Assembly: GCA_021613535.1 (NCBI GenBank)
Contig: CP075492.1
Location: 2,542,001 to 2,606,000 of the forward strand
Length of the DNA stretch: 64,000 nt
Direction: 5' to 3'
Source: Adineta vaga
Lineage: Eukaryota > Animalia > Rotifera
Positions 1-64,000 of this stretch are shown one piece after another. The notes under the pieces were generated by a model, which worked only from the letters and a program-made list of their open reading frames with translations, had not been told where the DNA came from and did not search any database. The first letter of the stretch is position 1; the number at the start of each line of letters is the position of its first letter. The position numbers and the translations under genes were made by a program.

Positions 1-623
1 GTATACAATATGTATTAGAAGAGAAAGAGGTCAACCGATCAGACTAAGGCCACAAACACGCTAAAACAATTCAAATCGAGTTAACCAATAGAATTCGTAG
101 AAACGTTAATAATAAAGAATATGTAATTGAAATGTCTGATAATGGTATTCCATTTTCATTTGTAGAAAATAAGGAATTAAATCAATGGCCTATTAATTTA
201 AATGTTGTGTTAGATAATACAAAAGTTCGATTACAAAGATTCATTGATGAAGTATTAACTAAGAAATTACATGGTGGTTCTCTCGATGAATCACTTTTCC
301 GTTTAAAAAAAGTGTTAATGACCAAATAACACATGATCAAATAAATATACGTTTTTCTGGTGAACGACTCATTCAACTTCATAATATACTTAATAATAAT
401 AAATTTACTATTCATGATGTCATGACTGCGCATATAATTGTTACATAGAATAATCAATAAGTTCTCGTAATAACCACTTAAAATTTTATCTTGATTAGTT
501 TTATCTTGCATGTTGTTCTTTTCTAGTAGCAACATATATTGTGTATTGAAATGCCAAGACAATGTTTCGAAAGCCTTCAAGTAGGACAAGCCGTAATGAA
601 ATATTTTCATACCTCTATTTTAG

Positions 624-960
624 CATGGATAAATTGTAAATCAGTCCTATATAAAAACTCATTTGTTATTAACTTGAACTACTACAGAAATTCATGACGG
701 ATTAGCTACTGTTTGCGGATAAGATGTTGCTTCATATAGTATATTAACTCCTCGAATTCATAGATTTTCAAATGAGCAGGAGTCGTTGAAAGATCATCTT
801 GGAATTGACTATTCAATAAACACCATCATTGAACAAAATATTCATCCTGTTAACGACTTGGAGATAGATAATCTGCCTATCACTAATGGTATACTGTCAC
901 CATCGCAGACCTTGTAAGTAAATGTGTTACCAGCGTGAATGCTCAAAACGTTTCGTTAAT
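624..960 (+). mobile_element. Degenerate mariner/Tc1-type transposase N-terminal (HTH) remnant
   Basis: Broken translation MDKL..TTTEIHDGLATVCG*DVASYSILTPRIHRFSNEQESLKDH..INTIIEQNIHPVNDL resembles the mariner HTH pattern (IHDEL..VYG..A.SY.TV.RW..RF..GRE.LED..R.GRP). Contains stops and frameshifts; ends approximate. Confidence 0.5.
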
Positions 961-1412
961 AATTTACACAAGAAAATTTCATCCTCGAAAAACATAGTAC
1001 AAAATATGCATTTTTAAAATGCAGAAAAGTGTGTGCATGACATTATTTCTGATCTTGATTATCCTTACAAAGAAAATTCAAACTTTTCATTTATTTGTCA
1101 TAGAAGTTAATAACCACGCAACTCAATTCCATACGTGTTCAAGAATACCAAACGGCAATCTAGAAGTGGATTCAAACGATGAAACTTTCTATAGAACATC
1201 GTGGAGACTACTTCAAATATTTATGCTATAAAAAGACTAGCAAAATGTTTTTTCTATGAATAAATATTTAAAATTCCGAGAACTTATTGACTGCCCTATG
1301 TAAATGAAATAAATATATATTCTCGTAAATACACAACAACAACTATTAAAATTGAATTGAAAAAAAAAAGTGAAATATAAAAATACGTTCGATAGTAACG
1401 AGTGTTTTTCTT

Positions 1413-2574
1413 CTATTTTCGAGTTTTTAATTGAATTGATTGAGATTGAGATATTACAGTAGCAGCAAATTGTGTACCAACATTAACACGATGATTACGC
1501 ATAATATGTAAAACATTAAAAAATTCTTGACGAAATAATCGACTTGATAAACAATGAATATAAAAAGATACCTAAATATATATATAAAATATTATTTCCA
1601 TAAAAAAAAATCTTTTTTATTTAAATTAAACTTACAGCATAATTAATTGAAGCAATTAAAATAGCAATAGAATTAAATTGAAATAATTGTTGTACTGTAA
1701 GTTTTGATCTTAGAACATAAGTCATTAAAATATAAAACAGACTTAATGGAATTTGCGTGAAAAAAAATAAAATAATACTTGAAATCATTATTATAAATAT
1801 TTGTCTTTCAATAAAAATACGACGTTTACGTGTTGATTGTAATGTTTGTTGTTGACAGCGTAATTTTATATAAATATTTATACTTAATATTATGAGAATT
1901 GTTGTTGGAATTATTATTTGAAGAATTGTTATTAATATTGGCCAAATCTTTTTCAAAACAAAAAAAAACATTTTATTTTAAAAAAACAGAAAGAAAATTA
2001 CCGTTGAATAAAAATATTGATATATTGAATTTGCTGATCGACTAACGGAACATGCAATTAACCCTTGAACAACTTCAGTTGATGGTAATAACAAATGAAA
2101 ATTAAGAAATATTGAAAAAATTATAATTATAAATGTTCCAATATGAACTCGTTTTTTTGTACAAAGTTGTTTTACACGAAATGGATAATAAATACGAATC
2201 CATCGATCAATTGTTATTGTTAATAATAACCATATTGAAGAACACATTGAAAAATATTGAAAAAATGAATAAATACGACATAATTGATTCATTAAATTTG
2301 TATTTGTTATTGAAATATTAAAACCAAGAAATAGAAAATGATAAAAACATGTTAATAAATAAATTATATTTGATATTGTCATATTTATAAATAATTGACT
2401 TGTAGATTCTTTACGTAAACTATCACGACGAAATATTATTAAACTTATTATATGACCGAAAAAACCAAATGAAAATATGATTAAATATCCATACAAATAT
2501 ATATTTCTTTCAAAAGAAATTGTAGAAGATGAACCTGGTCTATTACTGTTATTTGAGAATGTTGATGAATTCAT
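1413..2574 (-). CDS. Orphan rhodopsin-family (peptide-receptor-like) GPCR, 3 exons (2574-2002, 1947-1636, 1571-1413)
   Basis: Hydrophobic TM segments, TIDRW (DRY-like), TM7 SINYAVSFYIHCLSSRLFRQEF after splicing; GT-AG introns keep frame. Confidence 0.85.
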
Positions 2575-2957
2575 TCAATTGTTTTCACTTGTAGCGAATT
2601 TATACGTTGTAACTATATGATTCTTATCTGAATATAATAAAAAAGTGTTTCTTATCAATATATTTATTTATATTAGGATTAGTATTCAACTTTTAATTTA
2701 CTTTAGGATAAAGGAAAACCGTGACGTCTCAATAGAAAATCTATTTATAAAAATAAATGATGTTAATTTTCACTTACGAGGAATTAAAAGTTGAAGTTCT
2801 TGTAAAACACTTCTAATTATTTTTCAAAATATTTAATTATTGAAAAAATTCTTATTATTTATCTGATCAGACCGGAAGAGGAATAAACCGTTTTTTTTTC
2901 TAAAAATTATTTCAAACATATACTTAGATCGATTCAATTTTAATACTGATTTCAAAA

Positions 2958-3575
2958 TAAACCCCCTCCCAGAATAAAAGCCCACCATCAATGTTATAAT
3001 TTTCGAGATATAATAGAAGCCCTTCTAATCCGAAATGCGCGCATAATCAGACATAAGAGAACAAATTATTTTGTTGGTAGTAGGGGTGGTACTTGAACGT
3101 TAACCTTAAAGGAAAAACTCAATTTTAAAATTGTTTAAAACCACTAAATAAAGAATTTTATTGTGACTTTCAACACCTTTAAAGTTAAAGTTAAAGTGCC
3201 ACCCCTTTTTGGTAGAATGAAATTTTTTTCAATATATTCACTTGATATCTGCTTCAGTTTGTTTCCTTTTTTCCTACACACATTTTCAGACAATCTATTT
3301 CTTTTCGTGTTGTTTATGTTTCCGGCTACTTTGTCATAAAAAACAATGATAAATATATATTCTAATGTTTTCTTTATGTAATAATAATAAAAAGTTGTGG
3401 ATGAAGAAAGAAAAAGATACAAATGATGATATTATAATTACGACTACTTTTAAATTTATACAGATCGTCGTAGAAAAGCGAAAAAAATGGTACCTTAATA
3501 TAAGCCCACCTTTAAACTTATAATTTTCTGAATATATCAGAAGCCCAGTGGGCTTCTATTCTGGGAAGGGGTTTA
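2958..3575. mobile_element. Non-autonomous TIR element (MITE-like, Tc1/pogo-type)
   Basis: 28-bp terminal inverted repeats TAAACCCCCTCCCAGAATAAAAGCCCAC vs reverse complement TAAACCCCTTCCCAGAATAGAAGCCCAC (26/28). TA at both ends; internal repeat AAGCCCACC...AGAAGCCC near both ends; no transposase ORF. Confidence 0.7.
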
Positions 3576-3875
3576 GTGAAAAATTCTATTTTGACAGCAT
3601 TATATTATTTCATTCGATCGTAGTAAGATTTTTTTCTAAAAGTACGTCGAAGGATCTTTTGACCTACCTTTTACCTTTTTCAAAAAAATGTTTTTATTAA
3701 GAAAAAGTAAATATCATTATGTTTCCATTAATTTTCTTTGACTTTCGTCATTTGGATTAAAAGCTTAAATATACTCTCATCTTATTTTTAATCTTTTGTA
3801 TAATAAAAAGAAAAAAGTACAAGTAATATAATAAACCTCGATGTGTAAACAAAAAAAACCATTGAAATAGAATGA

Positions 3876-4435
3876 TTATTTTCCTTGTGTCGATCGATAG
3901 ATAAATAAATATTTATTAGAAATATAATTTTCATTAATAATACTTTGATGACGATTTCGTATTGAACGACGATATTCAATTTGCATTGAAACTCTTTTTC
4001 CATGATATTTTAATGTAGTATCATTAGCTGTCCAACCTTGCCAAATAGTTCCTTGATCAGCTGTATCACCATTTAAAACTAAAGTATGTTCTAATAAAGT
4101 TGAGTAATTTTCCATACTTGCACCAGATAATAAACGACTTTGTGATCTCAAAACACATCGATTACCAATAATTAATGGATTTAAAGTAAAATTTCCTTTT
4201 GAATTTAAATGACAAATAATAGATGCATCGTCAATACAAGAATCATCACCTATTGTGACTAAATCTGGTGCATTCATCAATGGATCACCACCAGTTGGAT
4301 ATAAACAAACATTACGACCAATATGAAATCCTAAACAACGATAATAAAAACAAAGATATGCTGATCCAGACAATAAGATGATTGATTCTAATTATATTCA
4401 CCTGATTGGCGTCGACCAAATAAAAACCATTTAAA
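3876..4435 (-). pseudogene. 3' fragment of Pls/PosA-type NRPS-like protein (C-terminal membrane/left-handed beta-helix domain)
   Basis: SGSAYLCFYYRCLGFHIGRNVCLYPTGGDPLM..PDLVTIGDDSCIDDASIICHLNSKGNFTLNPLIIG...WQGW. Upstream FKWFLFGRRQSGEYN*NQSSYC has a stop and is out of frame; 5' end cut at the palindrome at 4436. Confidence 0.7.
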
Positions 4436-4495
4436 GGGTGTGGGTGTGTCTGCGGAAAGAATTTGGTAGCGATACCCACATTCACCAACCCACTC
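4436..4495. repeat. GGGTGT palindromic element
   Basis: gggtgtgggtgtg-spacer-acccacattcaccaacccactc; a second degenerate copy lies at 4748-4797. Confidence 0.75.
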
Positions 4496-5167
4496 ATATT
4501 TTTTCGTCGAGATTAATTATAAGGATATACAGAGAATTTCCGTATTCATATGCAGAATAAGTGTAGTTGATAATCTCAAGTTATGTACTTTCTGTTGAAA
4601 ATTTGAATAATCAGGTAGATTAATTTCTTCGTAAGAATAATGTATTTTCTTTTATTTGATCAAATGCCATCTGTGTATGTTTCTCGTGTATGAAAATATT
4701 ATTAATTGAATGATTTTCAATACAAATCAGTCTATTTTCTTTGGATGGGAGCGTGCGGGTGTGGGTAAATTAAATAAGTGAGATCCACACACCCTCAGGC
4801 TGATTCGAACCCTGTCATATTTTAAAAGATTTTTTAGTGTTGTTCTGTCGAAATAAAACTTCATTGTAGTTTTGTAAAACACTAGATTCTCTATTCATCG
4901 TCAAAAAATTCCGACACAAACGGATTAATTTACTATTTTATTTATAAGTATATTTATCAGCTATCAGTCACAATGAATAATATGATGTATTTCTTTTCAG
5001 AAGATTAAGTCACCTTAGACTTTCTTTTATAATATTGTTCTTTATATTTCCTGATAATAACAGTTGTACGTGAATTTTAAATATTGATAAAGATTCAAAG
5101 AATAATAGAACGCAGAAAAAACATGATTAAAGGCCTTCGGTAACAAAATCATTATCACTTTATTATA

Positions 5168-7365
5168 ATGTCTGTAGCTTGGTTGATTTTTATACTTTTA
5201 TTCATCAGTCGTTCTTCAGGTAAATTTTTTAAATCTCTAGCAGGATTCCACTAGGAATGGGATGGGATGCAGTTTTGTTGTTCCACTTCATTCTATATCA
5301 TTCCATTATACAACGTAACATCTACTTCATACATATGTTTCATGAGATCGGATGAAATTTAAAAAAAGAATTCTGTTCCATGAGAAGAAAAAGATCTTCA
5401 AAATCTTTCTGTCCTTTCCTAGATGGAGTCCTGATCTCTATGTACATACACACAGATTAAACTCATTTTACTGATAGACGACTGCACACCCATTCAGAGG
5501 GTACGCTTTAAATGTCATGATCAGAACTTCTTAACCTCTTCTAAGTATAGCTATTGCAAAATCTTGTTTTTTGCTACACAATCATAAATTATGTCATTCA
5601 TATTTTTGTTGTTACATACTCATTAGCAATATCATACAATTAACCAAAACTTACATTGTGTGAAGCATGGGATGTAAATGCAATAACATTTGCTAATAAA
5701 AACTTAATTGGTCAACAGTCAACTGGTATTTTTATCGATACTAAAAATACCATTTATGTATCTGACCGTTACAATAGCCGTATTGTAGTATGGCAGCACG
5801 GATTGATGATGCCAACTAGAAATATATCTGGAAAAAACCTAATTAATTCATGGAGTCTTTTTGTCAACAAGGAAGGTGATATTTATGCGGATAATGGTGA
5901 ATTTAACATTCAAAAACATAAATCGATATGGAATGACACAGATAGTGAACATGTCATCAATAGCAAAGGTCCTTGCACGGGGCTCTTCATTGATATAAAC
6001 AATACCTTATATTATTCCCTAGTAAACAGTCATCGTGTTGATAAGATTAACCTTGATAATGATGAGATGCGATCAATGACGGCGGCTGGCACGAGCTGTC
6101 CTGGACCTTTATCCAATATGCTTGATCATCCGCATGGAATCTTTGACGATAAAAATTTTGACTTATACATGGCAGATACCTATAATAATCGTATTCAGCG
6201 CTTTACAACCTATCAATTTCATGGAATAACCGTGGCTGGCTTTGGAGCACAAGTAAATTTTATTCTTAATAGACCGACTAGTGTTGTACTCGATGCCGAT
6301 AGCTATTTATTCATCGTAGAAAATCAAAATCATCGAATCATTCGATCGATTTCGAACGGATTTGAGTGTTTGGTCGGATGTTCAGGTGAAAGTGGAACAT
6401 CATCAAGCCAATTATACAATCCACAAACGATGGCTTTTGACAATATCGGCAATATTTTTGTTACGGATATGAACAATCATAGAGTTCAGAAGTTTAATTT
6501 ACGTTATCGATCAAACGGTAAGTCTGTATGTTTTGAGTTAGAATATAATAAGGCATTCTATAAAAATATTTTCTTGCAAATTCATTAACATGATCATTCT
6601 AAAATGCTAATCATAATTTTTTATCTAATAAAAATTTATTGAATTATGAGGAGTTAAGTTTTCTTTGATTGAGAGAGTATATAAAAAATATAGTTTGCTT
6701 TAGAACACAATCCATTTTTTACTGTGGACAAGGACAATTTCTTCGAGACAGCTAATGCTAGAGATTGGATTATCGGAGGTGGTAATCGCGTGAGTATTAG
6801 CAGTCAAATTAAAATCAGCGATTACTTGTCCGGCGGCTCGTACTATAATTTAAGCATGGCTAACAGCAAAATAAGCATGGTCGCTTCTGGCTGTGATCCC
6901 CTTCTTGGTTCGCTGATGCCAAACATCGTATACAATGGTAACTACTCGTGGCGTATTGGAGATTCAAAAAGTTCAAAAATTGTGTCAGTTGTCATCCGAA
7001 AAATCAATAATTATACTTATTCAAACATTCACTTTGCATGGTTAGCGGTTCTGCAAATCGCCTTCCATTCTGAAGCCGATTCCGCTTTCATAATAATCGA
7101 ATTAAGAGATTTAGTTGTTGGTGATACTTTATTTACTCGACGATACTATAGCAAAGTAAATATAACCGAGACTTATATTTTCTTTAAGAAGTATGGTACT
7201 TATTTCTATATGTCTTCATGGCGAGTCGAGACAGTATCCATCGCTAAAAATCGGTATGGTCATAATTTTCAATTAAGCATTCTTACAACTAACTGTTCAG
7301 CTGGAGGGCACTTTGGGTATGCTTATCTTGCTGATTTAAATCCATCTATGTCGCTGCACGGGTAG
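5168..7365 (+). pseudogene. Secreted NHL-repeat beta-propeller protein with a bacterial-like C-terminal domain; 3 exons (5168-5219, 5627-6517, 6704-7365), in-frame TAA at 5641
   Basis: Signal-peptide exon. NHL repeats (LDHPHGIF..LYMADTYNNRIQRF; LNRPTSVVLD; LYNPQTMAFDNIGNIFVTDMNNHRVQKF). The spliced frame reads ISYN*PKL, a nonsense codon. Confidence 0.7.
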
Positions 7366-7654
7366 CAAGTGTTCCGAAATCATATTTTATTTTGCGCTAA
7401 CTTTATCTGATGAGCTTCTGTAATGTATGAATATGTATGTTACTTTCAATATTTTTTCCGTGAATAAAACAAGAAAGAAATATATTAACTTACTTTTAAT
7501 CAATTGTTGTCATAATCTTTTTTATATGGATTATCTTGAAAATAATAAAAATTTATATTTTATTGACATCTGATAAGAAGTAGTTAACGATTCTTTTTAG
7601 TATGTATGGAAGAATCATTTTTTAAAGCAATTATAATATCAAATGCTTTTTTTC

Positions 7655-7721
7655 GGGTGTGGGTGGGTGTGGGTGGGTGTAAGTGAAGAAGATTTGCCTA
7701 CACCCACACCCACACCCACCC
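7655..7721. repeat. GGGTGT palindromic element
   Basis: gggtgtgggtgggtgtgggtgggtgt-aagtgaagaagatttgcct-acacccacacccacacccaccc, between convergent genes. Confidence 0.85.
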
Positions 7722-7964
7722 TTTCATATCGAACATCGTAAGAAGATATAAATTTTTTCTTTGTTTTATAGCAGTTGAAATAAAAATGAGCAAAAATTAG
7801 TGAATCATGCTGTATGTTGCATCCGTGACAAAGCTTAACTAGGCTTCCCACATTATGATAAGTTCTCAAATAATTTTTTCTTTCTCTTTATGAAAAGAAA
7901 ACAGTACACAACAAACAGTAACAAGGAATCACAGGAGAAAACACGAATTGTTTCTTGTCGAAGA

Positions 7965-8975
7965 TCACGCTGTTTGATCTGCATTATTGGCTGTTGCTGC
8001 TATGATTGTCGAAACAGATTGCATCACTTGTCGGCACCCACTGTATGTCGAAAGTAATTTTCTGAAAAACTTATTTCTTAATGATTTTGACGAACTGAGA
8101 TAAATGTAGAAACTAATCGTAAAATTTAAATAAAAAAGAAAACTAGTCATTGTCGTAGAAAGATTTTCTTGTGCCGTTCTAAGAGAATCCTTTTGTATTT
8201 GGTTTGTTATTGAATTGTACAGACTGTTTATTGTATAAGGTATTGTTGATATGCTAATCGAACAAATTTGTAATAGTAACATTCGTGTTAGTTGATATTC
8301 CTGACGTTGATTTGTGGGTAAACGTTGCAGTTCAGGTCCGATGCGCCGTTGATGGATTTTGTGAACATTTCTCCATGTCAACCATCCAAATACAACAAAA
8401 ATTGCTAATGGTAATATATTGTAGAGAATTAAAATGATAAAATAATTTAGATAATATCCATAAGCTGTCGATCGATTAACACAAACAGTTTGATTTGCTG
8501 CAGCTGGATAAATGTTAACCATTATCACGATTGGCAAAGCGTGTAAGGACCAGAAAACAACTAGTGCGACACACAGTCGTCGTGCTGTTGACATTTTACT
8601 CATCTGTCGAAGACGAATTTCACGACAGCTGATTAAATATCGATCAATGGTCGCCAAGCTGACACATGTCAACGATGCTAATATGGAAATATGACCTAAA
8701 TATTGTCGTGCTTTACAGAGAAATAGATTTGTCTTTGTTAAATCATATTGTAAACCAATTAATATACGTAATGAAAGTGGAATGACAATTGCAACTAAAC
8801 TTGAAATTGATCCAGTAAGTAAATACAATTGACATGGACTAGATGGGAATAGTTTTCTCGATGAAAACATCACAATATTTAAACAATTTCCAATAAGACC
8901 AAAGATAAAGACTGGAATGCCAAAGTAAATTGTAAACTGTTGAGATATCAATGTTAGAGACGCAACGGACGACAT
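7965..8975 (-). CDS. Orphan rhodopsin-family GPCR, intronless
   Basis: 7 TM segments; GLIGNCLN, LATIDRY, FYIYLSSSKSLR. Confidence 0.9.
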   Translation of the reverse strand: MSSVASLTLISQQFTIYFGIPVFIFGLIGNCLNIVMFSSRKLFPSSPCQLYLLTGSISSLVAIVIPLSLRILIGLQYDLTKTNLFLCKARQYLGHISILASLTCVSLATIDRYLISCREIRLRQMSKMSTARRLCVALVVFWSLHALPIVIMVNIYPAAANQTVCVNRSTAYGYYLNYFIILILYNILPLAIFVVFGWLTWRNVHKIHQRRIGPELQRLPTNQRQEYQLTRMLLLQICSISISTIPYTINSLYNSITNQIQKDSLRTAQENLSTTMTSFLFYLNFTISFYIYLSSSKSLRNKFFRKLLSTYSGCRQVMQSVSTIIAATANNADQTA

Positions 8976-9104
8976 TCTTTTTCTTTATATTGAATTTTAA
9001 ATGAAGTTTCTCATATTTATATTTTACTATTTCTGTATAATAATCATTTTTTTATAAAGAAAACAAAAGAAAGACGATGCTATCACCACCGGTAATTAAA
9101 ACAG

Positions 9105-9183
9105 TTAATTAGATATTGCGTTTTACATCAGAAGCTAAATAGAGGTTCCTGTGAATTTGACGTCAAACGCAATATCTAATTAA
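9105..9183. repeat. Short inverted repeat/hairpin (MITE-like)
   Basis: Perfect 19-bp arms TTAATTAGATATTGCGTTT ... AAACGCAATATCTAATTAA, 130 bp upstream of a GPCR start. Confidence 0.7.
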
Positions 9184-9524
9184 TTTTTTAGGCCAATCCA
9201 GAATTAATGGCGGATGTATCTTTTTTATGGAGAGATCGAGTGACATTTGCTTTATTTTTCTCATAAGCTGCCTAATGCGAGTTCGAATATAAATGAAGAT
9301 TCAGCTGTTTTTTTATAACTTCGAAAATAATAGTTATGAAAACGAAAACGAAAACTTAAAGATAACGTAGGACTAGATGTAGTTTTTATTTGACGCATTT
9401 CTATATTCTCTTGCGAAAATAGAAATTGTTAGAAATAGATTTATTTTCGTCTTCCTTAATTATAACTGACATATACAGACATCTCTATGTACGATAATTG
9501 AAAAAATTGACTAAATGGTTATAT

Positions 9525-11110
9525 TTATGTTGTAAGAGTAACCTTCAACATCATGATTTCATGACGAGTAATATTTGGTGATGCATAACTACCAGTAAAT
9601 GTTCCAAGATCTTTTTGATTGACTAGATCTCGAACAAGAGCTGATTTTTTAGCAGGAAAATTAATATCACTCCATTGAACAGTTATTGCTTCACTTTCTA
9701 TGTTACCTCGATTAAGTAAAAGTACTACTTGTGAACTATCAATAAGTAGTCCAGCCCATAATTCAAGTTCGGTCTCTGCTGTTAAACAATATTACCATTA
9801 TATTTATTTCGGATAGTTCCATCAGACAAATGAATTATCCTTGCTTGATCTGATTGTGTATTGCATCCATCTGCCACTAGATGTGGACCCTTATGATGAA
9901 ACAGCGCTAAACTAAATCATTTTATATTTTGATTTTTTTTCAAATAATTTGTTGGAAGATTTCAATCAAAACTTACCATAGAATATTCAGTCGAGAAACA
10001 AGATTCTCAACAAATTGTGACAAAATCCATTGTTGATTTCTACCTTGACATGGTGCTTGTGAATGATTTACACGACAATCACTCACTACAATATTCGCAC
10101 CTCCGCCAGTATTACAATTTTCAATTGATAAACATTGTCCATTAAATAACGATCGAATTGATCCATCTTCATGATTATAAACCCATTGACGACGTGTAGG
10201 ATCAACATTTACAGAACAATCGACATTAACTACATTTGTTGTTGTATTAGGTAATCGGGATGATGAAAAAGCAACTTTTCTTCCTTGAACACCCAATGGA
10301 TCTTGATTAACAGCAATCACTTCTGGATTAGAAAGGATTGATAGAGTAGTTGAACTCATATTACGAACATCGCAACCAATAAGAAGAGGTGCTTTGCCGA
10401 TAGACCACACCCTCAACTATTACCAACATCAGGTGCCCAAAGAGCTGGTTCATTTATACCCCATTCTATGACAAAAATAATATAATTTATCTAAATTAAC
10501 AAGAATACACAGTTCCTGTACATACCACAAAGTGAGTAGAAAATTGGTCTTCCAGTTGCATTTAATGCATCTCACATAGCAGGATATCTTTCGATAGGCA
10601 TAGTCCCATCACTATTGCAATTATCATATTTCAAATAATCTACATTCCATGATGCATAGGTATTAGCATCGTTTACTTTATAATGTAAAGAACCCGGTCT
10701 ATTATCACAAGTCGCGAATCCATCAGCATCTAAAGTATAAAATGCCAAATTAGATAAACTGTAGTTGAAGAAAATATGTTGATGATTACAAATAATTATT
10801 GTACCTGAACAGAGACCAAGTTTAAGTTTTCTTGAATGAACATAATCAACTAAGGCTGGAATACCACTGGAAAAACAATGTGGATCAGCTTGTATAATAC
10901 CTTGTGCATCTCAACTTATTTGCCAACAATCATCCAGATTCACTATCAATAAATCGAATAGTTAAAATTATCAAACGAAAAAAAAATATTTGAAAAGCAT
11001 AAAACATACCATATTCATAACCAACAGGAGCTAAACCTGTCGCTACAATGCTATCCGTTACTTGTCGAATAAGATTTTCGTTGATATTACATGGAAAATG
11101 ATTTTAATAA
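9525..11110 (-). pseudogene. GH27 alpha-galactosidase with ricin-B lectin insert, disrupted
   Basis: Motifs [67 protein letters not shown] ricin repeats. Several in-frame stops, an internal deletion and no recognisable start. Confidence 0.85.
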
Positions 11111-11544
11111 TAACTTCATATCTATAAAGTCACCCTCATCATTATCATTGATTAAAATGCAGAATATGAAAAGATTTTTTTTCTACGTTCCGTTGCTTAT
11201 ATAACAGAGCGGACTCTCTTAACACAGTCTTCACGCTGTTACCTTTAGCGATGCATTTATATATAAAAGATTAATTATAGTAAGTACCTATCTTCTTTTT
11301 GTTATACAGAAAATGAATGTGAGCGTAGATATCAGATAAGCAAAATAAAAGCGTTAACACATCAAGTGTACTTTTATCATTGTTTTATTTCGAAAGAAGT
11401 ATTAGGCTTTATCAGAATGCTATCTCATATTAAGAGAGACTTGTAAGAGTCGACCTCTCAACGGCATGCCTATAGCTTAAGCGTGTCGCTGTCTCTTTTC
11501 TTCAACACCCATCCACATTCTCAAGAATTGCAAAAAAATTAATA

Positions 11545-11960
11545 TTATTTGCTGTTCGTAGCCAATGCAAGTTTGGGCTTTGGTCGTTTCTTGTAATTCC
11601 CTATAATTTTTTTTGCATTGCTAATCGCCATCTCATTTTTCATAAAATATTCTTCAACAAATTTCATGTAATTATCACGTTTCATATCTATTTGACTTTC
11701 CAATTCTTCTGGTAAATCACACTTCGAGATTCGACATTCAGGATGATTTCCACCAAAACGACGTTGACATCATGACCAGAAAAGTTTTGGAAGCGGTGTC
11801 TTCACTGTTGCATGTTCCTCCTCTTCTTTGAGTAATTCAGCTTGTTGCATTCTCAATCCTGCTTCTTCAACAGTGACCACTGCTGTTTCTATCGATTTAT
11901 CACAATCAATAATAAAGCCATCATGATAATGACAATCACCAAATTTAGTGTCCTTCGGTA
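11545..11960 (-). pseudogene. C-terminal fragment paralogous to the AAA ATPase zinc-finger domain at 48584-49180
   Basis: PKDTKFGDCHYHDGFII...PLPKLFWS*CQRRFGGNHPECRISKCDLPEELESQ* aligns with SKTNYGNCQYHDGYIY...QLPKLIWACCLGIYGNDTPCRSGICGLPEELLG. Confidence 0.8.
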
Positions 11961-12004
11961 GGGTGTGTGTGAGGGTGTGTGTGAGGGTGTGTGTGAGGGT
12001 GTGT
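11961..12004 (+). repeat. Telomere-like tandem (GGGTGTGTGTGA)x~3.7
   Basis: gggtgtgtgtgagggtgtgtgtgagggtgtgtgtgagggtgtgt read directly. Confidence 0.85.
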
Positions 12005-12391
12005 ATTCAAATTTGCAAAAATCCTTCATAGTCTCAAGAACAACCGACTTCAAAAACCCACAATTACATCAACTTTTTTTTCGTATATGTAACGTCTGTA
12101 AAGTCTTGCAAGGTTTATGTAAGATTGGAGAAAAGACATGATTTTTGTATTATACCATTATTTTTTACAGTGTTCTGTGCTATAACGAAAAGTTTTATAT
12201 CGATTTGACAAAGACATTTTATTTCAAAACAATCTTTGTGTAATACAAGAAATAAGATAAAATTAGAGTTTGAATAAATGTTTATGTGATTTCTAATTTG
12301 ATTAGATCGAAATAATCTTTAACACTTCCATCCACTTTTACATCCTTCACAATCTTTTTTACCTATTAAAATTATTTGTGAACAACTGCTC

Positions 12392-12434
12392 CTTGAGTGT
12401 GTGGGTGTCAGATACAACTATCACACCCACTCCA
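12392..12434. repeat. GGGTGT palindromic element
   Basis: cttgagtgtgtgggtgt-cagatacaactatc-acacccactcca, a few bp past a GPCR stop codon. Confidence 0.7.
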
Positions 12435-12437
12435 AAA

Positions 12438-13427
12438 TTAATGACAATGACAAGGTATTTTTTGACTAAATGTTTTCATTAAATTAAATAAAGCTTTTCG
12501 AAAAACAGTTCTGCCACTTAATGTATAAATATAAAATGGCATGCCAGAAGCAATATTCAAAGATAGAAGAAGTACATTAAATATAAAGTTTTCAATAGTA
12601 ATTTGTAATGTTGATTTAACTGTATCTCTAGTTATTGTTGCATAAAGTTTAGATAGAGCTATTGGAAGAGTAAATATAAGAATGAGTAAAATTTGAGCGA
12701 GAAGCATAAATAATAATTGACGATCTGTTTTCTTTTGTTGATTCAAACGTTTGTTGTTATCGATCGATTTGCTTTCACCATGTTGTATACGAGCTTTTGT
12801 TTGACGAATATTTGAGATGATCAATAAACTAAAGATGAACATCAATGATAATGGAAAGAGAATAGTTACGAGAGCAAAGAATATATCTGATATAATTCCA
12901 CAGGTGACTGTTTTTGAATAACATTTAAGTGGTGTATTGGTAAGATTAGCTTCGAAGCAAAAGATCTGTTGGATCTCAATAATAACTGATAGAATAATGA
13001 TGCCAATTGTGCTACGTTGTGCATTTTTTAATGTACTTTTTTGTCGACGATTAACATTGATGTTTGAAGAAAGCCATCGATCAATTGTAGCTAATAAAAT
13101 ATGCCAAAATGCAGTTGTTATTGAAGTGAAATAGATAAAAACACGAAATTTGCAAAGAATTTGATTTGTATCTGTGATATCAGCATTCCAAGTAGATAAA
13201 ATCCGTGGACTAATACCAGAAAGAATACTAATGAGATAAGCAATTGATGAGACGAGAAAAAACCATACACAAGGATTTGAACGAAGAGGTCGTTGTATAA
13301 GAACAAGTGTATTGAGAATATTACCAATAACACCAAAGAATAAGATTAAAAATGCTAAATAACGATTCAATTGAACAGAAATATTATTTAATAACACAAT
13401 GAGATTTGCATCCGATGATGATGACAT
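12438..13427 (-). CDS. Orphan rhodopsin-family GPCR, intronless
   Basis: GVIGNILN, LATIDRW, PFYIYTLSGRTVFR; 7 TM segments. Confidence 0.9.
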   Translation of the reverse strand: MSSSSDANLIVLLNNISVQLNRYLAFLILFFGVIGNILNTLVLIQRPLRSNPCVWFFLVSSIAYLISILSGISPRILSTWNADITDTNQILCKFRVFIYFTSITTAFWHILLATIDRWLSSNINVNRRQKSTLKNAQRSTIGIIILSVIIEIQQIFCFEANLTNTPLKCYSKTVTCGIISDIFFALVTILFPLSLMFIFSLLIISNIRQTKARIQHGESKSIDNNKRLNQQKKTDRQLLFMLLAQILLILIFTLPIALSKLYATITRDTVKSTLQITIENFIFNVLLLSLNIASGMPFYIYTLSGRTVFRKALFNLMKTFSQKIPCHCH

Positions 13428-14591
13428 TTTTCAAACGACTGAATTATATTTGTCAGAAAAGAAAGGATGAAAAAAATCTAAAAAAAGCATTGACGATATG
13501 ACGAGGCATGTTCAACAAACCTTGATGGTGACATATTTTGAATGCGATTGATGCATCCCTCGTACATAATTCCTTGTAATAAATGACATCTATTCGAAAA
13601 TTACATTCGTCATATTAAATTTATTAAGAATAATTTTGCAGCAGCTTACATCCGAAACCATATTATCCCTAGAAGATTTGGAAGAGCACACTGTTCAATA
13701 CAGTTGCTAGAAATATCAAAATGGCAGTGATATCCAACATAATGATTGTATTGAACAAACTATTGAAAGAATCTTAACGATATTCAAGTACAAAATTTAA
13801 TTGAAGTATTCGATGACATTATCTTCAGAAGAAAATATTTTGAAATCTCTTTTATAATCATTGATGAAAAAAATCATTAATAAAAATATCTGTCATATGC
13901 CTATAGGAAATCTCTGATAAGAGGTTTATCATTTTATATTCCTTATAGTGCTTTTTTTAGAAGACACCTAGTACACTACCAACATATCGTACTGATATGT
14001 CATTGTCACATAGATCCTAAAAATAAATCTGCACTGAATATCTTCTGAAAATGATCAACACAAAGAACCGCTCATGTATCTCGCTATTAGGAATTCAGAA
14101 ATAATCACCTGACCAAGAACAGTTTTTATCTTTCATAGATCAGTTCATAATTCCTACTAATTTGAATAGGACGTATCCGTTTAGTTAATTCATCATTGTC
14201 ATATATTGTGACAACGCAAATAAATGAAAACTTTTTGTTGATCTATGGCGCTGTCGAATTTTTATTGCTGCCAGAGATAAACGCTTTTGTTGTGTTCTAG
14301 ATGGTTTATCGAAAGTATTAGTAATCTTAACTCGTCGTGTGGTTTATGGAAATATCTTGCAAGAAAAATATCTATTCCATGACAAGGAAAAAAGAATCGA
14401 ATTAACCCTGTAATATTATTGTTATCCATTTAACATTTTGGGCGTTCAGTGTACTTTAGATAGTTGTTAATAAGAAATAAATTCTTTGCTTGTCTGCTCG
14501 CACAATATAAGTGATTATAATCCAACAGTGAAATGAAAGTATCAAGGATTGTTTTTCATAAAATCAAATTTCTCTAGCAGAACTATGCTCT

Positions 14592-14688
14592 CACCCTCAA
14601 GATGGTTGTATAATATATCAAAACCATCTTAACGGTGTGGGTACTCTATCTATCTAACGTCTACACCCACACCGACATTTTCAAGATG
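14592..14688. repeat. Adjacent GGGTGT palindromic elements
   Basis: caccctcaagatggtt...aaccatcttaacggtgtgggt-actctatctatctaacgtct-acacccacacc...tcaagatg. Confidence 0.7.
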
Positions 14689-15379
14689 TTAGATACATAA
14701 CTGTAACCACACTCTTAGAATTTTTTGATCTAAAGGTAAATTTAAATTTAAAAACATAATTTCTTTGTTTATAATAATCTTTTAAAACAAAATATGCATT
14801 TGACAGTTGCTGTCACAGTTATTTTATCTAAGAAAATGACTGCATTATAGAGAATTTTTCAATTTAGGATATATTAATAACGTTTTAGTTCGACACAGTC
14901 TATGATAATCGATCGATTTGTTAGTTTTATGAGTATTTAAATATTTAATTGCAGATGAATTATTATTATTATTATTTGTAAACAATATGAAATTTTTCTT
15001 TATGTTTGAAATACGATTTTGCCTGTGTGTGTGTTCGTAAAGCATTAGAATTTTATTGGTAGTCTAATGACGTTTTTCATCACGAAAAAAAGAGAAAGAA
15101 AATATGAAAAATTTATTCTTGTGTCATATCAAGATCTGGCCATGACGAGCTTATGATATTAAATAAAATGAAACTTTTTTTCTATGAAGATATAAAGTAC
15201 TTGTTTTTGAAGAAAGTCAAAATATTCCTATTCTTTTTATAAAAATATGTCCTTGTCAAGAATAATTCCTTTGATACTTTGTAGATTTTATTTCTATAAA
15301 ATATCATAATTCCTGAGAAGAAATAGTTTCATCTCTTTCTTGGATTTATTCACACACAGGCTAAAATATTAAAAGGAAA

Positions 15380-16348
15380 ATGAGCAACTTTTCGAATGAA
15401 GTCAATTATCTTTATTTTATCACTGGAATTATTTCAGGATATGGTGGTTCAATACTCTTTATTCTTGGTATAGTCGGAAATTTTATTAATATATTTCTAT
15501 TTTCTTATTTACCTCAATTGAATAAAGGATCAACTCTGATTTTTCTTTTATTTTCATTCATTGCTAGTCAAATATATCTTCTAGTTATTTTATTATCTCA
15601 AATAGTTTATCAATTCACTGGAGTTGATCCACTTTCTATCTATCTTATTCTTTGTAAAATACGATGGTTTATTGGAACTGGTAGTGCAACTGTTGCCTTA
15701 CATTGTTTAAGTTTAGCAGCTTTTAATCAATATCTACTTACATCACGTAACATTCAACGCCATCAATGGATCAATCGACGACGAGCTTTATTCATGTGTT
15801 TATTTGTTATTATATATACAATGGGATTCATTAGTCCAAATTTAGTTTATTACACACATGTAAAAAATGCCATGAATCAAACACAATGTGGTGTAACTGA
15901 TCCAATAGGAAGAACATATGATGTATACAATGGTTTTGTTATATATAGTCTATTACCAATCATTGTTTTATCTACATTTTCATTCCTTACATGGTGGAAT
16001 ATAAAACATAAAATAGCTCGACGTGCAGCAATGGAACGATCATTAACTCGTTTAGTATTTGCACAAATAGCAATGGTTCTTTTAGCATCAATTGGTTTTT
16101 TTATCAGAAGAATTTATTTTCTTTATTATACAAATATTTCAAAGAATTCATTTCAAATAGCTCAAGATAATCTTTTCAATATTATATTCTTAATGATTGG
16201 TCATATTATTCATAGTTTTTCATTCTATACATATTTATTTAGTTCAAAAGCATTTCGTCAAAATATTTTATCTCTCTTTAGGAAAAGACAAAATCGAATT
16301 CAACCTATCGGTGGTATTCGTATGAAAACTATAACTCAAACAATGTAA
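15380..16348 (+). CDS. Orphan rhodopsin-family GPCR, intronless
   Basis: GIVGNFIN, CKIRWF, SFYTYLFSSKAFR; the DRY position reads FNQY. Confidence 0.85.
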   Translation: MSNFSNEVNYLYFITGIISGYGGSILFILGIVGNFINIFLFSYLPQLNKGSTLIFLLFSFIASQIYLLVILLSQIVYQFTGVDPLSIYLILCKIRWFIGTGSATVALHCLSLAAFNQYLLTSRNIQRHQWINRRRALFMCLFVIIYTMGFISPNLVYYTHVKNAMNQTQCGVTDPIGRTYDVYNGFVIYSLLPIIVLSTFSFLTWWNIKHKIARRAAMERSLTRLVFAQIAMVLLASIGFFIRRIYFLYYTNISKNSFQIAQDNLFNIIFLMIGHIIHSFSFYTYLFSSKAFRQNILSLFRKRQNRIQPIGGIRMKTITQTM

Positions 16349-16572
16349 CATCTTAATTAATAACAATACATCTATGTTTAATTAGTTTTCAATGTCGTTT
16401 CGTATGTATTTGAAAAGAAAGAACATAATATCTACTTTTATGTTTCATCCATTGTTATCGTCAGACACAAGTGGATAAGAATAATCATCATATGAACAAT
16501 AAATATTTTATAATATAAAGATACTTTTTCGCTATACGAAAACGATGTGATGTCAACTCAGTAAGTTAATGT

Positions 16573-16620
16573 TAAGGGTATAGGTGTGAGTCAAGCTATA
16601 CTCTTAACCCACACCCTCAA
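16573..16620. repeat. GGGTGT palindromic element, spacer type A
   Basis: agggtataggtgtgag-tcaagctatactctta-acccacaccctcaa. Confidence 0.75.
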
Positions 16621-16699
16621 AAAAAGAAATCATACTATTCGAAAACAATTATAGGTTTGTCAAAAGAATATACAAGAAGATCAAGTATTATAAGTAAAG

Positions 16700-17999
16700 G
16701 ATAATAGATATGAAAGTCTTTCGAACCAATAATATTTGTATGGGTAATTAATTGTTTAATATTGATACAGTTTCGTCGTGTTACTTCTCTTGTCAAATCA
16801 TTTTTATAGCGACTGGCAATTCTTTGTATGAAACTCGTAATCGAGTTAAACTCAGTAAATTAGTTTTATTTTCATTTAAAAATTGTTCAACATAACAAGT
16901 ACCAATACACATAAGTTTTTTTAAATTTGAAAGAAATCCTGAAAAAATGATATGTAACTAACATAGGCGAAGAACAAACAATATTCGGTACTTGTTTTGT
17001 TATTCTATTCATATTTTTATTACTTTCAATACTAATATGATAATCAAATGAATGAAGTTGTTTCATATGTATTGAATATTCATCAATGAATTGATTTTCA
17101 CATTCTATACATAGATATAAGGTTAATTTATTTAAATATAACATTCGACAGAGAAGAGATTGTATTTTGTCATCATAATCTTCTTGAATTAAAGAATAAT
17201 ATATAAATGAAAAATATTTCATGTCAGATAAATCATCCTGCATTGAAAACAAAACAAATAAAATTTAGAATTCTTATTTTACTCAATATAAATAGAAAGT
17301 ATTTACTGAATTATAAACAAGTGATAGATGTGTATTCATAGAACAGATTTCGACAATCAGCAAAAGTCAATATATTAATTGATAAATGAGTAAGAGTTAA
17401 TGAAGAAAAAGTATTTAATGGTAAATGGTATATTGATAAAATTGGATATGGAAAATTTGTTGTTCGAATAATATTTAAATGGTCTAATTTTTGAAAAGAA
17501 TTTAAAATATGTTCATAAACTGTTTTTGTATATATTATTGCTTCTTCTCTTGATTTCATCATACGTTGATTATCTATATTTCGAAGTTTAAGTTTAGTTG
17601 TCTGATTTTTTAGAATACGATATAAATAGATGATTCATCTAAGATGTATTCAAGAACTATCACATTGAAAATTATTAAATTTTAATAGAATTAAATTAGG
17701 ATAATGATTAACAAGACGATAATATGTTCGATTGATAATGAATCAACAATCAAACATTTAACATTAGAACATATTTGAGGTAATATGAAAGTAGAAAATC
17801 GATTAAACATTGTAGTATCATTGCTAATTGTTGTTATATCAAGAATATTTGAAAATATTTCATTTTCTACGATACTTTCAAGTCGTTGATTATTTATACC
17901 AAAGAACGAATAGAGAACATCGATATTGTCAAGTTTATAGAATATACAATATAATATTTCTACTGGAAGATCAACTAGATTAATATTACATTGATACAT
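16700..17999 (-). pseudogene. F-box domain protein, decayed
   Basis: N-terminal LVDLPVEILYCIFYKLDNIDVLYSF. Downstream pieces lie in shifting frames with stops; C-terminal NATRRNCINIKQL-type motif near 16760. Confidence 0.7.
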
Positions 18000-18080
18000 T
18001 TTCTTCGACTGACTCGCACACTTTCGTCAATAAGAACACAATCATATATATATATATATACAGGTGAATCTTTCTACGTG

Positions 18081-18127
18081 AAGGTGGGTGTGGGTGAAGA
18101 GAAGAGTATTAACCATACCCACACCCT
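18081..18127. repeat. GGGTGT palindromic element
   Basis: aaggtgggtgtgggt-gaagagaagagtattaaccat-acccacaccct; related spacer at 55861-55891. Confidence 0.75.
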
Positions 18128-19402
18128 TTTTATTGAATAATCTGATGATTTATTCTAATCGTATTGAATTTTCTCATTACAATACAATACAAAAAGAACA
18201 TTTTTATTTGCAAATTTGCTCAGTGTCAAAATAATATTCGAAAGTTGTTACCAATGTATTATATTTTTAGAATTTAATACGTAAAAAATTAAATCTTGTC
18301 CTTATAGATAAACCAATTGAAGAATATTAAAAGATGCTAAACCAAAAAATCTTACGTAAATGTAAAGAAAGAATAATTCATATTCTAATTATTGATACGA
18401 ATCTTTGTATACTAAATATACTGATTCAAACAGGAAAGAGCATAAAACTCTCAGAATTCTTATGAAATCAACAAGCGATTAATATATTTATATTTGCGTA
18501 TGAAAAATTTTCATAAAAGCCTAATAGCCATATGCAATCGATGAAGCAGACTGGTATGGATATTGTTTTCAATATTCTTTATTTTATTCATCTTGAAAGA
18601 TTTAATGATGCATACACAATAAGAACATCTATATTGTTACCCCAACGGTTTTGATGAATTGATGCACAATAGTCAAATTTGCAACTCTAACAAACACAAT
18701 TAGCATATCGTATTTAATAACATTTCTTTATTCTGAATCGATTTTGTAATCACTTCTCCCTCTCTGTTTGTGTATATATATCTAGAAAAAATATTAGTCT
18801 GTCTGTCGGCGATGCATTCGTTTCTTGATCTAAGCATGTGCTCCGAGTATGTTTTTCTTTTAGTTTTAGTAATCGTAGTAACAACACTAAATTTTCGTAA
18901 AAATACAGTAGACTCAAAACTTTAGAGTTGTGTATAGTTTCTTTTCGATTTCAAGAATTATATTTGAATAGTATGAGAATTAAAATTAGTCTAGCTAAAA
19001 ATTAAGATTATAATTATCAATCAAACTTATAACAGCGCTAGTTTTAGCTCATCCTATGATGCATTTGAAACCAACTCAAACTCGATTCATTCAAGATTTT
19101 CAATGCTTATGGTAGTTGTTCGAATTTTGATATCGATTTGACGAACACTAAGTTGTTCACGAAAAACTCACATAGTTAATGGAGATTTCCTGGGAACTGC
19201 GGGTTTCTCTTTTAGTAGAGTTGTGTCTGTAGTGGGAGCATTTTTATCAGATAAATGAACGTGAATTTCACAAAATACCATTTAAGCGCTTGAAGATACA
19301 CTGATGTATTTTTTCCATAAACATAGAAGTATAGAATAAATATAAAATAACAATGCTAATCGAATCTTTTTAGATAATATAAGAAACAAATTATATCAAA
19401 AT

Positions 19403-19990
19403 ATGTTTCTTAATGCTACTTATCGACCAGTGATTTTCTTTTTGATTTATTTACTTTTCTTGGTCGGATTTGGTCAAATCAGTGCTCAAGACGATGTTAA
19501 AGAACGAGCCACAAATTTTCTTGCTCGTGCTGGTTTAACTATTCCTCCACAAGGCTTAGATGAAGATAAATGGATAACACTTTGCGAAGTGAGAGCTCGT
19601 ATTGCGAATGCCGGAATAAAACCAAAAACAGACACACAAACGTGCACAAAAACGACAGGTGGAGAAATTCTAGAAATGCGTGTCATTCGACGTGAAGAAT
19701 GGAGTTGTTCATGGTCAACTGAATCATATTCTTCTGGTACTTTACTTAACTATCAAAATACACTTGTCGATCAGTATGATTCTGCTATAAAACTGGCTGT
19801 GGAAGCAGGAGATAAAGCAGCAGTTGATTATATGGAGTCGATGAAACGTCAACATAATCAAAATCTACAGGTGGCTACTAACCGAGATGCAGCTAAGCTA
19901 ACAGCAACAGCTACAAGTGCAGCTTGGTGGAAATCAGGTGCCAATTGTGATCTGGTGCTTGAAGGTCGCGTGCGTCGTCTGGTCTATTGA
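19403..19990 (+). CDS. Secreted hypothetical protein (195 aa), intronless
   Basis: Clean ORF, signal peptide (VIFFLIYLLFLVGFGQISA-Q), 4 Cys, AATAAA ~20 bp after the stop, more GC-rich than its flanks. Confidence 0.8.
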   Translation: MFLNATYRPVIFFLIYLLFLVGFGQISAQDDVKERATNFLARAGLTIPPQGLDEDKWITLCEVRARIANAGIKPKTDTQTCTKTTGGEILEMRVIRREEWSCSWSTESYSSGTLLNYQNTLVDQYDSAIKLAVEAGDKAAVDYMESMKRQHNQNLQVATNRDAAKLTATATSAAWWKSGANCDLVLEGRVRRLVY

Positions 19991-20041
19991 TCTCTTTTAT
20001 CATTATCGATTAATAAATTTCTAAAACACTCTTATCTTGCT

Positions 20042-20359
20042 GGTGTGGGTGTGAGTGTGGGTCAAGGTATCTCTTCTTCACCCACGCCCACAACTTCAAT
20101 AAAAAAAGAAATTTCGAATAATTGTTATGAATATAATTCCCTCACCTGAAAGAAAGGATTATAGAGCTTTAAAATCATGGATCTGAAATGCATAACGTTT
20201 CTCTGTCCTAGTCAATTAGAATTCAACATTCAATAAACCATTAAAAACTAATCTTGATCGTGAGAAGAAGTTTAACGGAAGGATAATCGAGACCGATAAA
20301 CTCGAGGGTGTGGATCAGGCTATACTCTTAACCAACACCCACACCCACACCCACACCCT
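20042..20359. repeat. Two GGGTGT palindromic elements (20042-20099; 20301-20359, spacer type A)
   Basis: ggtgtgggtgtgagtgtggg-tcaaggtatctcttctt-cacccacgcccac; ctcgagggtgtgga-tcaggctatactcttaacc-aacacccacacccacacccacaccct. Confidence 0.85.
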
Positions 20360-20637
20360 TCTATACGATAGAGCAATTCACATAGTAAAATGAATTTGTA
20401 TTTAATAATATTTTGTTTAACGAATTTTTGTTGATTTTAATGCCATTCGGTATTGCACGTTTTTTGGTCGATTTGTAAAATAACGAATAAAATATGAATC
20501 ACCAGTTTTTTTTCTTTGCTTCATCGTGCGTCATTTGCTATTGAAAGATAAGCTTATATTTGTCGATATAGTATCCACAAAGTTTTTCGACTACTTAAAA
20601 AGAAAAGTAAAAACACGTTCTTTCTTTTACAATCAAA

Positions 20638-22353
20638 ATGAATTTGGAATTGTTACCCAATGAAATCTTCATTCAATGCTTACAATATCTCAATGCCATC
20701 GATGTTTTTTATTCATTTGATCAACTAAACGATCGTTTCAATGTTCTTATACGATCTATTTCATTATCATTAAATTTCAATAATGTTTATCAACGATTCT
20801 TATGCGATCAGTTTTGTGACAAAATGTTAAAAGATTCGCAAATAAAAGAACAAATTCGTTCATTATATTTATCGAATAAAAATACATGTTATCCAATTCA
20901 TTTATTTCTTTCAAAATTTTCACTTTTAGAATTTCCTTATCTACATTCTCTAACTATGACTCATGTAAATGATAATATTTGGAAACAAATTCAATCAACA
21001 TTACCATTAATGTCTCAACTAACCTTTTTTCGAAATAAAGATAGTTGTCTACAATCCAGTAGCATACCTGACTTACCACTATCACAAATGCAAACATTAA
21101 TGTTAGAAACATTACTATTAGATGCAACTTCTCAAATTCAAAGTTCATCGATTTTACATTTAGCTGTAACTGTATGTACAATGCCGAAATTCTATGAATT
21201 ATTGAATGATCTACCAAAATTAATGTATTTAAAAATAAACCGTGTCATTGATCTCAACGAACCTATGGACATGATATTGATAAATGAATTCTCTACAAAG
21301 AATAACAAAAGCAATCTTACACAATTGCATATTGATTATTTTGAAAGTGAATTTTCTTGTCTTGAAGCAATACTACGACAAACATCAAAATTAAAAAAGT
21401 TAACAATAGGAAATGATATCGATCATACTATGGCTAATGCTCAACGATGGGAAGAATTGATAAGTTCTTCATTACCTCATTTGAATATTTTCAAATTTGA
21501 ATTTCGTTTCTCCGAACAAAGATCTGACAAAATTCTTGAAATATTCAATCAATTTCAAAATGATTTTTGGTGCAAACAACATCATTGGTATACAGATTAT
21601 TTTCTCTTTACAAAATCAAGTTCGATTTATACAATACCATATCCATTTCATACATTCGAATATACAGGAGAGATGAAAGAATCTACTAATAAATCAATTA
21701 AACATGTGAATTCATTTGATAATGTAACAAATTTAACGATTTTTCCTCAAATGTTGATAGAGAATAGTCAGTATTATTTTCCTAATGTTCTTTCATTAAC
21801 TATTGAACAGAAATTTGAATCATGGAATGGAGAATATTATAAAATGACGGATCAAAATGCAAAATGTCTTCTCGAAATGGTTAATTTATCTAACATCAAA
21901 CATTTGACTATCAATGGGATATTATTTGAAAGTTCAACGGTATTAAAAGATATAATAAAAGCAGCATCACGGTTATACTCATTTTATATTCAACCAGATG
22001 TATTATTAAATCATTTCGATGATGTTAAACTATGCAATTATTTAACTAAATTGATTAGGAAATTACATATATTCGATTCTTTTTATGATAATTTAAAAGA
22101 TTTAGAAAAATTCTGTGGAATATTCGGTGATCTCGAAGAACTTTGGTGTGATGCAAATGAATCAAATATTTTATTTTTGATTCAACATTTACGTAACTTG
22201 AGATATTTAGATGTTCATGGTTTTCAAAAGTGTTTTCATGTATCCGAGATAGTAAAAGAAGCACAAATGTTAGGCTTAGACATTACTTGTAATCCCAATG
22301 GAGATGATTTTACTAATTGTTTGTCGATATGGATCAATCGAATATCTTGTTAA
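20638..22353 (+). CDS. F-box domain / LRR-like protein
   Basis: N-terminal LELLPNEIFIQCLQYLNAIDVFYSFDQLNDRFN, LRR-like repeats, ANAQRWEELISSSLPHLNIFKF, IYTIPYPF. Confidence 0.85.
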   Translation: MNLELLPNEIFIQCLQYLNAIDVFYSFDQLNDRFNVLIRSISLSLNFNNVYQRFLCDQFCDKMLKDSQIKEQIRSLYLSNKNTCYPIHLFLSKFSLLEFPYLHSLTMTHVNDNIWKQIQSTLPLMSQLTFFRNKDSCLQSSSIPDLPLSQMQTLMLETLLLDATSQIQSSSILHLAVTVCTMPKFYELLNDLPKLMYLKINRVIDLNEPMDMILINEFSTKNNKSNLTQLHIDYFESEFSCLEAILRQTSKLKKLTIGNDIDHTMANAQRWEELISSSLPHLNIFKFEFRFSEQRSDKILEIFNQFQNDFWCKQHHWYTDYFLFTKSSSIYTIPYPFHTFEYTGEMKESTNKSIKHVNSFDNVTNLTIFPQMLIENSQYYFPNVLSLTIEQKFESWNGEYYKMTDQNAKCLLEMVNLSNIKHLTINGILFESSTVLKDIIKAASRLYSFYIQPDVLLNHFDDVKLCNYLTKLIRKLHIFDSFYDNLKDLEKFCGIFGDLEELWCDANESNILFLIQHLRNLRYLDVHGFQKCFHVSEIVKEAQMLGLDITCNPNGDDFTNCLSIWINRISC

Positions 22354-23600
22354 TCTATGTTGCTTGTATGATTTGACATTTCTTTTTTTAATTATATAAT
22401 AATTTGAATCTATCGCAAAATTTTAATAATCAAATAGAATTCAACGTGAAAGATGGTCTGTATAACTTTTATTTTCAATTATAATAGAGTTTGTGTTCTT
22501 GATCGAGGTTTTGAAATAATATTTAATACGAAATTAGACTAGGAAAACATTTTGTCTTCTTTCTTTTTCCTATTTATAGTGAGATCATTATGGAAACAGA
22601 ATTCAACTATTTGACACCTTTTTTTTTAATATTTAGAATAAAGAATAAAATAGAAAAGAGAATGGAAATGGCGCACAATGAAAAAAGAGATGATTTATAT
22701 TCAAATTGAAACTTTTCCAGTCTAAAATGAAAATGTAATTGAGCATAGAAGAGAATATTGTATTTAGACATTCTATTCTTTAACAAGAAACTTTTTGTTT
22801 TCTTTTGTTACTTCAGATAAGTATTTGAAGAGAAAGCGTTTTGTCAACATCCGTTCGTAAGGAAACAAAAAGTCGGAAAAATTCAATTACTTTTTCTCAA
22901 TCAAATTCCAAAAATTTGCTGTTAGTTTTAGTTCAGATTGTTTAACGAAAGCATACTTTATTCATTTGTCCACTTTATAATCAAAAACTTACCAAAATAA
23001 CGCGCAAGTATCACCTATTTTCCCTAGGGAAGTTCACGAATAGAATGAGATTCTAACAAGATTTACAGCACATCATAGTATTCCTATTCAGACTATTATA
23101 AAATACATCGTTACATGCTGGCAAAGAAAATTCAGTCCAAAGTTGCACGTTCTTTTTTCAAATCAATATAATCATACTCTTCACAAGATTTTATAGAAGA
23201 GTTCGTAGCTTGACGTTAAGGAGCAAGGGTGGTTTCAAAGTAAGACAGAATACATTGTATCGTACAATACTGGAATTAATGTTTTATGTATGCATTTTAT
23301 AGACTCACAGGAGCAATTTTTCGAACAATAAGATATATTTTCTTACGCTTTCATGTTTGCTCTACAACGTGCTATCAATGTTCATTTCAAATTCTGAAAC
23401 AAATACTTATACCGGAAGTGTCGCGTTACGTGGACAAATGCATATACAGATAATTAAGTATACTTACGATGGAAATTAATGCAGAAAATTATTGAAGCTG
23501 CTTTTATGTATATATGGAGCAAGCTTCTTCATGTCTTTATATTCAATAAAGTTGCTTGGTTTTTTTTCAAGTAATGTTAATTTAAATAAATCAACGAACC

Positions 23601-23663
23601 GGATGTGGGAGTGGGGATGTGGATCTATAATTCAAATAATAGTGAAACCCACACCCACACCCT
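23601..23663. repeat. GGGTGT palindromic element
   Basis: ggatgtgggagtggggatgtgg-spacer-acccacacccacaccct. Confidence 0.65.
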
Positions 23664-23829
23664 TTCATCTTAGGAATCCGATGCTTTTCAGGTAGAATTT
23701 GTTGACATAGAAATAAAGAAAATTTGAATGAAAGCATATTGTTTTTCGTGATGTTGAATAACCACACTTTAAAGCACTTTTTAGATATACGTAAATCTAT
23801 CTTGCCCTATTTAGACAAAAACATTCTCG

Positions 23830-24784
23830 ATGTATTACAAAATATATTTGTATAACTTTATCGGTTTTTTCATTGGCATTATTATTGCTCCATGGTTCTT
23901 ATCATATAGCAAGCCACAAAGAATAACAACATCTTCTGAATCTGTTACTACAATGAGACCAGACATAATTGAGTCAAAAACACCTTCATCCGTCAATTTT
24001 TCCATTAATAATGAAAATATAGATCAATTTTACGCCGAATTTTATAAATATTACGAACTGAATAGAGAATGGTTGGTATAATGACATGTTCGTCTATTAT
24101 AATCACTGATCATTATTTATTTCTGATTGTAGGATTAAAAAATCGTATCTTGGAGTGCATTTTTTACAAAATCCAAATGATGCTTTGACAATTGCTGAGA
24201 TACTTCATGATCAAGATATTGATCTGGTTATCGAAACAGGTTCATACCGAGGAGCAGCTGCTCTTTTTTTTGCTTCAGTTATGTATCAATATCGATATAA
24301 TGCAAGTGCAAAGAACATTCGTCCATTCAAAATTATCACTATGGATATAAATCCTGATGCTAAAACTTACATTAATCGATACCCACTTCTCGCTACCTAC
24401 ATCACATTCATTCCACATGCGAGTGTTTCTTCAATAGCAAAATCGATCGTTAATAATACATTTGTCGAAATGAAGCCTGCAAATGTATTCATATCACTTG
24501 ATGGTGATCATTATGCTCAAGCTGTCTATGATGAATTAGTTTACTATCAGAAATTTGTACCAAGTGTTGGTAATTATATTCTTGCTCAAGACACTCGTCT
24601 ATCAAGCAAATGGCACACTCTATATTGTACTGCATCAAAATTCGATGGACCTTGTAATGGACCACAGGAAGGTGTCAATTGGTTTTTAAAGAATGAAGGT
24701 CAAGGACGTTTTATCATAGATCGCAATAAAGAGTATTTATTTAGTACTCATCACAAAGGATGGCTCAAGCATATTGCACATTAG
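23830..24784 (+). CDS. CmcI/cephalosporin hydroxylase-family (rhamnosyl O-methyltransferase-like) SAM-dependent methyltransferase with N-terminal membrane anchor; 2 exons (23830-24071, 24133-24784)
   Basis: YLGVHFLQNPNDALTIAEIL..DLVIETGSYRGAAALFFA, IITMDI, FISLDGDHYAQAVYDEL, GNYILAQDT, STHHKGWLK; the intron restores frame. Confidence 0.8.
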
Positions 24785-26077
24785 TAGCTCGTTGTTATTG
24801 TTGCCTAACATACTTCAATCTTTTAGGTCAATGATACTCGACAATAATCTTCTTCAGCGAATCAAACTTATAAAACACCATCTAACTGATTATTGAAGTT
24901 GCTGTCGAACGCATTTTTTTGTATTCACCTTATTTAATCATTTGAAGCCATCTTGAGGGTAAGAGTGTGAATCTTGATTTCATCCACGTTCGTCCTCTAG
25001 AGGTGTTGCAAAAGATAAAGATCATATTTATGTTCCGTTAAATCATTTAGATGTGAACCTAATAGATGAATGTCTATCAGAAATAGTTGATATAGTATAA
25101 ACTGATATTGTTGTTACGAAACAACCAATACTTGTTGTACATATAGTCCATTTTAATATAGGAGGTATTTCAACAAATTATTGCAGTAGAAAATAAACTT
25201 GCAGAGATATTCTGTAAATTTCGATTAGTAAACAGAAGAACTTCGTTTAAACATGCAGATGCATGCTGCGTAATATTCTTCTCGCTTATTTAACATCGAA
25301 TAGACAAATACTATTATTCCGATTTAGAGAAAAATTCAATTTTTAATCAATACTTTCAAAATCTCATGTTTGTTAAAAGAAAACAAAAAATTTTCTTATA
25401 ACTCTTCATTCACAGTGAAAACTTTGATTAAAAGACCCATTTTAATCAAGAGTTTTTGTCCATTGGGATTAAATAGTAAATCGCCATTCACTGAACTTCC
25501 TGCTATTGCAACTAGAAAACCTTTGGAAATAAAAAATTATTGGATTTGTAATTGCACCCCAATAATCCATATGATGATCCAATCGAAAACACAAGATATT
25601 ACATGAACCAAATACAACACAACCTAAGATAATGGTACCAAGTATTGCTTTTTTATTAAAATATCGATCAGTAATAAACATATTTATTAATGTTCTTATC
25701 GTTGAACCTATACCAATACCACAGAAAAATAATGTCCACATAATTTTATAGAAAAGATCTTTAAAAACAGAGAAATATGAATTCAGCACTCATAGATGAC
25801 ATAATGAATAATTTCATCAGCATTAGTTATTAATGGTATTTCCTTCCATAAAGTTATAAAGTTTATTACAATACGTGTACTGTGAGATTAAATACGAAAT
25901 AAATCTACACCAAGAAACAATGAAATACCAATCATTATAAAAGACATAATATCCTCTTATAGATAAAAGTCAGAGAAATATATACATATATCTTTAATAG
26001 ATGTCTTTATCATATCATATCAATAATTATGAAACAATCGTCCTGACAATATTCGTCATCTATTTTCGTTTTTAAGT

Positions 26078-26497
26078 TTATTTGTCAATTGGTGGTTGTT
26101 GTAATGGTTTGATAAGGATGTGAGCGAGTAGTCCAAATGGAATACCGATCAATGTTGATCCAATAAGAAGAACTGTTAGACCATCAGCAATTGAAAATAA
26201 AAATGTAAATTTATCGACTCGATTTTGAGTTTGTGAATGACAAAGACGATATGCTTGATCCCATATTTTATATTCATTATATTGTTCTTTAGATAATTTT
26301 GCATGCATTAAAGCAACATTTAGAATAACACCAGCTCCAGCACCATAAATTGTTGCCGTTCCTACACGGCTAAGAATTGCAATATAAGTGAAGGATTCTT
26401 TTTTGATTTATACAATTGATATGGCAATGCTGTTATTAATGTGACTGTAGATCCTAATAATTGAAAACCTTCGTAAATACAATATAAAGTTAATTCA
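26078..26497 (-). pseudogene. DUF1757-like membrane protein, 5'-truncated and frameshifted
   Basis: PELTLYCIYEGFQLLG..., a 1-bp slip in an A-run near 26400, then ILSRVGTATIYGAGAG...IWDQAYRLCHSQTQNRVDKF. Family call from memory of motifs. Confidence 0.5.
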
Positions 26498-26540
26498 GGA
26501 TGTGGGTTAAGAGTATAGCCCGACTCACACCCACACCCTT
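26498..26540. repeat. GGGTGT palindromic element, spacer type A (reverse orientation)
   Basis: ggatgtgggt-taagagtatagcccga-ctcacacccacaccctt. Confidence 0.8.
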
Positions 26541-26842
26541 TACCATCAAGCCATATAATCCATTTAGCTAATGGAAACATTCGTTGTCCAAGAGTTTTCA
26601 ATGTTTCTGTTGTCTTTGCAGCAGCAGTGGATGGTATAATAGCTCGAATTGTCTGTTTATCGAGTAAAGCAACAAAGCAAAATGATGGTAAAACTGTGCC
26701 TTGTACTTCAGGTAAATGATCATAACAATTTGTGATAACTGTGAAAATTATAACTTGACGTTTCTTCATTGCGACTATATCGTTGTCTAACTTTATCGAA
26801 TATTGATGGAATTGCAAAGCTACATTTAAGTGGCTTTTTATT
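26541..26842 (-). pseudogene. Internal fragment of a DUF616 (TOD1/MUCI70 glycosyltransferase-like) gene
   Basis: VIIFTVITNCYDHLPEV...FCFVALLD...LKTLGQRMFPLAKWIIWLDGK; both ends bounded by palindromic elements. Confidence 0.6.
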
Positions 26843-26913
26843 AGGGTGTGGGTGTGGGTCAGGCTATACTCTTAACCAACACCTACACCATGACCCACAT
26901 CCACACCCTCAAG
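26843..26913. repeat. GGGTGT palindromic element, spacer type A
   Basis: agggtgtgggtgtggg-tcaggctatactcttaacc-aacacctacaccatgacccacatccacaccctcaag. Confidence 0.85.
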
Positions 26914-27107
26914 GAGAGAAAATTTTTCAAACTATTCTCACAATCAATCAAACTTGAGTGAATTAAATCTTCTGAATAGATAATTTTTAATCTCGTAGAT
27001 GAATTAGAAATACTTTGTATGATTTTTATCACATTTTGAGTGTGTTCATATAAATATGATTTGAGAAAATCTTTCTCTTTCATTGAATCTAATTGTTCAT
27101 ATAAAAG

Positions 27108-27165
27108 CTTGAGGGTGTGGGTGAAGATACAGTAAAAACCGAACTCACCCACATCCTCAAGATGC
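27108..27165. repeat. GGGTGT palindromic element, spacer type B
   Basis: cttgagggtgtgggtg-aagatacagtaaaaaccgaact-cacccacatcctcaagatgc. Confidence 0.85.
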
Positions 27166-27793
27166 GAATAATGTGCTATGTAAGTGTAACATCTATTCGA
27201 AATACACGTTTAGAAAGTAATATATCATAGTTCTTAAGATAAAAAATATTTTATTCTGTTCTGCAAGAAATGCATATGTAGAAAAGAAAAAACGTGTAAT
27301 ACAAAAGAATGTGTCATCGATGATTCATATTTAAAGCAAGTAAGAATGTCTACATTTTTTTTCATCGTTCTACCGTTCTTAGAGCAAACAGCATTGTGAC
27401 GATTTTTGATGGAAGAGATGTATATCCTGATGAAATCATGTCATTCTTTATTTCTTCCTAACATTAATCGCATCTTTTACATACAAAAACACAAGCTTAT
27501 ATACTTGCAACCAAAAGAAAGAGAACGAGGAAGGAAATTCATGAGAGAGAGAGATAAGAGAAAGAGAACAGCCAAAGAAAATGGATAGAACGATATCATC
27601 ATAGATATCGTTACAAGCATGCTTCGAATTATTCTATTATGGAGAAAATAAATATCAGTGGGTAAAAACCCTATAGAGTATTTTATAAAAATTCTATTTT
27701 TCAAACATTGAGAAAAAAAGGTAACAGTAATTTAGACGAATATTTTAAATTTGTTTGAAAAAGAATAGGTGTTGATAGAATATCAAAAAGTAA

Positions 27794-30700
27794 ATGTCTT
27801 CGTCTGATAGTGATGATACCAATGAAGCTGATAATTTGGATGATGATATACATGAAAATGGTTTTGATGGTACGGTGGATGTGAATGAAACAAGTCATTT
27901 AACGTCGTTATACAATTCCTTAATATCTTCTGACACAACTCCTATTATTGATGGATCTCCATCAATTCGATCTGCTTTTAAAGCGTCATCTCGTCTGTCT
28001 TCCAATCAAACAATAATCTCATCAATCTTTGGTGATTCAATTCATTCATATATTGAAGCTACATCATTATTTCAATCAAATGAAACACTTTCACCATATT
28101 ATTTATCGTTGAATTCAACAAATGACCAGTCACAATTGAACTCCGTTGAAGCAGCAAAATTATTTGTTGGAAACATTGCTTATGCAGCTAATGCTAAAGA
28201 ACTAAAAGAATTTTTTATAGGACTTGGTTTTAATGTTGTTCATCTTGATCTTCTTGTCAATCCAGGAAACGTAAATTTTCTTTTCTTATGATAACATTTT
28301 GTTTTTCTTCTGTATTTCAATATAGACAGGTCATCGTGGCATTGCATTTGTTCGATTCGGCTCCGCAGACATTGCTCAAAATGTACAATATCAATTTGGA
28401 AAAACTCCAAACCGATTTAAATTTCGAAGTCGTCAATTAAAAATAGGTAATTGCAGAAAATCTCAGCCACAATCAAAAATCAGTGTTGCTGATCAAAAAA
28501 GTAATGTTCTCAGTTTCAATATTGGACAAGTTCTTTATGGTACATTAATAAAGGGAACAACAATGAATAATATCACTGGTGTTAATAGTGCTATTGAATT
28601 TGGTTTGATTGCAAATTCACTTGTTAATAATGAGGAAAATATGCGCATACGTTTACAAATTGATGAACAAGAAAGAAAATTTTCAATCATTGTTTCATAT
28701 GGCGAAGCTTTATCACGCCATCTCACATTCGAATGGGCTTTTAGCGCGTAAGAATTTTTTGTTTCCTACTAGAAATTTATTTTCATAACTTTCTCTACTT
28801 TTAGTTTGAAAGGAGAAAAGATTAGTCCAATTTTAATCAATGATTCAAGTGTTAGTTTACTAATTGAATTAAAACGACCACCTGTTATCATTCACTCTTA
28901 TTCCAATAATCAAAATGATGAAAAAATCGATCTACGTATGCCCGGAACTCCACTTATTGGACATGCCAATGCATGGGTTTTTCAATTGAACAGTCAAAAA
29001 TTTACAGATGATTACAGCAGATTGTTCCATATTCTTCGTCTTCATAATTTATCATCACGTCGATTTATCGAACGAAATATTTGGTATTTGATATATCCAA
29101 TACGAACTGCTCGAGAATATCTTCGACATGTTCAAATACTATCGAATAATGAATGGATTAAAGATAATCGTGAAATAGTTAATCGTTTTCTTAATAATCG
29201 ATGGCCTCAATATCCATTTGAAACAAAATTTGAACTAATGAAATTACTTTCTAAACATATAATTACCATTCATGATTTAATTATTGATGAAAATCTTGAT
29301 AAAATCTTAGCTCAATGTTCATTAAATACATTTATTGCATGTGTCAGTAAGTCTTCAGATAATATTTGTATATGAAAAAACTAGTATTTTCTATTATTAA
29401 GATAAAATCATCGAATTTGCTCATCATTCGCTTTATAGTATTTGTGATGACAATGAAGAAGACGAAGAAGAACAATCCTCATCAACAACAACAACAGAAA
29501 ATTTACCAATGGAAGAGGATCCTCCATCTCACATTATTTCATTAGCAACTGGTACATTGATCAATGTGATAAATACAGAACCCATATCTTTAACAACCAC
29601 ACTGATTCGATCAGTTCAAAAGAATGAACTTGGTTATCTTAGTCGTTTTCTTCTGATTGCACTTGATCAGTTACGAAATAAATACGAATTACGTCGAAAT
29701 ATTGATGATAGAATCTATGTAACTAAACATGAATTACATCCAGTTAATGTCAATTCATTTCTTATTCGAAAAGTATATATAACACCATGTACTATTTTCT
29801 ATGAAGGACCATATTATGAAGAAAGATGTCCTGTTACTCGACGTTTTGAACAACAACAAGATGGATTTTTACGCGTTAGTTTTCGTGATGAAGGTAAGTG
29901 ATGAATTTTTATTCGAAATCTAAGACTTTTCTTTGTAGATTATCGAAAATTACAGTATACAAATGCTGAAATGAGTCAATTGTATGATCGTATGAAAGCG
30001 ATATTGATCAATGGAGTTAATGTGTGTGATCGACGTTATAATTTTCTTGCTTTTTCAAGTTCACAACTGAGAGAACATTGTTGTTGGATGTTTTCTTCGA
30101 TGAACAATGTTTCAGTTGAGACTATTCGTAATTGGATGGGTGATTTTCGAAATATTCATCCAGTTGCTAAGATGGCAGCGCGGGTAAATATTTCTTATTG
30201 AATTTTCATTGAAAATCTTAATTCTTTTAGTTGGGTCAATCATTTTCAACTTCAAAAAAAGGTCTCGAACTTACAAATCAAGAGTATCGAAAAATCTCGG
30301 ATGTATATGTGAATGGAGTATGCTTTACTGATGGTATTGGTATCATTGCACCATGGTTGATTAAAAAGTTATATGAAAAATTAGGTATTGGAGAGAATTC
30401 TTATCATCCTTGTGCTTTTCAAATACGTTTTGGTGGTTATAAAGGAATGGTATGTTTGGATGTGGCAAATCGTATTTCTGAACCTGATGTTGGATTGTAT
30501 CTTCGTGACTCAATGAATAAATTTGATTCGAGCAATTATTCGATTGATATTATTCGTGGATCGTCGATGCCATCTGCTGGTTTTTTAAATCGACAGATTA
30601 TTCTTCTATTATCTTGTCTAGGAATTGATGATGAAGTATTTCTTTCAATGCAAGATAAGATGCTGCATGATTTACAAATACTTAAAACAAATCCAAAAGA

Positions 30701-32399
30701 AGCGAGTGATTTTTTGAGAAATATGGGTGGATCAGGTGGAAATGGTTATCATGCATTTTTATTGGAATATTTGAAAAGATTTAATCAATCAAGTGATCCA
30801 TTTGTTCAACAAATTCTTGTTACTCTTCAAGGTTTTTTAGTAAAAGAATTGAGAACTAAAGCACGAATTTTCGTTCCAAATACTTGGTGTTTATTTGGTG
30901 TCATTGATGAAACACGAGATCTTCAATATGGCGAAGTTTTTATTCAAATAGAACAGAAAAATGAATCGGGAAATCTTGTTACAAAAACTCTAACTGGACC
31001 AATTATTGTAACAAGAAATCCATGTTTTCATCCGGGTGATATTCGTCGTTTAATCGCAAAAGATATTCCTGCTTTACGTCAATTAAAAAATGTTATTGTG
31101 TTTCCAATCAATGATAAACAATCTCATCCAGCAGAAATGTCCGGCGGAGATCTTGATGGAGATACTTTTTGGATTTCTCAGGATGAAAGATTATTATTCA
31201 CAATGGACGAAAAACCATTTGATTATCATGATCAAGCCGCGGAAGATGCAAAACAAATTGAAATTGATAAAACAGCTGTTTATGGAATTAATGATGTGTG
31301 TTATTTCTTTGTTGAATATATCGAAGCAGACAAGTAAGTTGTGCAAATTTTATCAAATTATCATTCAAAGATTGTGTATATTTAGTCTTGGTGTAATTGC
31401 GGTTAGTCATATGGCCTTTGCTGATCTATCTCCACTTCGAGCAAGAGCATCCGAATGTCTGACATTAGCTCGAATGCACAGGTATAGAATGTTTATCATT
31501 TGTATAAATTCGAATAATTCTTAAAATTTTCCATTAGTACGGCTGTTGATTTCGCTAAAAATGGTGTTAAAGCACCACGTATTACGAAAAATCTTCGCCC
31601 TCCAAAATATCCTCATTATATGGAAAATAGATATAAAGAAAATTATCATTCAAACACTATTCTTGGTCAATTATATGATGATGTTAAACAATTTGAAGAA
31701 CATTTACATTCAACTCAAGAAAAGAATGTTCTTAATCAATTTAGTTTTCCTTATGATATATTGATGATAAATGGATTAGATGTTTATACAAAATCAGCAT
31801 CAGCAACAAAGAATGCATATGATTTAGAATTGAAACAAATTATGCGACAATATGGAATTCAAAATGAAGCAGAACTTGTTTCAGGATATATTTTAAAATT
31901 TACTTCAAAACAATATGTTAAACAATCAAAATTATTTGATTTAAGAAATGAAATAAGTTATGCTGTTAAAGTTATACAAGATAAGTAAGTAGAAATATAT
32001 TATTGAATTGTTGTATAATATAGTCTCTTTTGTATTAGATACTTGCACATTTTTTATGAGGAACTTTATCAACATGCGTTTGATAAAGGACAATTAAATG
32101 AAGATTTTCAATGGTCAGATGTATTTAAAAAATTAAATTGGAAAAATCAATTCAATCTATTCGAATATTATAATAAGGATCAAATAACAAATGAAAATGA
32201 AATTATGAAGAAAGCATCAGCATGGTTTTATGTTACTTATAAATGGTTTATTGATCAAATTGAATCGAGTAAAAAGAGCAAAAAACGACATCGAAAACGT
32301 CAAAAACCAAATGAAAATAATCAACAACCAAGTTTTTTCAGTTTTGCTTGGATTGTTTATCCGGTCATAATGGAAATTTATGATAATAACAAACAATAA
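27794..32399 (+). CDS. Cellular RNA-dependent RNA polymerase (RNAi RdRP) with N-terminal RRM; 9 exons (27794-28270, 28326-28747, 28805-29346, 29402-29893, 29939-30183, 30231-31333, 31386-31481, 31538-31984, 32039-32399), ~1394 aa
   Basis: RNP2 KLFVGNI and RNP1 RGIAFVRF; FLRVSFRDE, FLAFSSSQLRE, KMAARLGQSFS, CFTDGIG, AFQIRFGGYKGM, VTRNPCFHPGD, catalytic SGGDLDGD, AVDFAKNG. All 8 GT-AG introns keep frame. Confidence 0.95.
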
Positions 32400-32808
32400 A
32401 ATCATATCTGACACACTTGTTATAATCACGAATAAATAAAACATTCATTTCGAAAGAAGTGTATTGTGTTTATCTATGTCGCGAATCTTGTGAATTAAAC
32501 TTTCGTTTCATCTTGAAAATGAACGTAGGTTTAGATGTTTCTCTTTTATTACTTATAGAAAAGCCTATATGTCCATTCACATTCTTAAAAAAGAAATTCT
32601 TTATCACTTTACTGATAAATTATCGTCATATGAGTTTTTTTCACTCTCTTATGAAAACATGACGAAGAAATTGTTTTTGTTGCTTTCTCTCGTATTTTTC
32701 TTCCTATTATACTTGTTATCAGATGTTTAACTTGGAATAAACCAACATAATATTCGTGATATAAAATCTTGAAAGCTAAAGAAACGTTGTTATACATCAT
32801 ATTTTATA

Positions 32809-35800
32809 ATGACGATACCAACAATTGTGACCATCTGGTTAGATCAAATGTCTACTACTACTGCTGTTACTGTCGCTCCGACAATTCATCTTTCTCTATG
32901 TAAGATTGATCCTTACTTAATGAGATTTCGTAATTCTGATCGATGTTTCGATTATATTACTCATATCAATGAAAATGATACACAAGTCATTCTCATAATT
33001 TCTTGTGATAATACAAATTATTTATCTTATTCGTTCTTAAAACAATGTGAGAAAACTTTACAAATTTCTTTGGTTTATATTTTATCATCGACAAAAAGTA
33101 CAAACATTTCGAACGAAGTCTTTCTGAATACAATTAAAATACGTGGTCCCTATACAGATATATCTGAACTATGTGATCAGCTGAAACAGCTGCCCTACAT
33201 AAAAAAGCAGTGTACACAGAGAAAGGAGAGTTATCACCAGACCTTTTGGCATGACTATCTACCTGCAATGACTTCTACTAAAAACCAATGTTCATCACCA
33301 ATCATAGACAATACAGTTGTACGTCAAGAAGCTGATTTTATGTATTGTTCACTTTTGAGAGAAATTTTACTTCGAATTGATTCTACAGAAGAAGAGATAA
33401 CTACATTTTGTAGGCAACAATGTGCTGGTAATGAAAGAGATCTCATTGTTATTGAAGAGTTTGAAACTTTCTACGAAGCACATAATGCAGTTTTCTGGTT
33501 TACAAGAGATACATTTCTCTTCCGTATATTAAATAAAGCATTAAGAGAATTGGACATAAGTAGTCTCTATTCATTGAGATATTTTATCAAAGATGTGCAT
33601 TTACAATTGGAAAATTTACATTTCAAACAATTAGTATCATCACCGCTAACTACCAATACCACATCAGATCAAGCTCTACCGGGTAAAGTGTATCGAGGAC
33701 AATTGATGAGCAATAAAGAATTTGACAAGAAAATTCGACATAATTCAGGCGGCTTTTTCTCAGTAAGTTCTTTTTTCTCGACAACACCGCATAAAAACTT
33801 AGCTACTATATATGCTGGTGATGGTAGCAAAGCAGATCATTCTCAGAGTGTTTTATTTGAGATTCAAATTGATCAGAATGTTAACAAGTTTCCCTATGCT
33901 GATATCTCTGAAAAAAGTATGTATGAAACTACTGAAAATGAAATTCTTTTCACCATGGGAGCTATATTTCGGATATTATCAATAAATTTTGATACTGAAA
34001 CGAAGGTTTGGTATGTAAATTTAAAACTTACTGGTGACGAAGATGAAGAACTAAGAATTTTAAGTGAACATTTAAAAGATGATGTTATCCATTCATCTTA
34101 TCCAATGGCTAGTCTTGCAAAATTGATGGTAAGAATGGGCCAGTTTACAAAAGCTGAACAACACTTTCTCGCAATGCTCGAAGATTCTGATTTTATTAGT
34201 GAATTTAGAAATTACGCTTACATCTACAATAACCTTGGCTTGATTTATATGTATTTGAATGAGAAAGAAAAGGCAAATACACACCTTCAAAAATCAGTTG
34301 ACATTTTGCTTGAACATTTGTCTGAAACAGATCCACTTATGGGACCAATATACAATAATTTGGGTGAGAACGGTCGTGAACAAGGCGACTTTGAAAAAGC
34401 TCTTGATTATTATGCGAAAGCACTGAATACTTATCAGTTGATAGATGATATATCGCAGCAGAACGAAATCGGAATTATTCATAATAATATTGGATTGGTA
34501 TATGCAGCACAACATCGGTATTCTGAAGCATTTGAAAGTTATCAGAAATCATTGACTATTCGAGACAAAATCCTTCCCTCAAATCATCCGGACTTAATGA
34601 TGACATACAATAACATTGCTGTTGCCCTTTATGAGCTTAATGATTATGTTAAGGCAACGGAATATTACTCTAAAGTACTTTTTATACAACAATATTCACT
34701 TCCGCATGATCATCCTGACTTTGGAAGAACGTATAATAATTTAGGTACCACTTGTCACAAAGAGGGAAAATTTAGCGAAGCAATAGAATGGTATGAAAAA
34801 TCTTTTGAAAATTTGTTACAATTTTTACCCAGTGACCATCCTGACATTGCACGATATTACAATAATATTGCAACTGTATACTTAGATTCTGGTGAATATA
34901 CCCTCGCAGCTGAATCATATAACAAAGCACTTGAAATACGAAAACAATTTCTTTTGCCAACTCATCCTGATTTAGCAATAACTTATCATAATTTAGGTTC
35001 AACATATAGCGAAGAAGATAAATTCGAAGAAGCATTAGAAATGTATGAGAAAGCTGTAAATATCTGGATGAACGATTCAACCAACAATAAAAATGCACTT
35101 GCAAACACTTTTTATGGCATATCATCATTATATAATCAACGAGATAAATATGATAAGCAAATAGAATTTCTAAACAAAGCTCTGAAGATACAACTTAACG
35201 CACAACCATTTGATTATGCAAGGGTTACCAAAATGTATGACACTTTAGGTTGTACATTTATGAACCAAAATAAGTTCAAAGAAGCATTTGATACATATAA
35301 AAACTCTTTAGATATTCGATTAAATATCCTTTCTTTGGATCATCCTGATAATGCAAGATCATGCAATCATCTTGCGCAAGCTTGCAGTGGATTAGGAAAT
35401 CATTCTGAAGCTCTTCAATACTTAGACAAGGCATTGTCTATACAGTTAAAACTACTACCATGTAGTAATGCAGATTTATCCGATACTTACAACACTTTCG
35501 GTCTTGTCTATTATCGACAAGAAGAATTCCAGAAAGCATTAAATATGTACGAAAAATCTTTCGATATCAAATTACAAGTTTTGCCCAGTAGTGATAGATC
35601 ATTTATAGCATTATATGATAATTTCGCATCCTTATACGATTCTCTTGGCGATCAGAATAAACATACACAATATCTCAAGAAAATGCTCCAGATACAAACA
35701 GAATTTTTTTCATCAGGACATCCAACATTTGCCAATACATACCATAGATTAGGTGTTGCACATTACAAACAAAAGAAATTCAAAGATGCATTAGACTGGT

Positions 35801-36690
35801 ATTTCAAAGCTTTGCATTTACAGCAAGAAGTGCTTCCACATGTTCATCTTGACATTGCAACGACTTATAATAATCTTGCATTAGTGTGCATTGAAGGAAA
35901 TGATTTTGAAAAAGCAATTGCTGGTCTTGAGAAAGCTCTTGAGATACGACTAAAGTTACTACCAAAAGATCATCCTCTTCTACATAAGACTTACGGTAAT
36001 TTAGCTGTTACATACCGACATCAGAAAAATTACGAAAAAGCAGAAGATGCATTTCAGAAATGTATCAATATTCAACTAAAACAAAATTCACTAAATCACA
36101 GTAAAATAGCTGACAGCTACAATGGTTTATCACAAGTTTATCATGAACAAGGACATGTTGATGCTTCAATAAAATGTCTTGAAAAAGCTTTAGATATACA
36201 CAAAAAGTCTCCCTTGCCGAACGCTGAAATATTATCGATGACTTACAATAGATTAGGAGCAGCATTTTATTTGCAATCAAAATTTGATAATTCATTAGAA
36301 ATGTTTAAGAAAAGTTACGAAGTCGATTTAAAACTAAATTCATCGAATCATATAGAACTTCTTCCATCTCTGAACAATATTTTGCACGTTTATTGTGTAC
36401 TAGGTGATTACGACAAAGCTATTGATTGTCTTAATGAAATTCTCAACGTTCATCTTCATTCACTTCCAACAGATCATCCAAATTTTACTACAATTTACTT
36501 CAAACTTATGGAACTGTTCTTCAGGCAAAGAAAGCTCAAAGAAGCACTTTATTATGCACGAAAGAAATATACTACAGATCTAAAAAATTTATCGCCTGAT
36601 CATTATCAAATAAAAAAAAATGTGAATACAATTGCCATATTGGAAATTCTCTTGTGGTATGAGCTTCAAAGAAATAATTTAAAGTCATAA
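32809..36690 (+). CDS. ADP-ribosyltransferase (R-S-E type) domain fused to ~19-20 TPR repeats, intronless
   Basis: AVFWFTRDTFLFRILNKALR, VYRGQ, FFSTT, ENEILF, then 42-aa TPR units (HPD.A.TYNNLG..Y...G....A). Confidence 0.9.
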   Translation: MTIPTIVTIWLDQMSTTTAVTVAPTIHLSLCKIDPYLMRFRNSDRCFDYITHINENDTQVILIISCDNTNYLSYSFLKQCEKTLQISLVYILSSTKSTNISNEVFLNTIKIRGPYTDISELCDQLKQLPYIKKQCTQRKESYHQTFWHDYLPAMTSTKNQCSSPIIDNTVVRQEADFMYCSLLREILLRIDSTEEEITTFCRQQCAGNERDLIVIEEFETFYEAHNAVFWFTRDTFLFRILNKALRELDISSLYSLRYFIKDVHLQLENLHFKQLVSSPLTTNTTSDQALPGKVYRGQLMSNKEFDKKIRHNSGGFFSVSSFFSTTPHKNLATIYAGDGSKADHSQSVLFEIQIDQNVNKFPYADISEKSMYETTENEILFTMGAIFRILSINFDTETKVWYVNLKLTGDEDEELRILSEHLKDDVIHSSYPMASLAKLMVRMGQFTKAEQHFLAMLEDSDFISEFRNYAYIYNNLGLIYMYLNEKEKANTHLQKSVDILLEHLSETDPLMGPIYNNLGENGREQGDFEKALDYYAKALNTYQLIDDISQQNEIGIIHNNIGLVYAAQHRYSEAFESYQKSLTIRDKILPSNHPDLMMTYNNIAVALYELNDYVKATEYYSKVLFIQQYSLPHDHPDFGRTYNNLGTTCHKEGKFSEAIEWYEKSFENLLQFLPSDHPDIARYYNNIATVYLDSGEYTLAAESYNKALEIRKQFLLPTHPDLAITYHNLGSTYSEEDKFEEALEMYEKAVNIWMNDSTNNKNALANTFYGISSLYNQRDKYDKQIEFLNKALKIQLNAQPFDYARVTKMYDTLGCTFMNQNKFKEAFDTYKNSLDIRLNILSLDHPDNARSCNHLAQACSGLGNHSEALQYLDKALSIQLKLLPCSNADLSDTYNTFGLVYYRQEEFQKALNMYEKSFDIKLQVLPSSDRSFIALYDNFASLYDSLGDQNKHTQYLKKMLQIQTEFFSSGHPTFANTYHRLGVAHYKQKKFKDALDWYFKALHLQQEVLPHVHLDIATTYNNLALVCIEGNDFEKAIAGLEKALEIRLKLLPKDHPLLHKTYGNLAVTYRHQKNYEKAEDAFQKCINIQLKQNSLNHSKIADSYNGLSQVYHEQGHVDASIKCLEKALDIHKKSPLPNAEILSMTYNRLGAAFYLQSKFDNSLEMFKKSYEVDLKLNSSNHIELLPSLNNILHVYCVLGDYDKAIDCLNEILNVHLHSLPTDHPNFTTIYFKLMELFFRQRKLKEALYYARKKYTTDLKNLSPDHYQIKKNVNTIAILEILLWYELQRNNLKS

Positions 36691-36910
36691 AACGTTTCTA
36701 AAAAGAGACATCATATAAAATTCTCATACTCAAGCGATATGCTCATCTACTACAGTAGATATAACATCTCGTTTAGAGGCACATTTTTCCTAAGAAAAGA
36801 CTTGTATCTCCAAAATCCTCGATATGTGATATTATTGAGAAATTGAGATTTCTATCGATTATTTCAAATAAAAAAATCGTTATCCCTTAAAGAATCTTTT
36901 TAAATTCGTC

Positions 36911-36970
36911 TGAGGGTGTGAGTGTGGGTGAGTTCGGTTTTTACTGTATCTACGCCCATACCCACATCCA
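36911..36970. repeat. GGGTGT palindromic element, spacer type B (reverse orientation)
   Basis: 36923-36950 is the exact 28-bp reverse complement of 27126-27153. Confidence 0.85.
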
Positions 36971-37449
36971 TCAAAACCACATTGTGATACATAAAAGCAA
37001 TGATAACCATTTCCAATAATATCTCTAATTTAATGATTAGATTTAATATCATTATAGTAATTCGTTTTTCAATTTCAAGCATAGCTTTCTCTCTTTCATC
37101 CGTACCCACATCCACATCTTTATTCGTTACCATACAGCTTTTGTAACAAAAAATTGGATATTGTCAACAATACAATAGTTTTCTTCGTTAATTGTATTGG
37201 TATTTATGTATGTCGGATTTGTGATAAATCCAATTTTTAGCTGAACTCTATGAATCTCACGATTAAATTTATTTGATACTTTCAGACGTTCGATTTGCAT
37301 TTTACTCTTGATTTCTAAAGAAGGAAACAAAAAAGTGTCGAAGAACTGAGGAAGAAATCAATTTTCGTGATATCGTTTTACCTCGATAGATAGGATCATA
37401 TGTTAAACCATTCATATCGACGAAGATGAGTTGTGTATATCCGTACTGG

Positions 37450-37506
37450 TCTTGAGGGTGTGGAGTGAAGACTAACTAATCATCTACATCCACACCCACC
37501 CTCAAG
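37450..37506. repeat. GGGTGT palindromic element
   Basis: tcttgagggtgtggagtg-aagactaactaatcatct-acatccacacccaccctcaag. Confidence 0.8.
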
Positions 37507-37885
37507 AAAAATCCGAGCGTGCATTGTCAATCCTCACCTTCGCTATCATGCTGATACCACATCTCTCACTCTCAAGACACCGTTCCTCTTCTCTCCTATA
37601 TTCTCTTTCTCTCTTCTTAAACTTTCTATGCGTTGAAAGTGGCACTAATTGTCCACTAAGAAAATAGTAAAAACAGGAGGTTTGGCAGTTCTGCTCAAGA
37701 TGCAAACAAATTAGATAAGAATAAAACTTGCCGAAAGTGAAGCTATTCATCTCGAAAAGCCTGTGAGATTGTATCAAAACTTTTGTTCTTATTTTATTCA
37801 TATCTTACAAAATGTTTGTAATATGAAAACTAATAGAAAAAAGTAGAATTTATTGAACATATGTCATTTTGTCACTATGCTCGAG

Positions 37886-39683
37886 CTAAGTAAGTGGATC
37901 GGATGAAAGATTTATTGTAGTATTTTTCGATGTATCATCGAGTTCATTTTGTTTCGCAAGTCGAACAGCTGGTGAATCATTAAGTGTACCTTGTTTAATA
38001 GAATTATAGACATAGAGAAATGCACTAGCTAATAAAGCTATTTCAAGACATATGATAAAGAATATTTCAAGCATAAAATAACCATAACTATCAAGTATTA
38101 AACCAGTAAATATATTCCTATAAATAATCGATAAGTAAATTCTTCTTTTCTAAATAGAAATTTAAGATAAGAAATACATACATTAAAGCAAGACCAAGAT
38201 TTTGAATTGATTGCATAAATCCGTAAGCTGTACCTAACATCTTTTTAGGAACAAGAAAAGCAACCAATGGCCAAAGTGATGCAGCTAAAATTGAATAAGA
38301 TATACCCATTAAAATCAAAGGTATAACTGGATGAATAAACAGAAATGCCAGAAGAGCATGTGCAATAATTGTAATTATAATACTTCCCATTAACCAATAA
38401 AGATTTCTGCCAATTTTATCAATGACATAACCAAATATCGGAGAAAGAATACCTGACCTAAAAACAAATTATTCCATTTATTTTCTTCAATTCATATCTA
38501 TTGTTTTTATGATTATACATTAAATATACTAAACTATTACATGCATTTGACCATGCAGGTGATAATTGATATTTTGATTCAAAAAGTAATTGTGCTGAAG
38601 CAATAAATGGAAATATTGCAACATAATAAAAGACACAAATAATAAATAACAAATATAATGAACTTGGAAAATATCGAATATCTACAAACAAAATATGTAT
38701 CGATTAATAATTATTTTACATAAACATACCTCGAATATGAAATTCATCATCTAGAATAATTCAATTTATCAAATAATTAAAAAAAAAAGAAGAAATATTT
38801 CAATTTTTAATAACCTGGATCCGGTGGATTATCTTCTTGTATAACTTTTCGTCGACGAATATCTAATATCCAAAGAATAAATGCAGAAAAAAGTGCAATA
38901 ACGCATGTTATTCCAGCAATTAGAAGTGTTAGACCAATACGATGTGGACCAGTTAAATTTAAAGCAAATGATTCATATAAACGATGAATCGTATTCATAT
39001 TTATTAAGCTAACCTTTAAAAAAAACGAAAAGAAAATTTTTCACAAATCTTCATATTTTATACTGAAAAACAATGAAAAATTGATCATACAAACCACACG
39101 AGCAAATGAAAGTTGTAAACCAAAAACAAAATTTAATTGTTTTTGAAAAAACCATGAAACAGCATAAGCATTTTGTGTACTTGAAAGTGATTCACCACCG
39201 ATACCAAATATAAAACGACCAGCATTCATTAGCCAAATCAAACGAAAATAAGCACCAAGACCAAAAATAATTTGTCCAACAAGAACAAATCCACAAAATA
39301 CTGTTGCACCACGAGCTATTCCAAGCCATTTATCAATTAAAATACCACCGACAGCAGAAAGTCTTCAACGATATTTTTCTTATATAGAGATAATAGTAAA
39401 GAATTAATTTTACTTACATTACATTAGGCCATGAATACCAAGAATAAAAGGATGTAAATGTTGATGATGAAATTTTCAGATCACTTTTCATTACATCTTC
39501 TAAAGCAGCTGGATTATCATCACAATAATTCAATCCCAATGATATAAAACACATAAAAAATAGAGCAATCCATTTTAGATATGGTCCACGTGGATTTAAT
39601 AATCCATGATTATACGTTTTCTCTGATGATGATCGACGAATTAATGGAGCATGCTCACTATTATTTGAAGTCCCATCATACAT
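37886..39683 (-). CDS. MFSD1: Major facilitator superfamily domain-containing protein 1 (lysosomal transporter), ~7 exons
   Basis: YCDDNPAAL, FYSWYSWPNV, GRFIFGIGGESL..QNAYAVSWF...LNFVFGLQLSFAR, ICVFYYVAIFPF, AASLWPLVA..VP...LGTAYGFMQSIQNLGLA; N-terminal EHAPLI dileucine motif. Confidence 0.9.
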
Positions 39684-40053
39684 TTTTTTCTTTTTAACTT
39701 TAAATATTTCGAGTACAAAGAGAACAAAAGTAATGCTGATAAGATAAGTTTTAAGGATTTGTCACTTTAATTACTAATCAACTCTTTATTTTTTGAAATA
39801 CTCATTTTTTTATTCAATCATTAATAACAAAACAAAACAAAATAAAATAAAATAATAAATGACTGAGAATTACTATAATCTATTCATTGAATGTGATCTT
39901 TCAGAATTAAATAAAACTGACATCTATCATTGCATTTATTCATAGTCTAAGAGAGATATACAGGCTAATTACGTTGTTTTTATTAGTTTTTTTGTGGCCT
40001 CTTGTATCAAAGTAAAACTTTGAGAAAATAAAAATTGTGATTAATTATCTGAT

Positions 40054-40103
40054 AGTGTGGGTATGTGAGGGTTAAAAGTACAGCCTGACCCACACCCACC
40101 CTC
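40054..40103. repeat. GGGTGT palindromic element, spacer type A (reverse orientation)
   Basis: gtgtgggtatgtgaggg-ttaaaagtacagcctga-cccacacccaccctct. Confidence 0.75.
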
Positions 40104-40228
40104 TAGCAGTTTTATTGCAAATCAATCTAATATAAACTAATGATTCTATTTTCCTTTTTATTTACACTAAATGAATATTTTAAGTATTAAATTCAATACG
40201 TGTTTTTATTTATTTGCTTCATTTGTGA

Positions 40229-40597
40229 TCATAATTTTATATCAACAAATTTGCCGAATACTATGTTAAAAAACGATATGATCACTAATAATATTAACAG
40301 TGGTACTAATGTTTGCTGTCCTTGCGATGATCCATTTGTTTGAGTACTATTACGAGTACTATTGCATGAATTTTGAATACGACTATTGTCAGCAGGACAA
40401 TCTGTAGGATATTTATTAATACACGATTGTCTAGTACATGACGAACAATCTGCTACATCAATTATTGGTTGATTCACTAGAGTACAGTTAAATGTCCATA
40501 TATTATTAAGGATACAACAAGCACATCGACAATCGAAACCATTTGAAAGATTTAAACAAACCATAATGATTGCACTTACTAAAATGATTGATTTCAT
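40229..40597 (-). CDS. Small Cys-rich secreted, probably GPI/TM-anchored protein (paralogue 1)
   Basis: Signal peptide, CxCxCC...C...CSSC...C...YPTxCP...C, S/T linker, hydrophobic C-terminus. Confidence 0.8.
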   Translation of the reverse strand: MKSIILVSAIIMVCLNLSNGFDCRCACCILNNIWTFNCTLVNQPIIDVADCSSCTRQSCINKYPTDCPADNSRIQNSCNSTRNSTQTNGSSQGQQTLVPLLILLVIISFFNIVFGKFVDIKL

Positions 40598-41355
40598 TTT
40601 ATCTAAAGAGTGAACAAATAGAATTCGTATGATTTGCTAAAACAACGTATGTCACTTTAGTTTTATTCTCTGTCATAATTTAAAAACAAAATATAACCCT
40701 ATATATATATGTGGAAGAAGAACAAAAAAAGTAAAGTCAAATTTTACACGATTACTTTTATTAGGAATAGATAAAATAACGTCACTCAATTACTCACTCG
40801 TCCTTTTTCCTTTCTGTGACTAATTCTTATCAACTATGTTACAGAACAAAAAAAATGACTATAATGAGTAATTGAATGGCTGTTATTTCATCCATTTTCT
40901 GTTCCTTTTGTGTGGTATATTTGCGTAAGATAGAATTTATAACTAAGTACGTATATTTTGTTCTCGATATTGATCTGTATAGATCAAATTCTTTTTTGTA
41001 TTTATGTTAAATGCGAAATACGTTGTGGATGCAGAAACAGAAATGCTTTATCTGAATAAATGTTTGAAAAATAAGAAGCATATAAATCGTGATGATACAT
41101 TGAATATAATTATCGAATTAGAACATTTTCACACGATTGTTAAAAACAATTCTGATGAGATCCGGAAACTATTTTACTAAAAGAACCCCTTCAGACATAA
41201 ATTCTATCCTATTTGTCATATTTTCACTTCGTTTTATTTATAAAGAAGAACAATTAATCTTTTTCCTCTTCTCTTTGAATTACTATATTATACTATCTAT
41301 TCATTGTCATTGTAATTTGATCAGGATTTAGCTGGAATTGAAATCAACAAGCAAA

Positions 41356-41718
41356 CTATGAATATGGTTCACAAGACGAAATGACAAATAATATATTACG
41401 AAAGAATGTCATCATCAAGAGTATTAGCATTGCTGCCAGTTGTTGTTGTTTTTGTCCATTAGATGATCCACTTGTGTAAACACTACGACATGAACTTTTA
41501 ATAATACTGTTCACAGAAGGACATTGTGTAGGATATCTGTTGGTGCAAAATGCTCCGTTACATGAAGAGCAATCTGCTACATCCATCACTGGTTGATTAA
41601 CTTCTACACAGTTGAGTGTCGATGGATCAGTGACACAACAAACACATTGACAGCCATATCCATAGGAGAATGGTAAACACAGCATAATAATTGTGACTGC
41701 TAGAATAATTAACTTCAT
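41356..41718 (-). CDS. Small Cys-rich secreted, probably GPI/TM-anchored protein (paralogue 2)
   Basis: Same 10-Cys pattern and shared VNQPxxDVADCSSC; ATG at 41718. Confidence 0.8.
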   Translation of the reverse strand: MKLIILAVTIIMLCLPFSYGYGCQCVCCVTDPSTLNCVEVNQPVMDVADCSSCNGAFCTNRYPTQCPSVNSIIKSSCRSVYTSGSSNGQKQQQLAAMLILLMMTFFRNILFVISSCEPYS

Positions 41719-42128
41719 TTGATCTTTTATGCCGAATAATGATATCAAGTTAATTTCTTCTCATGAGATTTATAGCTGATATATATATATCAATCGAGGC
41801 CAAAAGAGTATAATGAAAAACATCACAAAGGTGTTATTATTTATTTCTTATAAGATAGAATTTCTGTTCAAATACTATATGCTTTGTTTTTTTATGGATC
41901 AAATTGCATTTAAAAAAAAATATTCATTAGAATTTATCAATAATGAAAATAGAAATGATTATTGACATTCTTACACCAGATCAAAATGAGTACAAAATAC
42001 ATGTTTCTTTTATTTCGAAAAGAAATTTGTTCATAAAGAACGAAATAGATAAGATTACGAAGCCATAATGTTCAATAATTCTATATCTTTGATAGATAAA
42101 TGTATATGTTAGTATATCGTAGACTAGA

Positions 42129-42524
42129 TTGAGGGTGGGTGTAGGTGAATACAAGAGACACACGCACACATACCCTCAAGATGTCTTCTTTTTCATAGTA
42201 CTTATCCATATCCTCAAACCCACACCCTCAAAAATTTGTACCATGCAGACTCTTATAGAATTGCTCTGATTCAGATCATATATGTGCTCATCACCATCTT
42301 GAAGGAGAGGGTAACATGTTTATACAGAAATATCACATTCAGGATTCGTTGATAATTTTCGATCTTCAGCAACTAGTTTTTTCCTACAATCACTTAATTT
42401 GATTCGAACACAACACATGCAAATAGCTTTGATCTAATATATAATAATATGTATTTTGAGAATGTATGAAAGTGTCGGTGAAGATACTTCTTCGTAATCC
42501 ATACACATACACCCACACCCTCAA
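42129..42524. repeat. Cluster of GGGTGT palindromic elements and half-elements
   Basis: ttgagggtgggtgtaggtg...cacataccctcaagatg (42129-42184); acccacaccctcaa (~42231); ccatcttgaagg (~42294); acacccacaccctcaa (~42524). Confidence 0.75.
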
Positions 42525-43167
42525 ATAAGTTTGAATGAGTTCAAAGTATAACAGAAACAATGCAAAAAAAAGAACAAAAGCTTATTCCAAAAATAAATAA
42601 AGCTTCTGACGATGCGAATTCGAGTCCAGAAAAAAATGAGTTTGAACATCCTTACATCTACATGGTCTTCAAGATGATAATATTCACTTCTTGAGAAGAA
42701 TGCACAAGTCAACTTATCTAAAATGACGTCAAGTTGACAGTGCTTTCCGATAGAAAAGATGAATATAAAATAATGTATAAACCTTTTTTGGAAACATCAT
42801 TTTTTACATTAGTATTTCTTCGAAATGACAGAATATCCATTTAATGTTCTAAAAGTAATCTGTCTTCACAATTATAGATTATGAACTTTGTATCGTGGCA
42901 CAATAAACTAAATGAAAAAAAGACACAGTTATAAAAAGTTCTTGAAGCAAATGAATTTTCTGTTTCACTATTATAAAAAAAACAACTGGGGTGAATGAAT
43001 AGATATGAACTATATTGAGATCTCATTAAAATATCGCACTTGAATAAATCAGAAACTTCATTTATTCAACGTCACACTAGTTAAATACGTTTTCCTTTTA
43101 CTTACTTTTTTCTCTCAAAATTATAAACACAAATATATTCTTGTCTTTTGCATCACAATCAGCAGTA

Positions 43168-44085
43168 ATGACAATTGACAATAACTCTATGACAACAAAC
43201 ATCGAATCATGGTTTATTCCTTTCGATATTTTCATGATTGTGTGTAGTATTTTTGCCATTGTTCTAGCTATGTTATTTTTAATCATTATTATTCTTGATA
43301 AAACATGTCATACAGTATCAATGATGCTCGTTGCAAATTCATGTTTAGTCGAACTCGTATTTGGAAGTATTACGCTTAGCATGGCTACATTCACACTTCA
43401 AAATGATATCAAACAAATCCAATATGAAGATTCACTTTGTGTTTTTCGAGGTTTCATGGGTTATGTTGTGGCTGCTCTACAGTTTTATTCTTATTTACTT
43501 CAAGCTATCTATCGATATATCATAGTTATTTATCCCACTCAATTATTCTGGCAATCAGTTCGATTTCAAGTTTTACTTATGAGTATTACATGGATATTTG
43601 GCTTTGTCTGTCCACTACCATATATACTCACTCATGAAATCATGTACAATGTCGATAATCAATTCTGTCAAATGCCTTTTCGACTGACTTTTTTAATAGT
43701 TTACAATGCACTTTATGTCTGTGTGATTCCCGTGTTCCTCACAATCTTAATCTATTTCAGATTGGTTCGACATGTGAGAGAAATAAGTAAACATGTAACA
43801 CCTGCTAATAGTTTATTGCGTGCACATCGAGAATTGAAGATGGTTCGACGTATCGTTATTCTTGTCTTTGGCGTTGTTACACTTGGTTTTCCTTATGTAT
43901 TGTTTACTTTTATATCATTTTTCACTACTCCACCAAAGTATCATTTTCGTATTGCTTATATATTTGCTGATGCATCAATGGCATTTGTAATGATTGCTCT
44001 ATTTCAATTTACAGATCCACTAAAAAAGTCTATAAAGAAGATAATTAATGGGCGATCAGCTATGGTAATACCAACGATGACGTAA
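43168..44085 (+). CDS. Orphan rhodopsin-family GPCR, intronless
   Basis: 7 TM segments, LQAIYRY, RELKMVRRIVILV, FQFTDPLK; likely ATG at 43168. Confidence 0.85.
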   Translation: MTIDNNSMTTNIESWFIPFDIFMIVCSIFAIVLAMLFLIIIILDKTCHTVSMMLVANSCLVELVFGSITLSMATFTLQNDIKQIQYEDSLCVFRGFMGYVVAALQFYSYLLQAIYRYIIVIYPTQLFWQSVRFQVLLMSITWIFGFVCPLPYILTHEIMYNVDNQFCQMPFRLTFLIVYNALYVCVIPVFLTILIYFRLVRHVREISKHVTPANSLLRAHRELKMVRRIVILVFGVVTLGFPYVLFTFISFFTTPPKYHFRIAYIFADASMAFVMIALFQFTDPLKKSIKKIINGRSAMVIPTMT

Positions 44086-44299
44086 ATAGTTAAATCTTAA
44101 TTTGTGAGAAGAACATATGAAACAAATTTTAATGTCGTATCGTTTGGTGACGTAAGTACCATTAAGAACTTGTTTAACATACATTTAATATACAAAACTT
44201 GATAAAGATTCTGGATATTTACATCAGTGTTCCAAGTATACACATATTACTGTTGAATTCAAGCAACACAACTCTATGAATAATTGGAGTAGTAAATTA

Positions 44300-44640
44300 A
44301 TAAATCAATCAAGAGTGCACAATTGCCACTCTCTTCTTTGTGCATCGGAAATTGCATACAACTAATAAAGACCATTTGGAATATTTATCAAGGAACATTA
44401 AATTTACTTAATAAAACGGTTGAATGGAATTCCTTCACCCCATCATCACTTTTATCTTACTCGATCGTTTTCAACGCAAAGAATTTCGTGATAACGAAGA
44501 ATATTTTCATGACTTACGCAACAACAATATATTGGCGTTTTGAAGTTATTTATGAATTTGAGTCTGTAATTAATAAAAGTACCTTTGATATTGAATTAAA
44601 TAGTGGTTCACAGAATATTCAACAAAACAAATATTGTTGA
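44300..44640 (+). pseudogene. Fragment of a polycystin/REJ-like protein
   Basis: SLCIGNC....WNIYQG...YWRFEVIYEF....S.FDIELN; no start or continuation. Confidence 0.4.
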
Positions 44641-44810
44641 CGAAAAAAAACAGGTAAGTATATGTATATATGTATATTGAATACTCAAAATGTTAAGTCA
44701 TAACACTTTGATCACAGGAACACATTTTAGGTTAATTTTATTTGATAAATCAATTAATATAGAACATTCTCACTCACATCTACCCTCGTTTTCTTATGAA
44801 ATCATAGATA

Positions 44811-45557
44811 TTAAATGGAATCTCGAAGAGAAAATAATGGTTCAGTTTCTTTTAATTGTATTATATGAATATCTTCGGATGGTTGAGATTGATTAACAAC
44901 TGTAAACTGAGTTGCTGGTAATAATAAAACTTCATTTTCATCAGAATACATTGAATGGTGTCGGATATTTTTTGCATTTTGACATTCAATAATAAAAATT
45001 GTACGTATTCCTGTTTTGCCTAATACTGTATCTTGTTCTAATACATCGAGTTTTGACGTACATGATGAAAAAGCCCACCATACAAATGTCTTGCCTACAG
45101 GATAGACATCACTTAAATTGAGTTTAGCTCCACGAAACAATGTACGATCGTTTGATGGAGGTAGTTTAGCGAGACCTGTTAAAATCAATTTTAAATAAAG
45201 TAACCATGGTTTTAATAAAGCTCTTTTTTCTTTACGAAGAGTAGAATTGAAAATATAATAGAGACTTTCTTGGTGTTTAGGCCATTCCATGGTATATAAC
45301 ATAATAGAAGTTGATTCATCTGATGTCAATTGATCTGCAGGAGATTGTGAATTAAGTTTAGCAAGCCATGCTTTACGTTTTATATCTGGGACAATTGAAA
45401 TCAATGGAATAATAGATTCTTCTAATGATACCAATGGTTTTTCTTCGTAACCTTCGATAGGTAATAACATTTTATCAGGTTCTTGGTTCATATCAGAAAT
45501 ACGTTGAACATTAATGGATTCATTATCAGTACTATTGGCATTACTCGATGATGACAT
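44811..45557 (-). CDS. Stand-alone NAD:arginine mono-ADP-ribosyltransferase (ARTC, R-S-ExE), 248 aa
   Basis: LLPIEGYEEKPLVSLEE, LTSDESTSIMLYTMEW, TLFRG, WWAFSSCT, ENEVLLLPATQF; ATG at 45557; no signal peptide. Confidence 0.9.
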   Translation of the reverse strand: MSSSSNANSTDNESINVQRISDMNQEPDKMLLPIEGYEEKPLVSLEESIIPLISIVPDIKRKAWLAKLNSQSPADQLTSDESTSIMLYTMEWPKHQESLYYIFNSTLRKEKRALLKPWLLYLKLILTGLAKLPPSNDRTLFRGAKLNLSDVYPVGKTFVWWAFSSCTSKLDVLEQDTVLGKTGIRTIFIIECQNAKNIRHHSMYSDENEVLLLPATQFTVVNQSQPSEDIHIIQLKETEPLFSLRDSI

Positions 45558-46309
45558 AGTAGTCTCTAAAACAGAAGATGTGATGAACGAATTTTTACCG
45601 ATAATCACGTCGAATTCTTGAAGTACAAACTTTTAGAATTTAAGTATTAAATTGAAAACATCTACTCTATTGAATAAGAGATACGAATATAAATACTGAG
45701 TACAGCGCTTTTCAGTATTTTGATGCTATAAAATTATTATTATTCATCAGATGATTTAAAGAAAGATTTTCTTCAAAATGATAAGCACAAGAAAACTCGA
45801 CAGGATAGTCTGATTTTAAAAGTTTTAAAAAGCTTTTGTGCTATTAAAATTAAATGTCTCTAAAACCATTCGGAAACAACATTGATTTTGGCTTAATGTA
45901 TAAACGTTTTTTGTTTGTTGAACTTAATACAAAGCTAAATATTTTAATTTTATTAGGATTAGCTCAAACATATATGAATACATACACAATATATTGAAGA
46001 TATAGCAGAATTTTTACAGAAAAAGAATAAAGATTACCATTAAACTGCTTTCAAAATCGCAATGAAACGTAGTTCTCAAAGACAGCTACTAGAACTATTG
46101 CATTTCAAATTCTTTAGATAATTTGAAACAAATTCTATTGAACATAAAGGTGATACTTTAATTTTTAGTCTTTTAATCGTTCTAACTGGCTTAGTGATAT
46201 TCAAAAGACTATCTGTAACTTATGACACATGAAAATCTAAGAAATGAGCAAATGTGAAAAAGTTTTCCCCTTTAAACTTTTTTGTTAAAGCAAACTGTAA
46301 GTTTTACGT

Positions 46310-47332
46310 CTAGTTCAAAACATTCAAGACGACATCAAACCGTGTGTCATATATTCTCTGTTTTATCATTCTCTTCATACCTGATATATTATGAATCAAA
46401 GTAGCTTGATTCGTTTGATCAGCTGGCAAAAGTTCTAGCATATCATCGGACTGCAGAATGTACTCTAAGATATTTTCACCGTCTTCAAGTTGTCGACCAC
46501 CAAAAACTAATCGCTGTTGACCAGGTGGAATACCCTCCTTATCTTGAATTCTTGCTTTCACATTTTCTGTAGTATCACTTGGTTCTACTTCTAATCCAAA
46601 AGTCTTTCCAGTTACTGTTTTTACAAGGATTCGTATGCTGCCATACATCCTAAGTACGAGATGCAATGGGCGTTCCGTTAGATTATTGTCGTCTGACAGA
46701 GTTCGATCGTCCTCAAGTCTTCGACTAGCAAAAACTAATCGCTGTTGATCAGTTGGAATATCCTCCTTATCTTGAATTTTCTCTTTCACATTTTCGACAG
46801 TACCCTCTGGATTTACTCCCAATGTAATAGTCTTCCCAGTTATTGTTTTAACAAAATTAAAAAAGCCATGACGCAATCTTGGAATGAGATGCAATGTGTA
46901 TTCACCACATTCTCTAATATTATAATCTAATAAAGTTCGACTATCTTCAAGTTCTCGACCAGTATAAATCAATCTCTGTTGATTCGTTGGAATACCTTGC
47001 TGTTTGTAAATCGCTTCTTTAACGTTTTCAATAGTATCTTCTTGGTATACTATCAAGCTAAAATCATTTCCTGACTGTGTTTTAATAAACAAACAGCAGT
47101 GTGGGCGCCAGACAAGCCAACGTGCGTGATGTAACATGCTTTCATTTTGAATATTGTAGTCTAATAGAGTTGAACCGTCTTCAAGTCGTCGACCACCAAA
47201 AACGAATTGCTGTTGATCAGGTGGAATACCCTCCTTATCTTGTATTATCTCTTTCACGTTTTTTATAGTAAAACATGGCTCTACTTCTATTGTAATAGTT
47301 TTCCCAGTTATTGTTTTAACAAAGATTTGCAT
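46310..47332 (-). CDS. Divergent tetra-ubiquitin-like protein with C-terminal extension
   Basis: Four ubiquitin units ([19 protein letters not shown]...[11 protein letters not shown]...LED); none ends in LRGG. Confidence 0.9.
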
Positions 47333-47416
47333 ACCGCGATAAACTAAACAAACTATAAATATAATGCTATACGTGTTGTCAAATGACAGGCGTTTAAGAT
47401 GTTAAGATCTATCAAT

Positions 47417-47590
47417 GGGTGAGGGTGTGGGTTTGGATGGGGACAGGTGTATTCGTTGTTCAAACTCTTGCATGGGAGGAGTGGGAAGCAGGTGCCGCAG
47501 CACCTAACAACATTTTTTAGGTGCTGAGATTCTGGTGGCATGTGACTCACATTTGTCCCTGTGAGACAGCACCTACTCAGCATCCACCCA
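47417..47590. repeat. Long variant of the palindromic element with a GC-rich interior
   Basis: Left arm gggtgagggtgtgggt, right arm catccacccaac; internal hairpin cagcacctaa...ttaggtgctg (47498-47526). Confidence 0.5.
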
Positions 47591-48476
47591 ACATCGATCG
47601 GATTTTTCAGATACTCAGATGTTCGCACTTTCCCGTTTGAACTATTACTATCTCATTTGGTGCAACACATCTTTAACTATGAAATATTATTATAAAGGAT
47701 TTAGATTCGGGTTAAATTTGGTTTCAAATAACTTAAATCTTATTGTTTTAGTATGATAAAGTAATTCATCAATATCTCTGTTTTTGTCGTATGAAAATTT
47801 AATATTCCTTTACAGGATCTTTGAAACGTAATTACTGTTTTGAACATATATAAATAGAAGTAAATATTCAAACCACAATCTGAATTCCGAATACAAAGCC
47901 AAATCCAAATTTCAAATCTAAAGGACTAATGCAAACCTATTCTCAAATTTAGGATACATACACAAAACTAAATTCGAATCGAAATCTTTTTTGAGGTGTT
48001 GCTTCCCTACATTTATCTAACCCGCTCCTGCGCATATAATCACATTTTATACTGCGTGTTTTCGTAATAGTGCTCATATCATGATCATATTTTTACCTAC
48101 ACATACATGTACATTACTTTACCTTCGCTATAATCGAGTATGATTTATGGCATTCTTTTTAGAAGTTGGAAAGAATTAGTCGTTAAAATTTTACCAACTA
48201 CGCCAACCTTCCATTACAGCACATATTCTGCGCAAATAAAAGCAAATACATTATTTTTCTCTCTAAAGAACGAAGTACAGAGAGAGCAAATAGAACAGAT
48301 ATGATTCATAGAATGCTTCGCTTTCGTACACATTAGAATCCTGCAAACCGGCCGGGTACCCGGCACCCGACCGGACCCGGACCGGCAACTAGTGGCATCA
48401 TCGAATTTGTAGCTTTATAATCTGGTACCATTAATATATAAAAAGGAAAAGAAGGAGTCAAAATAAATCTAATAAT

Positions 48477-48535
48477 GAGAGTGTAGGTGTTACACAGACA
48501 TAGTACTCACACCCACCCACCCACACCCTCAAGAT
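48477..48535. repeat. GGGTGT palindromic element
   Basis: gagagtgtaggtgt-tacacagacatagtactc-acacccacccacccacaccctcaagat, ~50 bp past the AAA stop. Confidence 0.75.
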
Positions 48536-48583
48536 ATTATTATTTTTTCGCAACGAATAAATGTAAAAATTCATGTTTAAAAA

Positions 48584-51500
48584 TCATTTATAGGATGAAA
48601 ATGTCGATGTAGAACGTAGGCTAGAAGAAGCAGTATTTGTCGATGATATTGATGTTGGACCATCTAACGATTTCATTAGATCATTATATGCAATTTCAAA
48701 AGCTCTAAGTTTTTCAGTTGCATTAGTTTTATCTTTGAAATATTTTTCAACCGTCTTGATTTGATCACAATCCTCAATTTGTTTTCCCAACAATTCTTCT
48801 GGTAAACCACATATACCACTTCGACAAGGAGTATCATTTCCATATATACCAAGACAACAAGCCCATATCAATTTCGGAAGTTGAGCATTAGATGAACGTG
48901 CTTGTATTAATTTTGCTGCTTGTATAATAGCTTGTGCTTCATCATAACTAATAGATTTCTTTGATTGAAGATTATAAATATAACCATCATGATATTGACA
49001 ATTACCATAATTTGTTTTGGATAAAATATAACTCTGACGACATTTCGGACAGATTTTTTCCGTTTCATCATCGAGTTCTTTTCTTTTGCGTTCTTCATCT
49101 TGTTTGATTTGTTCTTCACTTTTCTTAAAATCAATATCTTCAATCAAATGACTACGTAAAAGTGAATGTTTAACAATCATAACAATCCATTTTTCTTTTG
49201 CAGCAAAATTATTCTAAAATAACTGATGTATTTTTCAGTTTTATATAGAAAATAAAAGATAGACTCTTACACTACTATCAACAGGTTTATTTTCAACAAA
49301 TGCTTGTTTACATTTTTCACGTATATATTGATATAGATGAATATTTGAAATTGATGTTGATTGTGATGTATTTGAATCATTTATACTCAGCATAATAAGT
49401 GAATCAATATCAAAAATAAACATTGAACGATTGTATTCATCACATTCTATGAAAGGACGAGTGCAAAATGAGATAGATTTTCTGCAAAATGATCTTACCA
49501 GCAAATGTCGTTGCAAGTAATTCAAAGATTTTATTCTCATCAAAAGCATTATTTTTAGAAAAGAAATCTGTATCTATAATTTGAATTGTATCAATATTTC
49601 GACTAGAACAACCATTAATAATACGAGCGAGTAAAGTCATCAATGATGTTTCATCATTGAATAATGCTTTTTCAATTGTATATCCATCAGATAATTCAAT
49701 AAAACATGTTCTTTCTTGTAAATCAATTAAAATTCGTCCTGACGGTTTCTTTTCGGAAAAAACTAATGAAAATTTGTCAGATTGATTATTTGTTGTATTT
49801 GTATGGAATATATTTGGATAAATACGACAAATTTCAGGTAGAGTACTACTTCCAAACCAACAACTAAATTCTCGAGCTGTATTATTAGCAAGTGAAAGTA
49901 ATGTATGATTCGATAATGATGTTGGATTATCTGCTAGAAAACTAACAATACTTGATTTCAATCCACCTATTGCGGCACCACTAAAATTTGTTGTAATTTT
50001 TACAAGAAAATTGAGTCGATCATTATTGAAGTCTTTTAAATCTTTTGTTAAAAGTGGTTTAAGCATTTGTTTACGAATTTCAGGCGATGGTCGACCAACA
50101 AAACATTTTGCCTGCATACGTCTTAGAAAAGCATCATCCATCATATTTCGTCGATTTGTTGCACCAAAAACAATCAAATTTGGTATGTTTTTTACACCTT
50201 CAATATGTGAAAGAAGAACACTAATACCATCGACTTTCGATTGTTGTGCATTATTATCTCGTTTCGGTACTAATCCATCGATTTCATCAATAGTCATAGC
50301 ACACATCAAATATGGAATTGTATTAGCACGATACATGATATCAATAAGAAGTTTTTCTGTTTCACCGACATAAGGTCGATTAAGTTCACCTGCAGCTAAT
50401 GGAACTGTTGTCATTGTAATACCAGCATAAACAGCTGCTCGTTTAAGTAGTTCTGATTTTCCTACATAGAAACGAAAAATAAGTTTAAAATGACAAAAAA
50501 AATGATATAACATACCTGTTCCTGGCGGCCCATAAAGTAATAAACCACGACCAATTTTCACTTTAAGTTTATGATGCTCATCAGCATTAATAAGATCCAA
50601 CTTGGATTGTCGATCATTAATCTCTTTTGTATTGTTTTCAAGACTTTCAATAAGTTCATTACACTTTTTCATTATTCTCTCGAATTCCATGACTGTTTTC
50701 TGCAAATCATTTTCGGCATCTCTCTTCTTTTTTTCAACTTGCACTTGTTTCCCTCGAGCTTTATCCAAAGCATCTCTGTACACGAGCAAACCAGATGTAG
50801 ATCTACTAATTGTATCCCTGAGATTATCTATTTCTCTTTTTATGAGTTCCTCTTCTTGGGATATATTTGACAAGCGAAATTTTTTTGTTTCAACATCCAT
50901 TTTCATACTGTTAAATTGAGATGTCGTCAAACTAAATTCTTCTTCCAAACTTTTAGCTCTGTCTTTAAGTTGCTTGAGTTCATGTGACCAAGTATTACGC
51001 TTCTGTTCAATCTCTTCTTCCGTAAAACTTGCAGTTGGAACACAAAATGTTCGTAGATATTCATAAATAGTACTAATTACATTTCCATCATCAGCATAAA
51101 ATTTACGTAATTCTTCCATGGCTAAATCTACCGCCTTTCCATCGAGATATGTTAATTGTTCTCTTTTCCCGATAACATCATAAAAATAACGTTTAACTCG
51201 ATGAATATCACCTAACAATGTAGCTGTGGATTCTCTATAAGGATCAGTAGTTTGATTGAAACTACCTGCAGCAGCATTCAATTGTACATAATCGTAAATC
51301 ATTTGTTTCACCGCAGGTTTAACACCACTAACCTTTTCCCAGATACTTTCATTCATAACTGTGTTTTGAAGATGTTCAATTGTTTTAATATTTTCATCTA
51401 TATAGATAAAAATGTTATATATAAGTATATATGGAAATGTAAAGGCGCCAATACCTCCGAGATCTTTCGTCCACTTTTCAATATCTTTCTGATCATATTT

Positions 51501-52091
51501 GTTCTGACGACCAATAGATTTAAGAAGATCTTCTAACGTATTAATTTCTTCGGAAAAATCAGAGGAATTAATTATGTCAGTTCGATTATTTGATGCTTCA
51601 TTGTAAGGAATAATCGTTACATTTACAGAGGTATCTGATGTTGTGTACCATATTTCAGGAAATTGAGTCTCTTTAGTACCAGGTCGATAATCTAATTCTA
51701 ATAGATCGAGTAAGTAATTGAAATTCCATGGTCCAAATTTATCATTTTTACGTATAAATAAATTTGGTCGATAAACTGGACGTTCTGTTTGATTACTCAT
51801 ATCGATTGGTTTACTGGTTGATCGAAGTGCATAGAGTTGAAATACTGACAAAGCTTTTTCATTGATCATTAGAGTACCATTAGGTGTATTCAAATCGTCA
51901 ACGAATTTTTTCAATTGTAGATATTTGAATTTGATACGAATAGTCATAGTAAGTTCTTCAAGTGATACGGGTTTCGACTCCACAACTGTTGTTACATTTG
52001 ATTGTGTCCTTATAGTAACAGACTCACTTGTTTCACTAACTGTTGTATCGTTTGAAGGCGTCCATTTTTCAAAGCTATATCTTCTTTCCAT
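48584..52091 (-). CDS. Classical-clade AAA ATPase with SAM-like domain, coiled coil, degenerate second AAA module and CHORD-like zinc finger; 5 exons (52091-51455, 51397-50516, 50461-49499, 49446-49271, 49213-48584), ~1095 aa
   Basis: After splicing: Walker A GLLLYGPPGTGKS, pore loop YVGETE, Walker B TIDEID, GATNR, DDAFLRR; later SMFIFDIDSL; C-terminal CPKC..C.YHDG..WACC..C..GIC. All introns GT-AG and frame-consistent. Confidence 0.9.
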
Positions 52092-52203
52092 TTAGGAATT
52101 AAATATTCTTAATCTAGAAAAAAAAGGAAGTTCTTCTCGAGTAAATAATTCACAGAAAAACAAAAGTTTCAGTTAAAATGTTAACTTTTTCAATGTTTTT
52201 ATT
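52092..52203 (-). promoter_or_regulatory. Putative intercistronic region: poly(A) signal, U-rich tract, splice acceptor
   Basis: Minus strand: TGA-AATAAA (52203-52198)...cttttgtttttctgtg...cttccttttttttctag| 22 nt before the AAA ATG. Confidence 0.5.
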
Positions 52204-55149
52204 TCAATTCAGATTCCTATTGCGTTTCTCTACATTGGATATTGGCGTTGCAATTTGATTTTGTTGAACTTGTACCTTTTGATCTTTTAGTTCTTGTTTG
52301 ATAATATCCGCTGATTTCGCATCAAATTCCATTCTCTTTTTACAATAGTATTGATTGAGTGCAGTAATTTTTTCTTCAGCTTTTGCCATATCTCGATATA
52401 TTTGTTTACGAAGTTCCTTATTTTCAGCATATTTATCTTCATTATTTTGTATTTTCTCTCGTACTTGACGTAATGCTTTTCCACTATCTGCAATCTGTTG
52501 ACTATTTTCTTCTACATTTGTATTAAGTGTTTTGAGTTGATTTCTTGATGCTTGAATTTTCTCACGACTTTGTCTTTCATTTTCACTAACCACTCGTAGA
52601 GATTCGGATACATTCTCAATATCTTTTTGATTTTTCATTATGTCTCCTTTTTTCAATTGCAGTTTTGATTCAACTTGTTCAACATCTTTCTTTAATTTGT
52701 TATGATGAGTTTCGTACAAATCACGTTTTTGAACAAGTTCTTGTACTTTAATAGTTTGCGATTGTACTTTCGAACGAGCAATTTGATGAGCAGTTTGATA
52801 TTCATTCATTTGTCGTTGAGTTTGTGTTCTACGTTGTTCTAATGTTGCTTTCTCATCAACAACACTTCGAATTTCTTCCGATACAATATTGAGTTGGTTA
52901 ATTTTCTCTCTTAATTGACTTTCTACTCCATTAAGATTATTCGTTTTTATTTCCAACTCGTTCTTCAATTGTGCTTCGTTCTTTTCTGTGGCTTGTAATA
53001 ATGTTCGTTGATTTTCTAATTCTCTTCCTGTCATTTTTTCCATATTTGTTTTATCACGAAGTTTTCGTTTTATATTTTCATTTTGTTGTTTGAATTGTAG
53101 AATTATACCAATTTGTTTTTGATGCTCCGTTGTAGCTGTATCGAGTTGATCTTGTTTTTCGCGTTGTTTGATTCGATGATCATCCATATTACGTTCATGT
53201 CGTTGAATTTTTGTTTTTATACTTTCAACATTTGATTTCAAATCTTCTCGTTGTTGACATGATTGTGCAAGTTCACTTTGATTTCGTTGAAGATCATTAT
53301 TAGCACTAGTGAGTTGTGTTTGAACACGATTTAGTTTATTTTGTGTCGTTTTAAGTTTACTTTCTGTTTGAGCTTGTTTACGATTGACATTGCGGAGGGT
53401 ATTGTTAAGTGAATCATATTCATTTTTACATCGTGAAACAGCAGCTGATTTTTGTCGAACGATGTCTTCTTGTTGGATTCGATCGTTAGTTAAATTACGA
53501 TATGTTGATTTTGTCGTTTGTAATTCTGATTTTGCTTTACTGTGTTGTTGACGAGCAGTATTGCATGCAGTTTCTTTTTGAGTAAGTTTGTCTTTTGCGT
53601 CTTTTAATGCACTTTCTGCTGCACTTTGATTACCACCCAAACCAGGAATAGGTATCTTTGCCCACAACGTTGCAGCCACTGAAATAACAGTTCCAAAGAA
53701 ACTTTGTGATTCTGCACTTTGAAGTCGAGCTTCGGCAACGCGGACTTGTTCTTGAGCTTGACGAAGTTCATTCTCAGCTGAGTCGAGTTGTGTTTGAGCT
53801 CTTTGTTCTTCAGCTATAGCTCGATCATGTTGAGTTTGAGCTTCTCTTTCCTGTTGTTTAAGTTGGGTTAGTTGTTGAGTAGCTTCCGTATGTTCAGTAA
53901 TAGCAGTTTGATGATTTCTCTGTGCATCATCTCGTTGTTCTTGTAAACTATTACATTCAGCAATCAATTGATCGCGTTCTGCTTCTAATTTGTCCTGTTC
54001 TATTTCATGAAAATTCACTTCGTTCGTAAATTGTTGGTGAGATCGTTCTAGTTGGGATACTTTATCTTGAATTCGTCTGATCAATTCTTCTGAAGTACGT
54101 AGTTTTTCTTGAACTGCTCGAAGTTGATTATTGAATTCGGTAAGTTGATCTTCTAATTCCATGAATTGACGATCTAAATCACATTTTTCTAACTCAAGCT
54201 GTTTTCGATTCGTTTCAAGTTCAATTCGTCGTCTTTCTGCTGCATCTAATTCATTTGCCAATTGTCTACATTGTTCCGTAAGTTCATTAATCTCTTCTTT
54301 CATTTTAATAAGTTCTTTTTCAAGTCGTTCGATATTTTTCTGAAAAATCGCTGCTTCTACTTGTAAACGATTGATACCAGTTACTTTTTCATCAAGAGCA
54401 CGTTTTAATTCATTAATCATCGTAGTCAGTTGTTCCTTTTGTCTTTTCAAATCTTCTTGTTCACTCTTGAAGTTTTGCTCTTGTTCTTTCAGACGATCAA
54501 GATCAACATTTAATTTTTCAATTTGACCCACAATTTCATAGAAATTTGCTCGTAATTGTTCTACTTTTAATTCATATTCTTGACGTCTTTGATTTTCCTC
54601 AGTAACTAATTGTTGTTGTTCTTTAATTTGCTCATTCATTTGATCAACTTGTTGTTCTAAGTCTTTCAATGATAATTGTAAATTATTTTCGATTTGAATA
54701 TTTTCATTTTTACGTTCCTTCATTTCGATAATTTGATCTTGTAATTGTTTTTCTTCGAGTTGTAATCGATTATTCAATTCCATATAAGAATTTTGTTCGT
54801 TTTTATAATTTTCAACTTGCATTTCATATTTTTCTAGATTATTTTCGTAAAGAACAATAGCATCGACTATTTCACATTGTTGATTACAAAATCCTATTCT
54901 TTCTTGTTCTAATTGTGTAAGTCGTTCAGCATGTTCTTTAAATTCTTGAAAGAGTGGATCATATTGATTCAATATTTTCGTACTTTCAGCATCATGTTTC
55001 TTATTCTTTTCTCCAAGATTTTTGCTTTCGACGAAATATTCCTCACTTTTTTTGCCACACATTTCAAGGAACTCTCCTACTTGTGCTTGATTTTTTTTAT
55101 ATTCTTTCAATTGATTTGTAAAAAAAGCATCCTGTTGATTGTCAGCCAT
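52204..55149 (-). CDS. 981-aa coiled-coil protein with a central hydrophobic segment, intronless
   Basis: Continuous heptad-like E/Q/K/L-rich sequence broken only by FFGTVISVAATLWAKIPIPGLGG at residues ~484-506; ATG at 55149. Confidence 0.85.
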   Translation of the reverse strand: MADNQQDAFFTNQLKEYKKNQAQVGEFLEMCGKKSEEYFVESKNLGEKNKKHDAESTKILNQYDPLFQEFKEHAERLTQLEQERIGFCNQQCEIVDAIVLYENNLEKYEMQVENYKNEQNSYMELNNRLQLEEKQLQDQIIEMKERKNENIQIENNLQLSLKDLEQQVDQMNEQIKEQQQLVTEENQRRQEYELKVEQLRANFYEIVGQIEKLNVDLDRLKEQEQNFKSEQEDLKRQKEQLTTMINELKRALDEKVTGINRLQVEAAIFQKNIERLEKELIKMKEEINELTEQCRQLANELDAAERRRIELETNRKQLELEKCDLDRQFMELEDQLTEFNNQLRAVQEKLRTSEELIRRIQDKVSQLERSHQQFTNEVNFHEIEQDKLEAERDQLIAECNSLQEQRDDAQRNHQTAITEHTEATQQLTQLKQQEREAQTQHDRAIAEEQRAQTQLDSAENELRQAQEQVRVAEARLQSAESQSFFGTVISVAATLWAKIPIPGLGGNQSAAESALKDAKDKLTQKETACNTARQQHSKAKSELQTTKSTYRNLTNDRIQQEDIVRQKSAAVSRCKNEYDSLNNTLRNVNRKQAQTESKLKTTQNKLNRVQTQLTSANNDLQRNQSELAQSCQQREDLKSNVESIKTKIQRHERNMDDHRIKQREKQDQLDTATTEHQKQIGIILQFKQQNENIKRKLRDKTNMEKMTGRELENQRTLLQATEKNEAQLKNELEIKTNNLNGVESQLREKINQLNIVSEEIRSVVDEKATLEQRRTQTQRQMNEYQTAHQIARSKVQSQTIKVQELVQKRDLYETHHNKLKKDVEQVESKLQLKKGDIMKNQKDIENVSESLRVVSENERQSREKIQASRNQLKTLNTNVEENSQQIADSGKALRQVREKIQNNEDKYAENKELRKQIYRDMAKAEEKITALNQYYCKKRMEFDAKSADIIKQELKDQKVQVQQNQIATPISNVEKRNRNLN

Positions 55150-55580
55150 GTAATTCAATTAAGGATATTAAAACCTATAAATAATCATTACAGCTTTATA
55201 AATATATAATTATATGCAGGAAAGGACATGACGATAGGAATTATTCATTTTATTGTGTAAAACAAGAATAAAAACTATTTCCAGTTTTTCATGTTTCTCA
55301 AAAGAGTTGAATTCGTAAAGTGATAAGGTAGGAAAACAAAATTCTCCAAGATAGAGGGAATGAAATAACAAACCTTGTTTCTCTAAATGTCTAAAATGAA
55401 GAAAACAAAATGCTTATTCGCGTAGAATATACGTATGAGAGAAATGGAAAAAAACTTGCGCGTATGTAAATGAGAGAGATAAAAAAAACCATTGTATGCA
55501 CAGGTGTATGATAAGGAAAGGAAAAAATATATTACTGATTGAGCAGACTGCGACGCAATCCTTAAAAAAGAGGTGACATG

Positions 55581-55859
55581 GGTTGTGGAGCTTATCCATG
55601 TTTTCTTGATGATTATCTTTTAAACATGTGGATGACATTGAGTTTTTATTTTATTCCTACTCTTTTAATTGCTTTTTTTAATATAGACATACTTATTGGA
55701 TTTATTCGACAAAAACAAATTCTTCATCGTCATAAGCATTGGAACACATATCGAAAAATGATGATACAATTATTTTCTATTACATCACTTTATCTTTTCT
55801 TTTTCACTATCTTCCAAATCATATATATGCCTTTTGTATGTCTTACATCTCTACTATGA
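55581..55859 (+). pseudogene. Internal GPCR fragment (TM5-TM6)
   Basis: CGAYPCF...IPTLLIAFFNIDILIGFIRQKQ...WNTYRKMMIQLFSITSLYL; no flanking exons. Confidence 0.6.
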
Positions 55860-56071
55860 TGAAGAAAAGAGTATTAATCACACCTGCCTCCTAAATATTT
55901 TGAGAATATACTATTGGTCTTTTTATTTATATATTTATTAATAAAAAGGCTTTTTTTCATAAGACACTCTGAAAGCACAAAGAGATATCATGAGTTACTA
56001 AATAAACATTTGAGACATAAAACAAATGAAAGAAAACGCAATTTCATACTTTTTAAATTTTCTGTATCACA

Positions 56072-57820
56072 ATGTCTCAAACAAAACTTGAAATTTTACC
56101 AAATGAAATTTTACTACAATGTTTTCATTATTTTCAAATTATCGATATTTTTCATTCATTTGATCAACTCAATCATCGTTTCAATTCTCTTATTAGAAAT
56201 ATTTCGTTTCCATTTAGTTTAAATTTTCAAAATATTCATAATAGATTCCAATGTGAAGAAATTTGTAGAACATTATCAATTAATCAAACTTGGAAAAATC
56301 AACTTTATTCATTACATTTATCAAATGAAAATACATGTTATCCAATTCATTTATTTATTTCAAAATTTTCACTTTTACAATTTCCTCATCTTCGTTCGTT
56401 AACTTTAAGCAAAATAACAGAAAAAAATTGGAAATCTATTGGCACAGAATTATCATCAATACCTGAATTATCTTGTTTTCGAATCTTTCAGTGTGATATA
56501 TCAGGAAAAAGCATAATACCTATGTTACCAATATCAAAATTACAAACATTAATCATACCATTCCCATCATTTCCTAAAGTGACTCCAGATATTCAACTAT
56601 CATCACTTATTCATTTATCAATCTTTGGATGTCATTTACATGAGTTATTTATTATATTAAATAATGCATCGAAACTAAATTATATAGAACTACGAAATGT
56701 CCCTCCCCCCAAATGGGGACTTTTTTGGAGTATGACTGATGATGCGCATAATAGTACTCCTGCAAATAATTTGAAAACACTACATATTCATTGGTTTCAA
56801 GGTAATATTGATGCTCTTTTTATGTTGCTAGAAAGAACACCAAATTTAGAAAATTTCATAATATTATCTAACAGTGATCCAAACATGATACAAGCTGATA
56901 AATGGCAAAATTTCATAATTTCTTCATTACCTCATTTAAGAAATTTCAAATTCAGATTTGTTGTCATTGATTTCGTACGGAATAGTATTCATGAACGAAG
57001 ATTGAAAGAATTTCAGAATAATTTTTGGTTCAATCAACATCATTTATATATAGAATATGCTATATGGCCATCTCGGGCCGAAATTTATACTTTACCATAT
57101 CCATTTAATACATTTGAATTTTCATTAGATTGTCATATATATTACAATGAAATAATTGATCGTATAAACACATTTGATAATGTTAAAGATTTATCAGTTG
57201 ACTTCGAGAAATTAACAGAAAACAATCCACATTATTTTTCTAAGATTGAATCATTATCATTTGGATGTCAAGATCGGATAAAAGGTAAATATATAACGAT
57301 GAATTATTCACATTTAAAATATATTCAAACGACAATGAACTTATCAAATATTAAACATTTAACTCTATTAGATGGTTTACAATTTGAATCATCAGATATA
57401 TTTAAAGAAATATTAAAATCTGCAATACAATTAACGTCATTAAGAGTCAATTTTTCTCATTTAATAAAATGGTTCCACAATAATGAATTATGTAAATATT
57501 TCACTAAACGTATTAGAAAATTATATATTCATTCTGGTTTATTCGAGAATTCAGATCAATTAGAACAATTCTGTGCAATATTTGTTAATCTTGAACAACT
57601 TGGATGTTTTTTCAATCAATCAGTTATTTTATTTTTAATCAAAAATTTACATAAATTAATTTGCATAGAAAATTATGGATGTCTAAAGAATTATGAAATA
57701 TCTTCGATCGAAAAAGAAATAGAAAAACTTGGTTTAGATATAATTATTGATTTGGATGATTACGAGAATCTTGACTTTATTTATTTGAATCGATCCAAAT
57801 TGAATAGAAATATTTCATAA
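56072..57820 (+). CDS. F-box domain / LRR-like protein, paralogue of 20638-22353
   Basis: LEILPNEILLQCFHYF..IDIFHSFDQLNHRFN; shared LSNxNTCYPIHLFxSKFSLLxFP and ISSLPHL. Confidence 0.85.
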   Translation: MSQTKLEILPNEILLQCFHYFQIIDIFHSFDQLNHRFNSLIRNISFPFSLNFQNIHNRFQCEEICRTLSINQTWKNQLYSLHLSNENTCYPIHLFISKFSLLQFPHLRSLTLSKITEKNWKSIGTELSSIPELSCFRIFQCDISGKSIIPMLPISKLQTLIIPFPSFPKVTPDIQLSSLIHLSIFGCHLHELFIILNNASKLNYIELRNVPPPKWGLFWSMTDDAHNSTPANNLKTLHIHWFQGNIDALFMLLERTPNLENFIILSNSDPNMIQADKWQNFIISSLPHLRNFKFRFVVIDFVRNSIHERRLKEFQNNFWFNQHHLYIEYAIWPSRAEIYTLPYPFNTFEFSLDCHIYYNEIIDRINTFDNVKDLSVDFEKLTENNPHYFSKIESLSFGCQDRIKGKYITMNYSHLKYIQTTMNLSNIKHLTLLDGLQFESSDIFKEILKSAIQLTSLRVNFSHLIKWFHNNELCKYFTKRIRKLYIHSGLFENSDQLEQFCAIFVNLEQLGCFFNQSVILFLIKNLHKLICIENYGCLKNYEISSIEKEIEKLGLDIIIDLDDYENLDFIYLNRSKLNRNIS

Positions 57821-58133
57821 TTTTATTAATATACCATTCATTGAAGAATATTTGATCTTTATAATTAAAGATCTTTCAAAGAAAAGTGTTCGAATTTGAA
57901 TGTTTTAACTTTTTAAACTTGAATAAAAAAATATTGTCTTTTCTTATTCATTTTGATGACAAGAATGAGTTGTACATTGGTTCAATACAGAGTTCATTCG
58001 GTTTTTTACATGAAAATTTATAAATTCAGGAGGAGAAAGGAGAGGGCGAGACTTCATCCACTATTTTAAATAGTTTTATAGAAATTTATTCGGAGCTTTC
58101 TTCTTCTTCTTTTTAAAATTTTGGTCTACAGCG

Positions 58134-58187
58134 CATCTTGAGGGTGTGGGTATTAGATGGATGTAGCACCCACACCCACACCCTCAA
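58134..58187. repeat. GGGTGT palindromic element, spacer type C
   Basis: catcttgagggtgtgggt-attagatggatgtagc-acccacacccacaccctcaa. Confidence 0.9.
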
Positions 58188-58756
58188 CGTGTTTCGTTTT
58201 GATTGTTAAGGCTCATCAAGTAGCTTCATATAACTTTGCATATTCACCTAAATTAAAGTCGACAAAGCTCAAAAAGAATTTCCAATATTCAGTTCAAGCT
58301 GGATAATAAATGATCTTTACAATGTTCATATCGTCGAAGACTTTGATCCTGCGATGTCGTAGTCGATGTTACTCTTGTTCTCCTGTGAATAGTTTTAGTT
58401 GTTGTTATTATTATAATTGTTCTCGAAAATTTTCGTCGCTTCTGACGCTGCTGATCGACATAGTTCGGATAGTGATGGTAGCGGTTCATTTGTACGTTCC
58501 TTATTCAATAGATTAGTCTTAGAAGATATGCTTGTAGGTGATGACATTTAAAGCTATCTGTAGAGCAGAAAAAAATTTGATCTGGAAATTAGAAACATAA
58601 TTAACTAGTATTAAATTATAAATAACGCTCGTCGAAGGAGACTAGCTTAACCCTTAACTGATTTCGATCATATTATAAATATGATTTCTTCATTTTGCAG
58701 TCGGTCGTCAGTGTTCGTACGGTCTACCACTTCCGACTGCTCAACTGAGTTAATCA

Positions 58757-58816
58757 CATCTTGAGCGTGTGGGTGTGGGTGCGGGTATAATCTCTTTCTT
58801 TCACACCCACACCCTC
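58757..58816. repeat. GGGTGT palindromic element
   Basis: catcttgagcgtgtgggtgtgggtgcgggt-ataatctctttctttc-acacccacaccctct. Confidence 0.85.
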
Positions 58817-58912
58817 TACACATATATATATTCACTGTGTTATGCATAGACATTTCTCATTTTATTATAAAGTCTTATTAGATAAAACTAATTATTATTA
58901 TGTAAAAAATGA

Positions 58913-60853
58913 TCAAACTGAGTTCTGTTGTTTATTATAAGCTCGTACAAGAATCGAACCAGTTGGTGGTAATAGATGCGAAGTTGAAAGTGGAGAGGCA
59001 AAACGCTCGACACGATCAGTGGGCAGTGTATTAGTTATTGAGGAAAACATAGAGGTTGTTGTTGTTGTTAATGAGCCAAGTTCCAATGCGGATGTCATGC
59101 TTGAGGCGAAAGAATTCTCCTTACTAAGATTCAGCCGATTCTGTTTGGCTGATGATGAACTATGTTCATTAATGTATTGTTCTCGATAATCAGTCATGTC
59201 CTTCACATTCTTTCTATTCTCACTTTTAGTTGATTTTGAAATTAGTTGTGATGAATTTAGATCATTCATGTCAGTTCGATGAGCATAACGGGAAGCGACT
59301 ATCAATCTGAACAACAGAAAAAATCTTTTTTTACAATACTTTCGAGGCGAGACAAAAACCTACTTATGAAAATAAAGACAGCATCGGCATAAGTAACAGC
59401 GAGCTATAAGACTAAGTAGACACAAGAGAGGTAACCCAATTCCAAGACCTAGTCCAAGTCCTAATGGAAAATAATTGATTTGTTTACCTATCGAAAAAAA
59501 TAGAAAAAACTGTATTAAGATCTGTATTATGATAAAAAAATACAAACTGGTCGTAGTAATCAACGAAGTTGTACTTGTGCTCTGTGGTTGTGTTATAACT
59601 ACGCCAGCCGTAGTCGTCTTTGGACCAACAATGAAATTGAAACAATACTGATTTGACATATAAAGATTAATATCGATAGCTACTGCACAAAATCTATAAG
59701 TCATTCCAAGTTGATCATCACTTGGAACCCACATAAGATTAATACCATAGGTAATGTCATCTTCAAGAAATGGAACATCTGTTTTAAGCATTCCTGGTGG
59801 ACTAGAAGTGATAAAATTGATGATACTTGTATTCGGCTCAATTCCACAACCACTTTGAGCATTGATAGTCGCTGTGTATGGAACATTGACTGCTGCATAA
59901 ACTGTACTTCCGTGTTGTGGATGGTCAGGATCAATACTGGTAATCACTGGTGGTAGAGTGCAATTTGTTGATAAATTTGTTTCATGATAAGCATAGAGAA
60001 CAAATTGTAGTGGAATAGAACTGAGTGGTTCAGTGGCATTTTCAAGAAAATCCTCTAATTGAACAGCGACAGCATAATAACCAGATGATGGAAGTGTAAT
60101 ATTGAGTGTACATACATTATTGTCTGAAATAAGTTCGGTAGAATTTGGAAGTGCCATTGAATGACAAACATCACCACATTCATTAATAATAATACCACTC
60201 CAATTCTGGAACGATTGGGCAAAACGACATTGAAGTATATCTCCATCAACATCAGCCATGGGAATGTCGATAGAAGCATCAATATTCACTGGTACAAGAA
60301 CAACAAATGGAATTGACGAAGTAGGCGAAGAATTGATCAAACCATTGTCCATACGTTCAGTCAAATTGAGATACATGCTGAGATTAGCTAAAGCGGTACC
60401 ATTAATCATATTTAAAGGTATCCATTCTAAATTTGTTGAATAACTCCCATAACCAATCACTAAACCATCTTCTTGAACAGTTAAATTGAGTGATACGAAG
60501 CTCTCACCAGAAGACATATTCAATGCATTGTTATAATCAGTACATGGAATAAGAGCCGTCAAATTTGTTGGAAAATCACTAGCATTACATGTTGTTAAGG
60601 ATGATAAACAATTCAATGTATTTGTACTGTTGTCACCAATTAAGCCGTACGATAATATAGTGCTCGGTGAACATGAACTTAACATAGTGCTTTTCTCCCA
60701 TGCATATCGTTGACTGATAATAATTGTTCGCGTAGTGTTGAATTCAGATTGATCTTTGGTTTCTGGCCGCCAACTGATGGTTCCACCGTGAAAGTAAGAT
60801 CCACATATAGGCCTCATAAAAAGTGTCACGATCAGAAATACATAGATGATCAT
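58913..60853 (-). CDS. Type I membrane glycoprotein of the expanded 'integrin-beta-like' family; multi-exon, 3' end may extend to ~58290
   Basis: Signal peptide, YFHGGTISWRP, NSSP, DVDGDILQCRFA..ECGDVC, YAVAVQLEDF..PLSSIPLQF, Thr-rich stalk, TM LGLGLGLGIGLPLLCLL, S/T-rich tail exon. Confidence 0.7.
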
Positions 60854-61227
60854 TTTGAAGAAATTGTGATGCACTTTCGTCAATAATACACTCTACTTGC
60901 AATGTTTTAAAATAATAATCAGTAACTATACGAGCTGCTGTATTTATTTCATTGTTGTCTGCTTGATGAAGACGTAAAACAAAGGTATATATTATGTTTT
61001 TTTTTCTTCAAACGAAATACAGCTTCTCTACGAATGCACAATACACACAGAATACTTGTATATGCAAAATGAAAAATTGTTTCAATATAATTATGTTCCA
61101 GTGCCTTGAAAAAGAAAATACATAAGAGATGCATAAAAAGAAGCTTTTCAATACTTGTGTATTCATTTCATTGTCATAAAAAAAGTACGAGGTCAGGACG
61201 TGAATAATGAAAGTGAAGAAATATATG

Positions 61228-61301
61228 CCCTCAAGATCATTTGATTTACACCCAACCTCACCCGTCGAGGGTGTGGGTGTTAGATAGATGTAGCACCCAC
61301 A
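61228..61301. repeat. GGGTGT palindromic element, spacer type C, plus half-elements
   Basis: 61267-61301 matches 58140-58174 at 33/35 bp. Confidence 0.8.
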
Positions 61302-62125
61302 AGCACTCTATAATATAGGACTTGAAGACCCAAACGTACCTCCTTAGTAAAGTATATTAGATATGCTTTCAGTATAAATTTTTTTTCATGAGTATGACCT
61401 ATGACCCGCGACAGACAGATAGACAAACAGATTTCGATTTTTGGTAACACTTTTTTCGAACACGACCCTCATTTCAGTCGAAGGAACAAGAAAAATCTCA
61501 AATTTTTCTGTAATAATATAAATCGTAGAACATGGTTAATTTCATAATTCACACAACGGAAAAAAAACCAACAAAAGCATGTATCTTCTTCTTCTTCTCA
61601 TTCATTTGGCGATATTAGTAGTTTAGTTTTCATCATTACAAGCACGTTACACACATCTCATTCGATATGCTAACACTAAAACTAAAACTAAAGGTCGACT
61701 TGATCTATCGTTCACGTGTACTCAATTTTTCTAAAGATCGACAAAGTTCAATTCATTCAAAGAGACCTATTGAAATAGTCCTTTAGCTAGTTTCAGTAGA
61801 ATCCTATGAAAATTAGTTCTAATACACATCATTGGATCGATCTGAACTTGCTCCACAAAATTTCTTCATTTCGTAATGTTCTCCTTATCTAATAAGATTC
61901 TTTGAACATTGTGGTCAGGCCTTCCATTATACCATAAGTATAACACTTCTAAAAAACACATTTTAATTATATTTCTCGATATAAGAAGTCGATTTTTTTT
62001 CTTGTGTAACATTCTTTTATGCATGTTAAATGAGAACATGGGTAAGAAGAAAAAAACAAGATGGTTCTTTTCTTATCATAATCATGATATGTAGGTAAAT
62101 CTATGAGAAAAAAACGTATTTGTCG

Positions 62126-62149
62126 CTCTCTCTCTCTCTCTCTCTCTCT
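62126..62149 (+). repeat. (CT)12 microsatellite
   Basis: Direct reading of the sequence. Confidence 0.9.
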
Positions 62150-63015
62150 GTTGAATCGTTAGAAAAACAGTTTGAATATAGATATCTATCTTGCTTGATC
62201 ATACATACCTCAAGCGATTGCAGAACGTTGTATTAATTCTGGTTCTATTGGTGTGGGGGCTGGTGCTAGATGCTGTCTTCCCTCTCGTTGTGTTTACGAT
62301 TATGCAAATCAGATTGGTCCAGATGGCTTTAAGAATATGGGTCGTTGTGGCTAATTCACGTAAGGTTTAGTGATGAAAACGTCTTAGATGTTCCTTGTTT
62401 TCGTTATAGGAAATATGCCGTATATATCTTCCAAAAAGCAGCCTTATCAACGATCACTATCATCGAATATTATAACTTAGGTGGTTGCTTCATTAATTCT
62501 TCTGGAATATTTATTCGTCGTTCTTTTGAAAATTTTTCCAGGTTCACTTCTAATACGTATATATATATACACGCAGAAAACGATTTTAACGAAAAAGGTA
62601 TTATAGTTGTGCTAATGATGTGCATATGAGTGAAATAAAACATTTCACCCAACCACACTCACACTCATCAATAGAATCAGATCTATGTAGCAGATTATGG
62701 AAATGATCGAATCGTTCGATTCGATAAAATTTATTAAAATGAACATTTTTGGTAACACGGAGATGAGAGTGTGAGTGAAATTGCTACGTTTCTTTTCCTA
62801 TAAATGTGCTTTATGATTTTGTCTTAAAAATAATGTATTATTTCCGAGATATCCACTTGGAAAAAAGAACCATGGGCGTATCATGTTTAACTATGTAAAT
62901 ACCTATCTATAAGGTAGCGAAATGCGTAGGAAACAATAGCAGTCTATTGACACATTGATTGCTCCTATTTAAAGTTCAGTAATCATTCATTGTGAATAAA
63001 ATTTAAAAAAAAACA

Positions 63016-63911
63016 ATGTACTTTCTTTTCTCTGGCCTGTTTCTTCCCATTATTAATGGTCTTGTCGCTGTCAAAATCATTCGAAACTCATTATATCATC
63101 CAAATTCTCCTTGCGCTTTTATTCGCAATGCTACTTTTGCTAATAATCCATCAATTCAATCATGCATTTGGGAATGTGTGTATGAATATGATTGTCAAAC
63201 CGCAATCTTTTTCTATGATACGAAAAATTGTTCGATGTTTTCTCAATTGTACGAAGAAGGTCGTATTGAATCGTCTGTAAATGTTCAAGCAAGTATTGTT
63301 TGTTATCGGAAAAATCATTGTAAGTTTGGAATGTTCGTATAATTCAATTTAAGACGAGTAAATTTTTGTTAGATCCAAGTAGTACATGTTTGTCTGTTGC
63401 AGAATCAACTCAAGAAAGAACAACAATAATGAAAGGCATAGTTACTACTACACCAAGTATGTAATTTAGAAATATTACACGTCTGTAATATTTCTACGAG
63501 TGACAAGTTTAGGAGCTGATTTGTTCATTCATAACATAAACTCATATTTTTCGTTTCTTTTCTCGCCTAGCTGTCATCTCAGCATCAACGCCTGTCATGA
63601 GCACATTTTCTTCAAATACAGAATATCAGATGATGAATAACATTTCAGAAAGCACTCCCATAACAATTAAATGCGTTTCACCAACAACTAATATCACTAT
63701 TGTGAATGCTTTCTATGGCGTTCATGATTTTGCAAATTGTGCTTGTGCAGCAACTAATTGTACGATAATGAATGTAACTCAAAAACTCTTTTCATATTGT
63801 GCTAACAATGGTAATGCTTCAACGTGTGCATTTAATGTTTCTAATATACTGTTTAATGATACTTGTTATATGGGTCGAAAAACGTTTTCGTTAACATTTC
63901 TTTGTAAGTGA
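63016..63911 (+). CDS. Secreted PAN/Apple + SUEL/galactose-lectin-like protein; 3 exons (63016-63319, 63373-63456, 63571-63911)
   Basis: SIQSCIWECVYEYDCQTAIFF...CSMF (PAN); ITIKC....ITIVNAFYG...C...C.FNVSNILFNDTC..GRK (SUEL). Introns keep frame. Confidence 0.75.
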
Positions 63912-64000
63912 CTAGAGAATTTCATATTTGTCGGATGCTAATAAATATTTCTGTATAAACCTATACAAATGGACTATACGAATTGCTCTATCGTTCACTA

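Follow-up and report, generated by a model that had tools for sequence, protein, structure and literature searches.

A conserved two-gene module of bdelloid rotifers: a candidate giant hairpin coiled coil and its neighbouring AAA ATPase

The pairing of an AAA ATPase with a coiled-coil client of its own, as in NSF with the SNAREs and Vps4 with ESCRT-III, is ancient, and few instances exist. In the Vps4/ESCRT-III, CdvC/CdvB and PspA/Vipp1 systems, a helical-hairpin membrane protein is served by a dedicated classical AAA ATPase, and the genes are linked in archaea. Two further groups invite comparison: the ClyA/Hbl/Nhe alpha pore-forming toxins, which carry a hydrophobic segment between helical arms, and the dynein stalk and ClpB M-domain, in which an antiparallel coiled coil projects from an AAA domain. 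Here we describe a locus of Adineta vaga, lying in a 64,000-nucleotide stretch of DNA (the window), where the gene for a very long coiled coil (the rod) is followed by that for an AAA ATPase. The two constitute a real, conserved and undescribed two-gene module, most likely a lineage-specific rod with its remodeller in bdelloid rotifers. A literature search found no description of the pair, in agreement with the original prediction, whose author recognised no described animal system of this layout. The window is AT-rich and holds GPCR, TPR, RNA-dependent RNA polymerase, ADP-ribosyltransferase, ubiquitin-like and F-box genes; the features discussed are collected in Table 1.

Table 1. Features of the window, of a second locus read as DNA (L002) and of the linked rod–ATPase loci; positions are those of the window unless L002 is named
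Feature	Position	Strand	Evidence or remarks
Intronless rod gene, 981-aa predicted hairpin coiled coil	52204..55149	-	ORF; RNA-like contigs in 4/4 runs; homologues
Acidic N-terminal arm, residues 1–483, unbroken heptad phase	53701..55149	-	Charge and heptad analysis
Hydrophobic/aromatic apex, residues 484–506, exonic, variable among homologues, putative one-leaflet anchor	53632..53700	-	Composition, contigs, homologues
Basic C-terminal arm, residues 507–981, unbroken heptad phase, short polar tail	52207..53631	-	Charge and heptad analysis
112-bp spacer from rod to ATPase	52092..52203	-	AATAAA, pyrimidine tract, AG acceptor, in-frame TAA; putative operon-like/trans-splice-like layout
AAA ATPase gene, 1095 aa	48584..52091	-	Exons 52091-51455, 51397-50516, 50461-49499, 49446-49271, 49213-48584
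Coiled-coil hairpin of ~150 aa inserted in D1, between pre-Walker-A helix and strand 1	50574..51014 (approximate)	-	AF2 models, structural alignments
D1 AAA domain	49851..50546	-	Walker A GPPGTGKS (split by intron 2), pore loop YVG, Walker B IDEID, sensor-1 ATNR, arginine finger FLRR
Degenerate second AAA domain (D2), Walker A absent, DUF8254 region	49127..49739 (approximate)	-	Model alignment to NSF/Sec18, p97
C-terminal Cys/His cluster (CPKC...CQYHDG...WACC...C), probable zinc finger	48812..49051	-	Conserved Cys/His columns
Divergent tandem ubiquitin-like gene, four ubiquitin domains	46310-47332	-	Adjoins ADP-ribosyltransferase gene
ADP-ribosyltransferase gene	44811-45608		
CmcI-type methyltransferase	24155-24784		
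Eukaryotic RNA-dependent RNA polymerase fragment	30231-31337		
1293-aa TPR protein	32809-36690		
Two similar ORFs of ~110 aa downstream of the pair, RelE/ParE-like by eye	L002: 8638-8979, 12155-12481	+	No Pfam match
Weakly caspase-like ORF, flanked by the RelE/ParE-like ORFs	L002: 9959-11020	-	E 7e-5
Linked locus 1	Window	-	Rod then ATPase, 112 bp apart
Linked locus 2	L002: rod 448-3490, ATPase from 3668	Same strand	Read as DNA
Linked locus 3 (R. magnacalcarata/socialis)			Six accession pairs 3–18 apart, contigs of equal length
Linked locus 4 (A. steineri P0125/P0040 and cluster mates)			Neighbouring accessions, contigs of equal length
Linked loci 5–7 (A. vaga, Rotaria sp. Silwood1, Didymodactylos)			Merged gene models

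The rod gene, counted from its ATG, is covered by RNA-like contigs in all four runs, these runs being assembled contigs presumed to derive from RNA. Its product consists of two arms of 483 and 475 residues joined by the segment FFGTV...GLGG. The entire chain contains just 4 prolines and 15 glycines, 2 and 4 of which fall within this segment, and the heptad phase runs on within each arm without stutters and shifts at the apex. The original description of a chain that is coiled coil from end to end except at its hydrophobic midpoint is borne out, as is that of an acidic arm followed by one richer in Lys and Arg: the N-terminal arm (68 Lys/Arg vs 105 Asp/Glu) carries a net charge of −37 and the C-terminal arm (92 vs 70) one of +22. 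Profiles from Pfam, NCBIfam and the PDB give short, sub-threshold coiled-coil matches and nothing more, no Snf7/PspA/ESCRT-III profile matches, the central part has no Atlas match of at least 0.9, and PADLOC yields weak coiled-coil matches to JetC and LmuB alone. Three side observations concern the rod gene and its kin. An AG acceptor-like site lies on the minus strand at 55174–55176, 25 nt upstream of the rod ATG, with 55174 itself being the end point of one RNA-like contig. An intron close to residue 675 interrupts several homologous rod genes (the 2592–2534 region of L002; P0125, P0128) but not the window's copy. In many rods and clade-I ATPases (see below), the N-terminus opens with a stretch of acidic residues and then aromatic ones (DEDDFF in P0001), which may constitute a binding motif common to both.

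The ATPase gene begins where the original prediction placed it, 112 bp downstream on the same strand. That an AAA ATPase is adjacent holds true; that it is a single ORF does not, as four short GT-AG introns interrupt it. Introns 1–3 are seen as contig joints in 3, 3 and 1 of the four runs, and intron 4 is inferred from agreement with gene model P0002 (I4U23_011422 of Adineta vaga), the full sequence of which recurs without a mismatch in the spliced window ATPase. A single fused rod–ATPase gene was rejected for the window, given the in-frame stop before the AAA ATG and no contig joint between the genes; positions 52134–52205 have no contig cover in any of the four runs, an absence that proves nothing.

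First, the two genes tend to stay together. Homologues of the rod comprise P0001 and 29 representatives, 26 of which align to the family HMM; the other three (P0140, P0147 and P0149) were set aside, being taken for coiled coils of no relation. The homologues come exclusively from bdelloid and metagenome proteins, and the named ones that we looked up are all bdelloid. A profile search for further rods, insensitive enough to miss known homologues, returned P0001 alone, and the rod HMM has no match at 1e-6 among ATPase-only proteins. Pattern scans, which miss distant relatives, recovered only generic D1 matches (28–37%) as prokaryotic or viral counterparts and no rod in viral contigs. With rods on contigs shorter than 4 kb or without accessions left out of the count, the rod is linked to the ATPase at 7 of the 10 assessable loci, in Adineta, Rotaria and Didymodactylos, which supports the early notion of a dedicated neighbouring ATPase. 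The accession steps of 3 and 18 seen at the third linked locus also occur between pieces of one split gene (P0209/P0210). P0037, P0054/P0193 and P0126 were not accepted as true protein fusions: they are automatic gene models, those of P0037 and P0054/P0193 skip the ATPase N-terminal domains, and they are therefore counted as evidence of adjacency only. For P0128, P0138 and P0202, no adjacent AAA gene was found among the ATPase clusters looked up (14 of 120 listed), P0128 lying about 100 accessions away from a clade-II ATPase. One A. ricciae contig seems to hold P0128 together with two clade-II ATPases (P0069, P0195).

In a quick tree built from 103 of 123 ATPase cores, all 8 linked rows fall within one 48-row clade (clade I, support 100) and are scattered through it; only these 8 of the 48 are known to be linked, a small share that tells against a dedicated pair, though linkage was assessable for them alone. 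A second large bdelloid clade (clade II, 51 rows) differs in having additional sequence at the N-terminus, a pore loop that reads LVG, a more variable insertion (mostly 147–212 aa) and no known rod linkage. One of them, P0265 of Rotaria sp. Silwood2, is joined to many repeats that look FG-GAP-like by eye and may be a merged model. Among linked pairs, rod and ATPase identities co-vary (Spearman 0.92, 2 of 5040 permutations, 7 pairs; 0.90, 2 of 720, without P0037). From these sequence comparisons, the rod and ATPase genes have evidently been co-duplicated as a unit, but neighbouring genes that are merely duplicated together will diverge in step too, so the correlation is not evidence of contact between the products. 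We nonetheless regard the rod and ATPase as quite probably a functional pair.

Could the linkage instead be regulatory or inertial, with two proteins that never touch? Adjacent genes co-duplicate passively, and the spacer has an operon-like look: AATAAA directly follows the rod stop, then come a pyrimidine tract and, 22 nt ahead of the ATPase start codon, an AG acceptor at 52115–52114, and a TAA in frame with that codon lies just upstream of it. In one sample, three contigs break off precisely at 52115, the acceptor, with 3–7 unaligned letters, and the rotifer spliced leader is 23 nt long and ends in GAG (PMC3795323). Layout, contig ends and leader together hint weakly at an operon whose transcript is resolved by trans-splicing; a limited literature search found no description of operon-style expression in bdelloids. 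However, gene order and strand persist even though the rods of most pairs are only 22–41% identical and the flanking genes differ, and two proteins so unusual for animals would be unlikely to stay together by chance. Linkage without contact thus appears improbable to us, and we proceed with a functional pair.

Second, the rod very probably doubles back at mid-chain to form an antiparallel hairpin whose apex is the hydrophobic segment, as was originally proposed, a prediction that we base on sequence statistics. The arms are of similar length across six near-full-length homologues (N-terminal 441–488, C-terminal 456–498 residues), and in all 12 homologue rows examined the N-terminal arm is negative and the C-terminal arm positive. 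The small-residue (Ala/Ser) profile mirrors best about residue 492, with r 0.60 vs 0.39 for the best parallel shift. When charge covariation among 14 homologues is scanned over 740 registers, the best register is antiparallel, at i+j=988 on the apex axis (z 3.9). Leaving out one homologue at a time keeps this register first of the 740 in 12 of 14 cases and puts it second in the other two. None of 1000 label shuffles reaches the score within the apex window, whereas 130 of 1000 reach it at some register, so that the test depends on the apex window having been fixed beforehand. At a coiled-coil rise of ~0.15 nm per residue, arms of this length would give a rod of about 70 nm. In the gene model P0054, both arms are ~95 residues shorter.

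Some observations run counter to the hairpin. The arms of P0037 are unequal (476/344), and smoothed charge profiles alone do not pick out the apex axis, the anticorrelation being stronger for a parallel shift (−0.53, over a short overlap) than for the mirror at the apex (−0.3). The latter would be expected if the rod were a conventional parallel coiled-coil dimer, hinged or crossing the membrane once, akin to golgins, SMC or cytoskeletal proteins, and SMC and crescentin profiles do match the arms. These matches are nevertheless far below curated cut-offs (SMC 95 vs 567 bits), a motif search finds neither an N-terminal P-loop nor LSGG in the rod, the best parallel register reaches z 2.9 as compared to the antiparallel 3.9, and several apices are polar. 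We consider such a dimer highly improbable and retain the antiparallel hairpin. The outcomes that the original prediction had named as contrary to it, a parallel dimer or single-pass membrane span, homologues unlinked to the ATPase and a match to an ordinary cytoskeletal or golgin family, are not what we find, the rod being judged here by its amino acid sequence.

Third, what does the apex do? Because two hydrophobic stretches of the uncorrected AAA ORF proved to be in-frame introns, the apex was checked for being a retained or in-frame intron as well. This is ruled out by its 45% GC, by contigs that span it gap-free in all four runs and by the homologues, whose corresponding stretch is likewise aromatic or hydrophobic. 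That stretch contains 1–5 Trp/Phe, is the most variable part of the rod and, in 8 of 14 rows, includes the 11 consecutive residues of highest hydrophobicity in the chain. Its best 19-residue hydropathy ranges from −0.83 to 1.76 across 14 homologues, falling under 1.0 in seven and below zero in two, which leaves no conserved span of 19–23 residues. By composition, the apex is too variable, and often too polar, for spanning a membrane. The membrane-inserting apex envisaged at the outset is therefore not supported in the form of a membrane span or pore of ClyA/Hbl type; an anchor in one leaflet would fit the hydropathy range better. That the apex binds membrane at all seems to us rather likely.

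A tip that varies, in a family with many paralogues per genus, is also what one might expect of a defence or membrane-attack module, in which oligomeric rods would drive their tips into the membranes of invaders or infected compartments, with the ATPase priming or resetting them. The ADP-ribosyltransferase, divergent tandem ubiquitin and F-box neighbours in the window and the weakly caspase-like ORF in L002 could be read in the same way. Yet such neighbours are common in the window, which also carries several GPCR genes; the tips are in many cases too polar for a bilayer span; the acidic N-termini have no evident signal peptide by eye; and the rod's 51 PDB profile matches are all short generic coiled-coil stretches, with no pore-forming protein among them. 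An attack role is possible but unsupported, and we judge the module described in these terms decidedly unlikely, keeping to the one-leaflet anchor.

Fourth, the predicted fold of the ATPase resembles those of known remodelling machines. The AF2 model used is that of the paralogue P0009 (68 sequences, pLDDT 82); a single-sequence model of the ATPase (pLDDT 43) is useful for the inserted hairpin alone. The P0009 model runs from an N-terminal beta domain through a small helical domain, a helical domain, a hairpin (residues 341–485) and D1 to a second AAA-fold domain and the Cys/His domain. No known fold was identified for the beta domain in whole-model structural alignments, the small helical domain presumably resembles SAM (a weak Pfam hint, E 0.038), and the Cys/His cluster is one that we take to resemble CHORD/BTK motifs. 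Foldseek ranks Sec18/NSF D1–D2 first (7.9e-13) with Cdc48 close behind (1.5e-12), the top viral structural matches include a Tupanvirus vesicle-fusion ATPase, and VIA-align leaves NSF, p97 and proteasome ATPases tied by structural score. On this modelled fold, the protein is a double-ring AAA of the NSF/p97 type and the classical clade, as was anticipated. In the window's D1, Walker A, Walker B, sensor-1 and the arginine finger are all intact, and among clade-I rows Walker B is kept in 55/55 and the arginine finger in 53/55. Pore loop 1 reads YVG in 41 of these 55, as in the window protein, and LVG or HVG in 13. No GKS/T follows the first D2 strand in 14 alignment rows, and the D2 fragment alone finds no PDB match by sequence.

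In the structural alignments, model residues 303–333 join D1 while the hairpin is skipped, which identifies the hairpin as an insertion in D1. The length across it is 184–192 residues in 28 of the 41 measurable clade-I rows (median 188). Distant metagenome relatives (P0065, P0107, P0109, P0120, P0100 and P0106) have by eye the same domain order and no inserted hairpin, and the two of these six that are measurable have 34–36 aa across the site. The DUF8254 cluster, which holds the ATPase C-terminal region, has recorded members that are eukaryotic and mostly rotifer. The ATPase family is probably wider than rotifers and, since its distant members lack the hairpin, it predates the rod–ATPase pair; judging from these sequences, the coiled-coil arms seem to be a later acquisition of an older ATPase family.

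How might such a module work? The hairpin rod, its apex anchored in one leaflet, would bring both of its termini together at the base, far from the membrane, where they could serve as free tails for the D1 pore. A double-ring, presumably hexameric, ATPase would then bind the rod and use ATP to pull on it and take it apart or release it, much as NSF disassembles SNARE bundles and Vps4 disassembles ESCRT-III. Lacking Walker A, D2 might serve only to hold the ring together, and the six D1-inserted hairpins, each ~11 nm long, might act as arms gripping the rod. In NSF D1, the YVG loop grips the SNAP-25 tail (PMC6160233). However, the aromatic pore-loop residue is missing from three of the seven linked ATPases (LVG in P0037 and P0054/P0193, HVG in P0126), which weakens the threading step. 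By analogy, then, we hold the full reading, in which the ATPase binds the rod and takes it apart, tentatively and at somewhat less than an even chance.

The same parts could be arranged differently. If the rod were an adaptor or ruler and not a substrate, it would be anchored by its apex and hold the ATPase ~70 nm from the membrane, leaving it to act on third proteins. The nearly fixed, stutter-free arms suit a ruler, the extra N-terminal domains and Cys/His domain of the ATPase could bind other clients, and the ATPase family is present in clade II without known rod linkage. On the other side, no third gene is conserved beside the pair at the two loci read as DNA (the window and L002). The tightly held clade-I insertion length, as for a fixed partner, tells against an adaptor too, if mildly, for it fits both arrangements. 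We deem the adaptor unlikely and prefer the rod as a client. The boldest reading, to which we give only a modest chance, is that an operon-like pair has multiplied in bdelloids to provide 70-nm single-chain needles with variable membrane-seeking tips, which a six-armed double-ring ATPase would grip and push towards a membrane or pull back from it, for defence or for membrane repair during desiccation.

Whatever its task, the pair looks like an independent AAA–client system that one group of animals has drawn from two undescribed families; its client would greatly exceed all known ones in length, and its ATPase seems to have acquired arms. The system may be relevant to membrane protection during drying or to defence against parasites in bdelloids, though the present evidence contains no tie to either, and its spacer hints at operon-style expression in these animals. 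Being compact and made of two genes, the system can be reconstituted and is thus directly testable.

Finally, the comparison with known systems shows how far the likeness goes. NSF/Sec18 shares the double-ring AAA fold, over whose D1 and D2 the model aligns (Foldseek E 7.9e-13; 301 residues, Z 13.5, rmsd 9.8), the YVG pore loop in D1 and, if our view of the rod is correct, a coiled-coil client near a membrane. It differs in that the rotifer D2 has no Walker A, a hairpin is inserted in D1, there is an extra Cys/His domain, and the CDC48_N profile finds no match for a double-psi-barrel N domain of the NSF kind; the client would moreover be one 980-aa chain in place of four SNARE helices. The PMC12220480 supplement lists a separate true NSF (FUN_005653), a p97 (FUN_003225) and a true Vps4 gene for A. 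vaga. The best sequence matches of the rotifer D1 are p97/Cdc48/VAT and Rix7/Drg1, tied with NSF by structural score, yet the p97/Cdc48 sequence match is confined to D1 at about 30%, and the CDC48 model scores 84 bits against a cut-off of 803.

With Vps4/ESCRT-III, CdvC/CdvB and PspA/Vipp1, the rotifer pair shares the combination of a helical-hairpin membrane protein, as predicted here, and a dedicated AAA ATPase. Its hairpin is several times longer (981 aa vs a Snf7/PspA core of about 200 aa), its anchor would sit at the apex, and its ATPase would have two rings; ESCRT-III/Snf7/PspA and MIT profiles find no match, MIT having been scanned in 34 + 10 family members. SMC/Rad50 proteins resemble the rod as very long antiparallel coiled coils folded mid-chain, but the rod has no ABC head motifs and its partner is a separate AAA protein, whereas golgins are set apart by the rod apex, which has no conserved membrane span of 19–23 residues. 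The ClyA/Hbl/Nhe toxins share with the rod a hydrophobic segment between helical arms, the rod being about three times longer, predicted to have two helices and not a bundle, often too polar at its apex and without a match to their PDB profiles. As in the dynein stalk and the ClpB M-domain, an antiparallel coiled coil would project from an AAA domain of the rotifer ATPase; in this case the insertion precedes strand 1 of a classical-clade D1, and every subunit would carry one. Judged by sequence and profile matches, neither the rod nor the ATPase fits a described family. The pair belongs to none of NSF, p97, Vps4/ESCRT-III, SMC and the golgins, and by analogy it likely works in the manner of NSF with the SNAREs or Vps4 with ESCRT-III.
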